DNA of 64,000 nt. It comes from Clostridiales bacterium. Lineage in GTDB: Bacteria; Bacillota; Clostridia; Christensenellales; DTU072. The translations under genes and the position numbers were made by a program. The DNA is taken from NCBI GenBank assembly GCA_012841525.1, contig DUUO01000005.1:129247-193246 (forward strand). Reading direction: 5' to 3'. Positions 1 to 64,000 of this stretch are shown piece after piece. Position 1 is the stretch's first letter. Each line of letters begins with the position of its first letter. The notes under the pieces were generated by a model. It saw nothing but the letters and a program-made list of their open reading frames with translations. It was not told the origin of the DNA and searched no databases.

Positions 1-201
1 TCAATTTTAGCAATGGTTGGAATAAGATCTTTAACAGAGTTTGCATTACCTATTATATTTGGCTTACTATCTGGTTTATATTCGTCATTATTACTATCGC
101 CGAGTTTATGGGGACTTATGATGCAAGCAAAACTCAAAAACAGTAAGTTAACACCACAAAAATATAAAAACAGAAAAAAACAACTTAAAAAAGCTCGCTA
201 A
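1..201 (+). CDS. secF: SecF/SecDF protein-export membrane protein, C-terminal fragment (5' end upstream of window)
   Basis: Frame 1 is open from base 1 (SILAMVGIRSLTEFALPIIFGLLSGLYSSLLLSPSLW...). The last TM helix plus Lys-rich tail is typical of SecF. The secDF-recJ-relA order matches Bacillus/Clostridia. Confidence 0.6.
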   Translation, partial: SILAMVGIRSLTEFALPIIFGLLSGLYSSLLLSPSLWGLMMQAKLKNSKLTPQKYKNRKKQLKKAR

Positions 202-213
202 GCGAGTTTTTTT
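191..213 (+). terminator. Rho-independent terminator after secF
   Basis: Hairpin CTCGC-TAA-GCGAG (194-206, stop codon in the loop) extended by A/T pairs and followed by a T7 run (207-213). Confidence 0.6.
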
Positions 214-230
214 ATATTAAATTTATTTTT

Positions 231-2516
231 ATGAATGCAAGTCAAGATGTTTTAAAAATCATATCGTATAAACTAGGTATTAATGAAACAATAATATCTC
301 TTTTATTCGATCGTGGACTCAATACTGAAGAAAAAATTAAAACATTTTTGTATGGTTCATTAGATGATTTAGAACCTGTAAGCATTTTTACTGATGGCGT
401 AAAAATTAAAAATTTAATATTAAAGCATTTAAGCCAAAATTCTAAAATAATAATATATGGTGACTATGATTGCGATGGAATTCTGGCTTCTAGCATGCTA
501 TATCTTTCCCTTAAAAAAATAGGGGCAAATGTTGAAGTTTTTATTCCAGATAGAAAAGAGGATGGATATGGCTTAAATCTTTCATCCCTTTCAAACATAA
601 TTGATTCAAAAAAACCCAATTTAATCATAACAGTAGATTGTGGAATAACCTCTGTTTCTGAAGTTAATTTTTTGCAGAAAAGAGGAGTTGATATCATTAT
701 CACAGATCATCATGTTCCTTCAAATGAGCTGCCAAACTGTTTAATTATGAATCCCCATCTTACAAAAGGATCGACTCCTCTTTGTGGTGCTGGAGTTGCA
801 TATAAATTAATTCAAATTTTATTTGGTGAAAAAGAATCACAACAATATCTTGATCTGTGTGCTATTGCTACAATTGCTGACATAGTTCCTTTGGTAGGTG
901 ATAATAGAATTTTAGCAAAAGAAGGCTTAAATGTTTTATCTGGTTATGTAAAACGAACTGGCCTTCAATATTTGTTAAATGAATTAAATTTATCATATCC
1001 TAAAAAAATTAAATCTTCTGATATTTCATTTAAGATTGCTCCTACCTTAAATTCATCTGGACGTCTTTCTAATGCTCAAAAATCATTTGAATTAATGACA
1101 ACTCGTAACGAAAAATATGCAAAAGTATTATCGAAAGAACTAGTCATTGAAAATGAAGAAAGAAAAAATATAACTGATGATGTTTTTAATAAAGCAAATG
1201 TTCTGTTAATTGATTATAATTTAGCACATAACGCAATTATAGTTTTAAAAGACAACTGGGAAGCTGGTGTTCTTGGTATTGCTGCAAGTTCATTAGCAAA
1301 TAAATTCAATAGGCCAGTCATTCTTTTTTCAAAAGATGGTGACATGTTAAAGGGTTCTTGTAGAAGTATAAAAGGCGTCAATATTTTAGATTTACTAAAT
1401 GAATGTTCAGGCTTAATAGAAAATTATGGTGGACATTCTATGGCGGCAGGATTAACTCTTAAAAATGAAAATTTTGATTTTTTTGTTAAAAAAATTAATT
1501 TACTTGCAAAACAAATATATGCCCCTGATGTATTTAAGCATAAATTTTACTATGATATTGAACTTGATTTTGATGATTTAGATATTAATTTTGCAAATCA
1601 ATTAGCACTTCTAGAACCATATGGCTCTGCTAATAATAAACCAATTTTTAAGACTTCTAAAAATACAATTGAAGTTGAGCAAATAAAATTACACCCACAT
1701 TTAAAATCAAAGCTAAATAATGGTGTTGAATTAATAATGTTTAATAAACTTGAACACTTCCATTTACTAAAAAGCGGACTATCAAAAAACTTATATTATT
1801 ATATCGATATTAATGAATTTCGCAATAAAAAAACAATTCAATGCAATATATTGGATATTGAATATACTAATAATTATTTGGATGATTCTTTTCTAGATCT
1901 TGAAATATTAAATCGCTATATTGTAAATTATGACAACAATAAAAAATCATTAAAAAAGAAACACTATTCATCAACAGAAAATTTTGGTAAGGTGTTGTTG
2001 GTTTTTACAAAAAAAACATTTGATTTACTATCATCAAAATTTCCTGAATATAATAAAAATATTATAAAACTTTATTCTTCAAATGCATTTAATACTATTT
2101 TGCTAGCACCATCTAAAAAAGAGTCTTTTGATTATTTTGAAGAGATAATCGTATATGATGATCCACCAAATGAATATTTAGAAAATTTAATTTTAAAATA
2201 TGGAAATATTGTAAAGAAAGGTGATATTAGCCACTTAAGCTCAATAGATTTTAAAAATTATAATTTTAACAGAAATAAACTAGTAAAGACATTTTATGCT
2301 ATTCGATCTTCTGAAGATAAAAAACTAACATCGATCTATAATGCAATTAAAAAAACTGATCATATGTTAAATGATTTTGATTGGTTTGCAAGTTTATTGA
2401 TTTTTAAAGAATTAAACATCATTTCCATCGATGAAGGAATATTACAAATTTCAAACGAAAAAAGAAATTTAAATGATTCAAAAATATTTACTTTAATAAA
2501 AAATAAAGATAATTAA
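231..2516 (+). CDS. recJ: Single-stranded-DNA-specific exonuclease RecJ
   Basis: 761 aa. DHH-family motifs are present (GDYDCDG, ITVDCG, ITDHH, GGHSMAAG) with a long C-terminal extension as in Firmicutes RecJ. Confidence 0.9.
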   Translation: MNASQDVLKIISYKLGINETIISLLFDRGLNTEEKIKTFLYGSLDDLEPVSIFTDGVKIKNLILKHLSQNSKIIIYGDYDCDGILASSMLYLSLKKIGANVEVFIPDRKEDGYGLNLSSLSNIIDSKKPNLIITVDCGITSVSEVNFLQKRGVDIIITDHHVPSNELPNCLIMNPHLTKGSTPLCGAGVAYKLIQILFGEKESQQYLDLCAIATIADIVPLVGDNRILAKEGLNVLSGYVKRTGLQYLLNELNLSYPKKIKSSDISFKIAPTLNSSGRLSNAQKSFELMTTRNEKYAKVLSKELVIENEERKNITDDVFNKANVLLIDYNLAHNAIIVLKDNWEAGVLGIAASSLANKFNRPVILFSKDGDMLKGSCRSIKGVNILDLLNECSGLIENYGGHSMAAGLTLKNENFDFFVKKINLLAKQIYAPDVFKHKFYYDIELDFDDLDINFANQLALLEPYGSANNKPIFKTSKNTIEVEQIKLHPHLKSKLNNGVELIMFNKLEHFHLLKSGLSKNLYYYIDINEFRNKKTIQCNILDIEYTNNYLDDSFLDLEILNRYIVNYDNNKKSLKKKHYSSTENFGKVLLVFTKKTFDLLSSKFPEYNKNIIKLYSSNAFNTILLAPSKKESFDYFEEIIVYDDPPNEYLENLILKYGNIVKKGDISHLSSIDFKNYNFNRNKLVKTFYAIRSSEDKKLTSIYNAIKKTDHMLNDFDWFASLLIFKELNIISIDEGILQISNEKRNLNDSKIFTLIKNKDN

Positions 2517-2698
2517 CTTAAAAAACAATTTAATAATTAATGCAACTTTTATTGAGTAATATTTGCATTTAGTGATATTAATACATTTAGTGTTTGGTAT
2601 ATTGTAAAAATACTAAGTTTTTTATTTAGTAATATGATAAAATCTTTAGTGCTATAGATAATTTTTTAATGATATAATATAGAAAGGTAATTTATATT

Positions 2699-4873
2699 AT
2701 GAAAAATATAACAGACAAAGAATTTTTAGAAAAAATAAAAGACATTTATTCAAAAGAAGAATGTTCTCTTATTTCTTATGCTCTTGATTTTGCTAAAGAG
2801 ATGCATAAAGGACAAAAAAGAATGTCTGGTGAGCCATACTATAAGCATCCATTAGAAGCTGCAAACATCTTACTTGATTACTCATTAGATAGTGCAAGTA
2901 TATGTGCTGCTTTATTACATGATGTCATTGAAGATACTGAATTTTCTGAAGAAGAAATGCGCTTAAAATTTGGAGATGAAATTACAAATTTAATCGTAGG
3001 TGTTACAAAATTATCAAAAATTAAATTTAGATCAAAAGAAGAAGAACAGGCTGAAAATTTCAGAAAATTGTTTTTCTCAATTGCTGAAGATATTAGAGTT
3101 ATTTTTATTAAACTTGCTGATAGATTACATAATATGAGAACACTAAGTGCTCTTCCACAAGAAAAACAATTGCGAATTGCCAGTGAAACTCTTGATATCT
3201 ATGCTCCAATAGCAAGTAGAATAGGTCTATATAAAATTAAATCCGAATTGGAAGATCTATGCTTTAAACATTTATATCCAGAAGAATATTTGTCTTTATC
3301 TCAAATTTTAAAAAACAAAAAAGACTTTTATTTGCAAATGGTTGATCAAATTTCCTCTAAACTTGATAAAGAATTAAAACATGTTGGTATAAAAGCCGAA
3401 ATTAAAGGAAGACCTAAACATCTGTACAGTGTTTTTTTGAAAACAAAAAGACAAAATAAAACGGTTAGTCAAATTAGTGATTTAATTGCAGTTCGTGTTA
3501 TTGTTAATGATATTAGAGAATGTTATGCAACTCTTGGGATTATTCATTCAATTTGGAAGCCAGTACCTGGGCGATTTAAAGATTATATAGCGATGCCTAA
3601 ACCAAACAACTACCAATCACTTCATACAACAGTTATTTCGGAATATGGACAAATTTTTGAAGTTCAAATTAGAACGGTTGAAATGAACAAAATTGCTGAA
3701 TATGGTGTCGCTGCGCATTGGAAATATAAGGAAGGTAAATCAGATAAAAAATCATCTAAATATGACGAAAAATTTAGTTGGATTCAAGAAGTCTTAGATT
3801 CTGAAATTGATATAAAAGATAGTACAGAATTTTTAGATGCATTAAAGCTTAATGTTGCAATTAATGAAATTTATGTATTCACTCCCAAGGGAGATGTAAT
3901 AGACCTGCCTGCTAAGTCAACAGCAATAGATTTTGCTTATAAAATACATAGTGAAATAGGAAATCAATGTGTTGGAGTTAAAATTAATGGAAAAATGCTC
4001 CCGATTAACACACAGCTTGAAACTGGAGATTTAGTTGAAATAATTACAAATAAAAACAGCAAAGGCCCTAGTAGGGATTGGCTTAAGTTTGTTGTTTCAC
4101 CACAAGCAAAATCAAAAATTAAAACTTTCTTCAAAAAAACAATGAAGGAAGAAAATATCAAAAGTGGTAGAGAGACACTTGAAAAAGAAGCAAAGAAAAG
4201 GGGTTATAAACTTTCTGAATTGCTTGAGATTGAAGAAAATTTAAAATACATTATTAATAGATATTCTTTGACTTCTTTAGATGATTTATATGCATCTATT
4301 GGTTATGGGGGCTTATCTGCAAATCAAATATTATTAAAATTAATTGATAAATACAAAAAATATCAAGCAATTTATAATCCAGAACAACTCCCTGAAATCA
4401 TATCAAAACAAAACCAAACAAAAAAAAGCAAATCAACTAGCGGCATCTTAATTGAAGGTTTTGATGATTTTTTAGTAAGATTAAGCAAATGCTGTAATCC
4501 TGTACCAGGAGACAATATAATAGGTTATGCTGCACGTGGCACTGGTATCTCTGTGCATCGTGCTGATTGTCCAAATGTAAAATCAATGGAAAAAGAACGA
4601 ATACTTGATGCAAAGTGGGCGGTAGAAGAAGGTTCTGTATTTACAGCAAAAGTTAAAGTAGAAACAATTGATAAAGCAGGCATTGTTCATTCTATAATTC
4701 AATTATTAGCAAATTATAATATTTCTATTGACAATCTTGAAATACATAAGCAATCTTTTGGAAAAACAGCAATTGATCTAGGGGTGCAAATTAAAACTAA
4801 GGATGACTTGGATTTTGTTATAAAAAAAATTAGCGAAATGCCAAACATTATTAAAGTTTCTAGATCTATTTAA
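2699..4873 (+). CDS. relA: Bifunctional (p)ppGpp synthetase/hydrolase (RelA/SpoT homolog, Rel)
   Basis: 724 aa. It has the HD hydrolase motif (LLHDVIEDT), a synthetase domain (YQSLHTTV, FEVQIRT), and TGS and ACT C-terminal domains. SD-like AGAAAGG lies upstream. Confidence 0.92.
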   Translation: MKNITDKEFLEKIKDIYSKEECSLISYALDFAKEMHKGQKRMSGEPYYKHPLEAANILLDYSLDSASICAALLHDVIEDTEFSEEEMRLKFGDEITNLIVGVTKLSKIKFRSKEEEQAENFRKLFFSIAEDIRVIFIKLADRLHNMRTLSALPQEKQLRIASETLDIYAPIASRIGLYKIKSELEDLCFKHLYPEEYLSLSQILKNKKDFYLQMVDQISSKLDKELKHVGIKAEIKGRPKHLYSVFLKTKRQNKTVSQISDLIAVRVIVNDIRECYATLGIIHSIWKPVPGRFKDYIAMPKPNNYQSLHTTVISEYGQIFEVQIRTVEMNKIAEYGVAAHWKYKEGKSDKKSSKYDEKFSWIQEVLDSEIDIKDSTEFLDALKLNVAINEIYVFTPKGDVIDLPAKSTAIDFAYKIHSEIGNQCVGVKINGKMLPINTQLETGDLVEIITNKNSKGPSRDWLKFVVSPQAKSKIKTFFKKTMKEENIKSGRETLEKEAKKRGYKLSELLEIEENLKYIINRYSLTSLDDLYASIGYGGLSANQILLKLIDKYKKYQAIYNPEQLPEIISKQNQTKKSKSTSGILIEGFDDFLVRLSKCCNPVPGDNIIGYAARGTGISVHRADCPNVKSMEKERILDAKWAVEEGSVFTAKVKVETIDKAGIVHSIIQLLANYNISIDNLEIHKQSFGKTAIDLGVQIKTKDDLDFVIKKISEMPNIIKVSRSI

Positions 4874-5013
4874 TACATATTGTTTTAGAAAAATTTTTTT
4901 GTATTTTTAACTAACATAAGTCCATATAGAAAAGTTTATATAAAATCAAATAAATTTAAGATTTTTCTTTGCTGTTTTTTATCAAATCATTTAGTTAAAA
5001 TTAATTTTTTTAT

Positions 5014-5043
5014 TTGACACAAGTAATCATAATAATGTATATT
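5014..5043 (+). promoter_or_regulatory. Candidate sigma-A promoter for the tRNA cluster
   Basis: TTGACA (5014-5019), an 18-nt spacer, then TATATT (5038-5043) preceded by TG, about 55 nt upstream of the first tRNA. Confidence 0.4.
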
Positions 5044-5096
5044 AATAAAGACGCTAAAAAGATTTTATTAAACATAATAAGTGTTGAGTATTTCGG

Positions 5097-5173
5097 CGGG
5101 GTGTGGCGCAATTTGGTAGCGCACTTGGTTTGGGACCAAGGGGTTGGGAGTTCAAATCTCTTCACCCCGACCA
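5097..5173 (+). tRNA. tRNA-Pro (anticodon TGG)
   Basis: Acceptor CGGGGTG/CACCCCG, anticodon stem CTTGG/CCAAG with loop TTTGGGA, T-loop TTCAAAT, encoded CCA. Confidence 0.9.
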
Positions 5174-5203
5174 TAATCTAGCACTTTATAAGATCTAATA
5201 TTA

Positions 5204-5280
5204 GGGCCTTTAGCTCAGTTGGTCAGAGCGGTCGGCTCATAACCGATTGGTCCGCGGTTCGAGTCCGTGAAGGCCCACCA
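5204..5280 (+). tRNA. tRNA with CAT anticodon (elongator Met or lysidine-type Ile2; not initiator)
   Basis: Acceptor GGGCCTT/AAGGCCC, anticodon loop CTCATAA, T-loop TTCGAGT, CCA end. The body resembles tRNA-Ile and lacks the three G-C pairs of an initiator anticodon stem. Confidence 0.85.
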
Positions 5281-5312
5281 AAAGAAACTTTTAATTTAAT
5301 AAACATAATAGT

Positions 5313-5389
5313 GGTCCGGTAGTTCAGATGGTTAGAACGCTAGCCTGTCACGCTAGAGGCCGAGGGTTCGAGTCCCTTCCGGATCGCCA
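5313..5389 (+). tRNA. tRNA-Asp (anticodon GTC)
   Basis: Acceptor GGTCCGG/CCGGATC (one G-U pair), anticodon stem CTAGC/GCTAG with loop CTGTCAC, discriminator G, CCA end. Confidence 0.9.
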
Positions 5390-5393
5390 ATAT

Positions 5394-5469
5394 GCCTTGG
5401 TAGCTCAGTCGGTAGAGCAAGGGACTGAAAATCCCTGTGTCGTTGGTTCGATTCCGACCCAAGGCACCA
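5394..5469 (+). tRNA. tRNA-Phe (anticodon GAA)
   Basis: Acceptor GCCTTGG/CCAAGGC, anticodon stem AGGGA/TCCCT with loop CTGAAAA, T-loop TTCGATT, CCA end. Confidence 0.9.
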
Positions 5470-5479
5470 TAATGGATGT

Positions 5480-5555
5480 GCTGGCTTAGCTCAACAGGCA
5501 GAGCAGCTGATTTGTAATCAGCAGGTTGTTGGTTCGATTCCGATAGCCAGCTCCA
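5480..5555 (+). tRNA. tRNA-Thr (anticodon TGT)
   Basis: Acceptor GCTGGCT/AGCCAGC, anticodon stem GCTGA/TCAGC with loop TTTGTAA, T-loop TTCGATT, CCA end. Confidence 0.9.
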
Positions 5556-5561
5556 TTATTA

Positions 5562-5646
<85 letters not shown>

Positions 5647-5680
5647 AAAAAGGGAGTTGTTATAACAACTCCCTTTTTTA
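5647..5680. terminator. Bidirectional rho-independent terminator (tRNA cluster on +, protease gene on -)
   Basis: Perfect hairpin GGGAGTTGT-TATA-ACAACTCCC (5652-5673) flanked by an A6 run on the left and a T6 run on the right. Confidence 0.75.
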
Positions 5681-5705
5681 TACTATTATTTATTTTTTTA
5701 TTTTT

Positions 5706-7046
5706 TTAATATCCTATAACTTGATGGGGCGTATTTCCAAAAACATTAGGTATTATTTTTATTCTATGAGATTTTGTTGTCCCATGTGAATTTACTTTCA
5801 TTGTTATGGTTGAATTTATTGATTTTCCCTTTAAAATGCTGCTTAAATCTTCTAATGTATTAACATTAACGCCGTCAATTGATAATATTTTATCTCCAGA
5901 ATAAAATTGATTAGCAGTTGCAATTTGTTTATCACTATTTCTATTTGCATTAAACCATGCAATGCTTCCATAAGGGCTTATTGATTGTATGAATACACCA
6001 TTTGCATTTCCAACAACTGTTACTCCAAGCTTTGCTTTTTGAAAAGTTTCATCAACGCTTCCATAAACATATTTATCACCTAATTTTTCTTTGCCAGCAC
6101 TATTAATTATTTGATTCGCTACTCTTATGGCATCTAAACTATCTTTACTATTATCAGTTACTTTAATTGCATATCCAATAGAGTCAATATCCGTTCCTAC
6201 ATTTTTTGCAACAACTATACCAATTAATCTGCCATGACCATCAAAAAGAGGGCCACCAGAATTTCCAGGGTTTACTGAAGCATCTGTTTGAATAACTTCT
6301 TTTTCTGTTGCATCCAAAGTAATAGTTCTTTCACTACTAATAATTCCCTTAGATACACTAAAATCCAGCCCTACAGGAGTACCAATTACAACAACAACTT
6401 CACCTCTTTTGAATTCTACAGTTTCTTTTCTTAATTTTGGAATGCTTTCCACATTAAAATCAGCAGGTTTAGGGACAGAAAGTATTGCTATATCATGATT
6501 TTCGCTACCACCAACTAATGTAGCATAAACCTTATTATTATTATCATTATTATCATCATTATTGTTATCAAATAAAACCGTAACATTATGCGGATTTGTC
6601 AAAACATGTGCACAAGTCATAATAAATAAAACAGGATTTTCTTTGCCATCTAATTTTTGCTTACCTTCAGCAAACACCACACCAGAACCTTGAGAGGTAT
6701 ATCGTCCATATTGGTCTTCATTAATAGTTATTTTTACGACTGAATCGATAACTTTATCAACTAATTCAATTGTGTCAAGACTGTTAGTTTCCGTTGCAAC
6801 ATTTGTATCATCAGAGTATTTATATGCAGGACTGATTTCATATTCATATCTTTTTACTTTTGCATCAGGGGTAAAGCTTTCAGTTATGATATCATCAGAT
6901 TGATTGTTTGGTTGATTATTTGGAGTAGTATTTTGTTCAGCATCAGTTAAAAAGAAACCTGCACAACCAGTCAATGTAAAGATAGTTCCAACAATAACTA
7001 TTAATAACACAATTAGTATATTTCTTGATTTTTTTGTCACACTCAT
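5706..7046 (-). CDS. Lipoprotein-anchored trypsin-like serine protease with C-terminal PDZ domain (HtrA/DegP family)
   Basis: 446 aa. N-terminal signal peptide with lipobox LTGC. Catalytic triad context TCAHVL / HDIAIL / GNSGGPLF, with a PDZ-like C-terminus. An Asn/Asp-rich insert (NNNDDNNDNNN) lies between the His and Asp. Confidence 0.85.
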   Translation of the reverse strand: MSVTKKSRNILIVLLIVIVGTIFTLTGCAGFFLTDAEQNTTPNNQPNNQSDDIITESFTPDAKVKRYEYEISPAYKYSDDTNVATETNSLDTIELVDKVIDSVVKITINEDQYGRYTSQGSGVVFAEGKQKLDGKENPVLFIMTCAHVLTNPHNVTVLFDNNNDDNNDNNNKVYATLVGGSENHDIAILSVPKPADFNVESIPKLRKETVEFKRGEVVVVIGTPVGLDFSVSKGIISSERTITLDATEKEVIQTDASVNPGNSGGPLFDGHGRLIGIVVAKNVGTDIDSIGYAIKVTDNSKDSLDAIRVANQIINSAGKEKLGDKYVYGSVDETFQKAKLGVTVVGNANGVFIQSISPYGSIAWFNANRNSDKQIATANQFYSGDKILSIDGVNVNTLEDLSSILKGKSINSTITMKVNSHGTTKSHRIKIIPNVFGNTPHQVIGY

Positions 7047-7187
7047 TTCTCCATATATATAGCTAAATTTATTATTATAATTATACTATATAAAAGCAAT
7101 AAAAGTATAAGATTTTTGTTACACTTCATTAAAATATTAGAATATATATGTTATCATAAGGGTTGTAGAAAAAAATGAGGTTATAAA

Positions 7188-8201
7188 ATGGAAATTACTT
7201 ATATTTCAAGTCCTTCAAATTTATTATATTATTCATCACTAAAAAATGATGATGCCAGAATTTTACTATGTGAAGATAAAAAATATTATATTACTGATGC
7301 AAGATTTATTTCTGTTGCACAGAAAGAATTAAAAGATTTTGTTGTTATTTTAGATGACAAATTTTCCATACTTGAAAAATCAATAGAAGTTATAAAAAAA
7401 TTAAATCCTAGTATTTTAAGAGTTGAAGGAAATGAATTAAATATGCTTGAATACTTAAAATTAAAGTCATCTCTTAGAAATTTAGAAATTATTGATGATT
7501 TTAAAAATATAAATAAAAAACGAATTTCAAAAAATCAAAACGAATTAAACTTCATTACAAAAGCTCAAGAAATAACTGATTTAATTTATATGGAAATAGT
7601 AAAAGAGATCTATGAGGGCATAACTGAAATTGAACTTGCAGAATTAATTAATAAAAAAATTTATATAAAAAAATGTACACCTTCTTTTGATACTATAGTT
7701 GCTTTTGGCGAAAATTCTGCTAGCCCGCATTCAATTCCTACAAACAAAAAATTAGAAATAGGAAATGCTGTAGTTATAGACTTTGGTGTAAAATACAATC
7801 ATTATTGTTCTGATATGACTAGGTCGTTTTCATATAAAACAGCAACTGATGAATATATAAAAGCATATAACAATGTTTTAAGCACTCAAAACAAAGCAAT
7901 AAATAATGTTAAAATGGGTATAAAAGTTTCAGAGCTTGATAATATTGCAAGAGAAAGTCTTGGAACATATCAACAATATTTTAATCATTCCTTAGGCCAT
8001 GGTGTAGGCATTGATATTCATGAAAATCCACGACTTTCAAAATTCTCTGAAGAAATACTGGAACTAAATTGTGTCATAACAATTGAGCCTGGGATATATA
8101 TTAAAAATAAATTTGGAATTAGAATAGAAGATTTAATTGTTGTACAACAACAAAGTGCTCTAAACTTGACAAAATCACCTAAAAATATGATAATTAAATA
8201 A
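7188..8201 (+). CDS. pepP: Xaa-Pro aminopeptidase/dipeptidase (M24B family)
   Basis: 337 aa. Metal-ligand motifs are present ([37 protein letters not shown]). The pepP-efp arrangement is common in Firmicutes. Confidence 0.8.
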
Positions 8202-8229
8202 ATTTAATTTAGAAAAAGGGGAATTTAAT

Positions 8230-8796
8230 ATGGCATATATTACCGCAGGAGACTTTAGAAAAGGAATAACTTTTGAATTAGATAATGGAAGTGTACAAGT
8301 CGTTGTAGATTTTCAACATGTTAAACCTGGAAAAGGTGCTGCTTTTGTAAGAGCAAAAATTAGAAATGTAATGACAGGTGGAGTTATTGAAAGAACTTTT
8401 AATCCTAGTGATAAGTTTGAATTAGCAAGAATAGAAAGAAAAAAAATGACTTATAGTTATTCTGATGGAGATTTATATTATTTTATGGATGATGAAACTT
8501 ATGAAATTATTCCATTAGGTCAAGATTTAGTATCAAATGCTCTAAATTTTATTAAAGAAAACAGTACAGTAGAAGTTTCATTTTATAAAGGTAGTGCATT
8601 CAATGTAGATCCAGAAAATTTTGTTGATCTTAAAGTAATTGAGTGTGAACCTGGAATTGCAGGAGCAACAGCTCAACCAGGAACTAAAACAGCAAAACTT
8701 GAAACTGGATTTTCAATTCAAGTGCCATTATTTATAAATGAAGGTGAAATGATTAGAGTTGATACGAGAACTGGAGAATACATGTCAAGGTCATAA
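8230..8796 (+). CDS. efp: Translation elongation factor P
   Basis: 188 aa with the KPGKGAAF loop carrying the conserved modified Lys. SD AAAAGGGG lies upstream. Confidence 0.95.
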
Positions 8797-8797
8797 A

Positions 8798-9127
8798 ATG
8801 TCAGAATTAAAACAGCAAGTTAAAAATAGATACGCATCATTTATTGCTTCAATATGCAACAATGCAATTGAAAAAACTGTTGGCATCTCAAAGGAATCTA
8901 ATTTAGTTAAGTCGCGTATCGCTCGCAATATGCTAAAAGATAAAAATGTACATGTTTATTTTGATGATAATAATATCATAATAGATATGTATGTTAATGT
9001 GGACTTTGGAATATCTATTCCTGAAGTAGTTTGTTCTTTACAAGAATTAATTAAAAATGATGTTGAAAAAGAAACAAGTTTTTCTGTAAAACAAATTAAT
9101 ATTAATGTAACTAATATAAATTTATGA
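8798..9127 (+). CDS. Asp23/Gls24-family (alkaline shock) protein
   Basis: The track ORF starts at 8759 inside efp. The internal ATG at 8798 (MSELKQQ) directly follows the efp stop. The family signature is ...VDFGISIPEV...INVTNI, in the position of B. subtilis yqhY upstream of nusB. Confidence 0.7.
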   Translation: MSELKQQVKNRYASFIASICNNAIEKTVGISKESNLVKSRIARNMLKDKNVHVYFDDNNIIIDMYVNVDFGISIPEVVCSLQELIKNDVEKETSFSVKQININVTNINL

Positions 9128-9543
9128 ATTATAAACTTAGAAAAAAATCTAGAGAAGCAGCGTATAAATTAATTTTTGAAGCTTTATTTTCAGACTTTTT
9201 ACCGAATAAAACGAGTTTAGATAATATTATTCTTAGTGAAGGTCTTCAAGAAGACAAAGATTACATCGAGATTGTTTACTTTGGTGTTTTAGAAAAACAT
9301 AAAGAATTGATGGAAATTATTTCTAAATTTGCTATTGGATTCAAAATAGAACGTATATACAAAGCTGATTTGGCAGCATTGTTTCTTGCAATTTACGAAA
9401 TGAAATATATGGATGATATTCCATTAAATGTTTCAATCGCGGAAGCAGTTGAATTAGTGAAAAGATATTCCACAGAAAAAAGCAGCAGATATGTTAATGG
9501 AATTTTAAGTTCAGTTTTTAAGGAAATAAATAATAGTGAATGA
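9124..9543 (+). CDS. nusB: Transcription antitermination factor NusB
   Basis: 139 aa with RKKSREAAYKLIFE... and a C-terminal KRYSTEKSSRYVNGIL typical of NusB. It overlaps the upstream gene by 4 nt. Confidence 0.9.
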   Translation: MNYKLRKKSREAAYKLIFEALFSDFLPNKTSLDNIILSEGLQEDKDYIEIVYFGVLEKHKELMEIISKFAIGFKIERIYKADLAALFLAIYEMKYMDDIPLNVSIAEAVELVKRYSTEKSSRYVNGILSSVFKEINNSE

Positions 9544-10666
9544 AAATAGACAATATATTACTATAACAGAATTAAATCACCGTTTATCTTCGTTAATATC
9601 GCAAGATAATATTTTACAAGATATTCCAATTGTTGGAGAAATTTCTGCAGTTAAAATTGTACGTGGACATATGTACTGCACAATAAAAGATGAAAATTCT
9701 GCAATTCCATTTATTGTTTTTAACATTAATTCATTTCAATACATTCCAAATGAGGGCGATAAAATACTATCTATAGGTTCCCCAAACTTTTATGAAAAAA
9801 CGGGAAAAGTTTCTTTTATTGCACAATATATTGAGCCTTTTGGCATTGGAAAATTATATGCTGAATTCGAGCAATTAAAGAAAAAGTTATCAGCTGAAGG
9901 TTTATTTAATGAAATACATAAAAAACAATTACCAAAATATCCGACAAAAATTGGTGTTCTAACAAGTAAACAAGGCGCTGTAATTAAAGATATTGTTAGC
10001 ACTATACGAAGAAAAAATCATTTAATAAATATTGAGTTAATTGATATAGCAGTTCAAGGAGAAAATGCAGTAAAAGATATCATAAATGGCTTAAAATTAG
10101 CAGATGAACAAAACTATGATGTTATTATTTTAGCTCGTGGTGGTGGTTCCTTTGAGGATTTAATGCCATTTAACGACGAACAAATCGCTAGAACTATTTT
10201 TGAAATGAAAACATGTTTAGTTTCTGCAATTGGACATGAAACTGACTTTACTATCACAGATTTTGTTGCTGATAAACGTGCTTCAACGCCAACTGCAGCA
10301 GCAGAAATTGTGGCATATAGCGTTTCGGAATTAACAAACGATATTAATGACTTTATGTTTAATATAGAACATAAAATTAATTTAAAAATTCTCAAAGCAC
10401 AACAAAAAATATTTTCAAAAGGAAAAGACATACAGTATTTAGCAGATAGAAAAATAAACAATTATTTAAGTTTACTAAATAAATATGTAGAAAAAATAAA
10501 TATTTTAAATCCAAATAACATTTTACAAAAAGGATATTTCAAAATAAAAAAGGATGAACAGGAAATATATAGTGTTAAAGACTTTTCTGTAGGCGATGAG
10601 CTTGAAATCATTGGCTATGATAGTGAAGTTACCGTTGAAGTCATACAAGTAAAAAAACGAAAATAA
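9536..10666 (+). CDS. xseA: Exodeoxyribonuclease VII large subunit
   Basis: 376 aa. N-terminal OB fold (GEISAVKIVRGHMYCTIKD) and catalytic core (ARGGGSFEDLMPFN, GHETDFT, DKRASTPTAAAE). Confidence 0.9.
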   Translation: MNENRQYITITELNHRLSSLISQDNILQDIPIVGEISAVKIVRGHMYCTIKDENSAIPFIVFNINSFQYIPNEGDKILSIGSPNFYEKTGKVSFIAQYIEPFGIGKLYAEFEQLKKKLSAEGLFNEIHKKQLPKYPTKIGVLTSKQGAVIKDIVSTIRRKNHLINIELIDIAVQGENAVKDIINGLKLADEQNYDVIILARGGGSFEDLMPFNDEQIARTIFEMKTCLVSAIGHETDFTITDFVADKRASTPTAAAEIVAYSVSELTNDINDFMFNIEHKINLKILKAQQKIFSKGKDIQYLADRKINNYLSLLNKYVEKINILNPNNILQKGYFKIKKDEQEIYSVKDFSVGDELEIIGYDSEVTVEVIQVKKRK

Positions 10667-10716
10667 CACATAAAATTTACAAATATTAAAGAATTATTGT
10701 ATATGGAGGCATTATA

Positions 10717-10920
10717 ATGGATTTTGAAGCAAATTTAGCAAAGCTTGAAAGTTTACTCAATAAGCTTGAAAATGAACAAACCACAATTGATGAAAGTTTG
10801 AAAATTTATGAACAAGCAATAACTTTATCAAAAAAATGTATTGATAGTATCAACAAAAGTAAAGGTAAACTTGAAATGCTAACTCAAGAACTAAATAAAA
10901 TTGATTTTGATATTAATTAG
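10717..10920 (+). CDS. xseB: Exodeoxyribonuclease VII small subunit
   Basis: 67 aa helical protein (FEANLAKLESLLNKLENEQTTIDESLKIYEQ), immediately after xseA with SD GGAGG upstream. Confidence 0.85.
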   Translation: MDFEANLAKLESLLNKLENEQTTIDESLKIYEQAITLSKKCIDSINKSKGKLEMLTQELNKIDFDIN

Positions 10921-10974
10921 TGCTATATTTTGCTAATATACAATATTTCTTGTTTTTTATGTTATTATAATAGT

Positions 10975-11550
10975 ATAAAGAGTGCTACTGTATTCTAGTC
11001 AGATAAGATACAGCTGAAGGCGGGGTTAAAATACCGTCAAAGAGCATATCGATGAAGTTCCTTGTGTTTGCTTGAGTTGCCCAAACTTGGGTTGATGCTG
11101 GGAGTTAAGGTTATTGGACGTCAAATAATGGCATATTTGAGCCGATCCAGTTTCCGTGGAGACCTATATTGGTGGGGTGACCTGCTGAATAGGATTAAAC
11201 CTGTTTATGCGGTGACATTTAGCTGTGTACAGTGTAGCTTGCCTTGAGCGACATAATGAGGATTAGGGTTACAAGAATAACTTGCTCGCGAACTTGATTG
11301 TTCTAGTGCCTATGAAACTTATTGTTGCAAAAGAGGATAGGTTGTGTCGAATCTGTTAAAGAAATTTTCTAGACAGCCCTAGATTAAGGATTATAGTGTG
11401 TACTAAGTGGCGATTCGGTTATACTCTGAGTAATCAAGTATTGTAGAACTTAAAAGGAAACTGCTTGTTTGGCGACATCAAGTGTTTTATAGGGAAATCC
11501 TACCGAACCTATGTAGCAAGGTTTACTTAATCTACAGCACTCTTTTATGT
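10975..11550 (+). ncRNA. ole: Large structured non-coding RNA, OLE (ornate large extremophilic) RNA candidate
   Basis: A ~700-bp stretch has no credible ORF. GC is about 43% in 11101-11160 versus under 30% in the flanks. A closing helix pairs AGAGTGC (10979-10985) with GCACTCT (11537-11543). Local hairpins lie at 10988-11013, 11368-11383 and 11490-11502. TATAAT at 10966-10971 places the transcription start near 10978. The position between xseB and a 4-TM protein, upstream of nadK-argR-recN, matches known OLE loci. Confidence 0.6.
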
Positions 11551-11620
11551 TAACCAACAAAAAGCAATTTGTCGCATAGGCTAATAAATATTTTTTGTAA
11601 AATATATTGAAAAATTAATA

Positions 11621-12301
11621 ATGAAACATAAAAATTTAGAGAAAAATTGTGATGAAAACGAAAAGCTATCCGATAAAAATGGTGATAGTGAGCCTTGTGA
11701 GAATAAAAAAGCACAAACACGTTTAGCGTCAAAAACTGAAAAACAAAAAAACAAAAAAGCTAAAATTTCAAAATACAAGGCTATAAAATGGGTTTTAATA
11801 GTAACTGTACTCACTTTTGTTCTTGCTTTTTTGTTTTCTTTTGTTGCTGAAATAACTGTTTCTAAAGCAGGATTAATTTTTTCCTTAGTTTTGCTTTTTA
11901 TTTTAATATTAATCAACTATTTTTTTGATGCAATAGGTGTTGCTGCAACAGCTTGTGAAGAACAACCATTTCATTCTATGGCAAGTAGAAAAGAAAAAGG
12001 TGCAAAAATGGCAATAATGCTTGTTAAAAATGCTGATAAGGTTTCATCAATGTGTTGTGATGTAATTGGCGATATTTGTGGAATTATATCTGGTGCTTGT
12101 TCAATTTCAATTGTTTTGATGCTTTCAACAAAGATCAATAATCCACAAACAACATTTTGGTTAACCATTGCTTTTTCTGCTTTAGTAAGTGCTATTACAG
12201 TAGGAGGCAAGGCTCTCATTAAAATTTTTGCAATTAGAAAATCTAAAAATATAATTTTGCTAACTGCTAAATTTTTATCTATATTTAGTCGTAAGAAATA
12301 A
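11621..12301 (+). CDS. oapA: Small 4-TM membrane protein, OapA-like (OLE-associated protein A) candidate
   Basis: 226 aa. A ~55-aa Lys/Glu-rich N-terminus is followed by four predicted TM helices and a cytoplasmic loop with the motif DVIGD. It lies immediately downstream of the large RNA on the same strand. Confidence 0.5.
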   Translation: MKHKNLEKNCDENEKLSDKNGDSEPCENKKAQTRLASKTEKQKNKKAKISKYKAIKWVLIVTVLTFVLAFLFSFVAEITVSKAGLIFSLVLLFILILINYFFDAIGVAATACEEQPFHSMASRKEKGAKMAIMLVKNADKVSSMCCDVIGDICGIISGACSISIVLMLSTKINNPQTTFWLTIAFSALVSAITVGGKALIKIFAIRKSKNIILLTAKFLSIFSRKK

Positions 12302-12369
12302 ATAAATATTTCATTGTTTAAATTTAATATACATTAATGTATAATTAACTAAGTAAAGGGATAAAAAGA

Positions 12370-13215
12370 ATGAATTTTGGTATATATGCAAACTTAACAA
12401 AAGATTTGAATGGATTAGAAACAAAAAAAGTTTATAATTCTCTTGTTAATCTTCTCTTAAATGAAGATAATTTATTTTTATCAAATGATTTAAAAAGTCT
12501 TGAGATTGATGGAAACTATGTAAACAATGAGATTTTATTTAAATCTTGTGATATTGTTATTTTACTTGGTGGCGATGGAACTATACTCCATATCGCAGAA
12601 CTTGCTTCAAAATATAAAACAAAAATTTTAGCATTAAATTTAGGTAGTAGAGGTTTTTTAACTGAAATTCCTCCAAAAGACTTAAATAAAATTTTAAAAG
12701 ATGTTTTAAAAGGAATTTACTGCTTAGATAAAAGATTTATGATTAAAGCAAAAATAAAAAATCAAACTTATATCGGACTTAATGATGTTGTGGTTTCAAG
12801 AGGTAGTTCAAAAGCTGGTTGCTTTTACATTTATATAAATGATTTCTTGGTTGATAAATATACATCAGATGGTGTTATAGTAAGCACACCAACAGGTTCT
12901 ACAGCATATAACTTGTCATCAGGTGGTCCAATATTAGCTCCAGATGTTTCGGCATTGGTAATAACTCCAATTGCAGCTCATAGTCTACATACTAGACCTT
13001 TAGTTGTAAATTCAAACAATATAATCAAAATTGAAGCAAATAAAATATCTACAAAAGCACAATTAAATGTTGATGGAGTTGATGTTTGTACTCTTAATAA
13101 TAGAGAAAGTGTTAAAATCACTAAATCAACAAACAGTTTGTTGTTTATTAGAACAGAAACTTATAATTATTATGATAGATTTTTAGATAAGCTATTAAAT
13201 TGGGTGCTTATATAA
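12370..13215 (+). CDS. nadK: NAD kinase
   Basis: 281 aa with GGDGT, NDVVV and DGVIVSTPTGSTAYNLSSGGP motifs. SD AAAGGG lies upstream. Confidence 0.9.
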   Translation: MNFGIYANLTKDLNGLETKKVYNSLVNLLLNEDNLFLSNDLKSLEIDGNYVNNEILFKSCDIVILLGGDGTILHIAELASKYKTKILALNLGSRGFLTEIPPKDLNKILKDVLKGIYCLDKRFMIKAKIKNQTYIGLNDVVVSRGSSKAGCFYIYINDFLVDKYTSDGVIVSTPTGSTAYNLSSGGPILAPDVSALVITPIAAHSLHTRPLVVNSNNIIKIEANKISTKAQLNVDGVDVCTLNNRESVKITKSTNSLLFIRTETYNYYDRFLDKLLNWVLI

Positions 13216-13393
13216 AAAATATTATGGTTACATCTGAAAATTTAAAAGCAGTTTTATAAATTGTAAAATAATAAAATATTACATGTAATTGCTGAATTAA
13301 GAAACAATATAATGTTGCTAACTATAATTTAGTTAAATTCAAACAACATTTGTTATATGGGGAAAATACCAAGATAAAGGGTATTATATTTAT

Positions 13394-13834
13394 ATGTCAA
13401 AAATTAAAAGACATAAAAGCATACTTGCATTAGTCAATGAAAAAAATATTGAAACTCAACAAGAATTAACTGATATGTTAAATTCATTGGGATATAAAGT
13501 TACACAAGCAACTATCTCAAGAGATATAAAAGAACTAGGTCTAGTTAAAGAATCATATGCTGGAAAAACATATTATATGCAACCATTAGATCCAAGACTC
13601 GAAAAATTAGTTTCAATATTCAGACAATCAGTTGTAAGTATAGATTATGCTAATAATATTATTGTAATAAAGACAATTGAAGGATCTGCAAACTCTTCTG
13701 CTGCTTTAATTGATTATATTAACAACCCACAAATACTAGGAACAGTTGCTGGCGATGATACTATATTTATAGTAGTTAAAACAGAGTCAGAAGTTATTAA
13801 AATTATAGATTTATTAAAAAAATACATGCATTAG
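13394..13834 (+). CDS. argR: Arginine repressor
   Basis: 146 aa. N-terminal wHTH (QQELTDMLNSLGYKVTQATISRDIKELGLVK) and C-terminal oligomerisation/arginine-binding motif GTVAGDDTIFIV. Confidence 0.9.
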   Translation: MSKIKRHKSILALVNEKNIETQQELTDMLNSLGYKVTQATISRDIKELGLVKESYAGKTYYMQPLDPRLEKLVSIFRQSVVSIDYANNIIVIKTIEGSANSSAALIDYINNPQILGTVAGDDTIFIVVKTESEVIKIIDLLKKYMH

Positions 13835-13838
13835 TAAT

Positions 13839-15548
13839 ATGATTTCAACACTTTTAGTACAAAATATCGCTTTAATTCAAAATGCAGAAATTAATTTTGG
13901 AAAAGGGCTCAATATTATTTCAGGAGAAACTGGTTCTGGAAAATCTATATTAATAGATAGTTTAAATTTTGTTTTAGGTGACAGAGCAGACAAGTCATTA
14001 ATCAGACATAACAGCGAAACCGCTCTAGTCGAAGTTACCTTTGTCGATGTTAAAAATAAAGAAATTGAAAATTTATGTAATTTATATGGAATTGATTTTG
14101 ATGATGAAATTATCATTAATAGAACCATGACAATTAATGGGAAAAATGAGTGTAGAATCAATGGACGGCTAATTACAGTTTCTCAAGTTAGAAAAATTGT
14201 TTCTCTGTTAGTTGACGTGCATTTACAACATCAAAATCAGTATTTATTAAATGAGCAAAATCATATTTACATATTTGATGAATATATTGGCAATTCAATT
14301 TTGAAAATTAAAAATCATTATAGAAGTTTATTAACCACATATAACAATATACTAAAAGATATAGCGTCATATGGTAATGAAAATGAAAGAATTTTTGAAA
14401 TCAATATGTTATCACATCAATTAAAAGAAATTGAATCAACAAAAATTGAAAAGGGAGAAGAAGAAAATTTAATAAAACAAAGAAATATATTGCAAAATCA
14501 AGAACATCTAATCTTGTTGTTAGAAGAAGCAGCAAATCTTTTAGATTATGGCAATGAATTTTCTTGTTTATCGTCACTAAACAACATACTAAAAAGCTTA
14601 AAGGGAACTGAAAAATATACAGATAACTACATTCCTTTAGTAGATAGAATAGAAAGTTGTAGTATTGAACTTAGCGATATATTGTCAGAAATTAAAAACA
14701 CACTAAGTGATTTTAATTTATTAGATATTAGTTCTCTAGATTCTATTAATAAAAGATTAGATCAAATACGTTCAGTAAAAAGAAAATACGGAAGTGATAT
14801 TGAAAGTATTCAATCTTTTTATAATCAAGCAAAAAACAGGTTAGAAAAGTTATTAAATGCAGAAAATCATCTTAATAAACAAAAAGATGAAAAAGATAAA
14901 ATATATAAACAATTATTAAAGTTAGCTGACGAGATGCATTTGCTTAGACAAAAGCATTCAAAAAGTTTTGCCAATGAAATAATTTCTCATTTAAGAGATT
15001 TGGATATGCAAAATGTTCAGTTTGAAGTAAATATAATAAAAAATGAAAATATAAGTTTTGAAGATTTTAACAATAATGGTTATGATAATGTTGTTTTTAA
15101 CATCAGTCCAAATCTTGGTGAGCCTTTAAAAAATTTATCAAAAATTGCTAGCGGTGGCGAAATGAGTAGATTAATGGTAGGGCTAAAAAACATCACTGCA
15201 GATTTTGAACATATTGATACATTAGTTTTTGATGAAATAGATACTGGTATTAGTGGATATGTAGCAAAGACTGTAGCAAAAAAATTATATAACATAGCAT
15301 TAAATCATCAAGTTATATCAGTTACACACTTACCACAAATTGTAGCAATGGCAGATGTTCATTTTTTAATTTCTAAACATACTAAAAATAATTCCACTTT
15401 TACACAAGTTACAAAGCTAAATGAAGAAGAATCATTAAAAGAAATTATGAGACTTGCAGGAAGTGATACAAAAAGTGTAGCTGGATTAAATAATGCAAAA
15501 GAGCTTAAAACATGGGCAAACAACTATAAAACACTTAAAAACAGCTAG
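13839..15548 (+). CDS. recN: DNA repair protein RecN
   Basis: 569 aa. Walker A GETGSGKS, a long coiled-coil middle, the SMC signature ASGGEMSRLM and Walker B LVFDEIDTG. Confidence 0.92.
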   Translation: MISTLLVQNIALIQNAEINFGKGLNIISGETGSGKSILIDSLNFVLGDRADKSLIRHNSETALVEVTFVDVKNKEIENLCNLYGIDFDDEIIINRTMTINGKNECRINGRLITVSQVRKIVSLLVDVHLQHQNQYLLNEQNHIYIFDEYIGNSILKIKNHYRSLLTTYNNILKDIASYGNENERIFEINMLSHQLKEIESTKIEKGEEENLIKQRNILQNQEHLILLLEEAANLLDYGNEFSCLSSLNNILKSLKGTEKYTDNYIPLVDRIESCSIELSDILSEIKNTLSDFNLLDISSLDSINKRLDQIRSVKRKYGSDIESIQSFYNQAKNRLEKLLNAENHLNKQKDEKDKIYKQLLKLADEMHLLRQKHSKSFANEIISHLRDLDMQNVQFEVNIIKNENISFEDFNNNGYDNVVFNISPNLGEPLKNLSKIASGGEMSRLMVGLKNITADFEHIDTLVFDEIDTGISGYVAKTVAKKLYNIALNHQVISVTHLPQIVAMADVHFLISKHTKNNSTFTQVTKLNEEESLKEIMRLAGSDTKSVAGLNNAKELKTWANNYKTLKNS

Positions 15549-15740
15549 TTTGTTACAAAAAACTGCTTATTTTAGAATAAAATTTGCAAAAAATCACCTT
15601 TGTTTTTCAATAAAATTAGTTTTAAATATTTTATTTGTTTATCCTATGATATTAATTGAAGATAGTCCATACATTAATGTATAATATTTTATACACGCTA
15701 AATAACATTTTATCTAAGTAAATAATATATGGAGAATTTT

Positions 15741-16760
15741 ATGAATGAAAAAATTAAATCACTTGTTCAAATTTCACTAGAGCGAATTAACAATTGTAAC
15801 TCAATTAATGATTTAGAACTAATTAAAATTGAACTGTTATCAAAAAACGGTTCTTTTGCTAATTTAATGAAAGACTTAAAAGCTATTCCAAATGATCAAA
15901 AACCATATTATGGAAAAATTATTAATGAAGCAAAATCTGAAGTTTTGAATGTATTTTCACAAAAGTTTTCGTTTCTTAACGAACAAGCACTAAAAGAAAA
16001 AGAAAAAAGCGAAGCATTAGATGTTACTTTATCTAAAAAAAGAGAAATTGGGGCATTTAATCCTATTAATATAGTGAAAAAAGATATTTCTGATATTTTT
16101 ATTGGAATGGGATTTAGTTTGGCAGATGGTCCTGAAATTGAATTAAAAAAATATAATTTTGATTTATTAAATATTCCTGATGATCACCCAGCTAGAGATT
16201 TAACAGATACTTTTTATATCACAGATGATTTACTGCTTAGAACACAAACTTCTGGTGTTCAAATTAGAGTTATGGAAAAGGAAAAACCACCAATTAAAAT
16301 TATTTGCCCAGGTAAAGTTTATCGTCCTGATGATGATGCAACACATAGCCCTATGTTTCATCAAATTGAAGGCTTATATGTTGATGAAAATGTCACTTTA
16401 AAAGATTTAAAGAAAACACTAGAAGAATTTGCTAAATTATTTTTTGACAAGGATACAATCGTTAGATTTAGACCTTCATTTTTTCCATTTACCGAACCAA
16501 GTGTAGAAGTTGACCTAAGTTGTAGAATGTGTCATGGAAAGGGATGTAGTTTATGCAAATATACTGGTTGGCTTGAGCTTTTAGGTGCTGGTGTAGTTAA
16601 TCCAATTGTATTAGAAAAAGCTGGATTAGATAGCAAAAAATATTCTGGTTTTGCTTTTGGCATCGGTGTAGAAAGAGCAGCAATGATAAAATATGGAATT
16701 CCAGACATGAGGCTCATGTTTGATAATGACATTAGATTTATAAAACAATTTAAATTTTAA
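15741..16760 (+). CDS. pheS: Phenylalanine--tRNA ligase alpha subunit
   Basis: Class II aaRS motifs are present (HPARD, FRPSFFPFTEPS, GAGVVNP, GFAFGIGVERAAM). The ATG at 15741 has a GGAGA SD 6 nt upstream; the track ORF starts at 15729. Confidence 0.93.
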   Translation: MNEKIKSLVQISLERINNCNSINDLELIKIELLSKNGSFANLMKDLKAIPNDQKPYYGKIINEAKSEVLNVFSQKFSFLNEQALKEKEKSEALDVTLSKKREIGAFNPINIVKKDISDIFIGMGFSLADGPEIELKKYNFDLLNIPDDHPARDLTDTFYITDDLLLRTQTSGVQIRVMEKEKPPIKIICPGKVYRPDDDATHSPMFHQIEGLYVDENVTLKDLKKTLEEFAKLFFDKDTIVRFRPSFFPFTEPSVEVDLSCRMCHGKGCSLCKYTGWLELLGAGVVNPIVLEKAGLDSKKYSGFAFGIGVERAAMIKYGIPDMRLMFDNDIRFIKQFKF

Positions 16761-16770
16761 GGGGAAAATT

Positions 16771-19179
16771 ATGTTAGTACCAATTAAATGGCTTAAAGAA
16801 TATATTGATTTTGATTTAGATGTTGATGAAATTTCTGAAAAACTTATTGATTGTGGATTTGAAGTTGAGCAAATTATAGATCAAAGTAAACAATATGAGA
16901 ATATATTGACAAGTAAAATTATTGAAATTACGGATCACCCAAATGCTTCTAACTTAAAAGTTTGTAAAGTTGCAGTTAATGATGGAGAAATTAAACAAGT
17001 AATAACAAACTCAAAAACTTTAAATGTTGGTGATTTTGTTTTCTTGGCTTTAGATGGAGCAACACTTTTTACTGGATTATCAATAAAAAACACGGAAATT
17101 CGTGGAATTTTATCTCAAGGAATGTTTTGTGGTTTGTCTGAATTAAATCTAACAAAAGATGATTTTGATTATCCAGTTGATGAAAAAGAAGTATTAAAAA
17201 TTATTGACCGAAATATAAAACCTGGTTTGAAGTGTGCAGATTTTTTAGAATTAAACGATATTATTTTAGATGTTTCAATCACATCTAATAGACCAGATGC
17301 AAATAGTATTTTAGGAATTGCAAGAGAGCTTTCTTCTTTATTATCAAAACCATTGAAAAAAAGAGATTTATTGCAATTAGAAAAATCTCCAAATCTAAAT
17401 TACAAATTAGAAATTTCTAACAAAGAAGACTCTAAATGTCTCGCTTATTATAGTGCCATTATTGAAGATGTAAAAATTTTACCAACTCCCAAAATAATCA
17501 AAAACAAATTAAAGTCTGTCGGAATTCGTTCAATAAATAATTTTGTAGACTTAACTAACTACATTCTAGTATCAATTGGACAACCAATGCATGCTTTTGA
17601 TTACGATAAAATAGACGGACAACAAATTATTATCCGTAATGCTAAGGAAAAAGAAAAAATCATAGCATTAGATGGAAAAGAATATACTTTGATGAAAGAC
17701 AATCTAGTTATTGCTAATCAAAACGAACCAATGGCAATAGCAGGAGTTATTGGTGGCGAAAAAAGCTCTGTAACAAAAAATACTAAAACAATTGTGTTAG
17801 AAAGTGCTGCTTTTAGCAAAGAAACAGTAAGAAAAACATCTAAAACCTTAGGTATTCGTACAGATAGTTCTGCTCAATTTGAAAAGGGAGTTAATCCTAC
17901 AACACAACTACAAGCTATAGAAATATTTTTATTTTTAGTTGAAAAATACAAATGGGGAAATGTAAAAAGAAATTACGATGGCTTTTCAACTAATGTGCAG
18001 AAAAATCTACAAATTGTATTTTCTCCTAAAGATATTGCTAAAGTTTTAGGTATTTATATAGAACAAAATATAATCGAAAATATTCTTAAAAACTTAAATT
18101 TTGAAATATTATTAGATGATAATGGCATTTTTAAAGTTATTGCACCACAATATAGAACTGACATCTTTTCAGTTAACGACATTGCTGAAGAAATAATAAG
18201 AATATATGGATATGATAAACTTGAGTCTGATGAAAGTACTCGTTTTAATTTAACAGTTGGCTCAATAAATGAAAAAGAAAAATGCTTAAATAATATTAGA
18301 AATTTAGCCATTTACAATGGAATGCATGAAACTATGACTTACTCCTTTATTGGCGAAAATGATTTTAACAAAATTAATTTACCAAAGACAGATAAACTAA
18401 GAAACGGAATAAGGTTATCAAATCCTTTAGGAGTAGATATGTCAATAATGAGAACAACTCTTATACCAAGCATGCTCAATGTAATGGAAAAAAACTTTAA
18501 TAGAAGTAATAAATCTGCAAAGTTTTTCGAAATCAGCAAAACTTACGAATGGGAAAATGAAAAAGAGCTTACCGTAAAAGAAAATTTAATGCTTTGTCTT
18601 GGTGCTTATGGTGGTGTAGACTTTTATTCGTTCAAATCTATTATAGAAGCAATATTTGATAAAATGGCTATTAACATAAGATTTAAAGCTTCACAATATC
18701 CATTTTTACATCCATATATATCTGCTGATCTTTTTATTCAAGATGCTGATAAAGAAATTAAAGTAGGTGTTTTAGGGCAAATTAATAATAAATTAACAAA
18801 AAATTACAATTTGCTGCCTAACTCTTTTATTGCTGAAATTAATCTGGACTTGGTCTTAAATAATTACTATGGCTATAAAGGATATTCAACAATTTCAAAA
18901 TATCAACCTGTTGAAAGGGATTTTGCAATTGTATGTGAAAAAAATATACCTGCACAAGCAATAATAGATATTATTGAAGAAGCAACGCAGCCTTATACAA
19001 AATCTATTAACATTTTTGATGTTTATCAAGGAAAACAAATTGAAGAAAACAAAAAAAGTATTGCATTACGTGTAATTTTGCAAAGTGATACAAAATCTTT
19101 AAGTGAAAATGATATTAATGAAATTACTAAAAAAGTAGTTAAAAATCTATATGAAAAAATTCAAGCAACATTGAGATAA
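16771..19179 (+). CDS. pheT: Phenylalanine--tRNA ligase beta subunit
   Basis: 802 aa. It has an N-terminal tRNA-binding OB domain, B3/4 and B5 domains and a C-terminal FDX-ACB domain (RDFAIV...FDVYQGK), directly after pheS. Confidence 0.95.
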   Translation: MLVPIKWLKEYIDFDLDVDEISEKLIDCGFEVEQIIDQSKQYENILTSKIIEITDHPNASNLKVCKVAVNDGEIKQVITNSKTLNVGDFVFLALDGATLFTGLSIKNTEIRGILSQGMFCGLSELNLTKDDFDYPVDEKEVLKIIDRNIKPGLKCADFLELNDIILDVSITSNRPDANSILGIARELSSLLSKPLKKRDLLQLEKSPNLNYKLEISNKEDSKCLAYYSAIIEDVKILPTPKIIKNKLKSVGIRSINNFVDLTNYILVSIGQPMHAFDYDKIDGQQIIIRNAKEKEKIIALDGKEYTLMKDNLVIANQNEPMAIAGVIGGEKSSVTKNTKTIVLESAAFSKETVRKTSKTLGIRTDSSAQFEKGVNPTTQLQAIEIFLFLVEKYKWGNVKRNYDGFSTNVQKNLQIVFSPKDIAKVLGIYIEQNIIENILKNLNFEILLDDNGIFKVIAPQYRTDIFSVNDIAEEIIRIYGYDKLESDESTRFNLTVGSINEKEKCLNNIRNLAIYNGMHETMTYSFIGENDFNKINLPKTDKLRNGIRLSNPLGVDMSIMRTTLIPSMLNVMEKNFNRSNKSAKFFEISKTYEWENEKELTVKENLMLCLGAYGGVDFYSFKSIIEAIFDKMAINIRFKASQYPFLHPYISADLFIQDADKEIKVGVLGQINNKLTKNYNLLPNSFIAEINLDLVLNNYYGYKGYSTISKYQPVERDFAIVCEKNIPAQAIIDIIEEATQPYTKSINIFDVYQGKQIEENKKSIALRVILQSDTKSLSENDINEITKKVVKNLYEKIQATLR

Positions 19180-19342
19180 AAAAGTATACTTCATATTTAG
19201 AAATTAACAACTAGCAAGATAAAATCATTGTATCATGTAAAAAAAATATAAATAATTAATATACACTAAAAATCTATTATTAAAATTGTTTAACTAAAAT
19301 CAATATGCAAAATTTATGACAAAACAATACAAGGAGACTAGG

Positions 19343-21715
19343 GTGAAACAATTAGAAAAAACTTATAAACTCTTAGAATTTAATAAAATCCTTGAAAATA
19401 TTGCAAGTTTTGCCTCATTATCGTATGCAAAAGAATTGTTAATGCAAACAAAACCCTTTAAAGATATTAATAAATTAAATGCTGAATTTGATTTAGTTGA
19501 ACAAACTTTAACTGTTGAAGAAACTGGCAAATGTAATGTGAATTTTGGATTTGAAGATATTAGAATATTTTTACAAAAAGCAAAACTTTCCTCGTTATTA
19601 TCAATGTCAGAAATTTTAAAAGTATCGAAAATGATAAAATCAACTTTAATGACTAAAAATAGCATAATGATTTTATGTGATGATACAACTCCCGACTTAA
19701 AAGAACTTGTTTTTGGGATATCAAATCAAAAAAAATTACAAAATGAAATTGAAAGATGCATCATTTCTGAAACAGAAGTTAATGACAACGCCTCCAAAGA
19801 GCTTTCTAAAATAAGAAAAGAAATAAGGAATAAAAGCGATCAAATTAAAAAACAAATTAACAAATTTATTACATCAAAAGTTTATGCTGATTGCCTACAA
19901 GATAATATAGTTACAATACGAAATGATAGATATGTGTTACCAGTAAAAGCAGAATATAGAAGTTTTATTCAAGGATTAATACATGATAAAAGCACATCAG
20001 GCCAAACTTTGTATATTGAACCAATGACAATTGTTGAGTTAAATAATGATTTAAAAACATTACATCTTGATGAAGAGGCTGCAATACAAAAAATTTTATA
20101 TTCACTCACTCTAGAGATATCAATAAATGCAGATCAAATTGAAAGTGATTATGAAAAAATGACAAAATTAGATATGCTTTTTGCAAAAGTGCATTATGCT
20201 AAAGCCAATAAAGCAGTTCGTCCAATCATAAACAAAAAAGGAATAATAAATATTGAAAACGGTAGACATCCATTAATTAATCCCCAAAAAGTTGTTCCAA
20301 CTACAACATATATAGGGGAAACATTCAATATTTTAATTATTACAGGACCAAATACTGGAGGAAAAACTGTTGCACTAAAACTTGTTGGTTTGTTTGTTAT
20401 AATGGCAATGTCTGGAATATATGTTGGAGCAAAATATGCCAATATTTCCATGTTCGATAATGTCTTTTGCGATATAGGCGATGAACAAAGTATTGAACAA
20501 AATCTTTCAACATTTTCTTCACATATATCTAATATTAAATACATTATTGACAACATAAACGAACAGTCATTAGTTTTATTAGATGAATTAGGGGCAGGAA
20601 CTGATCCTAAAGAGGGTTCGGCTTTGGCGTTATCAGTAGTTGATTATTTGGATAAGCATAAAGTTAAAGCACTAATAACAACACATTATAATGAGTTAAA
20701 AGAATATGCTTTAGTAAGACCAAACTTTCAAAATGCATCCATGGAGTTTAATCACAATACTTATGAACCAACTTTTAATTTGTTGGTTGGCTCTCCAGGA
20801 TTTTCAAATGCTTTATTTATTGCTTCAAAACTTGGATTAAAACAAGAAATAATTGACAACGCTAGAAAAAAAATGGATAAAGTTGATATAGAAACTGAAG
20901 ATTTACTTCAATCTATTGAAAAAATGCGTTCTGATTTAAATTCGAAACAAAAGAAAATAGATCAAATTTTAATAAATAATCTCGATAAACAAAATGAAAT
21001 AGAAAAAGAACTCAAAAATATCAAAAAAACAAAAGAAGACTTGCAAAATCAAGCAGAAAACTTTAAAACAAAATACATAAAGAATAAACTCATTGAAGTA
21101 GATGAGATTATTGACACAATTAAAGAACTTGCAAATAATCCAACACCTCAAAATCTATTTAAAGCAAGAGACTTAAAAAGTAAGCTTAAAAAAATAGATG
21201 ATAACGAACAAATATCTTCAAATGAAAAGACTAACAAAGCAAAAAATTCTTTTCATGTGTTTAATGTAGGTGATGATGTGTATGTTAAGTCTATTAATCA
21301 AGAAGGGACCATAATTGAAAAACTAAAAAAAGATAAATTCCAAATAAATTTCGGAAATTTTGCTGGAGCTTTTGACATTTCAGATTTGACCCCCCTAATA
21401 CAAAAAAAACCTGATTTTGACCAAAAAGTTAAGAATACCGCAAATTATCGTCATATTTTTTCTGGTAGGGCAATACAAATTGAATTAAATTTAATAGGAC
21501 TTACAGTAGCTGAATCACAAGTTGTTTTAGAACAGTATCTTTCAGATGCATATGCTTCAAAATACCAGCAAGTTAAAATTATACACGGATATGGTACTGG
21601 CAAACTTAGAAATACAGTTGAAGAAATATTGTCTAAAAGTAAAATAGTTGCATCTTATAGAGAAGGTAAGTTTGGTGAAGGGGGTAAAGGAGTAACTATA
21701 GTTAATTTTATATAG
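19343..21715 (+). CDS. mutS2: Endonuclease MutS2 (MutS-II ATPase with C-terminal Smr domain)
   Basis: Walker A GPNTGGKT, LLDELGAGTDP, and a C-terminal Smr domain (ELNLIGLTVAE...IIHGYGTGKLR). The likely start is the GTG at 19343, 6 nt after AAGGAG; the track ORF starts at ATG 19316. Confidence 0.9.
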   Translation: MKQLEKTYKLLEFNKILENIASFASLSYAKELLMQTKPFKDINKLNAEFDLVEQTLTVEETGKCNVNFGFEDIRIFLQKAKLSSLLSMSEILKVSKMIKSTLMTKNSIMILCDDTTPDLKELVFGISNQKKLQNEIERCIISETEVNDNASKELSKIRKEIRNKSDQIKKQINKFITSKVYADCLQDNIVTIRNDRYVLPVKAEYRSFIQGLIHDKSTSGQTLYIEPMTIVELNNDLKTLHLDEEAAIQKILYSLTLEISINADQIESDYEKMTKLDMLFAKVHYAKANKAVRPIINKKGIINIENGRHPLINPQKVVPTTTYIGETFNILIITGPNTGGKTVALKLVGLFVIMAMSGIYVGAKYANISMFDNVFCDIGDEQSIEQNLSTFSSHISNIKYIIDNINEQSLVLLDELGAGTDPKEGSALALSVVDYLDKHKVKALITTHYNELKEYALVRPNFQNASMEFNHNTYEPTFNLLVGSPGFSNALFIASKLGLKQEIIDNARKKMDKVDIETEDLLQSIEKMRSDLNSKQKKIDQILINNLDKQNEIEKELKNIKKTKEDLQNQAENFKTKYIKNKLIEVDEIIDTIKELANNPTPQNLFKARDLKSKLKKIDDNEQISSNEKTNKAKNSFHVFNVGDDVYVKSINQEGTIIEKLKKDKFQINFGNFAGAFDISDLTPLIQKKPDFDQKVKNTANYRHIFSGRAIQIELNLIGLTVAESQVVLEQYLSDAYASKYQQVKIIHGYGTGKLRNTVEEILSKSKIVASYREGKFGEGGKGVTIVNFI

Positions 21716-21755
21716 ATACAAAACAATAAAAATTAACACAATATTAAAAAATAAT

Positions 21756-22907
21756 ATGAATGATATAACTGATAAAAACTTAATATATTTTGATAATGCA
21801 GCAACTACTCGTAGCATGGATGGTTGTTTAGAAATATTAACTAAATATACATTTTCTGATTTTTATAATCCATCTGCTACATATAATAAGTCAATTGAAG
21901 TTAAAAAAGACTTGGAGCATGCTAGAAATAATATTATTGATATGTTAAATGCAAAAGATGGAAGATTGATTTTTACTTCAAGTGGTTCAGAAGCTAACAA
22001 TATGGTGTTTAATGGCTTATCATTACCAAAAGACTCTAAAATCATAATTGGAAATGCAGAACATTCTTCAGTGTTTAATGTTGGCAGACAATTAAAATCA
22101 GCAGGATATAATGTTTGTTTTGCACCTGTAAATTCAAATGGCCAAATTTGTTTAGAAAAATTTGAAAATCTTTTAACTAAAGACACAAAATTGATATCAA
22201 TTATGCATGTTAATAATGAAACTGGTATTGTAAATGATATTGAATTACTTAATAAATTGTCAAAAAAAGTTAATCCAAATATTATATTTCATGCAGATGG
22301 TGTTCAAGCTGTTGGCAAACTTCCAGTTAATTTAAATAAATTGGATATAGATTTATATTCTATGAGTGCACATAAATTTGGTGGAATTAAAGGCGCTGGT
22401 GCATTATATGTAAAACCTCATATAAACTTAAAGCCTTTTATATATGGTGGTGGACAAGAGTTTAATCTTAGATCTTCTACTGAAAATATCACTGCAATAT
22501 TGTGTATGGAGTTTGCTTTAAGGAAAAAATTAGAAAATTTAGAAATTAATATTGAAAAAATGAAAAATATTCAAAAAAACTTAAATAACTATTTTTCAAA
22601 ATTGAATAATATTAGGATTCTAACAAATATTGAAAATTGTAGTAATTATATATTTACATTTGCTATGAAAAAAGTAAAATCAGAAGTTTTACAACGTATT
22701 TTAGATGGATATGGAATACTGATAGGTACTGGAAGTGCTTGTAATTCAACAAAACATAATTTAAGAATAGCAGATGCTCTTGGGTTAAGTAACGAATATA
22801 AACATGGAATAGTCAGATTGAGTTTTTCTGATCAAACAAATGAAGAGCAAATTGAAAGATTCATAAACATATTTTCTAATGAATATAAAAAAATATATTC
22901 GCTATAA
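21756..22907 (+). CDS. Cysteine desulfurase (class V aminotransferase, NifS/IscS family) paired with thiI
   Basis: 383 aa with the PLP-Lys motif SAHKFGG and active-site loop GTGSACNS. It lies directly upstream of thiI, as with the B. subtilis nifZ-thiI pair. Confidence 0.85.
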   Translation: MNDITDKNLIYFDNAATTRSMDGCLEILTKYTFSDFYNPSATYNKSIEVKKDLEHARNNIIDMLNAKDGRLIFTSSGSEANNMVFNGLSLPKDSKIIIGNAEHSSVFNVGRQLKSAGYNVCFAPVNSNGQICLEKFENLLTKDTKLISIMHVNNETGIVNDIELLNKLSKKVNPNIIFHADGVQAVGKLPVNLNKLDIDLYSMSAHKFGGIKGAGALYVKPHINLKPFIYGGGQEFNLRSSTENITAILCMEFALRKKLENLEINIEKMKNIQKNLNNYFSKLNNIRILTNIENCSNYIFTFAMKKVKSEVLQRILDGYGILIGTGSACNSTKHNLRIADALGLSNEYKHGIVRLSFSDQTNEEQIERFINIFSNEYKKIYSL

Positions 22908-23006
22908 ATTATTAAATAAATATGGATTTTTTAACAAATTATATAAACCTTAGTAGAAATCTTTGAAATATAATAAAATATAATGACAGTCAATGAGAGG
23001 CAAAAA

Positions 23007-24167
23007 ATGGAATATAGTGTTAATTGTATAATTATTAGGCCAGGTGAACTTTTTTTAAAAGGCAAAAATAAATTTTTGTTTGAAAATTGTTTATTTGATA
23101 ATATTAAATATGCTCTAAAAGATTATGATATTTCCGTTTTAAAATCACAAAATAGATTTTATGTTGAAAATTTTAACATATCTGACTTAAATAATATTTT
23201 GAATATTTTACAAAAGGTCTTTGGCATTACAACAATTAGTGAAGCATACAAAGTTCCTATAGACAAAGATTTAATAAAAGAAACTGTATTAAAAATAATC
23301 CCTAAAAAAGGAAAATTTAGGGTTACAACTAAAAGGGCATATAAACAATTTCCAATGAGCTCCATGGAGTTTTCTGCATATTTGGGAGCAGAAATATTAA
23401 AAACATACAATGAATTATCTGTTGATCTATTTGATTATGATTTTAATTTAAATATTGATATAAGAGAAAACAAATTTGCATACATATTTTTTGAAACAAT
23501 AAAAGGAGCAGGAGGGCTTCCAGTTGGAATTTCTGGCAAAGTTGGATTGCTTCTTTCGGGTGGAATTGATAGTCCAGTTGCAGGCTATATGATTGCAAAA
23601 AGAGGTGTGGAATTAAAGGCGATTCATTTTTATTCCTTTCCATATACTAGCGATTTAGCATTATTAAAAGTAAAGGATTTAGCAAAGAAACTTTCAGAAT
23701 ATGTAAAATCAATTGATTTATATATTGTACCATTTACAGCAATACAAGAAGAAATTCACAAAAAATGTCCTGAAGCCTACATGATAACAATCATGAGAAG
23801 ATTTATGATGAGAATCGCAGAAAAAATATCTCAAAACAATGATTTATCGGCTATTGTTACGGGTGAAAGCTTGGGGCAGGTTGCATCACAAACAATACCA
23901 AGTATTGCTAGCACTGATAATGCAATTAATATTCCTGTATTAAGACCACTAATTGCTTTTGATAAAATAGAAATTATAGAAATTGCAAAAAAAATAAATA
24001 CATATGAAATAAGCATAAGACCTTATCAAGACTGCTGCACAGTATTTGTTCCAGAAAAACCTGCTATTAAACCCAAACTTGAACTAGTAGCAAAACTTGA
24101 AGAAGAATTAGATATTGAAACTTTAGTAAATGATGCTATTTCATCTACAACAATAGAAACCATTTAG
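23007..24167 (+). CDS. thiI: tRNA 4-thiouridine(8) synthase ThiI
   Basis: THUMP domain plus PP-loop motif LSGGIDSPVA. The start is assigned to ATG 23007 (MEYSV) after GAGAGG; the track ORF starts at 22983. Confidence 0.9.
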   Translation: MEYSVNCIIIRPGELFLKGKNKFLFENCLFDNIKYALKDYDISVLKSQNRFYVENFNISDLNNILNILQKVFGITTISEAYKVPIDKDLIKETVLKIIPKKGKFRVTTKRAYKQFPMSSMEFSAYLGAEILKTYNELSVDLFDYDFNLNIDIRENKFAYIFFETIKGAGGLPVGISGKVGLLLSGGIDSPVAGYMIAKRGVELKAIHFYSFPYTSDLALLKVKDLAKKLSEYVKSIDLYIVPFTAIQEEIHKKCPEAYMITIMRRFMMRIAEKISQNNDLSAIVTGESLGQVASQTIPSIASTDNAINIPVLRPLIAFDKIEIIEIAKKINTYEISIRPYQDCCTVFVPEKPAIKPKLELVAKLEEELDIETLVNDAISSTTIETI

Positions 24168-24193
24168 ATAAAAAATAAAACAGTCTAAAAATT

Positions 24194-25528
24194 ATGAACG
24201 ACAACTTATTAAAAAACAATTTAAAATATTTTATACAAACTTTTGGATGTCAAATGAATGTGCATGAATCTGAAAAAATTTCAGGCTTGTTAAATTCGCA
24301 TGGATATTCTAAAACATATGATATTGAAAATGCTGATATAATTGTTTTTAATACATGCTGCATAAGAGATACGGCAGAAAAGAAAATTTTATCAAAAATA
24401 GGGGATTTAAAAGCCTTAAAAAGAAAAAATAAAGATTTGATTATTGCAATTGTTGGTTGTATGACACAACAAAAAGGCAAAGCAGAAAATATTTTAAAAT
24501 CATATAACTATGTAGATATTATACTTGGCAGCAACAATCATTTAGATTTAGTTAAATATATAAATGAGCTTCCTAAAAAGAAAAAAATTATTAAAATTGA
24601 ATCATTAGAAAACAATAATCTTATTGAAAATTTTCCAATATGCAGAGACTCTAAATATAAAGCTTATGTTAATATAACATATGGATGCAATAATTATTGT
24701 ACATACTGTATAGTACCATATGTTAGAGGTTCAGAAATAAGTAGAGATCCTGAAAAAATTATTTCTGAAATTACAAATTTATTAAAAAATGGAGTAAAAG
24801 AAATTACATTATTGGGTCAAAATGTAAATAGTTATAAATTTGAAAATGTAGATTTTAATAAACTTTTATCAATGATAGACAATATTGATGTTGTAGAAAA
24901 TTTTTGGATACGTTTTATGACATCGCATCCTAAAGATTTTAACTCAGAAATAATTGAAACAATTGCAAATAGTAAACATCTTTGTAAAAGTATACATTTA
25001 CCTTTGCAGTCTGGTTCTAATAAAATATTGAATTTAATGAATCGCAAATATACAAGAGAACAATACTTAAATATAATAAAGAATATAAAAGATAATATTC
25101 CTAACTGCGGAATAACTACAGATATAATGGTAGGATTTCCTTATGAAACTGAAAAAGATTTTTTAGATACAATTGATATACTGGAAAAAGCAAAATTTAT
25201 TAATGCTTTTACTTTTGTATATTCTAAAAGAAATGGAACGCCTGCAAGTGAAATGCCACAAATTTCTGCTGAAATAAAAAAAGATCGCATAATGAGATTG
25301 ATTAAAAAGCAAAATGAAATTGCTAAAAATTTATCAAATAAATATATCAATAATACGTACACAGCTTTTGTTGAATCATATGATAATAAAAACAAACATT
25401 TTATAACAAGGCTTGAAGATGGGAAACAAGTAAATATTAATTCATCAGATAAGTCTATTCTAGGCACTTTTGTTAAAGTTAAAATTATAAATGCAGGTAT
25501 TTCTGCGTTATTAGGAGAAATAATATGA
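24194..25528 (+). CDS. miaB: tRNA-i6A37 methylthiotransferase MiaB
   Basis: 444 aa. N-terminal UPF0004 Cys motif (FGCQMN...NTCCIR), radical-SAM CNNYCTYC and a C-terminal TRAM domain. Confidence 0.9.
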   Translation: MNDNLLKNNLKYFIQTFGCQMNVHESEKISGLLNSHGYSKTYDIENADIIVFNTCCIRDTAEKKILSKIGDLKALKRKNKDLIIAIVGCMTQQKGKAENILKSYNYVDIILGSNNHLDLVKYINELPKKKKIIKIESLENNNLIENFPICRDSKYKAYVNITYGCNNYCTYCIVPYVRGSEISRDPEKIISEITNLLKNGVKEITLLGQNVNSYKFENVDFNKLLSMIDNIDVVENFWIRFMTSHPKDFNSEIIETIANSKHLCKSIHLPLQSGSNKILNLMNRKYTREQYLNIIKNIKDNIPNCGITTDIMVGFPYETEKDFLDTIDILEKAKFINAFTFVYSKRNGTPASEMPQISAEIKKDRIMRLIKKQNEIAKNLSNKYINNTYTAFVESYDNKNKHFITRLEDGKQVNINSSDKSILGTFVKVKIINAGISALLGEII

Positions 25529-28167
25529 TTGATTATAATAAACTATCTCCAATGATGAAACATTACTTTAGTATAAAAAAACAATATCCAGATTGTATTA
25601 TTTTATATAGACTGGGTGATTTTTATGAAATGTTTTTTGATGATGCAATAAAAGCAAGCAAAATTTTAGACATTGCTCTAACTGGTCGAGATTGTGGATT
25701 AGAAGAAAGAGCACCTATGTGTGGTGTTCCTTTTCATGCTGTGGATGCTTATATACCTAAACTATTGAATGCTGGAGAAAAAGTCGCTATATGCGAACAA
25801 TTATCTGATCCTAAAGCCTCTAAGGGAATGGTAGAACGGGGTGTTGTTCGTGTTATAACGCCAGGTACCATAACTGAATCAGAAATGTTAGAAGATGGCA
25901 GCAATAATTATCTTTTATCTGTTTTTAATTCACAAGAAAATTTTGGACTTAGTTGGGTCGATTTATCAACTGGAGAATTAAAAACCACAAAAATTAATGC
26001 TGATGATATAGACTCATTGAAAGAATTAATTCTTTTTATTAACCCTAGTGAAATAATTGGAAACGAAAAAAGCACTAATGTAATAAACAATTTAAATATA
26101 ACTAATATGAATATGCTTCCAAAAGCACAAAAATATTATGAATATTCTTTTGAACTTGAAAATGCAAAAAAATCAATACTTCAATTTTTTAATGCTAAGT
26201 CACTAAAGGCTTTAGATTTAGAAAAAGAAGATATTATTATTTCTTCTTTGGGTGGTTTAATCGAATATCTAACAAACACTCAAAAAATACAATTAAAACA
26301 TGTTAAGACTCCCGATGTGCTTAGAGAGATGAATAAAATGTTTTTAGATTTTAATACAGTAAGAAACTTAGAGTTATTAGAAAGTTTTACTGAAAGAACT
26401 AAAAAAGGTAGTTTACTAGGATTATTAGACAAGACAAAAACTAGCATGGGAGCAAGAGCCATAAAAAAAGCCATACTAGAGCCATTTACTAAAGCTTCTA
26501 CAATAAATAATAGGCTAGATGCTATTGAAGAACATATTAATTTAAAAGACAATATTAATCTGTTAACAAATGAACTTTCCAAAATTAGCGATATTGAAAG
26601 ATTATGCACTAAAATAGCATATAATTCAATCAACCCAAGAGAATGTAGATCTTTATTACAATCACTATTTGCCATTGCTAATATAAAAGAATACATGTCA
26701 AAATATGCCTCGAAAAGCAATATTAATATTTTCAAAAAATTACAACCATTACACTCGCTATCAAATATGCTAAATGATGCATTGATTGATTCGCCTCCAC
26801 TTCTTGCAAGAGATGGTGGATTTATTAAAAAAGGCTTTCATCCTGAACTAGATAAATATAAAAGCATACAAAAAGATGCAAAAAAGTGGCTTGCTGAATA
26901 TGAAGCAAAAGAAAAATATAAAACTGGCTTAAAAACATTAAAAATTGGATATAATAAAGTTTTTGGATATTATCTAGAAGTATCAAAATCTTTTATCAAT
27001 CAAGTTCCATCATATTATGATAGACGACAAACTTTAAGCAACTCTGAAAGATATATAACTGCTGAGCTAAAAGAAATGGAAGAAAACATTTTAACAGCTG
27101 AAGAAAAGGTACTTGAAATTGAGTTAGAAATTTTTGACAACATTAAAAAAGTGCTAAATGATAATATATCTATTTTACAAGAAAATGCTAAAGCAATTGC
27201 TGAACTTGATGTGCTAATAAGTTTAACTATTGTGGCCATTAATAACAATTATTCCAAACCTATAATAAATAAAAAAATAAAACATTTAACAATTAAAAAC
27301 GGCAGACATCCAGTAATTGAAGATTTAAATAATATGTTAAATTTTGTCCCAAATGACACTACGTTAGATGAAAGCTGTAGTACTATAATAATAACAGGTC
27401 CAAATATGGGTGGAAAATCTACAATTATGCGTCAAGTAGCATTAATTGTTCTTTTGGCGCATATTGGATCTTATGTTCCAGCTGAATTTGTTGAAACATG
27501 TATATTTGATAGAATTTTTACAAGAGTGGGTGCTAGCGATAATCTTTCATTTGGTCAATCAACTTTTATGGTTGAAATGTCAGAAGTTACAAATATAATT
27601 AATAATGCAACAAAAAACAGTTTAATTATATTAGATGAAATTGGAAGAGGAACCTCAACACTTGATGGACTTTCTATTGCATGGGCTGTAGCAGAATATA
27701 TCACTACAACAATAAAATCAAAAACACTAATAGCAACACATTATCATGAATTATCTGAACTAGAAAATTTAATTGATAAAGTAAAAAATTATCATATGTT
27801 AATTTCTGAAGAAAAGGATGGAATTTCTTTCTTATATAAAATTGCAAGAGGAAGTACTAGTAAAAGTTTTGGTGTAGAAGTTGCTAAAATGGCAGGACTT
27901 AAAGAAGAAATAATTGATAGGGCTAATATTATTTTAAGAGCAATAGGAAAAGAGCACAGTGCTGAATTAGTAAATAAAATAACTTTGACACCTCATAAAA
28001 AATCCAAAGCAAATATTCAAATGGAATTTTTTGATATTCCGAGTAAATATACTGAAGTTGAAACTAGACTAATGCATACTGATTTAAATAATTGTACTCC
28101 AATACAAGCTTTAACAATTTTAAACGAACTTAAAAAAATTTTAACAGAGGATGAATATGAAAATTAA
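25525..28167 (+). CDS. mutS: DNA mismatch repair protein MutS
   Basis: 880 aa. It has the mismatch-binding N-terminus (GDFYEMFFDDA), Walker A GPNMGGKST, and DEIGRGTST and THYHEL motifs. It overlaps the miaB stop by 4 nt. Confidence 0.95.
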   Translation: MIDYNKLSPMMKHYFSIKKQYPDCIILYRLGDFYEMFFDDAIKASKILDIALTGRDCGLEERAPMCGVPFHAVDAYIPKLLNAGEKVAICEQLSDPKASKGMVERGVVRVITPGTITESEMLEDGSNNYLLSVFNSQENFGLSWVDLSTGELKTTKINADDIDSLKELILFINPSEIIGNEKSTNVINNLNITNMNMLPKAQKYYEYSFELENAKKSILQFFNAKSLKALDLEKEDIIISSLGGLIEYLTNTQKIQLKHVKTPDVLREMNKMFLDFNTVRNLELLESFTERTKKGSLLGLLDKTKTSMGARAIKKAILEPFTKASTINNRLDAIEEHINLKDNINLLTNELSKISDIERLCTKIAYNSINPRECRSLLQSLFAIANIKEYMSKYASKSNINIFKKLQPLHSLSNMLNDALIDSPPLLARDGGFIKKGFHPELDKYKSIQKDAKKWLAEYEAKEKYKTGLKTLKIGYNKVFGYYLEVSKSFINQVPSYYDRRQTLSNSERYITAELKEMEENILTAEEKVLEIELEIFDNIKKVLNDNISILQENAKAIAELDVLISLTIVAINNNYSKPIINKKIKHLTIKNGRHPVIEDLNNMLNFVPNDTTLDESCSTIIITGPNMGGKSTIMRQVALIVLLAHIGSYVPAEFVETCIFDRIFTRVGASDNLSFGQSTFMVEMSEVTNIINNATKNSLIILDEIGRGTSTLDGLSIAWAVAEYITTTIKSKTLIATHYHELSELENLIDKVKNYHMLISEEKDGISFLYKIARGSTSKSFGVEVAKMAGLKEEIIDRANIILRAIGKEHSAELVNKITLTPHKKSKANIQMEFFDIPSKYTEVETRLMHTDLNNCTPIQALTILNELKKILTEDEYEN

Positions 28168-30121
28168 TATATTAAGTCCAAATATTTACAACTTAATTGC
28201 GGCTGGAGAAGTTGTTGAAAATCCATCATCAATTATTAAAGAACTAACTGAAAATTCAATTGATGCATCTGCAAATAATATATCAATACATATTGAAGAT
28301 GGAGGAATTAAAGCAATAATAGTTTCAGATGATGGTATTGGTATTCCTCAAAGCGAAATAGAAAAAGCAGTTCTACCGCATTCAACTAGTAAAATTAACA
28401 CTGCAAATGACTTAAATTCAATATCAACTCTAGGTTTTAGAGGTGAAGCTCTTGCTTCAATATCTGCTGTATCTGATTTTGAAATTAAAAGTAGGTATTA
28501 CAATGAAGAATTTGGTAAATGCTTAAAAATTAAAGGAAATCAAAAAAATATAAGCAGTTGTGGTGCTAACATAGGAACAACAATAACAGTAAAAAATTTA
28601 TTTTTTAATACTCCAGCAAGATATAAATTCTTAGGTTCAGTAAAAAATGAAGAAAATAAAATCACAAGATTAGTAAAAAAAATAATTTTATCCAATCCAG
28701 ATATTGCGTTTAAGTATTATGTCAATTCTACTTTGACTCTAGCAAGCGATGGTAATGGCTTAGAAAGTGCACTAAAATCAATTTATGCTCCAAACGAATT
28801 AAAAAATTTATTTTATGTTGAAAATAATATTAATAAAATAAAAGTTTTTGGCTATATATCTAATAGAAATTTAACAAAGTTTAATAAAAACGATCAATTA
28901 ATAATTGTCAACGGCAGAATTATTGAAGATATAAAAATTACATCAACTATACAAAATGCTTACGGAGATCGTTTAATGAAACGTAATTTTCCAGTATATG
29001 TGTTAAACATAATTGTTCCATTTGATGATGTAGATATTAATGTTCATCCAAATAAAAAAGAGATTAGGTTTGCAACATCTTCAAAAGTATTAGGAAGTAT
29101 ATATAACACTGTAAAGCAAGGCTTGGAAGATTATGAAAAACGAAATAAAATTAATTTATTTAATACAAATTTAGATAATTCCGATAATTTAACACTTGAA
29201 ATAGATAGAAATCAAAAATCTTCCGATAAGGATGTAATTTTTAGTGAGAATGAAATTAATAAAATTGATGAAAGCAATATTAATTTAACAAATAAACCAA
29301 ATATTACAAGTATAAATATTGATAATTTTACGGAAAAAGAAGATCCAAGTGATGTTTTAATAGAAAATTATTCATTTTTTGATTTTTATGAAAAAAAAGA
29401 ACAAACAAAAGATAATTTAATAAATGGACAAAACAATGAACATACAAAAGATAATTTAATAAACGGACAAAACAATGAACATGCAAAAGATAATTTAATA
29501 AACGGACAAAACAAGTTATCTAATGAAAACATTTTAAATTCTAAAAACTATTTTGTTGTTGGACAAGTATTTGGAACATATATATTGATAGAATATAACG
29601 ATGAATTATATTTTATTGACCAGCATGCAGTACATGAAAGAATTATTTTTGACAACCTAATGACACAATTTAATGACACCGAAAATATAATTGTACAGCC
29701 TTTATTGGTGCCGTTTATATTAGATTTTGAAAATGAAGAATATGAAATTTTATCTGAAAATATCAAATACTTAAATGATATAGGATTTTCAGTTGAACTT
29801 TTTGGAACTAATACACTTAAAATTAACTCAATTCCAATAATTTTTGAAAATGTTAATATTCATAAATTTATTAAACTTACTGCACAATATTTGATTTCTG
29901 AAGAAAAAATAAAATTGAAAGATATTGCAAAAGACATAATTGCTAAAATGGCTTGTTCTGCAGCAATTAAAGGAAATACAAAATTTTCTACAGAAGAAAT
30001 TCAAAGTATATTTATTTATTTATTAGAAAATAATTTTCCAGAACAATGTCCTCATGGAAGACCAACATTTTTTAAGTTTTCAAAAGTAGATATTGAAAAG
30101 AAATTTAAAAGGAGGCAATAA
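28157..30121 (+). CDS. mutL: DNA mismatch repair protein MutL
   Basis: GHKL ATPase N-terminus (IAAGEVVENPSSIIKELTENSIDA, GFRGEAL) and an endonuclease C-terminal domain (DQHAVHERI, CPHGRP). It overlaps the mutS 3' end. Confidence 0.92.
   Translation: MKINILSPNIYNLIAAGEVVENPSSIIKELTENSIDASANNISIHIEDGGIKAIIVSDDGIGIPQSEIEKAVLPHSTSKINTANDLNSISTLGFRGEALASISAVSDFEIKSRYYNEEFGKCLKIKGNQKNISSCGANIGTTITVKNLFFNTPARYKFLGSVKNEENKITRLVKKIILSNPDIAFKYYVNSTLTLASDGNGLESALKSIYAPNELKNLFYVENNINKIKVFGYISNRNLTKFNKNDQLIIVNGRIIEDIKITSTIQNAYGDRLMKRNFPVYVLNIIVPFDDVDINVHPNKKEIRFATSSKVLGSIYNTVKQGLEDYEKRNKINLFNTNLDNSDNLTLEIDRNQKSSDKDVIFSENEINKIDESNINLTNKPNITSINIDNFTEKEDPSDVLIENYSFFDFYEKKEQTKDNLINGQNNEHTKDNLINGQNNEHAKDNLINGQNKLSNENILNSKNYFVVGQVFGTYILIEYNDELYFIDQHAVHERIIFDNLMTQFNDTENIIVQPLLVPFILDFENEEYEILSENIKYLNDIGFSVELFGTNTLKINSIPIIFENVNIHKFIKLTAQYLISEEKIKLKDIAKDIIAKMACSAAIKGNTKFSTEEIQSIFIYLLENNFPEQCPHGRPTFFKFSKVDIEKKFKRRQ
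29406..29515 (+). repeat. 39-bp in-frame tandem repeat (about 2.8 copies) in the MutL linker
   Basis: Copies lie at 29406-29444, 29445-29483 and 29484-29515 (partial). They encode (T/A)KDNLINGQNNEH repeats and differ at only a few positions. Confidence 0.9.
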
Positions 30122-30122
30122 C

Positions 30123-31034
30123 TTGAAAATTTTTATTGGTGGTTCAACTGCTACTGGAAAATCTAGTATTGCAAACTTAATTTCAAAAGAATTTAACGGT
30201 GAAATCTTATCTTGTGATGCTTCACAAGTATATAAATATATGGATATCGGAACCGACAAAAAAAAAGAACTTGAAACGAAGCAACATTTGATTGATATTG
30301 TAAACCCAGATCAAAATTTCACAGTTGTAGAGTATAAATACTATGCTGATATAGTGTTAAATGATTTAAACAAATCTAAAATAAATCCAATTATTGCTGG
30401 TGGCACTGGATTTTATATGGATGCTTATCTATATGAACAAGAATATGGAAATACACAAATAAATGAACAAGAAATAATACAATCACTTGAATATGATTTA
30501 GAACATAAAGGACCTGATTTTTTATATGATAAATTAAAAACCATTGATCCAATCACAGCAAAAAAAACACATCCTAACAACACTAGAAGAGTAATTAGAT
30601 ATTTAACAATAGCAATTAGTGGGAAAAAACCTTCAGAACTTTCTAAAACATTTAAACTTAATCAAGAAGACTATTGTTTTTTTATTTTAACAGCTTCAAG
30701 AGAACTAATTGACGAAAAAATTCTTAAAAGGGTGCACCATATGATTGATATTGGACTAAAAGATGAAATTGAAAACTTACTTCACTTAGGATATACTTTC
30801 AATCTAAAATCAATGCAAGCCATAGGTTATAAAGAATGGAAAGACTTTTTTTATAAAAATGAAAAAATTGATAATGTTATTGAAAAAATTCATATAAATA
30901 CACGCCAATATGCTAAAAGACAAAGAACTTGGTTCAATAATCAATATAAAAATCTTAAAAATGTATATTATATTGATATAGATGATATGCCTTATGAAAA
31001 AATATCAAACATAATATATAAAACAAAAAAATAA
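30123..31034 (+). CDS. miaA: tRNA dimethylallyltransferase MiaA
   Basis: P-loop GGSTATGKSS and a QRTWF motif. The likely start is the TTG at 30123, 7 nt after AGGAGG; the track ORF starts at 30093 inside mutL. Confidence 0.9.
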   Translation: MKIFIGGSTATGKSSIANLISKEFNGEILSCDASQVYKYMDIGTDKKKELETKQHLIDIVNPDQNFTVVEYKYYADIVLNDLNKSKINPIIAGGTGFYMDAYLYEQEYGNTQINEQEIIQSLEYDLEHKGPDFLYDKLKTIDPITAKKTHPNNTRRVIRYLTIAISGKKPSELSKTFKLNQEDYCFFILTASRELIDEKILKRVHHMIDIGLKDEIENLLHLGYTFNLKSMQAIGYKEWKDFFYKNEKIDNVIEKIHINTRQYAKRQRTWFNNQYKNLKNVYYIDIDDMPYEKISNIIYKTKK

Positions 31035-31068
31035 ATTAATACAATAGTATAGGAAATATGAGAAAAAA

Positions 31069-32280
31069 ATGATCAATAATATAGAAAAAAATCTTAAAGA
31101 TATCTTTGAAGCTATAGATGATATAGCACTTTATAATTCTAATAAAGTTCTAAACGCATTTAAAAAAAATAGGGTTTCTACACAACATTTCGTTCCAACA
31201 ACTGGTTATGGATATGATGATTTAGGTAGAGACACTTTATGCAAGTTAATTGCAGATATTTTTTCAACTGAAGCAGCAATATTTTCACCTTTAATAAGTT
31301 CTGGAACACATGCATTATATATTGCTTTAAGTGGACTTTTAAGACCAAAGGATGCTTTTTTATGTATTGGAAAACCATATGACACACTGAATGATGTGAT
31401 TTTTGGCAAAAATAATAATTCCTTAAAAGATTTTGAAATTAATTGTGAAATCATAGAAACAGATAACAACAAATTTGATTTTGAAAAAATAAAACAAGAA
31501 TTAAACATAAACAAACCTAAACTAGTATTAATCACGAGATCAAGTGGCTATTCATGGCGTGAAGCACTGAAATTAAGTGAAATAAGTCAATTAATTAGTT
31601 ATATAAGAGATAATAGCTCTAAAGATGTAATTATACTCGTAGATAATTGTTATGGCGAATTTGTATCAAAATATGAGCCAACTGAAGTTGGTGCCGATGT
31701 AATTGTTGGATCCTTTATTAAAAATATTGGTGGTGGTATTGCTCCAACTGGCGCTTATATTGCAGGAAAAGAAAAATTAATTGAAAACATAGCAAATAGA
31801 TTTATTGCGCCTTCAATAGGAATGGAAATTGGCTCATATAATGCTTCATATGTTCCTTTTTTTCAAGGATTATTTTTAGCGCCAACTGTTGTAAAAAATG
31901 CATTAAAAAGCTCAATTATATTCGGATACGCATTTGAACAATTAGGATATGAAACATTGCCTAAAATTAACTTAAACAACTTCCCAAGTGATATTATAAG
32001 AGCAATTAAGTTTGAATCTAAGGAGAAATTAATAAAATTTGTGCAAGAAATTCAAAAAAATTCACCAATTGACAGTTTTGTAACACCAGAACCTTGGGCT
32101 ATGCCTGGTTATTTGCACGAAGTAATTATGGCATCAGGTTCATTTACACAAGGATCTTCAATTGAACTTTCAGCTGACGCACCGATCAAACCTCCGTATA
32201 TTGCATACTTACAAGGAAGTTTGACATACGAACATGCTATAATTGCATTAAATTCAATATTAGAAAAATTTAATGACTAA
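31069..32280 (+). CDS. PLP-dependent enzyme of the methionine-gamma-lyase-like YnbB ('aluminium resistance protein') family
   Basis: 403 aa with a Cys/Met-metabolism PLP fold and putative PLP-Lys in GSFIKNIGGG. Its position after mutS-mutL-miaA matches Clostridia/Bacillus ynbB. Confidence 0.6.
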   Translation: MINNIEKNLKDIFEAIDDIALYNSNKVLNAFKKNRVSTQHFVPTTGYGYDDLGRDTLCKLIADIFSTEAAIFSPLISSGTHALYIALSGLLRPKDAFLCIGKPYDTLNDVIFGKNNNSLKDFEINCEIIETDNNKFDFEKIKQELNINKPKLVLITRSSGYSWREALKLSEISQLISYIRDNSSKDVIILVDNCYGEFVSKYEPTEVGADVIVGSFIKNIGGGIAPTGAYIAGKEKLIENIANRFIAPSIGMEIGSYNASYVPFFQGLFLAPTVVKNALKSSIIFGYAFEQLGYETLPKINLNNFPSDIIRAIKFESKEKLIKFVQEIQKNSPIDSFVTPEPWAMPGYLHEVIMASGSFTQGSSIELSADAPIKPPYIAYLQGSLTYEHAIIALNSILEKFND

Positions 32281-32481
32281 AATACAAAAATTAGTATTGC
32301 ATAATTACAAGAAAGTTTGACATCGAACATTCTATTACAGTAAATCCAACATTAGAAAAATTTAATGACTAAAACGACAAAATTAATATTGCATAATTAC
32401 AAGAAAGTTTAACAAACCAACATTCCATAATTTCAAAAAATTCAACTTTAAAAAATTTAATTACAAAACGCCAAAATTAAA
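32200..32481 (+). repeat. Tandem array (period about 92-96 bp) of progressively decayed copies of the 3' end of the preceding gene
   Basis: Copy A is 32200-32280, the functional gene end (ATTGCATACTTACAAGGAAGTTTGACA...AAATTTAATGACTAA). Copy B is 32296-32372 and copy C is 32388-32467. Their spacers are related (AATACAAAAATTAGT / AACGACAAAATTAAT / ACGCCAAAATTAAA). A fourth, very degenerate copy is possible at 32482-32575. Confidence 0.8.
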
Positions 32482-32641
32482 ATTTTATAATTTTTAAAAT
32501 AAAAAAATTAGCATGATATTATAAAATAAATATTAAAAATTAAAATATTATTTAGAAAAAATGAAAAAATATAAAAAGTCTAAAAATGTATCTAAACTTT
32601 AGAAAAACCTCATTTTTAACCCGCCCCGATGATAATCTTTT

Positions 32642-32696
32642 CGCATAATCTGTGTTTTACGAACAGTTACAGCCGTAAGAATCATTGCGTTTTTTG
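32642..32696 (+). terminator. Candidate intrinsic terminator for the mutS-mutL-miaA-PLP enzyme operon
   Basis: An outer helix pairs CGCA (32642-32645) with TGCG (32686-32689). It encloses an inner hairpin of 7 pairs (5 Watson-Crick plus 1 G-U and 1 A-U) pairing 32655-32661 with 32674-32680, followed by T6 (32690-32695). The structure is imperfect. Confidence 0.35.
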
Positions 32697-32788
32697 GTGT
32701 TCCCTATTTCAATTTTTTATTTCTGTGTTTAACTTTATTAAAATTTCAATTTGAATTTTTCAATGATAATTGATAAAATAATTATGTT

Positions 32789-33865
32789 ATGTCCAAGCAA
32801 AATAACTATTTTGATGAAAGAAATTTAAAAACCTATGAAAGGTTTGAAAAAATCGTTGAAGAAGATCTACCCTATTTTTGTATCGAGTTCTTTAACGCCA
32901 TTGATACGCAAACAACTTATTTAACTAAACTTAATTATGCTATGGACCTTGCAATTTTTTTTGATTTTTTAATACATAAGCACAAAGACTTTAAAGGACT
33001 ACTACCAATTGATATAGAAATTGAACAATTAAACTCAATTGCTGCTACAGATATTGAATATTTTCTTAGATATCTTTCATTTTATAAATATAAAGGCGTT
33101 CAAAGAAAAAACTCTGATAGATCAAAAGCTCGGAAATTAAGTACAATTAAATCACTTTTTTCTCATTTTTATTCTAGAGACAAGTTAAAAGAAAACGTAA
33201 CAACTAAGGTTAAATCACCTAAAATTAGATCTAAACCTATTATAAGGCTTGAAGATAACGAAGTTAATCAACTTTTAAAAAATATTGAAAGTGAAAATGC
33301 CTTAAACAGCAAATTTCAAAATTCTTATAATAAAAAATTAAGTTTTAGAGATTATACAATTATAACCCTAATTCTAAACACTGGAATTAGAATTAGTGAA
33401 TGCGTTGGACTAGATATTGATGATATTGACTTAAGCAATAATTCGTTTTCTGTTACAAGAAAAGGTGGCAATATTGCACAATTATATTATTCTAATGATA
33501 TAAAAGATCTTCTTGAACTATATTTAGAGCATAGAAATAATGTTATAGCAAAAAATAGAGAAATCGATCCAAAAGATGCTAATGCCCTATTTATATCTTT
33601 ACAAGGAAAAAGATTAGGCGTTCGTTCTATTCAAAATATAGTTAAAAAATATGCAAAAACAGCGGCACCTCTTAAAAACATATCTCCACATAAATTAAGA
33701 GCAACCTTTGGAACAGCATTATATAATGCAACTGGCGACATATATGTAGTTGCAGAAGTTTTAGGGCATAAAGATATTAATACTACAAAAGAATATTATG
33801 CAGCGACCTCAGAAAAAATCAAAAAAGATGCCGTATCATCATTTTCATATGAAAAAAACAATTAA
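32789..33865 (+). CDS. Tyrosine recombinase (XerC/XerD-like phage-integrase family)
   Basis: 358 aa. N-terminal SAM-like core-binding domain and a catalytic domain with R (TGIRISE), HKLRATF, LGHKDINTT and a nucleophile Tyr (EYY). No phage or ICE cargo genes are adjacent. Confidence 0.8.
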   Translation: MSKQNNYFDERNLKTYERFEKIVEEDLPYFCIEFFNAIDTQTTYLTKLNYAMDLAIFFDFLIHKHKDFKGLLPIDIEIEQLNSIAATDIEYFLRYLSFYKYKGVQRKNSDRSKARKLSTIKSLFSHFYSRDKLKENVTTKVKSPKIRSKPIIRLEDNEVNQLLKNIESENALNSKFQNSYNKKLSFRDYTIITLILNTGIRISECVGLDIDDIDLSNNSFSVTRKGGNIAQLYYSNDIKDLLELYLEHRNNVIAKNREIDPKDANALFISLQGKRLGVRSIQNIVKKYAKTAAPLKNISPHKLRATFGTALYNATGDIYVVAEVLGHKDINTTKEYYAATSEKIKKDAVSSFSYEKNN

Positions 33866-34000
33866 AGCAAAGAATGCTACACTATTGCATATTTTATATT
33901 TATTGTTTTATTTTTTTGCTTATTTTAGAATAAAAAATCATTTCTTTACTATTTTTTTACACTGTGATAAAATTTAATAAATAAAGGTTTCGAGTCTAAA

Positions 34001-34630
34001 ATGAAAAAGTTAAATCCTGAATTAACAGAGCTTTATAATTTTTTAACTGAGTTTATTAATATGCATGGATTTGCTCCTTCGTATAGAGAAATACAGTCTG
34101 CTTTAGGATATAAATCAATTTCAATGGTTAAACCTAAATTGTTAGAACTCGAACAACTAGATAAAATTAAAATCAATAATTACAAAAGTAGAGCTATAGA
34201 AATAAAAACCTTAAAAAACGACACTCCTAAGCATGCTGATTGTATTACATTTGAAAATATAAATGAATGTTCTGCAATAAAAGACTTTCAATATCATAGT
34301 GTTTCAATATCAAAAACCCTACTACCGAGCATTAACTCTCATAGTAATTGCTTTGTGCTTAAAATGATTGGCTCAAGCATGACAGATGCAGGCATTAATG
34401 ATGGAGATTTCGTTTTAATTAAAAGTCAAAATACTGCTAAAACAAATGATATTGTTTATGCATTAATAGAAGATGAATTTACAACAATAAAAAAATACAT
34501 AAAAAAAGGAGAAAAGATAACACTTTTACCTGAAAATAAGAGCATGAAAGCGATTTTTCCGAAAAAAATAGAGATTTTAGGCGTGATTGTTGGTTGTCTT
34601 AAATTAAGTTTTAATAATGGCAAAAATTAA
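34001..34630 (+). CDS. lexA: LexA-like S24 repressor (divergent)
   Basis: 209 aa. N-terminal LexA wHTH (GFAPSYREIQSALGYKSISMVKPKLLELEQL) and an S24 domain with Ser (IGSSM) and Lys (TTIKKY). No Ala-Gly was recognised at the expected cleavage position. Confidence 0.75.
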   Translation: MKKLNPELTELYNFLTEFINMHGFAPSYREIQSALGYKSISMVKPKLLELEQLDKIKINNYKSRAIEIKTLKNDTPKHADCITFENINECSAIKDFQYHSVSISKTLLPSINSHSNCFVLKMIGSSMTDAGINDGDFVLIKSQNTAKTNDIVYALIEDEFTTIKKYIKKGEKITLLPENKSMKAIFPKKIEILGVIVGCLKLSFNNGKN

Positions 34631-36050
34631 TCAAGATTTATTCAGAGGTCATGTAGATACTATTGTTTTGAAGGCTTTATCAACAGAGCCCAAATATGGC
34701 TATGAAATTTTATCAATAATCAGCGAAACCTCTAAAGATGTATACAACATTAAACAATCTACCCTTTACAGCATATTGAAGCGATTAGAGAAAAATGGGC
34801 TTATATCTTCATACCTTGGAGATGAAAGTATGGGTGGCAGAAGAAGATATTATGCTTTGACCGATGATGGTAGATTATATTTAGAAAAAGAGCAATCCGA
34901 CTGGGAATTTTCGCGCACCCTACTTGATGTACTTGTAAGTGACAAACAAGTCCCTTTAGAATCAATAAAACAAACATATAATCCTAGTGAGCTTAGTCCA
35001 TTGACAAAAAGAAACAAATCAATTGATGAAGAAAGTTACTATGAGTTATTAGAAGCAAAAGAAGAAACATCAAAAAATCAAACAATCGAAAGCGAAAATA
35101 AAATAAGCGATGCAGAAGACACTTCAACAAATGATACAATTGCAGAAAATGAATCAAACAACTATGTAGATGAAAACAACGAAGAAGATATAGATTCTGA
35201 TAACTTGAATGAAAATGAAGCAACAGAAGATTCAAAAGATATTTCGCATGCCCTAAAATCTCTAAAACTTGGAGAATATGCCACAGAAGATGCTAGCATT
35301 ATTATTGAACCTATATTAAAGAGTATCAATAAAAACACATCCGAATTTGTGCAAAATGCTGAATCAAATGATCAGGTGATATCTCAAAATGACCAAAATA
35401 ATGAAAATATTAATTATAAAGATGAGTTAGAACAATTATTTAACAAAAAGAAAGAGCATCAAAATGAAAGCAAAACAAGATTCCAAGAAGAATCTTTAAG
35501 ATTAGAAGAAAACCCTCACAGGGTTCAACATTTTAATGATTTAAAGCAAAGTTTATTGCTAGAAGGCTACAGATTAAAACCTTACAATAAATTTGATTCA
35601 TTAAATTATTACTATATGAAATACATATACTCAAATAAACTCATGAGAGATACATCTTATATAGTTTCGATGCTATTTTTTATATTTTCATTATTTATAA
35701 CTATTTTTAGCAAGCAAATTGGAATTAATATTATAGGGCCATTGATTATGACTATAATTTTTTCATTATACCCTATAGTTACAACTATAATTTGGAATAT
35801 ACATCCTACAAAAAGAATAAAAGCTAAATACAATTTAACTCTATCGTTAATAAAAACTTCAATTATAATTTTACTAACAATTTCTATTACTGTTATAGTG
35901 CATATAATTTCTGGAGATATTACATATGAGGGTAAAAAATTTAGATTTTATTTGCCAATAATATATTCTCTGTTTTTCCCTATATACACAATAATATATT
36001 ATTCGCTTTTCAGAACAACAAAATATCACCTTTCAAAAAACAATAAATAG
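34617..36050 (+). CDS. PadR-family wHTH regulator fused to an acidic linker and a C-terminal 4-TM membrane domain
   Basis: 477 aa. The N-terminus FRGHVDTIVLKALSTEPKYGYEIL...STLYSILKRLEKNGLISSY is a PadR signature. Residues from about 130 to 300 are Asp/Glu/Asn-rich, and the last ~140 aa contain four hydrophobic helices. It overlaps lexA by 14 nt. Confidence 0.7.
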   Translation: MAKINQDLFRGHVDTIVLKALSTEPKYGYEILSIISETSKDVYNIKQSTLYSILKRLEKNGLISSYLGDESMGGRRRYYALTDDGRLYLEKEQSDWEFSRTLLDVLVSDKQVPLESIKQTYNPSELSPLTKRNKSIDEESYYELLEAKEETSKNQTIESENKISDAEDTSTNDTIAENESNNYVDENNEEDIDSDNLNENEATEDSKDISHALKSLKLGEYATEDASIIIEPILKSINKNTSEFVQNAESNDQVISQNDQNNENINYKDELEQLFNKKKEHQNESKTRFQEESLRLEENPHRVQHFNDLKQSLLLEGYRLKPYNKFDSLNYYYMKYIYSNKLMRDTSYIVSMLFFIFSLFITIFSKQIGINIIGPLIMTIIFSLYPIVTTIIWNIHPTKRIKAKYNLTLSLIKTSIIILLTISITVIVHIISGDITYEGKKFRFYLPIIYSLFFPIYTIIYYSLFRTTKYHLSKNNK

Positions 36051-36051
36051 T

Positions 36052-36477
36052 TTAATTTAATATTTTTACTGCTTGCTCTTTTGCAATTAAATCACACTTA
36101 TTGTTATATGCATTATCCGAGTGACCTTTTACTTTAACAAAATTAACATTATGAGAGTTTATTTGTTTAATCAGTTCTTGCCATAAATCTGGATTTTTTA
36201 TTTTTTTAAAATTAATTTTTTCCCATTTTTCAATCCAATTTTGATTTATGGCATCAATTAAATATGCACTATCGCTATATAATATAACATTACACTTCTC
36301 TTTTAGTGCCTTAAGCCCTTCAATTGCTGCAGTTAATTCCATACGATTATTTGTTGTTTCTTTTTCTGAACCAGCAATAGTTTTTTCGAACTCATTATAT
36401 ATTAGTATCGCACACCAGCCTCCAGGACCAGGGTTTCCTAAGCATGAACCATCAGTGTATATCTCAACAGTTTTCAT
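36052..36477 (-). CDS. rnhA: Ribonuclease HI
   Basis: 141 aa with IYTDGSCLGNPGPGGW, NNRMEL, SDS and GHSDN..NNKCD catalytic motifs. Confidence 0.9.
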   Translation of the reverse strand: MKTVEIYTDGSCLGNPGPGGWCAILIYNEFEKTIAGSEKETTNNRMELTAAIEGLKALKEKCNVILYSDSAYLIDAINQNWIEKWEKINFKKIKNPDLWQELIKQINSHNVNFVKVKGHSDNAYNNKCDLIAKEQAVKILN

Positions 36478-36488
36478 TTTGCTTTCCT

Positions 36489-37298
36489 TTATAAGTTTCC
36501 ATCAGATAGTTCTTTAGCTCTATCTTTACATTTAACCATTCCTTCATTTATAACAGAAGAAAAATTATCTTGTTTAAATGAATTAATAGCCTCTATTGTA
36601 GTTCCACCTTTACTGCAAACCTTAGTAATAAAATCATCAATATTTTCATTTTTTATGCTCAAATATTCACTAGCACCGATAATAGTTTCTAAAACTATTT
36701 GTCTTGAAGTTTTTGAATCTAATCCCATATTAACTGCTGAATCAATCATTGATTTTGCAAAATATGCAACATATGCTGGGCCACTGCCAGAAATACTTGT
36801 AACAACATCAAACATATTTTCATCAATTTCAATTAACGTTCCACAATTAGCAAATAATAATAAAAATTTATTTAGATATATATTTTTTTTGTTATGACAA
36901 TATGCTATAACTCCTTTCCCGATTAAAACTGGTAAGTTTGGCATTAAACGAATCACTTCAATATCACTAAATCTTTTTTCAATTGTTTCAATTTTGATCC
37001 CTGCCATAATTGTTATAATTGTATTACATTGAAATTTTTCAATATTTTTAATTACATCAAAATATTGTTGTGGTTTCACAGCAATGACTACTGTTTTGCA
37101 CTCTAAAAAAACATCAGAAACATTTTTTGCGACATTTACACCCAAACTTTTAAATTTATTTAATTTTGCGTTGTCAAGATCATAAATTAAAACTTTTTTT
37201 GCTTCTAAATTTTCTTTTTTATTTGGAGCATTATAAATTATTTTTTCTAAAATTGCTCCCCCCATAACTCCAACACCTACAAAACCTATCTCATACAT
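36489..37298 (-). CDS. proC: Pyrroline-5-carboxylate reductase
   Basis: 269 aa. N-terminal Rossmann motif GFVGVGVMGGAI, then SGSGPAY, and the C-terminal dimerisation motif SKGGTT. Confidence 0.85.
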   Translation of the reverse strand: MYEIGFVGVGVMGGAILEKIIYNAPNKKENLEAKKVLIYDLDNAKLNKFKSLGVNVAKNVSDVFLECKTVVIAVKPQQYFDVIKNIEKFQCNTIITIMAGIKIETIEKRFSDIEVIRLMPNLPVLIGKGVIAYCHNKKNIYLNKFLLLFANCGTLIEIDENMFDVVTSISGSGPAYVAYFAKSMIDSAVNMGLDSKTSRQIVLETIIGASEYLSIKNENIDDFITKVCSKGGTTIEAINSFKQDNFSSVINEGMVKCKDRAKELSDGNL

Positions 37299-37370
37299 AA
37301 AAAACTCCTAACTATACTAATTATTGTATTGACTTAAAAATAATTTTAATATAAAATTAAGTAGAATTCA

Positions 37371-37446
<76 letters not shown>

Positions 37447-37460
37447 AATTACATTTATTA

Positions 37461-37487
37461 AAAAACCCTCTATCAAGAGGGTTTTTA
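37461..37487. terminator. Bidirectional rho-independent terminator (tRNA-Trp on +, ispH::S1 on -)
   Basis: Hairpin CCCTCT-ATCA-AGAGGG (37466-37481) flanked by an A5 run and a T5 run. Confidence 0.7.
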
Positions 37488-37494
37488 TGTTTTT

Positions 37495-39681
37495 TTATTT
37501 CTTATTGTTTTTTGCTGTTTCTTTTAATTTCTTTGCTGTTTCTTCATCTAATAAATCAGCAAGGGTTGCACCCATAGATTCACTACTAATATATTCATTG
37601 CTTTCTGTTTGTTGATTCTTTTTGTGTTTAGAATTTTCTTTAGTAGATTTGGAAAATTTTTCTGCTGGCTCTTTGCTTGGTGCTGCTTGCTTTATGCTAA
37701 GTTTTACTTTATTAAAGCGCTCTGTTCCAATAACTTTTGCCTCTATTTCTTGTCCAACAGTTAATTCATCACTGATTGATTCAATAAATTTGTCAGCAAT
37801 TTCAGATATGTAGACAATTCCTTCATCTTCACTTAAATCTATTACTGCAAAGAAACCTTTTTCTGGTATTTCTTTTACAGTTCCTTTTACAATTGTCCCA
37901 ATTGGATATTTTTCAGCAAGAATTTCATGAGGACGCTTTTGAAGTTGCTTATAGCCTAATGAAACTCTATTGTTTTCTCTATCAAAGTTTAATACAACAA
38001 ATTCATAAACTTTCCCAATTTCTAGAACTTCTTCAGGTTTTTCAATTTTAGTCCAACTTAAGTCACCAATATGTGCTAAGCAATCATGACCATCTATCGA
38101 TACAAATGCACCAAATGGCTTATCATCTTTATAACCAAATCTTTTTACTTTACCTTCAAGAACATTGTTAACATCAATTTTTGCCCAAAAAGCCTCTTCT
38201 TTTGATGCTTTTTCTTCTTCTAAAATTAATTTTTGACTTGCAAAAATTGTTCTTTTCCTGGTATTTTTATTTTCGGAATCTTCTGGAGGCAAAATACGTA
38301 GTCTTAACTCTTTGCCGACATATTTGGTAATATCTTTAACATGTCTAAAGGTAATTTGGCTTGCAGGAACTAATATTGAATAATCCCCCATTTTTCCAAT
38401 CAAACATGAATTATTGGGGGTTGTTCTATGAAAAGTAAACTTAAAATCTTCACCTTGTAAAATTTTTTCTGCTTTTTCGTTTTCAATTTGTCTTTTATCG
38501 TATGCTTTTTTTGAAAAATAAAATTGTTGATTTTCATGCCTTAAAAAAACGGCTTTAATTATATCACCAGGTTTATATTTATCAGCATCATAATCTCCTT
38601 CCATTTCAACTTCATCTTTATCAATAAAACACATATCAGCTTTTCTATGTGTTTCTACTAAATTACAACGTAAACCTGTTTCATCTGCAAAAACAACCTC
38701 TACTTCTCTCATTTCGCCTGGTTTAATTGGCTTTTCAGATTCAGTTAGAGACTTTTCCATTAATTCAGCAAATTGCTCTTCTTTGCTTTTTTGTTCATTT
38801 ACATTTTGATCTTCTAGCTTTTGTTCTTCAGTCTTATTTAATTCACTCATTACCTTTATAACCTCCAACACCAACTCTTTGGGAGTAGATGCCCCCGACA
38901 ATATGCCGAGCGTTTTAATGCTTTCTTTATTCTTAACCGATTTTAAATCAGAAATTGTAGTAACAAAATATGTGTTCTTGCAAATTTTATTTGAAATTTC
39001 AAATAATTTAGTTGTATTACTACTTATTTTATCCCCAATAACGAGCACCGTATCAGCCTGATTTGCTATCTCCACAGCACTGTTTTGTCGTTCTTTTGTA
39101 GTATAACAAATACTATCTAATATGACAACTAATTTATTTTGAATATCTGCATTTTTAGATAAATTCTGTGCATATATTGTATGTTTATTATAATTATAAG
39201 ATGTTTGAGTAACTAAAAAAAACTTATCTGATTCACTTAAGAAATCAAAATTATCACTTTCATCAATAAACAATTTGTTTTTTATTAAACTTGAGAATCC
39301 TAATACTTCTGGATGCATAGGATTGCCTAAAATTAAAACTTTATATCCTTCCGCTTCTTTCTTTACTACTTCATCTCTAACAATCTGCACTTTAGGACAA
39401 GTTGCATCAATTATTTTGCATGATTTTTGATTTAAATAATCAATATTTTCCTTCGATTCTCCATGTGCTCTAATAACAACAACTGAATTATTAGGAATTT
39501 TCTCAATATCATTTACAAAAATTGCACCTTTTTTCTTTAAACTATCTACTACAAGTCTATTGTTTATTATTTCTCCTAACATATACACTTGTTTGTAAGT
39601 ATCAAGGGCATTATTTAATAATTCAATTGACCTTTCAACCCCTTTACAGAATCCAATAATTTTTTGAGTTAGAATTTTCAT
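37495..39681 (-). CDS. ispH: Fusion protein: 4-hydroxy-3-methylbut-2-enyl diphosphate reductase (IspH/LytB) N-terminal domain plus ribosomal protein S1-like repeats
   Basis: The IspH part carries GFCKGVERSI, IRAHG, DATCP and SSNT. It is followed by about four S1 OB-fold repeats (e.g. GKVKRFGYKDDKPFGAFVSIDGHDCLAHIGDLS) and a Lys-rich tail. The start is assigned to ATG 39681 (MKILTQK), 1 nt from the cmk stop; the track ORF extends to 39756. Confidence 0.85.
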   Translation of the reverse strand: MKILTQKIIGFCKGVERSIELLNNALDTYKQVYMLGEIINNRLVVDSLKKKGAIFVNDIEKIPNNSVVVIRAHGESKENIDYLNQKSCKIIDATCPKVQIVRDEVVKKEAEGYKVLILGNPMHPEVLGFSSLIKNKLFIDESDNFDFLSESDKFFLVTQTSYNYNKHTIYAQNLSKNADIQNKLVVILDSICYTTKERQNSAVEIANQADTVLVIGDKISSNTTKLFEISNKICKNTYFVTTISDLKSVKNKESIKTLGILSGASTPKELVLEVIKVMSELNKTEEQKLEDQNVNEQKSKEEQFAELMEKSLTESEKPIKPGEMREVEVVFADETGLRCNLVETHRKADMCFIDKDEVEMEGDYDADKYKPGDIIKAVFLRHENQQFYFSKKAYDKRQIENEKAEKILQGEDFKFTFHRTTPNNSCLIGKMGDYSILVPASQITFRHVKDITKYVGKELRLRILPPEDSENKNTRKRTIFASQKLILEEEKASKEEAFWAKIDVNNVLEGKVKRFGYKDDKPFGAFVSIDGHDCLAHIGDLSWTKIEKPEEVLEIGKVYEFVVLNFDRENNRVSLGYKQLQKRPHEILAEKYPIGTIVKGTVKEIPEKGFFAVIDLSEDEGIVYISEIADKFIESISDELTVGQEIEAKVIGTERFNKVKLSIKQAAPSKEPAEKFSKSTKENSKHKKNQQTESNEYISSESMGATLADLLDEETAKKLKETAKNNKK

Positions 39682-39682
39682 A

Positions 39683-40348
39683 TTATTTAAAAAATTTAGA
39701 TGCCAAATTAACAGCTTGTTTGAAGGTATCTTCAATTGTGTTGTTTGATGTATCAATTTCTATAGCATCATCTGCTTTTTTTAATGGTGCAAAAGATCTA
39801 GTAGAATCTTGCAAATCTCTCGCTTTGATTTCATTTAATAGATCATCATATTCTACTTCAATACCATTTTGTGCTAACTCTTCTTTTCTTCTTTTAGCTC
39901 TCACTTCAGGCGTTGCTATTAAAAATATTTTAAGTGCTGCACTTGGCAAAACATAAGTTCCAATATCTCTACCATCTAACACACAATCATTTTGAGATGC
40001 AATTTTTCGTTGCATTTCTACTAGTTTTTTTCTCACTAATTTAATTTTAGATACAGTAGATGCGAGCATGCTTATTTCATTTGCTCTAATATCTTTTGAT
40101 ACATCTACTCCGTCTAAAAAAACATGTTGTGCTGAATTAATATATTTAATTTCCAAATTAACTTTATTCAAATGTTCTACAACCAGCTTTTCATTGTTTA
40201 CATCAATATTATTTTGCTTCATCGCCAATGCTATTGTGCGATACATGGCTCCTGTATCTAAGTACAATATATTAAATTCTTTAGCAATATTTTTTGCCAG
40301 TGTGCTTTTTCCTGAACCAGCGGGTCCATCAATTGCTATGTTTATCAT
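39683..40348 (-). CDS. cmk: Cytidylate kinase
   Basis: P-loop IDGPAGSGKST with the (d)CMP-binding motif DGRDIGT. The ATG at 40348 lies 9 nt after GGAGGAG; the track ORF starts at a TTG at 40366. Confidence 0.9.
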   Translation of the reverse strand: MINIAIDGPAGSGKSTLAKNIAKEFNILYLDTGAMYRTIALAMKQNNIDVNNEKLVVEHLNKVNLEIKYINSAQHVFLDGVDVSKDIRANEISMLASTVSKIKLVRKKLVEMQRKIASQNDCVLDGRDIGTYVLPSAALKIFLIATPEVRAKRRKEELAQNGIEVEYDDLLNEIKARDLQDSTRSFAPLKKADDAIEIDTSNNTIEDTFKQAVNLASKFFK

Positions 40349-40431
40349 AACTTTTATCTCCTCCAATATAATTATTATAAAATAAAAAAATTGTTAATAA
40401 ATTTGCATATTAAAGAGCAATATTTTGTTTG

Positions 40432-41655
40432 TTAAGTACCATTAATTTTTGCAGATGTGCCTGCTAAAAATCCAGTTGACATTGCTATTTGCATATTGTA
40501 CCCCCCTGTAAACGCATCGACATCAATCATTTCTCCTGCAAAAAACAAATTAGGTATTAATTTGCTTTCCATAGTTCTGGGATCAATATATTTTATGTCA
40601 ACACCACCAGATGTGATTATTGCTTTATCTATTGACTCCAATTCTATCAATTTGAAATTCAAATGCTTTAGCAAGTCTATTATATTTATTCTTTCTTCTT
40701 TAGTGAGTTGATTTATTGGCTTTTCTAAATTAATTTTACTTTTGGTAATAATATATGGAATTAATTTTTTTGGTAATAATGCATCTAAAGAATTTTTAAA
40801 CATTTTATTAGAATTTAGTTGAAAATCTTTTAAAAGTCTTTGATCAAGTTTTTCTCTAGTTAAACCTGGTTTTAAATCAATGTATGCATCTAGATTTTTA
40901 ATATCTTCTTTATTAATAATAGATGATGCTTTTATAACCAATGGTCCTGATAGACCTATGTGCGTAAATAATAACTCACCAATTTCAGAAAACAAAATTT
41001 TGTTTTTTTTCTCAATAACAAATTTTACATTTTTTAAACTTAATCCTACAGGGAAGTTTTTTTCAATAACTGTTTTAATCCCAACTAATCCTGGCCTTAA
41101 AACAGATATTTTGTGCCCAAGCTCTTTTGCGATATTAAAACCAAGACCATCTGAACCAGTTTTAGAATAAGAAAGCCCCCCTGTTGCCATTATAACTTTA
41201 TCATACCTATCTTCATAATTATTGTTGATAAAAAAACCATTATTTACATTTTCTATTTTGTTTACTTTAAAGTTATAACAAATTTTAACTGACATTTTTT
41301 TTAAATAATTTTCTAAAAACTTTACCACATCTAAACTTTTTTCAGTTTTAGGAAAAACTCTGTTACCTCGCTGAACCACTAATGGAAGGCCGTTTTCCTC
41401 AAAAAAATTATAAGTATCACTAGGAGAAAATTTAGATAATGCACTATATAAAAATTTAGGATTAGTTGTTATGTTTGACATAAAATCTTGTACTGGAGAT
41501 AAATTTGTTAAATTACATCTACCTTTGCCTGTAATTAACATTTTATAACCTAAATTGTTATTGCGTTCAAACAATACAACTTGATTTGTTGAATCTTTTG
41601 AAAATATTGCTGCAAATATGCCAGCAGGTCCTCCTCCAATAACTGCTATCTTCAT
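40432..41655 (-). CDS. NAD(P)/FAD-dependent oxidoreductase, HI0933/YhiN (BaiN-like) family
   Basis: 407 aa with the N-terminal dinucleotide-binding motif IAVIGGGPAGIFAA, TGKGRCNLTN and a C-terminal GGYNMQ. Confidence 0.75.
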   Translation of the reverse strand: MKIAVIGGGPAGIFAAIFSKDSTNQVVLFERNNNLGYKMLITGKGRCNLTNLSPVQDFMSNITTNPKFLYSALSKFSPSDTYNFFEENGLPLVVQRGNRVFPKTEKSLDVVKFLENYLKKMSVKICYNFKVNKIENVNNGFFINNNYEDRYDKVIMATGGLSYSKTGSDGLGFNIAKELGHKISVLRPGLVGIKTVIEKNFPVGLSLKNVKFVIEKKNKILFSEIGELLFTHIGLSGPLVIKASSIINKEDIKNLDAYIDLKPGLTREKLDQRLLKDFQLNSNKMFKNSLDALLPKKLIPYIITKSKINLEKPINQLTKEERINIIDLLKHLNFKLIELESIDKAIITSGGVDIKYIDPRTMESKLIPNLFFAGEMIDVDAFTGGYNMQIAMSTGFLAGTSAKINGT

Positions 41656-41743
41656 TTTAATCCATATAATAATGTTGTGTGATTTTAACCAATAAAAATG
41701 GTTAACAACATTAATTTGTCATTATCTATTTTGAATTATCATT

Positions 41744-42490
41744 TTAATTAGTAATTTTGCTATTTAAATATGAAATTCTAGCTTTTGCCGAAGCATCTGC
41801 AAAAAGTGGAGTTATTGTTGTATAACCTTGATTATACCAATACACATCCGTATCTTCTTTATTTTCAATGTTAATCGGATGACCTATTAATGTATATGAA
41901 TACAAATTATTATCATCTTTTCTTATTAGATATATATCACAAAATTTTCTCACACCAAGTGAAACTATTTTATGACCCTTGTTTCCTATTGATGGAGGAT
42001 TTATGTTAACTGAAATACAATATGTTTGTGAGACTAGTTTTAAATAAAAAGGTAAATTTTCAATAAAATAATTGGTTACATATTCAAAATCTTCCTCTTT
42101 TTCTATTTCTGAAGAAACTGCAATAGCCTTTAACCCTTCTAATGATGCTTCCATTGCAGCACTAACAGTGCCAGAATATGCAACATCGGTTCCTAGGTTT
42201 GCTTGATCGTTAATCCCTGATATAACTAAATCAGGTGGATTCCCTGCCATTAATGAAAGACCAATTTTAACACAATCTGCAGGAGTGCCTGAGGTAGCAT
42301 AGCAATCAAAAAATTCATTTTCAATTTTTTGAAGAGTTACTGGTTTGTTGAAAGTCATTGCATGAGACATTCCACTGCTGCATTTTTGCGGTGCAACCAC
42401 TGTTACTTTATGATTTTTACTTAGCTTCTTGGCTAGACTTAAAATACCTATTGATTTATATCCATCATCATTAACTAATAAAATATTCAT
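41744..42490 (-). CDS. surE: 5'/3'-nucleotidase SurE
   Basis: 248 aa with MNILLVNDDG, SGIN, GTDVAYSGTV and MEA motifs. Confidence 0.9.
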   Translation of the reverse strand: MNILLVNDDGYKSIGILSLAKKLSKNHKVTVVAPQKCSSGMSHAMTFNKPVTLQKIENEFFDCYATSGTPADCVKIGLSLMAGNPPDLVISGINDQANLGTDVAYSGTVSAAMEASLEGLKAIAVSSEIEKEEDFEYVTNYFIENLPFYLKLVSQTYCISVNINPPSIGNKGHKIVSLGVRKFCDIYLIRKDDNNLYSYTLIGHPINIENKEDTDVYWYNQGYTTITPLFADASAKARISYLNSKITN

Positions 42491-42555
42491 ATGTTTCTCC
42501 TAAATATTCAATGATTCCTTCATATGTTTTTTGACAAAATAGTGTACAAACTTTT

Positions 42556-43263
42556 TTAATTTATATCTTTTAATAATTTTATTTCTTTAGGCGTAAGATA
42601 TCTTGATTTTCCTCTAGGAAGCCCGCCAAGTTTTATAGGACCAACTTCAGTTCGCTTTAAAAATAAAACTTCTTTACCTAAATATTCAAAAATTCGCCTT
42701 ACTATTCTATTTCTCCCTTCTATAATTGATATTGATATTTTGGACTTTTCTGGCGAAACAAATATTTTGTTTACATTGCTAACATTTACTATACCATCGT
42801 CTAAAACAATATCACTTGATAGTTTTTTTATATCTGTATCTGTTATTTCTCCTTTTACAGTTATTTCATAGCGTTTTGAGATCTGATATTTCGGATGCAT
42901 GATTATATTTGCTAAATGGCCATCGTTAGTCAACAGCAAAAGACCTTCAGTATCATAATCTAATCTACCAATAGGAAATAAGCGTTTATTTTTGAGATTC
43001 AAATAATCATAAATAGTTTTCCTACCTTTGTCATCAGAAACTGTTGTAACACAGCCTTTTGGCTTATGAAACATTAGATAAGAAAAACTTTCGTTTAATT
43101 TGGTAATTTTACCATTAACTAAAACTTTATCATGTTCTTGGACAATGTACGACAAATCTGACAATACTTTTCCATTGACGACAACTTTTCCGTTTTTTAC
43201 TAATTCTTCAGCTTTGCGCCTTGATGTTATTCCACTTTGTGCAATAAATCTGTTAATTCTCAT
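42556..43263 (-). CDS. rluB: Pseudouridine synthase, RsuA/RluB family
   Basis: 235 aa. N-terminal S4 domain (RINRFIAQSGITSRRKAEELV) and the catalytic motif GRLDYDTEGLLLLTNDG. Confidence 0.85.
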   Translation of the reverse strand: MRINRFIAQSGITSRRKAEELVKNGKVVVNGKVLSDLSYIVQEHDKVLVNGKITKLNESFSYLMFHKPKGCVTTVSDDKGRKTIYDYLNLKNKRLFPIGRLDYDTEGLLLLTNDGHLANIIMHPKYQISKRYEITVKGEITDTDIKKLSSDIVLDDGIVNVSNVNKIFVSPEKSKISISIIEGRNRIVRRIFEYLGKEVLFLKRTEVGPIKLGGLPRGKSRYLTPKEIKLLKDIN

Positions 43264-43274
43264 TTAATAACACC

Positions 43275-46200
43275 CTATTTTTTTCTTCTAATTGCTTTTC
43301 TTAAAATTCTTTTACGTGCAAAAAACGAAAAAACTAAAATAATTACAGTTAATCCTAATACTCCACCAATAACAATATATGGCAAATTAGCACTTTTAAC
43401 ATTTGTTTGTCCACTTGATGTAACGTTGTAAGTAATCTTTTCTTCTTTGAAAACAAAATCATAGTTTTGAGCTTGTCCAACTTGTGGAATTGCAATATTT
43501 TCACCTAATTTTGATTGAGAAATTATAACTACAGGTTCTTTTTCTAAACTTGTAACATCATCATTTCCAAAAAATCCTTCATATTCTATTATAAATCTAG
43601 GCTTTTCTGATATAACAGTATCATCTATTTTTACTACTACAGTTAAATTTGCTTTTTTAACTCTAAAATTCAAACTACTTACTCCAGTGATAGTATAATT
43701 AGGATCTCTTGATGATACAACAACACTATAGTCACCAGCATCTTTTACTTCATTTGGACTAAATACTTTATAAGGCTTAAACAAGTCATCTTCCATTGCA
43801 CCATTTACTGTAATTAGAATGTTTTCTTTTTGGTCTTTGCCATTATACACAATGTTGTCATAATTAGAAAATGATATTGTTACTGCTTTTGGTTTTATAA
43901 CAAGTTTTCTTGTTTGAGTTGCAGCATTATAATTCGTGTTTTCTTCAAATTTAGCATATACTATATGATTTTCACCTGCTGGTGCATAAAGTAAATTTTG
44001 AGAATCAAAACTATAGGAAATAATTGCGTTTTCATTTAATCCAAAAGGACTTTTGGCTTTTGCTGTTATTTCAGTAAAACTACCATATTCTTGTCTAAAG
44101 TTTCCAGAAAATTCTATGATAGGATTTACTTTTTCAATAATTAAATTTGTTGCTGGGCCTTCTATTTCATAATCGCCTCTTTTTACAAAACTAGTAACTC
44201 TATATCTACCTGCATTAATTGGTGGTGTTGACTCCCCATCATAACTTAAATGTAGTGTTGCACCCTCAGCAAGCGATACACTTGCTTCTATTTCTTTAGG
44301 TTTGTTATCAAAACTTACAGTTTTTTCATTTAGAATTAAATCTCTATAAATAGGTAAAACTTTTGCTGGAATCGTTAACACATCAACTACATTTAATATG
44401 TAATTGTTTTCCAATTTATCTTCAGTGTCAGTAAAAATGCTTTTAAGTTTAATATTTCTTACTTGAACAGCATTTGGAGTAAGGTCATGACTTGGATAAA
44501 GCAATTCAGCAGAATAACCATCTATAAATAGCTTGTCAAGATCTGATTCTATTACATTTGTAAATTTATAATAACCACCTTGCGAAATATCTACATCAAC
44601 TGTGCCATCTTCGTATTTAACATACTCATTACCTGCTTGTATTCCAATATTTCTCTTTTGTATAATTAGCCTTGCTGTTATATTAGAGTTTGTAAAAATG
44701 TAATTTTGATCATTGTTTTCAACTTTAACTTTAATATTATATATACCAACATTTTTTATGTTCTCAATAGGAACAATATTTTCATTAATTTCTGTATATA
44801 AACTTATGTTAATATTTTGAGATTCAAGCGTTTCATTTCCTACTAAAGTAACTGGTTGAATATACAAATCAAAGTTATCGCCATAAATTGATTGTCTTTC
44901 GTCAACATTGAAAGCAACTTCTATTTCCTTTGCTAAAATTTCACCAGTTTGTTCAAGTTCATACTCACTTAATAAATCAAAGTTATTAGCATATCTATTG
45001 TCAACAAAATATTCTACAAATATAGTTTTATTGGCACCTGCATCTTTATTTGAAAATCTAGCACGTACTGACAAGCCTCTTAAAATGGCAACACTATCAA
45101 CAACTTCAGAGTTTTTCCATAAATTTTCTTCAATAATTACTTTGTCTGTACCATCGTAAATCTTATTAAGTGATAAATTTATTTCATATTTAGTTTTAAT
45201 CGGTCTTTTATCAATGTATAGGCGAACTTCAGAGTTAAGATCACTAACATAGTTTGTACTTTTCATGTTAATACTTAGCAAATAACCGTTATCATTAAAA
45301 TTAATGTGACCTTGTTCTAATTCACTTATAGAGGAATCATTCAAAGAAATATCAAAATATTGTCCCTTTTTTTCATATGAGTCATTTGCACTTCCATCGC
45401 CGACAGATTCTTCAGGGTTAATAATTTCTAAATAATCATAAATTTGTGACACATAGACATTATCACCATAGATAAAACGAAGAGCACCATCTTCTGGCGT
45501 ATCTATAGAGATTTTTTTAGGAAGTATTTGATATTTGTTTTCCATATTAACAGGATCAATTATTACTTCTATGTTTTTCTTATGTGGATGATCGTTGCCA
45601 TCTACTTTTTCCCAGTCATAACTTAGTAAGTCATAATAAGCAGCATTAGTAGCAATTGGAACCGTATATATTAAATTGAAAGTAATTTCAACGAAATTTG
45701 GCAAATTAACAGTTATTGTTTCTTTTAATTCTGGTGAAATATATGAACCATCATATTCTTTTGAAAATATTTTAGGATTAACATTATGCTTATATTTTAC
45801 AATTCTCACGCCATATTCATTAGAAGCAACTAAATTTATTTCATAATTATCATTTGATGATGTTGCTGTTTTGAAAGGATATATTCCATTATTTTCTGTT
45901 CTAACATCTTCACCTGGCTCTCTGGTGAGTGTAACTGTTATATCTTCAAAAATTGAACCGTGAGTTACTCTATGGACATAAGAATAAGAAAGATCAGACA
46001 TTCCAAACTCTTGAACTATTTCTCTATTTAGCGGTGTATACTGAATAGTCATCTTTTTAATTTCAAAGATTTTTTGAATATCAACACTTTCAAAAAATTT
46101 GTAATTTACATTTGTAATTGATAATTCTATTCTATATAGTCCAGCATTTTTTATTTCAGATACATCTATTTGTATCTCTTCTTGCTCCAATAGTTTTTTA

Positions 46201-49200
46201 TAATAAGCTGTTATGCCGAAAATATTATCAGAGCCAATAATATCTTGAGAGCTTGGAGTTATTTCTCTTACTTGAGCATTATAAGGAATTCCGTCTGCTA
46301 CTCCTTGTCCCCAAGATATATTTGAAATTGTTTTTTTCGTAATTTGAAAATAAAATATTTTATTGATGTTTTCATCCAAAACATAATTTGTTAGAGTTCC
46401 CTCTAAATCATCAATTTTTGCAACATATTCTCCTGCGTCCACAATGCTGGTAATAAATGTTTCATTACCATCCATATCAATAGAATAAAAATTAGGCGAA
46501 AATTGAATGAGTGATAACTCTTCTTTCATTTTGTTTTTTGCCTCAAGCGAGGCATTGTTATCTATTGGTATTTCTAATTTTGTTCCAATGTTCAAAGACT
46601 CTGCATTATATTCCCATGAACTTTGACCATCTGGTATTTTTTCGCCATCTTTTGTAAATACAGATGTAATTGTGGTTTTTAAAATTTCAAACTCAAAAAA
46701 TCTTTTGCTAACTTCAACGGTATAATTGGATGCTCTTTCATTGCTAGAAGTTGGTAAACTTACTTCTAGTCTATATCGACCAGCATCGCGCACGCTTATT
46801 AATACATCTGAATATACACCTTGACTAATTACACGTCTAAATTGTCTTATATACCAACTAGGTAATGAATCTTTATCAATTTCTGGAATTGAAGATGATG
46901 AGTTTTCTATAATTATTTGATCTTTTTTATCCAATGTATCATAAATAATTTCTCCACCATTAATGCTAAAATCAGGAGAAACAACTAATTTTTCAATGTA
47001 AAACTCTTGATAAATTGTTTCATCAATTAATTTATAATTATTTGATGCGGTTCCAATTAAGTTTGCTTTTGCAAAATATTTACTTGCATTAATTAAATTT
47101 TCTGGTGAAATGCTTGTACCTTGTTTTGTTAATTTGGTATATGATAATGATATGCTGATTTTAGTATCATCATTTTTATCATTTTCGCCTAGTTGATTTT
47201 CATCAGTAAAATTACAATTAATTGTTTTAACATTGTCATCAAAAACTAAATTAGTATAATTAGAAAAAGTGACACTGACATCTTTTTTCTTTATATCAAA
47301 ATAAAAAGCTTCTGATATTAATTCATAATTTGCATTATTTGGATCTTCTGGATTAAGAGAATTTTCTACATAATATGAGCCACTATTTACAACTTCATTT
47401 TCCGTAATTTCTGAATAGTTAGATTCTCCATCAGCTTTGTAAAAATATGATAAAACAACACTTGCTGGAAAAGATGATAGACTCTTACCTATTTCAAATG
47501 TTATATTTTCCTTCAAATTAAAACTGTTGTAAACATATTCCCTGTTACCTGTATATGTAAAACTCAACGCTCTCTTAGTTATATCAAAATTAACATCCTT
47601 TTCACCAGTATAATTACCATTTCCAATAATTTTAACTATTGCTTCTCCCACATTAACATTGTCGGAGTATGTTAAATTGTAATCTACCAATAAATATAAT
47701 GTCTCAATGATGTTATTTCCTTTTTTTAATCTAACATTAACATTTGGTGTAATTGCTTCTCCTCTAAATTCTTGAGGCAAAATTCTAGAAATTTCAATGC
47801 TTGGCATATCAGAATAAATCGCAGATAAATCATATGGAATAACATTAATTTTAACTTCATTTCCTACAGGTGCTCCATCTTCCCAAATTTCAGGTTTATA
47901 GTTATTGCTGCTACTACCTGTAATTATTACAGTACCTTCATACTGACCTACATTAGTAATTTCACTATGATTAGGAATAGAAATTTCAACAGAAACATTT
48001 TGTAAGTCTGAATTTTCAATGCCTGATCTTTCATAAGTTATTTTGCTTTTAATATCTTCTCCTCTATAAACAAATTCTTTCTGAGGAATCGTTATTTTTA
48101 TGGTTTTAGGTTTAACATTAAAAACAAATTCACTTGATGGCATTTTAATTTTGAAGTTAGGATTAACGCTAGTATATGTCGGTGAAATTTTATATGTTCC
48201 AACATCTTTTACTGAATTTACTATTAAATCATCAACATAATAATTTAAATTTACCTTATTTAATTCTGCTCTTGTAAGCCTTGGCTCTTCGTCTGTAACT
48301 TGAACAGCGTTAATAAATGGTTTTAAGTCAGTTGCATTATATGTCAATTCTGAAAATAATGCTTCATTGAATTTATACGCTAAAGTAAAAGCAAATTTTT
48401 CAATTGATATGTTTGCAGTTTTTGTACTTGCATTGATTATATAATTTTGAAATTCCTTCGTCGTCCCTTGTCCTGTGGTTTCTTTTACGACTAGGCTTGC
48501 TTCTACTTTATAAGTTATTGCATCACGAAAATCAGATACTTCATTTGTTGCAGCTTTTCTGAATATATATGTCCACTCAAGCTCTCTTTGGCCAGATTTA
48601 TCTCTATTATATATATCTTCACTTGAATTTGTAACAGCATAATTTTGTTCATTTCCGTTATATACTAAGGGAATATAATCACTAGATAAAATATCAATTC
48701 CATTAATTTCCCATACAACATCTATTACTTTTGCTACTACTCTAAACATTTTACCTCTAGAAGTTATTTCAAATCCTTCTCTCAATTCATAATTGTTACT
48801 ATCAGACCCACTTAATGTAAGTCTAAAATAGTATGTTCCTACATCAACTGCATCAACTGCAATGGTATCGTTAGAATTGTTGGATAAATAACTTTTAGAT
48901 GATAGTGAGACATCCTCATTACTGACAACTCCACTTGGCTCTACTTGTGGAATTATAGGTGCACCTATGTAATTATAACTATATGCTCCATCGTCTCCTA
49001 ATTGACCAAGAGAATCTTCAGAATATACAAAATCAAGTTTTCTTTTTGTTATTTTACCAGAAGTAAAACGCATTTCATTTGTTGTGGTTTTATAGTTTAC
49101 ATAATCTAATGACATTGTTCCATTTACATCTACTCCACACAATGTAATTCCTGTGATTGTAATTTCTTTATTATCTCCTACACTCTTATCAGAAAATTCT

Positions 49201-51467
49201 GCATGTTCATAATTAAGGTCAAATTCATCACCAGAAATAATACCTTGGACTTTATAATGAACATTTCTTATTAAATTTGTTCCTAGATTAGTGGTGCCAT
49301 CATACTCTCTAGATAAAGTACCTGTACCATTTTCTAATGTAACCACTTTTTGATTTATTTCAAGTTTAAACTTCAGTTTGTTTTCAAAAGAATTATTATA
49401 TACATAGATTTCAGAAGGATGTGTTACACTATTACCAGCAATAACATCACCATCTTGTAAATCTTCAAATATGTCATTTTCATATTTTTTCAATACAAAA
49501 TTATAGATTCCCGCTGTTTTTGGAATTTGTAGTGGTAAATTGCTAGATGCATCTATACTATTTGGTAGTTGTTGAGCTTCTGGGTACCCTTCTACAGGTG
49601 TATGTGTCATATACCATCTTAAAGATGAACTGAAAGAAGAACTCCCACTTAGCGACGCATTAAAATCTTTATTTTCTCCATTGTATTCAAAGACAGGAGT
49701 TGAGTTATATTTATTACTGTCTATTTTATAATCTACATTGATATCTTGTGATGTTATGGTGCATGTAAAAATTGCATCTAATTGGCCATAATCAAGATTA
49801 AAATAAAAATCATAACTTTTAGCTTTATTTGAATAGACTGAAATGTATTTATTGGGATCTCCAGATAACTGATATTTAAGTGCTGAAAGATATTTTTCAG
49901 ATGCCACACCTAAATCTACACAAATTTTAACTTGATATTTTAGAGGATTAGAACTAACTTTTTCAAAGCTACTGTATGAAACTGTAGCATTATTTATTCT
50001 ATCTGCATTTATGTTATTTCCATCATATACTGGAATTTTAACTTCTATATTTGTAGTTGTAGATGCAAGAATTCCATTGAACCCTAAATAATCATTGTTT
50101 GGTTGAGATATATAATTATCCCTAGATTCACGTTTGTTGTTTTTAACATTACCATCATTTCTAACGCCAGATGCAGATGATGGAATACCAACATTAACTT
50201 GATTATACGATGAAACTATAGCGTTGTTTGTAGAATTGTCTCTAAACATATACTTAATTGAAGTTTTAGTATCAACTGTATCACCAACTAAAAGTCTAGA
50301 TTTTCTTGAAAAACCAGACCCTGTTGAACCAACAACCAAGCCATTGTATTTATAAATCAAACCTTCAACATTAAACCAAGAAATATCAGTAAAATTCTTG
50401 CCAGATAAAATTCCCGCAGAATCATTAAAGATATGCGAGGTTGAACTAGACCCTCCTCCCTTTAATAAAGCAACTACAGCTCCACTACCTTCCACCAATA
50501 CACAGTTCAGTTTTGTTTTTGACTCAGTATCTGCTAAGCCGACAAATAACCCTGCTTGTGAACCATAATCAGAAATATGCACGTGTGTCTTACTTCCTTC
50601 ACCTCGAGATGACTCATATGTTATGCCAGCCACTTTACTATGAGATCGAGAAACCACAAGACCATCATGCTTAATAGAAACATTATTTGCAGTAAAATCA
50701 TTGCTAATTCCTACAACCAAGCTGACTGTAGCACTTACTGCTCTATCTTGTATCGACTTTGGGTAAATGTAATTAGGCCAAAAACCTTCCATTGGCAGAT
50801 CCGACGTCCCACTCATATTATCAATTCCCTCAACAACAAGACGAGAATTAGGTTTTGTTTCAATTTTTACATCTGTAATTGATGATGAAACACTTGAACT
50901 TCCTGCCAAAAGTCCAACATGAATTCTTGAAACTATTGTGCTATCAACTAAATTTCCACCGATATTTTTAGAATTATTTGAGTATGTGACATTAATATTA
51001 GCCGCAAATATTACATTTAAATTTGAGATTTGAGTATGGTTTAAATTCCCAAATAAAAGACCAACACTGATGTTTTCTTCATCATTCAAATCACCGCTAT
51101 GAGTATAATTCAATGTTTTAGTTCCTATTACAGTAATCGTATGACCATCACCGTCGAATTTTACGTTATTTAATGTTCTCTTTAAGGCATTGCTATTTGG
51201 CGAATTGTTAGCAGAATAATCTAAGGTAATATCATTTGCTAAGAAATAATCACCAGTTACAGTATCTTGGCTGCCAGAATAAAAAGCTTGAAAAAATTCT
51301 TCCCCATTCGTAATTGGAATTGGCTCTGCAGCATATACAATTTTAATGGGATGCATATATGAATTTGAAGCAATAAAAATGCCAAATAATAGCAATAAAA
51401 TCGCTAAAATAAACAATGAGATAAATTTAATGTGATTTGTCTTTGTTTTCATTATAAGCAACACCAT
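43275..51467 (-). CDS. Giant (2730 aa) surface protein: signal/TM N-terminus, GLUG-motif beta-helix region, many MBG/YDG-type repeats, C-terminal TM anchor
   Basis: This is the single longest ORF in the window. The N-terminal hydrophobic segment is FISLFILAILLLLFGIFIA. FDGDGHTI and repeated G-L-[LF]-x-G motifs (VGLLFGN, VGLLAGS, AGLFVGL) follow. Then come roughly two dozen ~85-100-aa repeats carrying Y-[DN]-G / NY motifs (e.g. FRGEAITPNVNV...DYNLTYSDNVNVGEAIVKIIGNGNYTGEKDVNFDITK). The C-terminus is IVIGGVLGLTVIILVFSFFARKRILRKAIRRKK with no LPXTG. An alternative start lies at ATG 51452 (MKTKT). Confidence 0.85.
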   Translation of the reverse strand: MVLLIMKTKTNHIKFISLFILAILLLLFGIFIASNSYMHPIKIVYAAEPIPITNGEEFFQAFYSGSQDTVTGDYFLANDITLDYSANNSPNSNALKRTLNNVKFDGDGHTITVIGTKTLNYTHSGDLNDEENISVGLLFGNLNHTQISNLNVIFAANINVTYSNNSKNIGGNLVDSTIVSRIHVGLLAGSSSVSSSITDVKIETKPNSRLVVEGIDNMSGTSDLPMEGFWPNYIYPKSIQDRAVSATVSLVVGISNDFTANNVSIKHDGLVVSRSHSKVAGITYESSRGEGSKTHVHISDYGSQAGLFVGLADTESKTKLNCVLVEGSGAVVALLKGGGSSSTSHIFNDSAGILSGKNFTDISWFNVEGLIYKYNGLVVGSTGSGFSRKSRLLVGDTVDTKTSIKYMFRDNSTNNAIVSSYNQVNVGIPSSASGVRNDGNVKNNKRESRDNYISQPNNDYLGFNGILASTTTNIEVKIPVYDGNNINADRINNATVSYSSFEKVSSNPLKYQVKICVDLGVASEKYLSALKYQLSGDPNKYISVYSNKAKSYDFYFNLDYGQLDAIFTCTITSQDINVDYKIDSNKYNSTPVFEYNGENKDFNASLSGSSSFSSSLRWYMTHTPVEGYPEAQQLPNSIDASSNLPLQIPKTAGIYNFVLKKYENDIFEDLQDGDVIAGNSVTHPSEIYVYNNSFENKLKFKLEINQKVVTLENGTGTLSREYDGTTNLGTNLIRNVHYKVQGIISGDEFDLNYEHAEFSDKSVGDNKEITITGITLCGVDVNGTMSLDYVNYKTTTNEMRFTSGKITKRKLDFVYSEDSLGQLGDDGAYSYNYIGAPIIPQVEPSGVVSNEDVSLSSKSYLSNNSNDTIAVDAVDVGTYYFRLTLSGSDSNNYELREGFEITSRGKMFRVVAKVIDVVWEINGIDILSSDYIPLVYNGNEQNYAVTNSSEDIYNRDKSGQRELEWTYIFRKAATNEVSDFRDAITYKVEASLVVKETTGQGTTKEFQNYIINASTKTANISIEKFAFTLAYKFNEALFSELTYNATDLKPFINAVQVTDEEPRLTRAELNKVNLNYYVDDLIVNSVKDVGTYKISPTYTSVNPNFKIKMPSSEFVFNVKPKTIKITIPQKEFVYRGEDIKSKITYERSGIENSDLQNVSVEISIPNHSEITNVGQYEGTVIITGSSSNNYKPEIWEDGAPVGNEVKINVIPYDLSAIYSDMPSIEISRILPQEFRGEAITPNVNVRLKKGNNIIETLYLLVDYNLTYSDNVNVGEAIVKIIGNGNYTGEKDVNFDITKRALSFTYTGNREYVYNSFNLKENITFEIGKSLSSFPASVVLSYFYKADGESNYSEITENEVVNSGSYYVENSLNPEDPNNANYELISEAFYFDIKKKDVSVTFSNYTNLVFDDNVKTINCNFTDENQLGENDKNDDTKISISLSYTKLTKQGTSISPENLINASKYFAKANLIGTASNNYKLIDETIYQEFYIEKLVVSPDFSINGGEIIYDTLDKKDQIIIENSSSSIPEIDKDSLPSWYIRQFRRVISQGVYSDVLISVRDAGRYRLEVSLPTSSNERASNYTVEVSKRFFEFEILKTTITSVFTKDGEKIPDGQSSWEYNAESLNIGTKLEIPIDNNASLEAKNKMKEELSLIQFSPNFYSIDMDGNETFITSIVDAGEYVAKIDDLEGTLTNYVLDENINKIFYFQITKKTISNISWGQGVADGIPYNAQVREITPSSQDIIGSDNIFGITAYYKKLLEQEEIQIDVSEIKNAGLYRIELSITNVNYKFFESVDIQKIFEIKKMTIQYTPLNREIVQEFGMSDLSYSYVHRVTHGSIFEDITVTLTREPGEDVRTENNGIYPFKTATSSNDNYEINLVASNEYGVRIVKYKHNVNPKIFSKEYDGSYISPELKETITVNLPNFVEITFNLIYTVPIATNAAYYDLLSYDWEKVDGNDHPHKKNIEVIIDPVNMENKYQILPKKISIDTPEDGALRFIYGDNVYVSQIYDYLEIINPEESVGDGSANDSYEKKGQYFDISLNDSSISELEQGHINFNDNGYLLSINMKSTNYVSDLNSEVRLYIDKRPIKTKYEINLSLNKIYDGTDKVIIEENLWKNSEVVDSVAILRGLSVRARFSNKDAGANKTIFVEYFVDNRYANNFDLLSEYELEQTGEILAKEIEVAFNVDERQSIYGDNFDLYIQPVTLVGNETLESQNINISLYTEINENIVPIENIKNVGIYNIKVKVENNDQNYIFTNSNITARLIIQKRNIGIQAGNEYVKYEDGTVDVDISQGGYYKFTNVIESDLDKLFIDGYSAELLYPSHDLTPNAVQVRNIKLKSIFTDTEDKLENNYILNVVDVLTIPAKVLPIYRDLILNEKTVSFDNKPKEIEASVSLAEGATLHLSYDGESTPPINAGRYRVTSFVKRGDYEIEGPATNLIIEKVNPIIEFSGNFRQEYGSFTEITAKAKSPFGLNENAIISYSFDSQNLLYAPAGENHIVYAKFEENTNYNAATQTRKLVIKPKAVTISFSNYDNIVYNGKDQKENILITVNGAMEDDLFKPYKVFSPNEVKDAGDYSVVVSSRDPNYTITGVSSLNFRVKKANLTVVVKIDDTVISEKPRFIIEYEGFFGNDDVTSLEKEPVVIISQSKLGENIAIPQVGQAQNYDFVFKEEKITYNVTSSGQTNVKSANLPYIVIGGVLGLTVIILVFSFFARKRILRKAIRRKK

Positions 51468-51521
51468 TTAATGTTCGAATTCATTTTTCAGTAAATTTTA
51501 ATGAAGCTTCTACTTCTATTT

Positions 51522-51550
51522 AATTATATAACATTTTAGCATAGCGTGAA
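51522..51550 (-). promoter_or_regulatory. Candidate sigma-A promoter for the giant surface-protein gene
   Basis: On the minus strand: TTTCAC (51550-51545), a 17-nt spacer, then TATAAT (51527-51522) with an upstream TG (TGTTATATAAT), about 55 nt before the ORF. Confidence 0.35.
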
Positions 51551-51564
51551 AGAGGAAAATATTA

Positions 51565-52275
51565 TTAATCGATTTCTAAAAAATCTTCACCTTCTAGAAA
51601 ATCTGGCACTTCATCTACATCTAGTCTATCATTTTCTTCAATTAAGATATTATTTTCTTCTTCATCGCTGTCATCTGCAATATTTTTTTGCTTAAATAGT
51701 CTTTGATCGCCATATAACATTTCATATTTTGTTTTAATTTCATTCATTATAAAATCATATTTTGGCATATCACTTAAGCTTTTTAATCCAAATTTTTTCA
51801 AAAACTCTTCTGTTGTAGCATATAAAATAGGCCTTCCAATTGTATCTTTTCGTCCTACAGGATAAATTAAATTTAATCTTGATAGCATTGAAATTGCATA
51901 TTCAGGATTAATTCCACGCAAATCCTCTATTTCTGCTCTTGTTATTGGTTGTTTGTAAGCAATTATGGCAAGAACTTGTAATAGAACTTTGCTAATTTCT
52001 CTTTCTTTCGTTTCAACTAAAATTTCAGATATTACTTCTCCGTATTTTGGATTTGATTGAAATTGCATTTTGTTTCCAAATCTTATCAATAAAATGCCAT
52101 TATCATTTGAAAATTCCTTTTCAAGCTCTAAAATTGCATTTGATATCACTTCTTTTGAAAAATATTCTGCTAACTCAATGTAAATTTTATCAACAATAAT
52201 TCCACTGCCGTTTGCAAAAATTAAGGCTTTAATTATTTCTTTTGCTTTTTTTGATTGACTTAAATCTTTTCCCAT
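51565..52275 (-). CDS. scpB: Segregation and condensation protein B
   Basis: 236 aa with tandem wHTH (ALIFANGSGI...; QPITRAEIEDLRGI...GRPILYATT..FLKKFGL) and an acidic C-terminal tail. Confidence 0.9.
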   Translation of the reverse strand: MGKDLSQSKKAKEIIKALIFANGSGIIVDKIYIELAEYFSKEVISNAILELEKEFSNDNGILLIRFGNKMQFQSNPKYGEVISEILVETKEREISKVLLQVLAIIAYKQPITRAEIEDLRGINPEYAISMLSRLNLIYPVGRKDTIGRPILYATTEEFLKKFGLKSLSDMPKYDFIMNEIKTKYEMLYGDQRLFKQKNIADDSDEEENNILIEENDRLDVDEVPDFLEGEDFLEID

Positions 52276-52296
52276 AACATTTAATCCTTCAATGAT

Positions 52297-53100
52297 TTAT
52301 TCATAACTATCGATATTTTCAAATAATGTCTCGATTTCAAATTCTAAGTTATTTTCGTTAAATTTTATTAAAATGTCTCTTTCCTCTTGGTTAATATTGA
52401 TAATATTAAGCTTTACTAACTCAAGAACAGCTAAAAAAGTTGTAATTTTCTCGGTTTTTGAGAAATCATCATCTATTAATTTTGAAAATAGAAAACTTTT
52501 TTTGTCTTTGACATATTTAGCCAAATATTCAATCCTATTTGCCACAGAAAATCTTTCTTTTTCTATAACTTTTGGTATAGTTTTTACTTCAAAAAACTCT
52601 TCATTTTCTTCTAAAAGCAACTTAAATGCCTCTACCATCTTATCAATAGTAGAATCTTTGACAATCAATACTGCATCTTTGTCAGTAAATTCAGGACTAC
52701 GATAAAATCTATTTAAAATTTCTTTGTTAGATAATTCATTCGCTGCTTCTTGAAGCATTCTATATTCTTCAGCCTTTAGAAACAAAAGTTCTTCAGAATC
52801 AACCTCCTCAAAATCATCTTCTAAAGAATCGTTTAGAGGTAAAAGTCTTGCAGATTTAATTTCAATAAGCATTGCTGCATAGACTAAAAATGCAGATATT
52901 TCATCATAATCCTTTTCTTCATTTTGCATTTTTTCAACATATTTTACAAACTCAGAAGTAATATTTGAAATAAATATGTCCCTAATATCTACCTTATTTG
53001 TGCTACACAAGTTTAATAAAACCTCAATTGGCACACTTTCTTCGTATTCTGAATAAGAAACATTAAATTGATTATCATTTTTCAAATTATGCGATGACAT
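52297..53100 (-). CDS. scpA: Segregation and condensation protein A (kleisin)
   Basis: 267 aa. The N-terminus PIEVLLNLCSTNKVDIRDIFISNITSEFVKY is typical of ScpA, and the gene sits directly upstream of scpB. Confidence 0.85.
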   Translation of the reverse strand: MSSHNLKNDNQFNVSYSEYEESVPIEVLLNLCSTNKVDIRDIFISNITSEFVKYVEKMQNEEKDYDEISAFLVYAAMLIEIKSARLLPLNDSLEDDFEEVDSEELLFLKAEEYRMLQEAANELSNKEILNRFYRSPEFTDKDAVLIVKDSTIDKMVEAFKLLLEENEEFFEVKTIPKVIEKERFSVANRIEYLAKYVKDKKSFLFSKLIDDDFSKTEKITTFLAVLELVKLNIININQEERDILIKFNENNLEFEIETLFENIDSYE

Positions 53101-53818
53101 GAGCTGCTCCTTTCATTACTGCAAAGTCTAATTTATCAATTAACATTCCCACCATTCCAAATAAATCCAAATACCAAATATCAAGTGCTCGCATAATATT
53201 GCTAAAAATAATGAAACCGATAAGTATATATGTACCGTATTTGACCATAAATAATTTATATTTAGCGCCAACATCATATGGTAAAATTGTGCTTAAAAAA
53301 TTATAACCATCCAACGGATAAATTGGCAAAATGTTAAAAACAGCCAAAATAATGTTAATTTGCAAAGAAATTCTAAAAAGATATATAAAAAATTTAATAA
53401 ACATTCCCGATGCGTAAGAATTAGATACATACACGGTAAAAAATGCTAGATAAGTGAAAAAAAGAAATAATAAACTAATCAATGCCACGATAATATTTGA
53501 TATTACACCAGCAAGAGAAACCTCAATCATGCCCTTTTTATAGTTAGAAAAATTATTAGGATTTATTGGAACAGGCTTCGCCCAACCAAAGCCTATAAGC
53601 AAAAGCATTAAAAAACCAAGTGGTGAAAAGTGAGCAACAGGATTAAATGTTAACCTATTGTTAATTTGTGCAGTTAAATCACCATTTCTTTTTGCTGCAT
53701 AACCATGGCTTACTTCATGTAATACAACTGCAAAAGTTCCAGCAATTGCAAAAGATAAAAGCAATAATATAATATCAACAGCATCAATACCACTACGAAT
53801 TAAATTATAAATGAACAT
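53087..53818 (-). CDS. Site-2 protease family zinc metalloprotease (peptidase M50), membrane-embedded
   Basis: 243 aa. It is polytopic and hydrophobic, with the HExxH motif (LHEVSHG) in TM1 and PIYPLDG downstream. It overlaps scpA by 14 nt. Confidence 0.8.
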   Translation of the reverse strand: MFIYNLIRSGIDAVDIILLLLSFAIAGTFAVVLHEVSHGYAAKRNGDLTAQINNRLTFNPVAHFSPLGFLMLLLIGFGWAKPVPINPNNFSNYKKGMIEVSLAGVISNIIVALISLLFLFFTYLAFFTVYVSNSYASGMFIKFFIYLFRISLQINIILAVFNILPIYPLDGYNFLSTILPYDVGAKYKLFMVKYGTYILIGFIIFSNIMRALDIWYLDLFGMVGMLIDKLDFAVMKGAAHVIA

Positions 53819-54086
53819 AAATTACCCTAAAATTTTAATAATTAAATTGTAGTAAATATATAGAGGCTAGTCAACAAATATAAGCATTAAAATTTTAGAT
53901 AAAACAGGAAAAGAAAACTTTAAATTTTTATATATAAGGGGGATTAATGAATTATTATTCTAAATTTACATTTTATGAGATATAACGTCTAGTGTTAGGC
54001 TTATTTTTAATATAGTTATATATTTTAATCTAATTTGGAATAAAATCAAGCAAAATTAAAAAGTTATAGCCCCCTGCATTAATTTG

Positions 54087-54977
54087 TTAAATAATATACT
54101 TTTCATTTATTTTAATCTCATTTGCAAAATGAATATCTTTATAAATTTGATTATATAATCCACTTTTATTTTCAAAGGCCTTCACATCTCTAATTCTATC
54201 TACAAAATACAATTTTAAATTCTTGTTATAAATATCTAAATTAAAGTTAAAAATATGTGTCTCTATTACAAAACTATCAATATTATATGTAGGAATTTTG
54301 CCAATATGTGTAACTGATTTGTAAATATGCCCTTCAAGCTCTGAAACTGTAACATAAACACCACTTTGTGGTATTGTTTTTTTGTCGTTTATTGTTATGT
54401 TTGCCGTATTAAGTTTATTGTTTCGTCCTTCTTGTCTACCAGTAACAACTAATCCATTAATACTAAAATATCTATTTAATAAATTAGTAACCGTTTTAAT
54501 GTCGCCGTTTTTTAAATATGTTCTTAATGTAGTGCTTGCAATTTTTCTGCCATTTATGCTTAAAAGCGGCAAAATGTTTAATTTAATTCCTCTTTCAGAA
54601 CACTTCTTTTCCAAAAAAGAAGCATCTTTTTGATCTTTGCCAAATCTAAAATCCTCACCTACAACAATATGTTTTACATTATAATCATTTAATAATTTTT
54701 CAAAAAAACTTTTGGCATCTAATGATAATATCTTTGAAGACTTTAATGTTATAACTTTATTTATACCATAATGATGAAATAATTTTTCTCTTTCGTATGA
54801 TAAATATATATTTTTTTCTGGATTATTTAATAAAGAATAAAAATCATCGTCAAAAGTGATAATTCCAGGGATTAAGTCATTATCTTTTGCAATTTTTAAT
54901 ATGGTATCTATTATGTTTTGATGTCCTATATGAACGCTATCAAAAAAACCTAAACCAAAAATATATCCTTTTCCCAT
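54087..54977 (-). CDS. ribF: Bifunctional riboflavin kinase / FMN adenylyltransferase
   Basis: 296 aa. The N-terminal FAD synthetase part carries GFFDSVHIGHQ. The C-terminal riboflavin kinase part carries GRNNKLNTANI...PQSGVY and ETHIFNF. Confidence 0.9.
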   Translation of the reverse strand: MGKGYIFGLGFFDSVHIGHQNIIDTILKIAKDNDLIPGIITFDDDFYSLLNNPEKNIYLSYEREKLFHHYGINKVITLKSSKILSLDAKSFFEKLLNDYNVKHIVVGEDFRFGKDQKDASFLEKKCSERGIKLNILPLLSINGRKIASTTLRTYLKNGDIKTVTNLLNRYFSINGLVVTGRQEGRNNKLNTANITINDKKTIPQSGVYVTVSELEGHIYKSVTHIGKIPTYNIDSFVIETHIFNFNLDIYNKNLKLYFVDRIRDVKAFENKSGLYNQIYKDIHFANEIKINEKYII

Positions 54978-55059
54978 AAATACACCTTTTATCCCTATAT
55001 GTCTTTTGTTTTATCTTCGCATAATATGGATTTTTAAATATGATTATCATTTTGTTGTT

Positions 55060-55923
55060 TTATGATAACCATGTTTTAATATTCACAAAATCCTCAACAT
55101 TTTGACCTATTCCAACAAAATAACCTTCAACATATGCCTTAAAAATTTTTGGAGCATTAGGAATCTTGCATTTTATACCATTGAGAACTTTTTTTGCATA
55201 TTTGCTTTCTATATTAAATACAGGTAAATCAAATAATACATCTTCTATTGCAATAAGGTCATCTTTCAACGATATATCATCAATTTTTTTAGAGTTTTCA
55301 ACATTAAATGGCCCTGATTGAATTCTTTCAAGCTCAATTACTGTGGCAAGAGAATTTACTTTAATCGCTAAATCTTTTACAAAGCTTCTAACATAAAATC
55401 CTTTTCCACAACTAATAATTAAATCTAAATTTTTATCAAATTTTAATAATTTAATACTATTAATCCTAACAAATTGTGGTTCTAGACAAAAATCAATACC
55501 TTGTCTTGCTAAATCATAAGCTCTTTTTCCGTTGATGCTTTTCGCTGAAATATTTGGAGGAATTTGGTTATATCCACTACCAAAACTTTCTATTGCATCT
55601 AAAATCTGGCTTTCTTTTGGAATATTAGAGCATTTTTTTATAATTTTTCCAGTTGCGTCTAGTGTATCAGTCTCATATCCAAATTCTGCACTAACTTTAT
55701 ACTTTTTATCTTTATCAATAAAATAATCAAATAATTTTGTAGCCTTACCAATTGCAATCGGCAAAACACCTTTGGCTGCTGGATCCAGAGTTCCAAAATG
55801 TCCTACTTTTACATTAATATTAGGAAAAGATTCTTTAAGCTTGCGTTTTATAATAGAAACTACAAGTGACGAAGTAATATCTTTTTCTTTATAAACATTT
55901 ATTATTCCATTAATGTTTATCAT
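55060..55923 (-). CDS. truB: tRNA pseudouridine(55) synthase
   Basis: 287 aa with the catalytic motif GHFGTLDPAAKGVLPI and YNQIPPNISAKSINGKRAY. Confidence 0.9.
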   Translation of the reverse strand: MININGIINVYKEKDITSSLVVSIIKRKLKESFPNINVKVGHFGTLDPAAKGVLPIAIGKATKLFDYFIDKDKKYKVSAEFGYETDTLDATGKIIKKCSNIPKESQILDAIESFGSGYNQIPPNISAKSINGKRAYDLARQGIDFCLEPQFVRINSIKLLKFDKNLDLIISCGKGFYVRSFVKDLAIKVNSLATVIELERIQSGPFNVENSKKIDDISLKDDLIAIEDVLFDLPVFNIESKYAKKVLNGIKCKIPNAPKIFKAYVEGYFVGIGQNVEDFVNIKTWLS

Positions 55924-56893
55924 ATTTATCTAAATAATGCTTTGAAACAGAAACAAGTTTATTTAAAACTTCATCTTTAGGGCCATAAAGTTTACATCCA
56001 CTGGCATTTTTATGTCCACCACCACCAAAATGTTCTGCAATTAATGAAGAATCAAAATCTCCTTTGCTTCTCAAGCCAACTTTAAATTCGTTATTTGAAA
56101 TTTCAACAATGGATAATGCTAATATAACTTCCTTTATATTAACTAAAATATTTACAATACCGTCAGTATCAACTAATTTCGTTTCAGTTTGCTTGAAATC
56201 TTCAGATGTAAACATTATAACTCCAAGCCTTTTATCATAATAAAACATTGCATTAGATAATACTCTTAAAGATAGACTAAATGCGTTATATGATGTTTCT
56301 AAATATAATACTCTTGCTAATAAACTATGATCAACGCCATAAGAAATTAATTCAGATGCAACTTCAAAAGTTTCTACAGTAGTAGAATTATATGAAAAAT
56401 TACCACTATCAGTTATTAACCCAGCATAAAGACATGTGGCCACATCTAAATCAATCGCATCTATATCATTTTCTTTGAAAAACTTATATAAAATTTGAGT
56501 TGTTGATGCAGAGTTTGCATCTAAAATTAAAATATCAGTAAATTTGGAATACGATTTATGGTGATCAAAACTTATTGTAATTTCACAATGTGTATTTAAA
56601 ATTTTTAACATTTTTTTGCCAAGTCGCGTTGGACTTGCACAATCTAATGTGATACCCAAATCATAATGAGAGGAAGGAGATGTGCTATTAATTACATCTA
56701 TATTTGGCAATATATAAATATTGTCTCGAATTTCCTCTGTGGGCTCTAGAAAAACATCAACTTTTTTGCCTAAATTGGTTAAATATTTGTACATTGCTAA
56801 ACTTGAACCGACACAATCTGCATCAGGATTAATATGCATAAATAATGCGACTGTTTCTACTGAATACAATATTTTAGTGACATGCTCATACAT
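55910..56893 (-). CDS. nrnA: DHH/DHHA1 phosphoesterase (NrnA-like oligoribonuclease / pAp phosphatase)
   Basis: Motifs HINPDADCVGS, DCA, FDHH and GGGHKNASG. It occupies the conserved slot between rbfA and truB. The start is assigned to ATG 56893 (MYEHV), overlapping the rbfA stop; the track ORF starts at 56938. Confidence 0.8.
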   Translation of the reverse strand: MYEHVTKILYSVETVALFMHINPDADCVGSSLAMYKYLTNLGKKVDVFLEPTEEIRDNIYILPNIDVINSTSPSSHYDLGITLDCASPTRLGKKMLKILNTHCEITISFDHHKSYSKFTDILILDANSASTTQILYKFFKENDIDAIDLDVATCLYAGLITDSGNFSYNSTTVETFEVASELISYGVDHSLLARVLYLETSYNAFSLSLRVLSNAMFYYDKRLGVIMFTSEDFKQTETKLVDTDGIVNILVNIKEVILALSIVEISNNEFKVGLRSKGDFDSSLIAEHFGGGGHKNASGCKLYGPKDEVLNKLVSVSKHYLDKYDKH

Positions 56894-57245
56894 TTTTATC
56901 GTTCTCTTTTTCTTCATGAATTTTTTGAATAATTGCATTTATTTGCATAGAATGCTCTAATCCTTTATCATATTCAAAAACTATTTGAGGTATTAATCTG
57001 ATATCCATGCGTTCAAAAAGCAATTTTCGAATATATGATGATGCTTTATTTAGTATTTCAACATAAGTTTTTGCATTTTTTGTGTTATTAAAGCTTATTT
57101 TTACTTTAGCAAACTGCAAATCTTTAGTGGTTGAAACAGAAGTTATTGTAAATAACTCATCAACCAATCTAGGATCGCTAATTTCATTTTTTATTATTAA
57201 AGTAATCTCTTTCGCTAATTGTGAATTTATTCTTTCTATTTTCAT
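56886..57245 (-). CDS. rbfA: Ribosome-binding factor A
   Basis: 119 aa (RINSQLAKEITLIIKNEISDPRL...ITSVSTTKDLQFAKV), immediately after infB. Confidence 0.9.
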   Translation of the reverse strand: MKIERINSQLAKEITLIIKNEISDPRLVDELFTITSVSTTKDLQFAKVKISFNNTKNAKTYVEILNKASSYIRKLLFERMDIRLIPQIVFEYDKGLEHSMQINAIIQKIHEEKENDKNV

Positions 57246-57252
57246 AATATCC

Positions 57253-59595
57253 TTATTTATCAGCTTTTATTAAAAATGATTCAATAATATCTCCCTCTTC
57301 TAAAGAGTCTATTTTGTCTAACCCTATTCCACATTCAATTCCAGAAGATACTTCTTTAACATCATCTTTAACTCTTTTTAATGAAGTTATGCTAGTTTCA
57401 GCAATAACAATATTATCTCTAATCAAACGAACATTTGCATTTCTAACAATTTTACCATCTTTAACAATACAACCTGCAATTAATCCAACACCTGATATTT
57501 TGTATACGGCCTTTACTTCAGCGCTTCCTAAATATTCTTCTCTAAATTTAGGTGTAGTTAATCCTTTAATTGCCATAGAAACATCATCAATAGCATCATA
57601 AATTACTCTGTATAATTTAATTTCAATACCTTTTTCTTCTGCAAGCATCTTTGCTTTAGCATCAGGACGCACATTAAATCCTATAATTACTGAATTAGTT
57701 GTTTCAGCAAGTATTATATCACTTTCATTTATTGCACCAGCCATTGCATGAATTACATTTACTTTTACTTCTTCATTACTCAACTCTTCTAAGCTATTTT
57801 TTATGGCTTCAGCAGAACCTTGAACATCAGTTTTGATAATAAGATTCAAGTTTTTAAGTTTTCCCTCTTCAATTTCTCTGTATAAATCATCTAAAGATGC
57901 TTTGGTGGAAACAATTTTTTGCGTTTTCTCTTTATTCAATCTTTCTTGTACAACTTGTCTCATTGTTTTTTCATCTTCTGTTGCCAAAAGCATATCACCA
58001 GCCAAAGGAACGTCTTGTAATCCCTGTATAGAAACAGCATCAGATGGACCAGCTAGTTTTACTCTTTTTCCTAAGTCATTATACATTGCTCTTATTTTTC
58101 CACTAGTTAAACCTACTACTACATAAGATCCCACAGTAAGAGTACCATTTTGAATGATTACAGTAGCAACGGGTCCCATTCCTTTATCAAGCTTTGCCTC
58201 TACAATAACACCTTGAGCTTTTCGTTTAGGATTTGCCTTCAGTTCTTTAATTTCTGCTAATACTAAAATGGTTTCCAATAAATCATTTATGCCTTCACCA
58301 GTTTTAGCAGAAACTTTAACGATTGGAGTATCTCCACCCCATTCTTCTGGCAACAATGATTGTTCTGATAATTGAGTATATATTCTATCAATATTACCTA
58401 CTCCCTTATCAATTTTATTGATTGCAACTATTATGCTAGCATTTGCAGCCTTGCTATGATTTATAGCCTCAATAGTTTGTGGCATTACACCATCATCTGC
58501 TGCAACAACAATTATTACTATATCTGTTAGATTTGCACCTCTTGCTCTCATGTCAGTAAACGCAGCATGACCAGGAGTATCAACAAAAGTAATTTTTTGC
58601 TTATTAAATGTAATTGAATATGCACCAATATGTTGTGTTATGCCGCCTGCTTCTCTTTTTGTAACATTTGTCTTTCGAATAAAATCAAGAATTGAAGTCT
58701 TACCATGGTCTACATGACCCATAATTGTTACAATTGGAGGTCTGGATTCTAAATCTTTTAAATCATCTTGTTCAGTAGTATTATAATACTCTAACACCAT
58801 TTCTTCTGTTGTCTTTGGCACATCTAAATCTAGAGTAACTCCAAGTTCATTTGCAACTAGCGAGGCTGTATCAAAATCAATGGTTTCATTTATAGTTTTT
58901 GATATTCCTAAAAGAAATAATTGTTTTACAATATCGTTACTGGGCTTGCCAATTTTTTCTGATAAATTTTTTATTGTAATGTTTTCTGTTGTGAGGGTCG
59001 CAGATGTAATTGGTTCAGCTTTTACAATAGTTTTTGTTTTTTTCTTAGTTGCTTTAGGTTTTCTAATTTGTGTTAGGACTCCACCTGAAACCTGGCTTTC
59101 TTCTGTTGACACAAATTTCCAATCATCTTCTTCTTTTTTATCACTAGATCCTGTTGTTTTGATCTTTTTGACTCTCTTTTTATTATCTTTTTCTTCATTC
59201 TTTTTGTTACTAGATTTGTCGTAACCTCTTTCAACATCAATAAAAGAAGGTGTGGTCTCTTGTGTTTTTTCTGGTTGCTTTATAATTTCGGGTTCGTCTT
59301 CTATTACTTGAGACTCTTCAATAATTTGTTGTTCTTCTATTTCATCTTCTTGTTCTGTTGTTTCAACACTAATGTCATCTTGTGAGTCAATTTCTTCATT
59401 TATTTCATCTGCTACTGCTACTTCTTGTTCTTTTAAATCTTCTTGTTTTTTTCTCAAATCTTCAATATGCAAACTTATTTGAGAAATCATTGCCTCTATT
59501 GATTTTCTATATCCCTCAATCTCAATTCTTGCAGCATCAATGTTTTTAAATAATTCTTCGTATTTAGTTTTGTAATCAATATTATTGTATCCCAT
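57253..59595 (-). CDS. infB: Translation initiation factor IF-2
   Basis: 780 aa. An acidic/basic low-complexity N-terminus is followed by a GTPase domain ([18 protein letters not shown]) and C-terminal domains. Confidence 0.95.
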
Positions 59596-59753
59596 TAACT
59601 ACTCCTTATGATTTTATATGTTTCTTTTATAATATTGCCTTTCTTTATTAATTATCCAAATTTTTACAAATTTCATCTATTTTTAATTTTGAAAAATCAT
59701 AGTTTTTTATAATTTGAATGTCATTTTTTATTAATAAACATACATTATTACTT

Positions 59754-60869
59754 TTATTCATTTTCAGTATCTGTTAAAGTATCAAAGCCTCCCTCTGTGC
59801 GTTCTAATGCCTTGCTGTAAGGAATAACATCAATTTTATAACCTGTTAATTTAGCAGCAAGACGTGCGTTTTGGCCATTTTTCCCAATTGCCAAAGAAAG
59901 CTTATCATCAGGCACTACAACTTCGGCTTGTTTTAGAATTTCATTAAATCTAACTAACAAAACTTTGGCAGGACTTAATGCCCTAGTAATATATTCTGAA
60001 GGATTACTGCTATATAAAATAACATCAATTTTTTCACCCTTTAATTCAGAAACAATTGCATTAACTCTTGCGCCTTTAGGACCTATACATGTTCCAATAA
60101 CATCTATGCTGGATTCATTGGCAAAACCTACAGTTGGTTCATCAGAATAAACTGCCATTTTAGTACGATATCCTGCTTCTCTAACAATATTTTTAACTTT
60201 AACTAATCCAGTCTTCATCTCTGGCACTTCAATTTCAAATAATTTTTTAACAAAATATGGTGAACTTCTGCTAACATAAACTTGAGAACTTCCTTTATCT
60301 GTTGTTTTAACTTTTTTAACATATACTTTAATTTTGTCATTTACTGACAATTTTTCGCCGAAAACTTGATCATATTTAGACATAATTCCTTCAACTTGTG
60401 TACCAATAATTTCAACTGAAATCGCATTGGGATCAACTCTACGCACTATTGCAGGAACAAGTTCACCTTCTTTTTTGCTCATTTCTTCATTAATTATTGC
60501 CTTTCTTGCTTCATTAATCCTTTGTTTTATAACTTGGCTCCCAGTTTGAGTTGCAATTCGAGATAAATCAGCAGGAGTTACATCTTCTCCTATAATATCT
60601 CCAATTTGTGCATCAGGTTTTATTTTCTGAGCCTCTTGAAGTGATATTTCATAATCTTCTTCAGGCTCTTCTACAACTTTATGATAAGCAAAAATTTTAA
60701 TATATTTCTCTTCAGGATTAATAGTAACTTTAATTGCACGGCTATCACCACTATCTTTTTTAAATGCTGATGCCAGTCCAATCTCCAGTGTTTCTATAAG
60801 TTCTTCACCATCAATTTTCATATCTCTTTCTAATTCTTTTAGTGCTTCAAAAAAATCATTAACATCCAT
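59754..60869 (-). CDS. nusA: Transcription termination/antitermination factor NusA
   Basis: 371 aa with an N-terminal RNAP-binding domain, an S1 domain and two KH domains (GPKGARV, IGKNGQNARLA). Confidence 0.95.
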   Translation of the reverse strand: MDVNDFFEALKELERDMKIDGEELIETLEIGLASAFKKDSGDSRAIKVTINPEEKYIKIFAYHKVVEEPEEDYEISLQEAQKIKPDAQIGDIIGEDVTPADLSRIATQTGSQVIKQRINEARKAIINEEMSKKEGELVPAIVRRVDPNAISVEIIGTQVEGIMSKYDQVFGEKLSVNDKIKVYVKKVKTTDKGSSQVYVSRSSPYFVKKLFEIEVPEMKTGLVKVKNIVREAGYRTKMAVYSDEPTVGFANESSIDVIGTCIGPKGARVNAIVSELKGEKIDVILYSSNPSEYITRALSPAKVLLVRFNEILKQAEVVVPDDKLSLAIGKNGQNARLAAKLTGYKIDVIPYSKALERTEGGFDTLTDTENE

Positions 60870-60884
60870 TTGTTTTCCTCCAAA

Positions 60885-61361
60885 TTATTTTAACTTATTC
60901 ATATTTACATAAGGTTTTACTGATAAAACATCATCTTTTTTTATTATTATTTCCTTTTCATCACTTTCTATTTTAATTTCAACATCATTATATGATTTTA
61001 GAAAACCTACATATTTTAATTTTTTCTTTTTTTGCGGTTTTAATAAAATTTCTATTTCTTTGTCTACATTTCTTCTAAAATCATCATTTGTTATTATTGG
61101 CCTATCAAGACCAGGCGAAGATATATTTAAAATATAGCTTGCTCCATTTGTAATATCATTTTCTTCAAGGATTGGGTCTAATAAATCATTAACAAAAACA
61201 CAATCATTCAAGCTAATTCCTTCTTTTTTATAAATAAAAACTTCAAGATATTTTAATTTCCCTTTTGTCGAATATTTAATTTCTACAACTTCATATCCTT
61301 CCTTTTCTATAATTGGAACGAGCAGATCTTTAGCTTTATTTTCAATATTTTTTTGTGACAA
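60885..61361 (-). CDS. rimP: Ribosome maturation factor RimP
   Basis: 158 aa with SSPGLDRP. The TTG start at 61361 lies 7 nt after AGGAG, directly upstream of nusA. Confidence 0.9.
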   Translation of the reverse strand: MSQKNIENKAKDLLVPIIEKEGYEVVEIKYSTKGKLKYLEVFIYKKEGISLNDCVFVNDLLDPILEENDITNGASYILNISSPGLDRPIITNDDFRRNVDKEIEILLKPQKKKKLKYVGFLKSYNDVEIKIESDEKEIIIKKDDVLSVKPYVNMNKLK

Positions 61362-61382
61362 TTTATAACTCCTATATAATTA

Positions 61383-61409
61383 TTAAGAGTGGCCAAAGAC
61401 CACTCTTAA
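61383..61409 (-). promoter_or_regulatory. Stable hairpin in the rimP-nusA-infB leader (candidate attenuator)
   Basis: A perfect 10-bp stem TTAAGAGTGG/CCACTCTTAA with a 7-nt loop lies 22 nt upstream of the rimP start. It is followed on the mRNA by TAATTATAT, a weak and interrupted U-tract. Identical 10-mers TAGGAGTTAT flank it (61413-61422 and 61365-61374, mRNA sense). Confidence 0.3.
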
Positions 61410-61588
61410 GCAATAACTCCTAGATGCTATCTTAATCCTAACACAAAACATCAAAACAAATCAAATCTTTAATCCCTATATTAAAATCTGCACTAAAATT
61501 TTATGGTTAGTTACATTGAAACTCTTAACTTAATTGATACTATTTTATCAAGATATGTTTAAGTTTACTGTAATGCATTTTTTAAAAC

Positions 61589-62491
61589 TTATTGAATCTT
61601 TTTTAATACACTTAAAAAATGTTCATTTATTGGAGCCTCTATATGAATATTTTCTCCTGTAATAGGATGAATAAAGCTTATAGATTTTGCATGTAAAAGT
61701 TGATAATCTGCCTTTAGTTTAGATGATATTCCATATTTTTTATCACCTATTATTGGTTTATTAAAATGTTTACAATGAACTCTTATCTGGTGTGTCCTAC
61801 CAGTAATTAGCTCAAATTCGACTAAAGAATATTTTTTTTGATATTCTTCTAAAACTTTATATTTAGTAATTGCTTCACGACCTTCATTAAGTACTGTCAT
61901 CTTTTTTCTGTTTTTTGGATTTCGTCCAATATAAGTAGACCATATTCCAGCTTTTTCTTTAAATATCCCATAGACAAGAGCTACATATATTCTTGAAACA
62001 GCTTTTTCTTTAAACATTTCTTTTAATTTAAGATGTGTTTCATTATCTTTAGCAATAATTAAACAACCAGAAGTATCTTTATCTAATCTATGAACAATAC
62101 CTTGTCTTTCTTTTCCCGCAACATCTGAAAGCTTCACATTATCATACAATAATGCATTTACTAAAGTATTTTCATAATTCCCAGCACCAATATGTGTTGT
62201 TAAACCTGCTGGTTTATTTATTATCAATAAGTATGAATCTTCATACAATATATTATAACTAGCTTTAGTTTTTGTTATGATATTTTCATTTTTTTTCGTT
62301 AAGTCCAGTGGTAAGCTGATTTTTTGTCCTTTTTTAATTAAATTTGAAGGCCTAGAAACCAAAACATCATCTACTTTCACATCATTGTTTTTAATTAAAT
62401 TTTTAGCATAAGAACGTGAAATGCCCAATGTTTCCGAAAGGATTTTATCTAATCTATTATCACAATGTGAATTAAAATTATACAAACTCAT
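61589..62491 (-). CDS. rluD: Pseudouridine synthase, RluA/RluD family
   Basis: 300 aa. N-terminal S4 domain, catalytic HRLDKDTSG, and a GRTHQIR motif. Confidence 0.85.
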   Translation of the reverse strand: MSLYNFNSHCDNRLDKILSETLGISRSYAKNLIKNNDVKVDDVLVSRPSNLIKKGQKISLPLDLTKKNENIITKTKASYNILYEDSYLLIINKPAGLTTHIGAGNYENTLVNALLYDNVKLSDVAGKERQGIVHRLDKDTSGCLIIAKDNETHLKLKEMFKEKAVSRIYVALVYGIFKEKAGIWSTYIGRNPKNRKKMTVLNEGREAITKYKVLEEYQKKYSLVEFELITGRTHQIRVHCKHFNKPIIGDKKYGISSKLKADYQLLHAKSISFIHPITGENIHIEAPINEHFLSVLKKIQ

Positions 62492-62494
62492 AAA

Positions 62495-63070
62495 TCAAAA
62501 ATTTTTATTATCAACATCTGAATCATTATCATCTAGATGTTTTTTGTTTTTATCGTCTTTTATTTTTTTTGAAAAATAAACAATAACCCAAATGATTGCT
62601 AGTATGCATCCTATAGTTAAGGCACTATCTGCAAAATTAAACACAGGAAAATTAATTAATTCAAAATAAACAAAGTCTCTTACATACTCATATTTAAATC
62701 TATCTATCATGTTACCAAAACCACCTGCAGTTATTAGCACTAAAGCAGTTCTTAAAAGTGGATTTCTATCTTTTATTGTAAACACTATAAAAGCAAATAG
62801 TAAAATGACAGAAAACAAAGATACATAAGATAAAAACTTCGTGGAATTTTTCATCATTCCAAATGAAGCACCAGTATTTTCTACGGCTGTAAATCGCAAA
62901 ACATTTGGAATTAAAATTATATCTTCTCCAGTAACTTTTATTTTTCCATAAATATATTTTTTTGTTAACAAATCAATCATTAAAACAATTAAAACAAAAA
63001 AAACCTCAATAAAAAGATATAAAATAAATTTTTTGTTTTTCGCAAAAAAGCTTTGCAATTTATTTGCCAT
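62495..63070 (-). CDS. lspA: Lipoprotein signal peptidase (signal peptidase II)
   Basis: 191 aa with four TM helices and the NTGASFG, GGFGNMIDR and FNFADS motifs. It carries a charged C-terminal tail. Confidence 0.9.
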   Translation of the reverse strand: MANKLQSFFAKNKKFILYLFIEVFFVLIVLMIDLLTKKYIYGKIKVTGEDIILIPNVLRFTAVENTGASFGMMKNSTKFLSYVSLFSVILLFAFIVFTIKDRNPLLRTALVLITAGGFGNMIDRFKYEYVRDFVYFELINFPVFNFADSALTIGCILAIIWVIVYFSKKIKDDKNKKHLDDNDSDVDNKNF

Positions 63071-63093
63071 TTAAAAAACTCCTAGTTTTTAAT

Positions 63094-63759
63094 TTAATTA
63101 ACAAAATAATTTCTAGGGCCAAATAGTGCTTGCCCTATTCTAATCATATTTGATCCACATTTCAATGCTAAGTTATAATCACCGCTCATTCCCATAGATA
63201 AATATTTTAAGTCATAGTCTTTTTTAAGCAAATCGAAAGTTTCTCGTGCTTTAATAAAATATTTACTTAAAACATTTTCATCTTTCTCAAATGGAGTAAC
63301 TATCATTAACCCTTCTATTTTTAAGTTTTTATAACACTTAGCACAATCAAGAAATTGAGCAGTTTGTTCAAAACTTATGCCACCTTTGTTTGCTTCATTG
63401 CCAGCATTAATTTGCACAAAACATTTTTGAATGACATTATTTTTCTGTGATAAACGATCAATAGTTTTTAATAGAGATTCATTATCCACACTTTGAATAT
63501 ATCTAACTTTACCAATCAAATACTTTGCCTTATTAGACTGTAGCCTACCAATAAAATCCCAAGTTAAAGAGTCATTTTCTCTATATTTTTTCATAAATTC
63601 TTGAACTCTATTTTCTGCCATTATAATATCGTTAGAAAGCTCATGAAGACTGTCTATCTGCTCAATACTTTGTTGTTTGGTTGCAGCAATTATCTCCACT
63701 GGATATAATGCATTTTTTTGGATATTTTCTAATATTTGTTCTAATTTATCTTTAATCAT
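63094..63759 (-). CDS. yggS: YggS-family pyridoxal-phosphate homeostasis protein (YlmE)
   Basis: PLP-Lys context (IAATKQQ), GRLQSNK, and MGMSGDY...MIRIGQALFG. The start is assigned to ATG 63759 (MIKDK), which overlaps the upstream gene's stop as ATGATTAA; the track ORF starts at 63780. Confidence 0.85.
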   Translation of the reverse strand: MIKDKLEQILENIQKNALYPVEIIAATKQQSIEQIDSLHELSNDIIMAENRVQEFMKKYRENDSLTWDFIGRLQSNKAKYLIGKVRYIQSVDNESLLKTIDRLSQKNNVIQKCFVQINAGNEANKGGISFEQTAQFLDCAKCYKNLKIEGLMIVTPFEKDENVLSKYFIKARETFDLLKKDYDLKYLSMGMSGDYNLALKCGSNMIRIGQALFGPRNYFVN

Positions 63760-64000
63760 TGTTTTTAATATAATTTGCAATTATTATAGTATTATTTATT
63801 AATGTTTGAATTGTATCATTTCTAGATATATAAATGTTGTTATGATTCTTTGGTATTATAACACAATTATTGCTTCCAAGGTATGAAAAAACACCAAGTG
63901 TTTTATCTGTTAGTGTATAATAAATAATATTTTTAGTACTATCTATAATAAAACTATTTTCACTAAGTAAACTATTATATACATCTTTTGCCTTGCCAAT
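63752..64000 (-). CDS. C-terminal 82 codons of an unidentified protein (5' end beyond window)
   Basis: The minus-strand frame is open from base 64000 to the TAA stop at 63754-63752 (...IGKAKDVYNSLLSENSFIIDSTKNIIYYTLTDKTLGVFSYLGSNNCVIIPKNHNNIY...). It is absent from the ORF track because it has no start in the window. No family was recognised. Confidence 0.4.
   Translation of the reverse strand: MGKAKDVYNSLLSENSFIIDSTKNIIYYTLTDKTLGVFSYLGSNNCVIIPKNHNNIYISRNDTIQTLINNTIIIANYIKNND

Follow-up and report, generated by a model that had tools for sequence, protein, structure and literature searches.

Our analysis indicates that the segment from 10977 to 11545 on the forward strand of the window (the whole 64-kb stretch of DNA that was analysed) is an OLE (ornate, large, extremophilic) RNA, and that the gene directly downstream encodes its membrane partner, OapA; we put the probability of this reading at about 96%. 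When the whole window was scanned against Rfam 15 at gathering thresholds, the OLE covariance model (RF01071) matched at 391.5 bits (E 1.6e-111; gathering score 50), and the alignment covered the model from end to end (1-616 of 616) without truncation. An earlier note on this DNA had proposed either an OLE-class large non-coding RNA between xseB and a membrane-protein gene or a divergent relative of that class. The full-length match bears out the first of these proposals and leaves no place for the second: the RNA is a canonical, full-length OLE, an ordinary example of an already described family. The ole-oapA pair is likewise a known kind of RNA in its usual setting, and there is nothing categorically new about it; this is a textbook locus that any Rfam scan would annotate, and the RNA was recognisable from the raw sequence to the reader who wrote the earlier note. 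Within the window RNA, 131 of the 149 pairs of the model are canonical and 18 are non-canonical. Its score falls within the range of other OLEs from uncultured Bacillota (388-440 bits), and the OLE of Paenibacillus turpanensis, at 514 bits, scores above it. The features of the locus are collected in Table 1.

Table 1. Features of the ole-oapA locus, with positions numbered from the first letter of the window.
Feature	Position	Strand	Partner, detail or basis
nusB	9124-9543	+	family matches
xseA	9536-10666	+	family matches
xseB	10717-10920	+	family matches
Candidate OLE promoter, -10 region	10960-10971	+	TATAAT at 10966-10971; overlapping extended -10 of TG (10960-10961) and TATTAT (10963-10968)
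OLE RNA gene	10966-11556 (by RF01071); helix-bounded core 10977-11545, 569 nt	+	Rfam, covariation, MFE
P1 closing helix, 5' strand, AAAGAGUGCU	10977-10986	+	pairs with 11536-11545
P2-type helix, 5' strand, UCUAG (palindromic core)	10994-10998	+	pairs with CUAGA, 11369-11373
P3/P3.1-type helices, 5' strands	11000-11014	+	CAGAU (11000-11004) with AUCUG (11351-11355); GAUACAGC (11007-11014) with GUUGUGUC (11341-11348)
P3.1/P3-type helices, 3' strands	11341-11355	+	covariation test
P12, 5' strand, UAGAUUAAG	11380-11388	+	pairs with CUUAAUCUA, 11526-11534; overlaps the CTAGA arm of the proposed TCTAG/CTAGA hairpin
P13 hairpin	11421-11441	+	one-nt bulge C11426; GNRA loop GUAA, 11430-11433; RF01071 alignment, pair counts
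P1 closing helix, 3' strand, AGCACUCUUU	11536-11545	+	duplex test, model pairs, MFE
oapA (226 aa; CNNM-like transmembrane domain; DVIGD at residues 147-151)	11621-12301	+	75 nt after P1
nadK	12370-13215	+	family matches
argR	13394-13834	+	family matches
recN	13839-15548	+	family matches

To place the RNA among its relatives, we assembled a comparative set through its protein partner: alignment of OapA led to the retrieval of 80 genome loci, to which 5 metagenome loci were added, giving 85. In 81 of the 85, a search with the window OLE (nhmmer) detected a same-strand homologue, nearly always ending 30-100 nt 5' of the oapA homologue. The closest OLE loci come from Clostridia MAGs, e.g. Candidatus Stercoripulliclostridium; the same locus is present on at least 24 public contigs, and a protein 100% identical to the window OapA has been deposited from a 'Clostridiales bacterium' MAG.

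Structure tests were carried out on a MAFFT alignment of 70 full-length homologues, and they support a conserved fold in the related loci. When the Rfam structure was laid over this alignment, 81.7% of the cells were paired, and 125 of 159 pairs showed changes on both sides. The covariation score was 0.504, compared with 0.202 for shuffled alignments (0/500 as high) and 0.12-0.19 when pairing partners were slid. Every invariant column of the alignment is kept in the window sequence. The single sequence alone also folds stably (MFE -163 kcal/mol, z = -2.55, with 0/100 shuffles as stable), and the minimum-energy fold is closed by the P1 helix.

The earlier note had seen AGAGTGC and its complement GCACTCT as the ends of a helix enclosing the whole region. 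We found that this helix is real, that it corresponds to P1 of OLE, that at 10 bp it is longer than had been claimed, and that it covaries across the 70 loci. Counted by columns of the MAFFT alignment, P1 reached only 38% pairing, because the window sequence stood one column off from most of the others; this count was replaced by a register-free duplex test in which the 5' end of each RNA was paired either with its own 3' end or with that of a mismatched partner. Own ends gave a mean of -14.5 kcal/mol versus -8.6 kcal/mol for mismatched partners, and 0/2000 permutations were as good. Compensatory versions of P1 among the homologues include GGUGGU/GCCACC, UAAGACA/UGUCUUA and GGCGGC/GCCGCU. P1, P2 and P3/P3.1 carry no annotation in the Rfam consensus structure.

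Inside P1 lie further long-range helices; the helix names P2 to P9 that we use were inferred from the text of the papers cited. The helix formed by UCUAG and CUAGA has four pairs that are invariant in all 70 homologues, and its fifth pair is free of mismatches, being U-A in 32, U-G in 23 and C-G in 15. Going by the wording of PMC12265935, this helix is probably P2; palindromic sequences in or near P2 are reported to be bound by OapA. Next to it lie stacked helices of 13 bp with a 2-nt internal loop, which enclose P4-P9: 77.3% of their cells are paired versus 58.8% in shuffles, their covariation score is 0.515 versus 0.214, and changes on both sides are seen in 13/13 pairs. By position, and by the description in PMC12265935, they would be P3 and P3.1 of the literature, which typically total 12 bp with a small internal bulge and for which passage through the membrane has been proposed (PMC12265935).

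Every string cited in the earlier note is present where that note had placed it (AGAGTGC at 10979-10985, GCACTCT at 11537-11543, TATAAT at 10966-10971, and the pairs CTGTAT/ATACAG, TCTAG/CTAGA and TAGG/CCTA), and the last three of these had been read as internal hairpins. The first hairpin, CTGTAT/ATACAG (10988-11013), does not hold across the family: it is paired in 46.7% of cells among the homologues, and ATACAG belongs to the covarying long-range P3/P3.1-type helix. The second, TCTAG/CTAGA (11368-11383), reaches 44% pairing and is incompatible with P12, for which the figure is 97% and which has changes on both sides in 9/9 pairs among the 70 homologues. We rejected this hairpin as a conserved fold: its 5' arm, TCTAG, pairs over a long range with the invariant UCUAG at 10994-10998, and its 3' arm forms the 5' strand of P12. 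The third, TAGG/CCTA, survives in part, in that its inner GG/CC pairs are conserved (one in 69 of 70 homologues, the other in 64, with 6 compensatory A-U/U-A changes) but its outer pairs are not.

The OapB-binding and single-stranded elements of OLE were also retained. Binding of OapB requires a GNRA tetraloop plus a one-nucleotide bulge within P13, next to P12.2 (PMC7936274), and, judged from the sequence, these determinants are intact in the P13 of the window RNA. A second GNRA loop, GCGA at 11472-11475, caps P14.1. In the k-turn-forming region associated with OapC (J4a/5, P5, J5/6 and P6's left shoulder), AUCGAUGAAGUUCCU and GGGAGUUAAGG agree with the model consensus, and the conserved single-stranded motifs of OLE are all kept: UCUAGUCAG, AUCGAUGAAG, GGAGUUAAGG, CCGUGGAGAC, AAACCUG, CAGUGUAGC, ACUAAGUGG and GGGAAAUCCUAC.

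The 226-amino-acid protein encoded downstream is a member of the OapA family. The only family match in this protein was to Pfam CNNM (PF01595), at 27.0 bits against a cut-off of 28.4; no NCBIfam model matched OapA, and the protein is without CBS and CorC domains. A CNNM match just below that of true CNNM/MpfA proteins, together with the lack of CBS and CorC domains, is the described hallmark of OapA (PMC11332333). A DxxxD motif, four transmembrane helices and a CorB-like fold also characterise OapA, which is further described as lacking the conserved proline typical of CNNM domains. In the window protein, both aspartates of the DxxxD motif (D147 and D151) are kept without exception in 25 homologues, and the protein is 39% identical (E 3e-48) to the one encoded directly 3' of the 514-bit OLE of P. 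turpanensis. A search of PDB sequences returned CorB (7M1U/7M1T) as the best match, and a weak one (E 0.24), so a comparison of folds was needed. The AF2 model has a pLDDT of 77.7, with values above 78 from residue 50 onwards; its four long helices, which are hydrophobic, lie at residues 47-82, 85-111, 138-171 and 175-206; the N-terminal 46 residues are of low complexity and poorly conserved. The top Foldseek matches of this model, with probabilities of 0.75-1.00, were the archaeal CorB structures 7M1T and 7M1U and the CorC transmembrane domain 7CFF. For the OapA of Halalkalibacterium halodurans, 7M1U has likewise been reported as the top match (PMC11332333). The placement of the OLE just upstream of oapA, as the earlier note had supposed, is thus the arrangement found in the window, and it recurs in 81/85 loci.

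The gene order around the pair is pepQ-like, efp, asp23, nusB, xseA, xseB, OLE, oapA, nadK, argR, recN and pheST. The operon that the earlier note had given for OLE (nusB/xseA/xseB/ispA...dxs/tlyA/nadK/argR/recN) is only partly present: nusB, xseA, xseB, nadK, argR and recN follow one another in that order, but ispA, dxs and tlyA were found neither at the locus nor in any ORF of at least 90 aa in the 64-kb window. This operon context is typical of the OLE family and does not strictly define it. Elsewhere in the window, the gap between nusA and infB (59595-59754) is too short for ylxR/ylxQ-type genes.

Although complete in its conserved parts, the window OLE is compact. Its length from P1 to P1 is the third shortest of the 70 homologues (median 600 nt), and its P7-type hairpin, at 31 nt, is the second shortest (median 58). 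Relative to the RF01071 model, about 13 nt are missing at one hairpin tip and a 12-nt mini-hairpin (model positions 424-435) is entirely absent; the P11-type hairpin is absent and the P11 region minimal. By comparison, P8 (32 nt, median 33) and P9 (97 nt, median 97) are of typical length among the 70 homologues, as are the P5-, P6-, P13- and P14-type elements.

These reductions raise the question of whether, in a streamlined genome, this OLE is decaying into a remnant without function. Such decay would explain the short P7, the missing P11 and the loss of ispA, dxs and tlyA from the locus, and reduced OLE variants are indeed known in lineages with reduced genomes (PMC11332333). Set against this are the intact invariant columns, the canonical state of most model pairs, the typical lengths of P8, P9, P13 and P14, and the preserved features of the OapB site, while oapA itself is intact with its DxxxD motif invariant. 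Moreover, neither P7 nor P8 is a contact for dimerisation, and OLE can lose them (PMC12265935). The closest relative of the locus (L004), whose OapA is only 70% identical, has an equally compact OLE of 388 bits in the same compact operon layout; the persistence of the compact form at this distance argues for purifying selection on it. We therefore regard decay as very improbable, and a functional OLE as the far better account of the locus.

The window OLE and that of L004 might instead define a naturally minimised but otherwise complete form of OLE, of 569 nt, with a P7 stub, no P11, the OapB site kept and an operon without ispA, dxs and tlyA. We advance this suggestion tentatively and consider it unlikely. 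If it were true, then OLE function would require neither the P7 tip nor P11 nor a link to isoprenoid genes, with the window RNA as a compact natural example, and a minimised OLE could provide a smaller construct for structural work on domain 2.

A second alternative, less probable again than decay, is that the segment has no function as an RNA of its own and is simply a long 5' untranslated leader, richer in G+C, of the membrane-protein gene, for example a riboswitch or attenuator. The gene oapA does follow the segment directly, on the same strand, and a consensus scan found no terminator-like site in 10500-12500 and none between xseB and nadK; with no such site between OLE and oapA, read-through into oapA, and hence co-transcription, is likely. 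But no riboswitch or leader family of Rfam reached its gathering score in the 10966-11556 region, where the full OLE model matched, and covariation extends to about 170 base pairs in 570 nt, those of the helix that closes the whole element among them. In addition, OLE and oapA are separated by 0.5-2.4 kb in some genomes (loci L045, L069, L077 and L078), and a discrete OLE RNA of about 630 nt accumulates in H. halodurans (PMC9723947).

A putative promoter belonging to the OLE itself also bears on how the RNA is made. The earlier note had pointed to TATAAT as a box that would start transcription right at the closing helix. This box has no acceptable -35 element, and for that reason the consensus promoter scan did not list it; that scan is uninformative when taken alone, because promoter-like sites were no more common in the 2-kb region (14) than expected from shuffles (10.2 +/- 3.3). 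Boxes resembling a -10 element are common in DNA of 28% G+C. The position of the box, by comparison, is conserved: in 60/70 loci, a -10 box with at least 5/6 matching positions has its end 10-22 nt upstream of the P1 anchor, versus 10-23/70 in control windows further upstream, and many of the homologous loci carry TTGACA-17-TGnTATAAT. This conservation supports an OLE-specific promoter and upholds the suggestion of the earlier note, albeit with no good -35 in the window itself. Within its operon, the ole gene of H. halodurans is reportedly served by a promoter of its own (PMC9723947). In the window, transcription would start at about 10975-10980 from the -10 element, the transcript would probably continue into oapA, and trimming would leave a stable RNA of about 570 nt with P1 as its boundary.

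We also considered whether the gap between xseB and oapA encodes a small protein, with the conservation of the segment being that of coding sequence. The G+C content of the gap had been noted earlier to jump, and it does so: 40.2% over the core compared with 22.9% and 27.8% in flanks of equal length and 27.8% in the whole window, with 26 of 60 positions G or C in 11101-11160. A 61-aa ORF (11062-11247) does exist on the forward strand and is the only one there of at least 40 aa in the gap. It starts with TTG, however, and only 13 of 69 homologues have any frame free of stops in the segment aligned to it; variation follows base-pair covariation rather than codon patterns, and the indels that distinguish homologues follow no regular pattern and cluster in hairpin tips. 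These data agree with the view of the earlier note that the gap holds no credible gene, and we give a coding explanation still less weight than a leader. That some other large structured RNA resembles OLE superficially has no supporting point and is essentially without probability, in that apart from OLE only tRNAs reached their gathering scores in the whole window, with 0 matches at that threshold for ROOL, GOLLD, raiA, RNase P, tmRNA and T-box, and ARAGORN found no tmRNA in the window, so that the exclusion of RNase P, tmRNA and T-box made earlier from missing motifs stands and extends to ROOL, GOLLD and raiA.

To our knowledge, OLE is among the largest bacterial non-coding RNAs without a known biochemical function, even in model species. 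Its hosts belong to the Bacillota and are anaerobes or extremophiles. Recent cryo-EM work reportedly suggests that OLE RNAs may span the membrane. By analogy with the OLE RNAs of H. halodurans and Clostridium, the window RNA would dimerise (PMC12265935, PMC11332333, PMC9723947, PMC7936274), and OapA would bind it cooperatively at the palindromic sites flanking P3/P3.1; the OapA-bound RNA would in this way be kept at the cell membrane or possibly through it. Together with OapA, OapB (YbzG, KOW) and OapC (YbxF, L7Ae), it would form an RNP that may help the cell to tolerate cold, short-chain alcohols, excess Mg2+ and poor or alternative carbon sources (PMC12265935, PMC11332333, PMC9723947, PMC7936274, PMC10898510). 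As to mechanism, OapA may form a CNNM-type divalent-cation transporter whose regulatory or sensor module is OLE, in place of the CBS and CorC domains of MpfA. MpfA, the all-protein relative, carries both of these domains and is reported to anticorrelate with OLE. We consider this hypothesis from the literature, applied here by analogy, the likeliest mechanism, at somewhat short of even odds; a ribozyme or other catalytic role for OLE seems unlikely, and the remaining probability falls to roles of OLE that have yet to be proposed. The comparative set offers clean covariation support for P1, P2 and P3/P3.1 and a conserved, OLE-specific -10 box.

Compared with the full-length OLE class, as represented by H. 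halodurans, Clostridium acetobutylicum and C. botulinum, the window RNA shares P1, the long-range P2, P3/P3.1 and P12, the bulge and GNRA loop of P13, and the GCGA loop of P14.1; it likewise has its own -10 box, oapA directly downstream and a host among the Bacillota. It differs in being shorter (569 nt, compared with the median of 600 and the approximately 630 nt reported for H. halodurans), in having its P7-type hairpin cut to 31 nt and its P11-type hairpin missing, and in its host, which is an uncultured Clostridia MAG of 28% G+C. The surroundings differ as well: in P. turpanensis (L072), ispA, dxs and tlyA lie around OLE and oapA, whereas the operon in the window is without all three. For the protein, the closest known systems are OapA and the CNNM/CorB/MpfA family of Mg2+ transporters; against these, the window OapA shows the CNNM-like transmembrane fold, the sub-threshold PF01595 match, the DxxxD motif, the four long helices, the basic N-terminal region and the position of its gene directly after ole. 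Unlike MpfA and CorB, it lacks CBS and CorC domains and totals 226 aa.

Two reduced variants of OLE have been described by Fernando & Breaker (2024). In variant 1 (TANB77-type), P7, P8 and P9 are shortened and the OapB site is often missing, and in variant 2 (RF39-type), P7 and P8 are entirely absent (PMC11332333). The window RNA resembles both in being somewhat reduced and in coming from an uncultured lineage of low G+C content. In contrast to variant 1, only its P7-type hairpin is short, with P8 and P9 at their medians and the OapB site intact, and in contrast to variant 2, it keeps both P7 and P8; the deleted form is represented in our set by L035 (277 bits). Because only P7 is short, the other lengths are typical and the OapB site is intact, the window RNA fits neither variant 1 nor variant 2.

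We found by nhmmer that in four of the loci retrieved through OapA homologues (L045, L069, L077 and L078) OLE does not adjoin the oapA homologue but lies 0.5-2.4 kb upstream of it, with an insertion of some kind separating the pair. One of these loci, L078 (contig CAVEJT010000021.1), carries its OLE and oapA pair under the record title 'Bacteroidaceae bacterium'; this is probably either a mis-binned Bacillota contig or a case of horizontal transfer, and it may be likened to the 24 non-Bacillota hits mentioned in PMC11332333. Three further loci (L040, L065 and L075) encode OapA homologues, and with about 4 kb of upstream sequence included, OLE was neither found by nhmmer nor present at the Rfam gathering score. 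Either ole has another location in the genomes concerned, or the encoded proteins resemble OapA but have no OLE to go with them. In L004, the closest relative, the gene called xseA (L004:4141-4878) encodes only 245 aa, compared with 376 aa for the window's xseA; truncation, a frameshift or an assembly error may account for the short call.

Features at the OLE loci, in the OLE alignment (A2) and in the window
Feature	Location	Strand	Remarks
OLE distant from oapA homologue	L045:942-1579
OLE distant from oapA homologue	L069:1293-1846
OLE distant from oapA homologue	L078:1661-2228
OLE distant from oapA homologue	L077:2922-3491
Extra hairpin and extended P1, Oscillospiraceae-type OLEs	A2 columns 159-194 and 20-33/801-808
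Six-tRNA-gene cluster (Pro, Met, Asp, Phe, Thr, Tyr)	window 5097-5646	+	between relA/spoT and htrA
Tyrosine recombinase/integrase gene	window 32789-33865	+	adjoins lexA
lexA	window 34001-34630	+	beside tyrosine recombinase/integrase gene
PadR-domain protein, 477 aa	within window 32789-36050	+	with integrase gene and lexA
Single tRNA-Trp	window 37371-37446	+	apart from six-tRNA cluster
LytB/IspH fused to S1 RNA-binding domains, 753 aa	window 37495-39756	-
Giant ORF, 2730 aa	window 43275-51467	-	YDG and MBG domain matches, weak, no others

Elsewhere in the window, the LytB/IspH-S1 fusion indicates that the MEP isoprenoid pathway is present at least in part in this organism, although neither dxs nor ispA lies close to OLE. 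The giant ORF probably encodes a surface or adhesin-like protein, and the tyrosine recombinase may be a housekeeping enzyme of the XerC/D type rather than part of a mobile element.

The RNA itself varies among the 70 full-length homologues aligned in A2. In many of them, for example L038, L063, L016 and L082, a T run directly follows the 3' strand of the closing helix P1 (columns 801-822), and could mark a processing or termination signal; at 11541-11552 the window reads CUCUUUUAUGUU. Oscillospiraceae-type OLEs (e.g. L013, L084 and L043) possess an additional G+C-rich hairpin, GAAGCGCGC...GCGCGCUUGC, directly 3' of the long P5-type hairpin, and an extended P1 (GCUAAGC/GCUUAGC). The OLE of L035 (3437-3967), which scores only 277 bits with the Rfam OLE model, is missing nearly the entire P7-P8 region (columns 272-432), and looks like the RF39-type 'variant 2' of Fernando & Breaker (PMC11332333), in which P7 and P8 are entirely absent.

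Follow-up and report, generated by a model that had tools for sequence, protein, structure and literature searches.

The giant gene between scpB and rluB in this Clostridiales bacterium is a syntenic ortholog that has been kept inside the scpAB-rluB block of housekeeping genes throughout a deep clade. Its product belongs to a new family of fibrillar-adhesin-like proteins in uncultured Christensenellales-type Clostridia, every building block of which is of a known type. This product is probably a giant type I membrane protein, specific to the clade and inherited vertically, which serves as a fixed-length surface fibril for contact with cells or particles.

The reading frame

Within the window, as we call the whole stretch of 64 kb that was analysed, the gene occupies positions 43275-51467 of the minus strand, a strand not stated in the initial annotation. 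The list of open reading frames and its translation give a product of 2730 aa with the stop codon at 43277-43275. The frame is single and unbroken over 8.2 kb and fills 12.8% of the window, in agreement with the earlier figure of about 13%. The likelier start is M6 (ATG at 51452), which yields a protein of 2725 aa; a GGTG is located 11 nt upstream of this second ATG.

The NCBI record HHX48992.1 (P0001) holds an identical protein of 2725 aa and is one of eight near-identical full-length alleles in NCBI, ENA and Logan assemblies, all of exactly this length. Over the length of the gene, the two alleles compared as DNA show 12-21 nt differences from the window. No tandem or direct DNA repeats were found in the giant gene, and hence there is nothing in it that could collapse during assembly; eight full-length alleles of the same length from separate assemblies likewise indicate that the reading frame is not an artefact. 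Because the DNA comes from a metagenome-assembled genome and giant genes with repeats are easily mis-assembled, a chimeric or mis-assembled region, or a decaying pseudogene that is open by chance, still had to be considered. The alleles from independent datasets, the absence of repeats and the collinear orthologs of 2595-3106 aa with intact frames in about 18 lineages effectively refute such an origin, and its probability is negligible.

Family membership and length constancy

The family consists of about 18 lineages, and its members are collinear from end to end. An exhaustive HMMER search recovered 16 full-length representatives, all of them within the range of 2595-3106 aa, and when the family is aligned, about 2400 of 2730 columns are collinear, with an identity of 23-25%. 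We defined membership by a specific N-terminal region, collinearity over 2600-3100 aa, a signal together with a C-terminal transmembrane (TM) segment, and a gene position directly downstream of scpB; the window protein has all of these features, with a family-specific N-terminal region of about 550 aa. The exhaustive search was needed to find the family; when only the head was used in a word-indexed protein search, a single fragment (P0025) came up. A scan of genome contigs gave, among the matches listed, one true family locus (L005) and four unrelated loci of MBG/GLUG type (L006-L009), and these matches provide no estimate of the taxonomic spread. Database annotation of the family is limited to 'hypothetical' or 'YDG domain-containing protein', and a literature search for a giant adhesin of Christensenellales found nothing.

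Differences in length and repeat number among strains had been expected from the initial annotation, but within 90% clusters the lengths hardly change, and DNA tandem repeats are absent from the gene. In a second cluster, 10 of the 11 full-length members listed measure 2595 aa and the other one 2597 aa, while in a third cluster 2700 aa is the length of 8 of the 12 full-length members listed, the others having 2703 and 2716 aa. Small genomes also retain the gene, at a cost of about 0.5% of their DNA; the allele of a close relative lies on a contig of 1.72 Mb.

Sequence variation among strains is distributed unevenly along the protein. The head, which makes up 16% of the length, holds 13 of the 32 strain polymorphisms, while only two of the 32 fall within aa 2401-2730. 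Six amino-acid changes forming two haplotypes are located at aa 434-456, and in this loop the window differs from L012/L013 by six nonsynonymous and no synonymous changes within 66 nt. Near-identical strains show a ratio of nonsynonymous to synonymous changes of 11:1 in the giant gene and of 7:3 in the flanks (the values for cmk and ispH are to be disregarded on account of wrong coordinates), counts that are too small for a claim of positive selection.

Genomic context

According to Pfam, the gene is preceded on the minus strand by an M50-family peptidase (53087-53818), scpA (52297-53100) and scpB (51565-52275), together spanning 51565-53818, and is followed on the same strand by rluB (42556-43263) and surE (41744-42490), spanning 41744-43263. 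This position directly after scpA-scpB and upstream of rluB-surE was found in all eight lineages checked, and the order M50 peptidase-scpA-scpB is alike in the same number (8/8). In the distant syntenic lineages the flanking proteins are only 37-56% identical to those of the window. The place of the gene as a syntenic ortholog in the scpAB-rluB block, the main point of the present report, had been missed by the initial annotation.

rluB starts 11 nt past the stop codon of the giant gene, with a GGTG before its ATG, and in L001 the stop of the giant gene and the start of rluB overlap by 4 nt. The spacer between scpB and the giant gene measures 97 nt (51468-51564, minus strand), and no terminator was detected in it. 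The short gaps, the overlap of stop and start and the lack of terminators suggest that the giant gene is probably transcribed jointly with scpA-scpB and rluB-surE. The spacer also contains a promoter-like site, TTCACG-16-TATAAT at 51550-51523, which we counted against the step of co-transcription. Since our scan for promoters and terminators gave a total of 84 sites against a chance expectation of 78, and thus not above chance, this site is considered only a candidate promoter.

N-terminal signal and topology

The signal sequence covers aa 1-46 (51330-51467, minus strand), and the hydropathy scan places the N-terminal hydrophobic segment at aa 9-39, in line with the signal or TM segment proposed earlier. 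A basic n-region comes first, followed by a hydrophobic core of 19 aa (FISLFILAILLLLFGIFIA) and a spacer of 13 aa, after which VYA|AE forms a putative signal-peptidase I site. In 18 of 18 family members the layout is the same: n-region and h-region are followed, after 10-18 residues, by an AxA that immediately precedes the mature domain; this conservation points to a cleaved signal peptide and a type I topology. The spacer of 10-18 aa between h-region and AxA is unusually long, and this was counted against the step of signal cleavage.

The initial annotation had described the protein as 'tail-anchored', a term for proteins that lack an N-terminal signal, keep their N-terminal domain in the cytosol and insert one C-terminal TM after translation. 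Such a topology was rejected on account of the n/h/AxA segment in 18/18 members and of the extracellular-type domains in the body of the protein. The proposal that the protein is held in the membrane by both termini is likewise unlikely, because the conserved AxA suggests that the N terminus is cleaved off.

Head and post-head region

The head (about aa 47-430; 50178-51329, minus strand) is all-beta and beta-helix-like, and it carries the FDGDGHTI motif and the recurring G-L-[LF]-x-G rung motifs on which the initial annotation had based its assignment to GLUG. We take the F-D-G-x-G-H-T-I cap and the G-L-x-G rungs to resemble the GLUG pattern. The motifs are present as described, but membership in GLUG is not borne out, as Pfam Glug (PF07581; membership at 20.5 bits or above) gives no match to the whole protein or to 310-aa fragments, even at E <= 10. 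Among 17 family heads, one matches Glug (E 0.0035) and one Pectate_lyase_5 (PF20585; E 1.6e-6), for which the window protein itself gives E 8.5 at aa 67-171; P0050, which shares the N-cap, has a Glug match.

The AF2 model of the head has a pTM of 0.80, with pLDDT values of 70-98 in most 10-residue blocks and a few dips into the 50s at surface loops. Its best PDB matches by Foldseek are the IgA1 proteases 6xjb, 6xja, 7uvl and 7uvk, which align over about 400 columns with a probability of 0.44-0.94, E 0.04-0.2 and a TM-score of about 0.2, and are thus not significant. No PDB sequence was matched by a profile of the head at an E below 0.25. The IgA1 protease has a beta-helix as its N-terminal domain, and its catalytic residues are located in the middle and C-terminal domains (PMC7695701). 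The window protein has no protease domain, unlike the IgA1 protease, and neither Pfam nor NCBIfam detected a catalytic family in it. The lack of a significant match between the head and any solved adhesive domain (E >= 0.04) was counted against the reading as an adhesin.

The head is followed by a loop of low confidence at aa 431-475 (50043-50177, minus strand), where the AF2 pLDDT falls below 50 at aa 438-472 and which is the hot spot of strain polymorphism. The post-head region (aa 476-700; 49368-50042, minus strand) contains two beta-rich domains, as indicated by AF2 (pLDDT 65-87) and by the family consensus, with the conserved motifs YLSAL-Y and G-x-Y...P-S-x-I-Y; it is found only within the family.

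Stalk modules

Twenty-one beta-sandwich modules, divergent in sequence and each about 95 aa long, make up the stalk (aa 701-2686; 43410-49367, minus strand); they are of the YDG, MBG_2 (YGX) and MBG_3 types. A conserved N-[YF] motif at the module end marks 19 of them at spacings of 85-116 aa, apart from two gaps of about 157 aa in which two motif-variant modules were placed by eye. The two dozen modules estimated in the initial annotation are therefore close to the count obtained here, with 21 modules in the stalk and two beta domains at aa 476-700.

With the gathering score as the limit for membership, Pfam supports all three module types. YDG (PF18657) reaches 35.9 bits (cutoff 25) at aa 706-782 and is also found at about aa 2100-2162; MBG_2 (PF18676) reaches 33.8 bits (cutoff 25) at aa 1837-1881, with a further module at about aa 2620-2677; and MBG_3 (PF18887) obtains 32.1 bits on a fragment with aa 2385-2446 but only 22.4 on the whole protein, and occurs also at about aa 2540-2606. 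The MBG/YDG assignment made earlier is thus upheld for the modules that pass these thresholds, although Pfam recognises only about six of the 21. When the protein was compared with itself by BLASTP at E 1e-2, no internal matches appeared, and hence plain sequence comparison cannot count the modules. An hhalign profile-profile self-comparison of the family alignment links many of the remaining modules to one another at 80-98% probability. When the YDG module (aa 700-790) served as seed for an iterated HMM, the search settled on only three modules per protein. Several subtypes are represented among the stalk modules.

In the AF2 model, aa 1531-2730 form a string of beta domains that ends in a terminal helix (pLDDT of the AF2 models about 77), and the best fold matches of the stalk are Ig-like arrays, namely the neck of GhpA (E 1.5e-15), contactin, DSCAM, Sap and titin. 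A profile of the C-terminal region retrieves MBG/YDG proteins at 1e-38 to 1e-104; in the last word-indexed search with this profile, only unrelated MBG/YDG proteins and no named members of the family were found. The most conserved part of the protein in the family is formed by the membrane-proximal modules (aa 2373-2686; 43410-44351, minus strand), with a windowed conservation of 0.50-0.61 compared to 0.3-0.45 elsewhere.

C-terminal anchor

A TM helix (aa 2698-2716, IVIGGVLGLTVIILVFSFF; 43320-43376, minus strand; hydropathy 2.73), which L-P-Y precedes, lies near the C-terminus, and the AF2 terminal helix spans aa 2695-2729. It is followed by a cytoplasmic basic tail (aa 2717-2730, ARKRILRKAIRRKK; 43278-43319, minus strand), in which nine of 14 residues are K or R. 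All 18 of 18 family members have a C-terminal TM segment, and every one has a tail of 14-35 aa with 6-12 K/R. The C-terminal 50 aa contain no LPXTG-type motif, and no anchor domain was found in the protein. These results bear out the C-terminal TM helix with an Arg/Lys tail and without LPXTG that had been noticed earlier.

NCBIfam models for sorting signals do not reach their cutoffs in the whole protein or in ten C-termini of the family. TIGR01167 (LPXTG_anchor) does not match the window protein, while one relative obtains 15.1 bits against a cutoff of 15.9, through TM and tail only. Neither a sortase TLxTC motif nor an LPXTG substrate occurs within the 64-kb window. A sortase substrate of the LPXTG type was rejected, given that the motif is absent and TIGR01167 unmatched. 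Pfam finds no SLH, CWB2 or other wall-binding module, and an S-layer protein or one anchored by SLH or CWB2 was also rejected; the match to the Sap assembly domain (E 2.9e-8) reflects generic Ig-like arrays.

Comparison with known surface proteins

The head, the YDG/MBG-type Ig-like stalk and the C-terminal membrane anchor without a sortase signal give the protein a fibrillar-adhesin-like architecture, as the initial annotation had proposed. Like the fibrillar adhesins of Monzon, Lafita and Bateman, it is very long, with an N-terminal head distal to the anchor, stalk modules of the YDG, MBG_2 and MBG_3 types that pass Pfam thresholds, and a head of beta-solenoid type, as in several of their Firmicutes clusters (PMC9210967). 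In that survey YDG and MBG serve as stalk domains, and beta-solenoid heads are common in Firmicutes (PMC9210967). Of the features by which such adhesins are recognised, repeated folded domains are present as the 21 beta-sandwich modules, and a distinct beta-helix-like head lies where a recognised adhesive domain would be expected; the head itself matches none of the adhesive Pfam families, with the Pectate_lyase_5 scores given above for the protein and one relative. The sortase motif or known anchor domain is replaced by TM and basic tail; fibrillar adhesins use LPXTG or wall-binding anchors. Moreover, the stalk modules of the giant protein are all different from one another and individually orthologous across the family, and while fibrillar adhesins are fast-evolving and accessory, the family described here is core-like, syntenic and of fixed length.

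The repeats of Ebh are helical (FIVAR/GA and DUF1542), and truncation or strain-to-strain variation of its genes is common. Ebh and Embp share with the giant protein the size, the secretion signal, the C-terminal TM and the absence of LPXTG, but there is no homology between them, and the helical repeats and variable genes of Ebh contrast with the beta-sandwich modules and invariant length found here. In S. aureus, Ebh combines a signal sequence with a TM domain and has no LPXTG (PMC4856396). Giant surface proteins of Gram-positive bacteria that are anchored in the membrane therefore have a precedent, and so does the C-terminal TM anchor that the initial annotation had called unusual.

Periscope proteins such as SasG, Rib and SGO_0707 are length-variable rods of near-identical tandem domains (bioRxiv 10.1101/2020.12.24.424174). 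They likewise project an N-terminal functional domain on a rod of tandem folded domains, but the giant protein has no highly similar tandem repeats at the protein or DNA level and no meaningful variation of length within lineages. The lack of self-BLASTP matches, the lack of DNA repeats and the near-fixed lengths within 90% clusters led us to reject this type.

Two further similarities are of a structural kind. The GLUG-motif or Peptidase_M26_N beta-helix region of the streptococcal IgA1 metalloproteases is the best structural match of the head, at an insignificant E and with no protease domain on our side. The top fold match of the stalk model is GhpA, the grappling-hook protein of Aureispira (9flp, 9flw, 9flv), and both are very long Ig-like chains; with a TM-score of about 0.1 and 10% identity this match represents generic Ig-like arrays, and organism, secretion route and head differ.

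Proposed function

The architecture suggests how a contact fibril might be assembled. The protein would be exported through Sec by its N-terminal signal, which is probably cut at the conserved AxA. The 21 individually conserved YDG/MBG-type Ig-like modules (aa 701-2686) would form a stalk of about 80-100 nm, calculated at about 4 nm per domain, with the beta-helix-like head (about aa 47-430) and the two beta domains (aa 476-700) at its distal tip, while the single C-terminal TM and the short basic cytoplasmic tail would hold the protein in the cytoplasmic membrane without a sortase. The gene would probably be expressed from a joint transcript with its neighbours scpA-scpB and rluB-surE. The most likely role seems to be contact with partner cells, with the organism's own kind (aggregation) or with polysaccharide particles. 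The 13 polymorphisms in the head mean that variation is biased towards the tip, as expected of an exposed binding end.

Typical adhesins are accessory, strain-variable and often moved horizontally, and the core-like, syntenic and fixed-length nature of the giant gene counts against a role as adhesin. It may instead be an envelope-architectural protein of the Ebh type, which organises or protects the envelope through wall spacing, cell size or shielding; we hold this to be rather unlikely, even though it would explain the behaviour as a core gene. It agrees with the fixed position in the scpAB-rluB block in 8/8 lineages, the near-invariant length within lineages and the retention in small genomes, as well as with the layout of signal and C-terminal TM without LPXTG that Ebh has too. 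Ebh reportedly affects cell size, according to one paper. As conservation peaks in the membrane-proximal 330 aa of the stalk and not in the head, a structural role in the envelope fits this feature at least as well. Nevertheless, the giant protein has no relation to Ebh in sequence or fold, and the family-specific head of about 650 aa with its tip-biased polymorphism suits a binding end better than a spacer.

A surface-displayed enzyme, whose beta-helix head, displayed at a distance on the stalk, would act as a polysaccharide lyase, hydrolase or other catalytic domain on polymers or neighbouring cells, appears improbable to us. Pectate lyases and many glycosidases fold as right-handed beta-helices, one family member matches a pectate-lyase-like Pfam family, and the best PDB match of the head is a protease chain; some beta-helix heads in the fibrillar-adhesin survey also have catalytic proteins as best matches (PMC9210967). 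On the other hand, PF20585 is described in Pfam as a 'putative pectate lyase-like adhesive domain' and not as catalytic, the catalytic residues of the IgA1 protease lie outside its beta-helix (PMC7695701), and the searches for catalytic families were negative, as reported above. The C-terminus invites another interpretation, in which motif, TM and basic tail are an unrecognised sorting signal cleaved by a dedicated enzyme, leading to wall linkage or release. With a short motif ahead of a hydrophobic helix and a basic cluster, the C-terminus mimics known signals, (T/L)-P-Y directly precedes the Gly-rich TM in 11 of 18 members, GG_III-CTERM scores of 15-16 bits (cutoff 22) in three of ten members accompany the near-threshold LPXTG_anchor score, and a gene of an intramembrane-protease family (M50) is conserved three genes upstream. 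However, all models stay below cutoff, (T/L)PY is absent from seven of 18 members, and the tails, which reach 35 aa, have a conserved pattern of their own (Y-R-S-M-Y-N-V...K-K-K-V) and are longer than usual sorting tails. Substrates of S2P, moreover, usually have a TM orientation opposite to that of the giant protein. We judge such a signal very improbable.

Returning to the contact fibril, synteny, conservation and the known phenotype of the lineage allow a more specific, though doubtful, proposal, namely that the family is the conserved surface organelle of Christensenellales-type Clostridia for constitutive self-aggregation and for association with hydrogen consumers such as methanogens. 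Cultured Christensenella species flocculate, and Methanobrevibacter smithii grows inside the flocs; the study names no molecular determinant (PMC7002349). A role in aggregation or partner association would explain why a vertically inherited gene of fixed length stays within an operon of housekeeping genes, even where the genome has about 1.7 Mb. A further and more radical version, likewise doubtful, would trace the invariable linkage to scpA-scpB and the conserved basic cytoplasmic tail to a functional coupling between the envelope and the chromosome or division.

The fixed length, the conserved modules, the locked position between scpB and rluB and the retention in small genomes argue for a surface function that defines the lineage; the group is related to the health-associated and methanogen-associated Christensenellaceae. 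Giant repeat-rich surface proteins are usually regarded as fast-evolving, strain-variable accessories. The head with its adjoining domains (aa 47-700) represents a concrete candidate for work on aggregation or partner attachment.

An intact giant gene

The giant gene lies at 43275..51467 on the minus strand, where the ORF list and translation give a single unbroken frame of 2730 aa, in agreement with the one uninterrupted 8.2-kb ORF, about 13% of the window, of the initial annotation (the exact share is 12.8%, in a window of ~27% G+C). An identical protein of 2725 aa is deposited at NCBI (HHX48992.1, a hypothetical protein from a 'Clostridiales bacterium' MAG), and it begins at the second ATG of the gene, at 51452. 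GGTG stands 11 nt before this second ATG, and no comparable GGTG signal was seen in the sequence upstream of the first; the upstream context therefore makes M6 the likelier start, although residues are numbered here from the first ATG.

The 90% cluster of the window protein holds eight full-length alleles from NCBI, ENA and Logan, the window's own protein (P0001) included, each exactly 2725 aa. Compared at DNA level, two of them have 12 and 21 nt differences to the window across the gene (8178 nt). TRF and a direct-repeat search were both negative for repeated DNA within it. The intact frame, the equal-length alleles with their few nucleotide differences and the lack of DNA repeats therefore exclude a pseudogene as well as the frameshift or assembly collapse that had been considered possible artefacts.

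The head and the modular stalk

We modelled aa 46-700 with AlphaFold2 on a 17-sequence family alignment (pTM 0.80, mean pLDDT 76.7). The model is essentially all-beta to ~aa 430, and a low-confidence loop (aa 438-472) and two more beta-rich domains follow up to aa 700. Against the PDB, Foldseek gave the model nothing at E <= 0.001; long matches were limited to IgA1 metalloproteases, from S. pneumoniae and G. haemolysans (~400 columns, probability 0.44-0.94, E 0.04-0.2; the output does not give the aligned residues). IgA1 protease has a beta-helix within its N-terminal domain (PMC7695701), on which the match may fall. The motifs on which a GLUG-type beta-helix region had been proposed are present in the window protein (FDGDGHTI; VGLLFG, VGLLAG, AGLFVG and the like), those of its relatives being nearer to A-G-G-L-x-G. 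The proposal agrees with the all-beta model, but not with the domain search, as Pfam Glug had no match in the window protein, whole or as 310-aa fragments, at E <= 10 and matched only one of the 17 family heads (E 0.0035). PF20585, the 'putative pectate lyase-like adhesive domain', also matched one of the 17 (E 1.6e-6), and aligned to aa 67-171 of the window protein at E 8.5. 'GLUG-like beta-helix' is a reasonable name for the fold class of the head, not a demonstrated membership of the Glug family.

Self-BLASTP of the giant protein found no internal similarity, and a single-seed HMM recovered only three YDG-type modules. Pfam places YDG (PF18657) above threshold at aa 706-782, with a sub-threshold second copy at ~2100-2162, while MBG_2 (PF18676; aa 1837-1881 and ~2620-2677) and MBG_3 (PF18887; aa 2385-2446 and ~2540-2606) pass threshold as families. 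Profiles link the other modules: in a self-comparison of the family-alignment profile, 100-residue windows match off-diagonal throughout 790-1790 (80-98% probability) and again around aa 2500-2600, and the profile of the C-terminal region retrieves proteins bearing PF18676, PF18657 or PF18887 (E 1e-38 to 1e-104). The protein is thus of the YDG/MBG class, and the divergent modules are as first described. An N-[YF] dipeptide kept in at least 60% of members occurs 19 times at a spacing of 85-116 aa, and one motif-variant module was placed by eye in each of two ~157-aa gaps in this series, which gives a stalk of 21 modules of ~95 aa at aa 701-2686. The earlier estimate of about two dozen modules of ~85-100 aa therefore stands for their size and comes close for their number.

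In the AlphaFold2 model of aa 1531-2730 a row of beta domains ends in a helix (aa 2695-2729); its pLDDT is 77 and its pTM 0.30, the latter a value to be expected of beads on a string. Arrays of Ig-like domains match this fold best, with the GhpA neck (E 1.5e-15) in first place and contactin, DSCAM, the Sap S-layer assembly domain and titin among the others.

The two hydrophobic ends

In a hydropathy scan the protein shows no more than two TM-like segments: aa 9-39, where an N-terminal signal/TM segment had been read from the sequence, and aa 2692-2719, where a C-terminal TM helix had been. The N terminus comprises a basic n-region, a 19-residue hydrophobic core and, 13 residues on, VYA|AE; in every family member an n-region and h-region are followed 10-18 residues further by the putative signal-peptidase I motif AxA. 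At the other end, every member has a TM segment and a K/R-rich tail of 14-35 residues, in the window protein L-P-Y, a 19-residue Gly-containing TM helix and then ARKRILRKAIRRKK.

LPXTG is absent from this C terminus, and all NCBIfam sorting-signal models remained below cutoff on the C termini (GG_III-CTERM, 15.7 bits against 22). The basic tail and the missing LPXTG were thus correctly noted, and neither a recognised sorting signal nor an S-layer anchor came to light; the protein classes neither as a sortase substrate nor as an S-layer protein. The term 'tail-anchored' has to be dropped, since the n-region, h-region and AxA found in every member place the protein outside that class. The claim that membrane anchoring is unusual among Gram-positive adhesins holds only in part: Ebh has a signal sequence and a TM domain without LPXTG (PMC4856396), as does the giant protein.

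In 11/18 members (T/L)-P-Y directly precedes the Gly-rich C-terminal TM helix (aa 2695-2697 in the window protein; 43377-43385, minus strand). We also observed a common pattern, Y-[RK]-S-[MI] ... K-[KR]-x-[IV]-R, in the cytoplasmic tails of many members. These could be an unrecognised sorting or interaction signal.

A collinear family of fixed length

When 1.84 billion representative proteins were searched exhaustively with HMMER and the head profile, 16 full-length proteins were retrieved, all of 2595-3106 aa and with the head at ~residues 45-600. Matches beyond these and two fragments are confined to the F-D-G-x-G-H-T-I cap within the first 100-150 positions of the profile; one such cap-only match, P0050, bears a Pfam Glug match. 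Together with the window protein and its nearest relative P0002, the 16 proteins form a family of 18 lineages. Identity to the window protein in the alignment is 57% for P0002, 46% for P0026 and 23-25% for distant members, and even the latter align over ~2400/2730 query positions. Because members align nearly end to end, the 21 modules are individually orthologous throughout the family rather than recent tandem duplicates.

Length, which the initial annotation proposed to compare among assemblies, barely changes within 90% clusters. Beside the window's cluster (2725 aa in 8/8), one has 2595 aa in 10/11 full-length members listed and 2597 in the remaining one, others span 2621-2640 aa or have 2700 aa with a few at 2703 or 2716, and in another 11/12 long members have 3084-3111 aa and one has 2938. 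The giant protein is thus no periscope protein. The sole sign of recent internal duplication within the family is in P0037 (2761 aa), where ~60 aa of the post-head region, …HKYEYAISTVV…GTAKITRLYNNLLTVDVDCSEYNGKKTNEAKYWISALSYKRSGST…, occur twice almost exactly; the duplication may be genuine or may have arisen during assembly of that MAG.

Outside the family, the head-profile matches P0042, P0043 and P0044, large secreted proteins that have Big-like or MucBP domains, carry the N-terminal cap (~100 aa around F-D-G-x-G-H-x-I) 4-6 times each, as a repeated unit of ~150-190 aa. In most of them the unit has no Pfam annotation, suggesting an undescribed repeat family.

Inheritance with a housekeeping block

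On the minus strand of the window the genes run M50-family peptidase, scpA, scpB, giant gene, rluB, surE, HI0933-like flavoprotein, cmk and ispH-S1. An equal order is found in 8/8 lineages examined: the window and the loci of P0002 (L001/L002), P0006 (L003/L004), P0029 (L005, an 'uncultured Christensenellaceae' MAG), P0039 (L010), P0041 (L011), P0033 (L014) and P0032 (L015). Five of these loci (L003, L005, L010, L014 and L015) have an S11 carboxypeptidase and, at 150-188 aa and/or 49-110 aa, one or two small ORFs between the giant gene and rluB (YtfJ being annotated in L010 only); in the neighbourhood of the scpAB-giant block they carry a spoIVB-like (S55) gene and two that are dacB/dacF-like (S11). 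None of these spoIVB-like, dacB/dacF-like and small-ORF genes is present in the block in the window, L001 or L011, which is consistent with a loss of sporulation genes in reduced genomes that kept the giant gene.

The gaps between scpB and the giant gene are 26-180 nt, the giant stop codon is 11 nt from the rluB start in the window and overlaps it by 4 nt in L001, and no terminator-like site was found at either junction. G+C content varies between 27% and 48% among the loci measured. In the nearest lineage the flanking proteins share 65-88% identity and the giant protein 56%; in distant lineages the figures are 37-56% and 24-27%. The gene thus evolves faster than its neighbours and yet has been inherited together with them. 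One member of the P0002 cluster is a 'YDG domain-containing protein [Christensenellales bacterium]' on a 1.72-Mb contig, and the host group is best described as uncultured Christensenellales-type Clostridia. The M50 (site-2 protease family) peptidase gene (~243 aa; 53087-53818, minus strand) lies directly upstream of scpA in every family locus, with equivalents seen in L001, L003, L005, L010, L011, L014 and L015; its place may reflect the usual gene order of Clostridia or a link to the giant protein.

Conservation and strain variation

Among distant members the membrane-proximal stretch aa 2400-2730 is the most conserved, followed by the head parts aa 101-150 and 301-350. The eight near-identical alleles vary at 32 positions, 13 of them in the head, a density of 30 per 1000 aa where the C-terminal half has 5-6. 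Six changes fall within 66 nt (50100-50165, minus strand; aa 434-456), all nonsynonymous and none synonymous; they form two haplotypes among the eight alleles, GVR..K..R..P and DII..Q..C..T, in a loop with AF2 pLDDT < 50. Codon 226 (50790-50792) is tri-allelic (ATG/AGG/AAG, M/R/K). Diversifying selection or allele exchange could account for the variation at both sites, the counts being too small to decide. Between the window and the locus L012 the giant gene has 11 nonsynonymous and one synonymous difference, and ~12 kb of flanking genes seven and three, too few for positive selection to be demonstrated. Variation biased towards the tip would be expected of an exposed distal end.

Other features of the window

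A full-length OLE (ornate, large, extremophilic) RNA (RF01071; 391 bits, E 1.6e-111) lies at 10966-11556 on the plus strand, between xseA (9536-10666) and an ORF at 11621-12301 (plus strand), after which come NAD kinase, argR and recN. The product of this ORF, a membrane protein of 226 aa whose Pfam match of CNNM/DUF21 type is weak, is a candidate OLE-associated protein. At ~32000-37500 both the orientation of the genes (plus strand to ~36 kb, minus strand beyond) and the GC skew switch, the cumulative skew having its maximum near 32-36 kb. Where the two orientations converge lie a tyrosine-recombinase/integrase-like ORF (32789-33865), LexA-like and PadR-like ORFs, RNase H and tRNA-Trp (37371-37446), the names being taken from same-length L012 products at matching positions rather than from a scan of window ORFs. 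This region may be replication-terminus-like, or no more than a pair of operon blocks in opposite orientation. With its anticodon CCA, the tRNA-Trp at 37371 agrees with the standard genetic code. In all related loci ispH (LytB) is fused to S1 RNA-binding domains, here as one ORF of ~750 aa (37495-39756, minus strand), and a cluster of six tRNAs (Pro, Met, Asp, Phe, Thr, Tyr) occupies 5097-5646 on the plus strand.

Function and alternatives

The domain order, the two hydrophobic ends without known sorting signals, the Ig-like stalk and the conservation and synteny of the family are established. The gene would be co-transcribed with scpAB and rluB, and its product exported by Sec and cleaved at AxA, leaving a type I protein with the C-terminal helix alone in the membrane. 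At ~4 nm each, 21 modules would form an extended stalk of ~80-100 nm, and the head may serve in contact or adhesion. Fibrillar adhesins use YDG and MBG as stalk domains and frequently have beta-solenoid heads (PMC9210967). The giant protein shares this domain vocabulary in its YDG/MBG stalk, and by analogy it most likely works like a fibrillar adhesin or a giant surface fibril.

The main rival is an envelope-architectural role like that of Ebh, favoured by the core-gene behaviour of the giant gene and by conservation near the membrane. An enzymatic head is less likely, and so is an unrecognised C-terminal sorting signal, for which (T/L)PY precedes the TM helix in 11/18 members and the GG_III-CTERM matches are sub-threshold only.

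The novelty lies in the family itself, whose members so far carry no annotation beyond hypothetical or 'YDG domain-containing'. It also evolves in an unusual way, combining fixed length, module-by-module orthology and a locked place in a housekeeping block. Christensenella shows constitutive flocculation and co-aggregation with methanogens (PMC7002349), and we speculate that the giant family may be the determinant of both.
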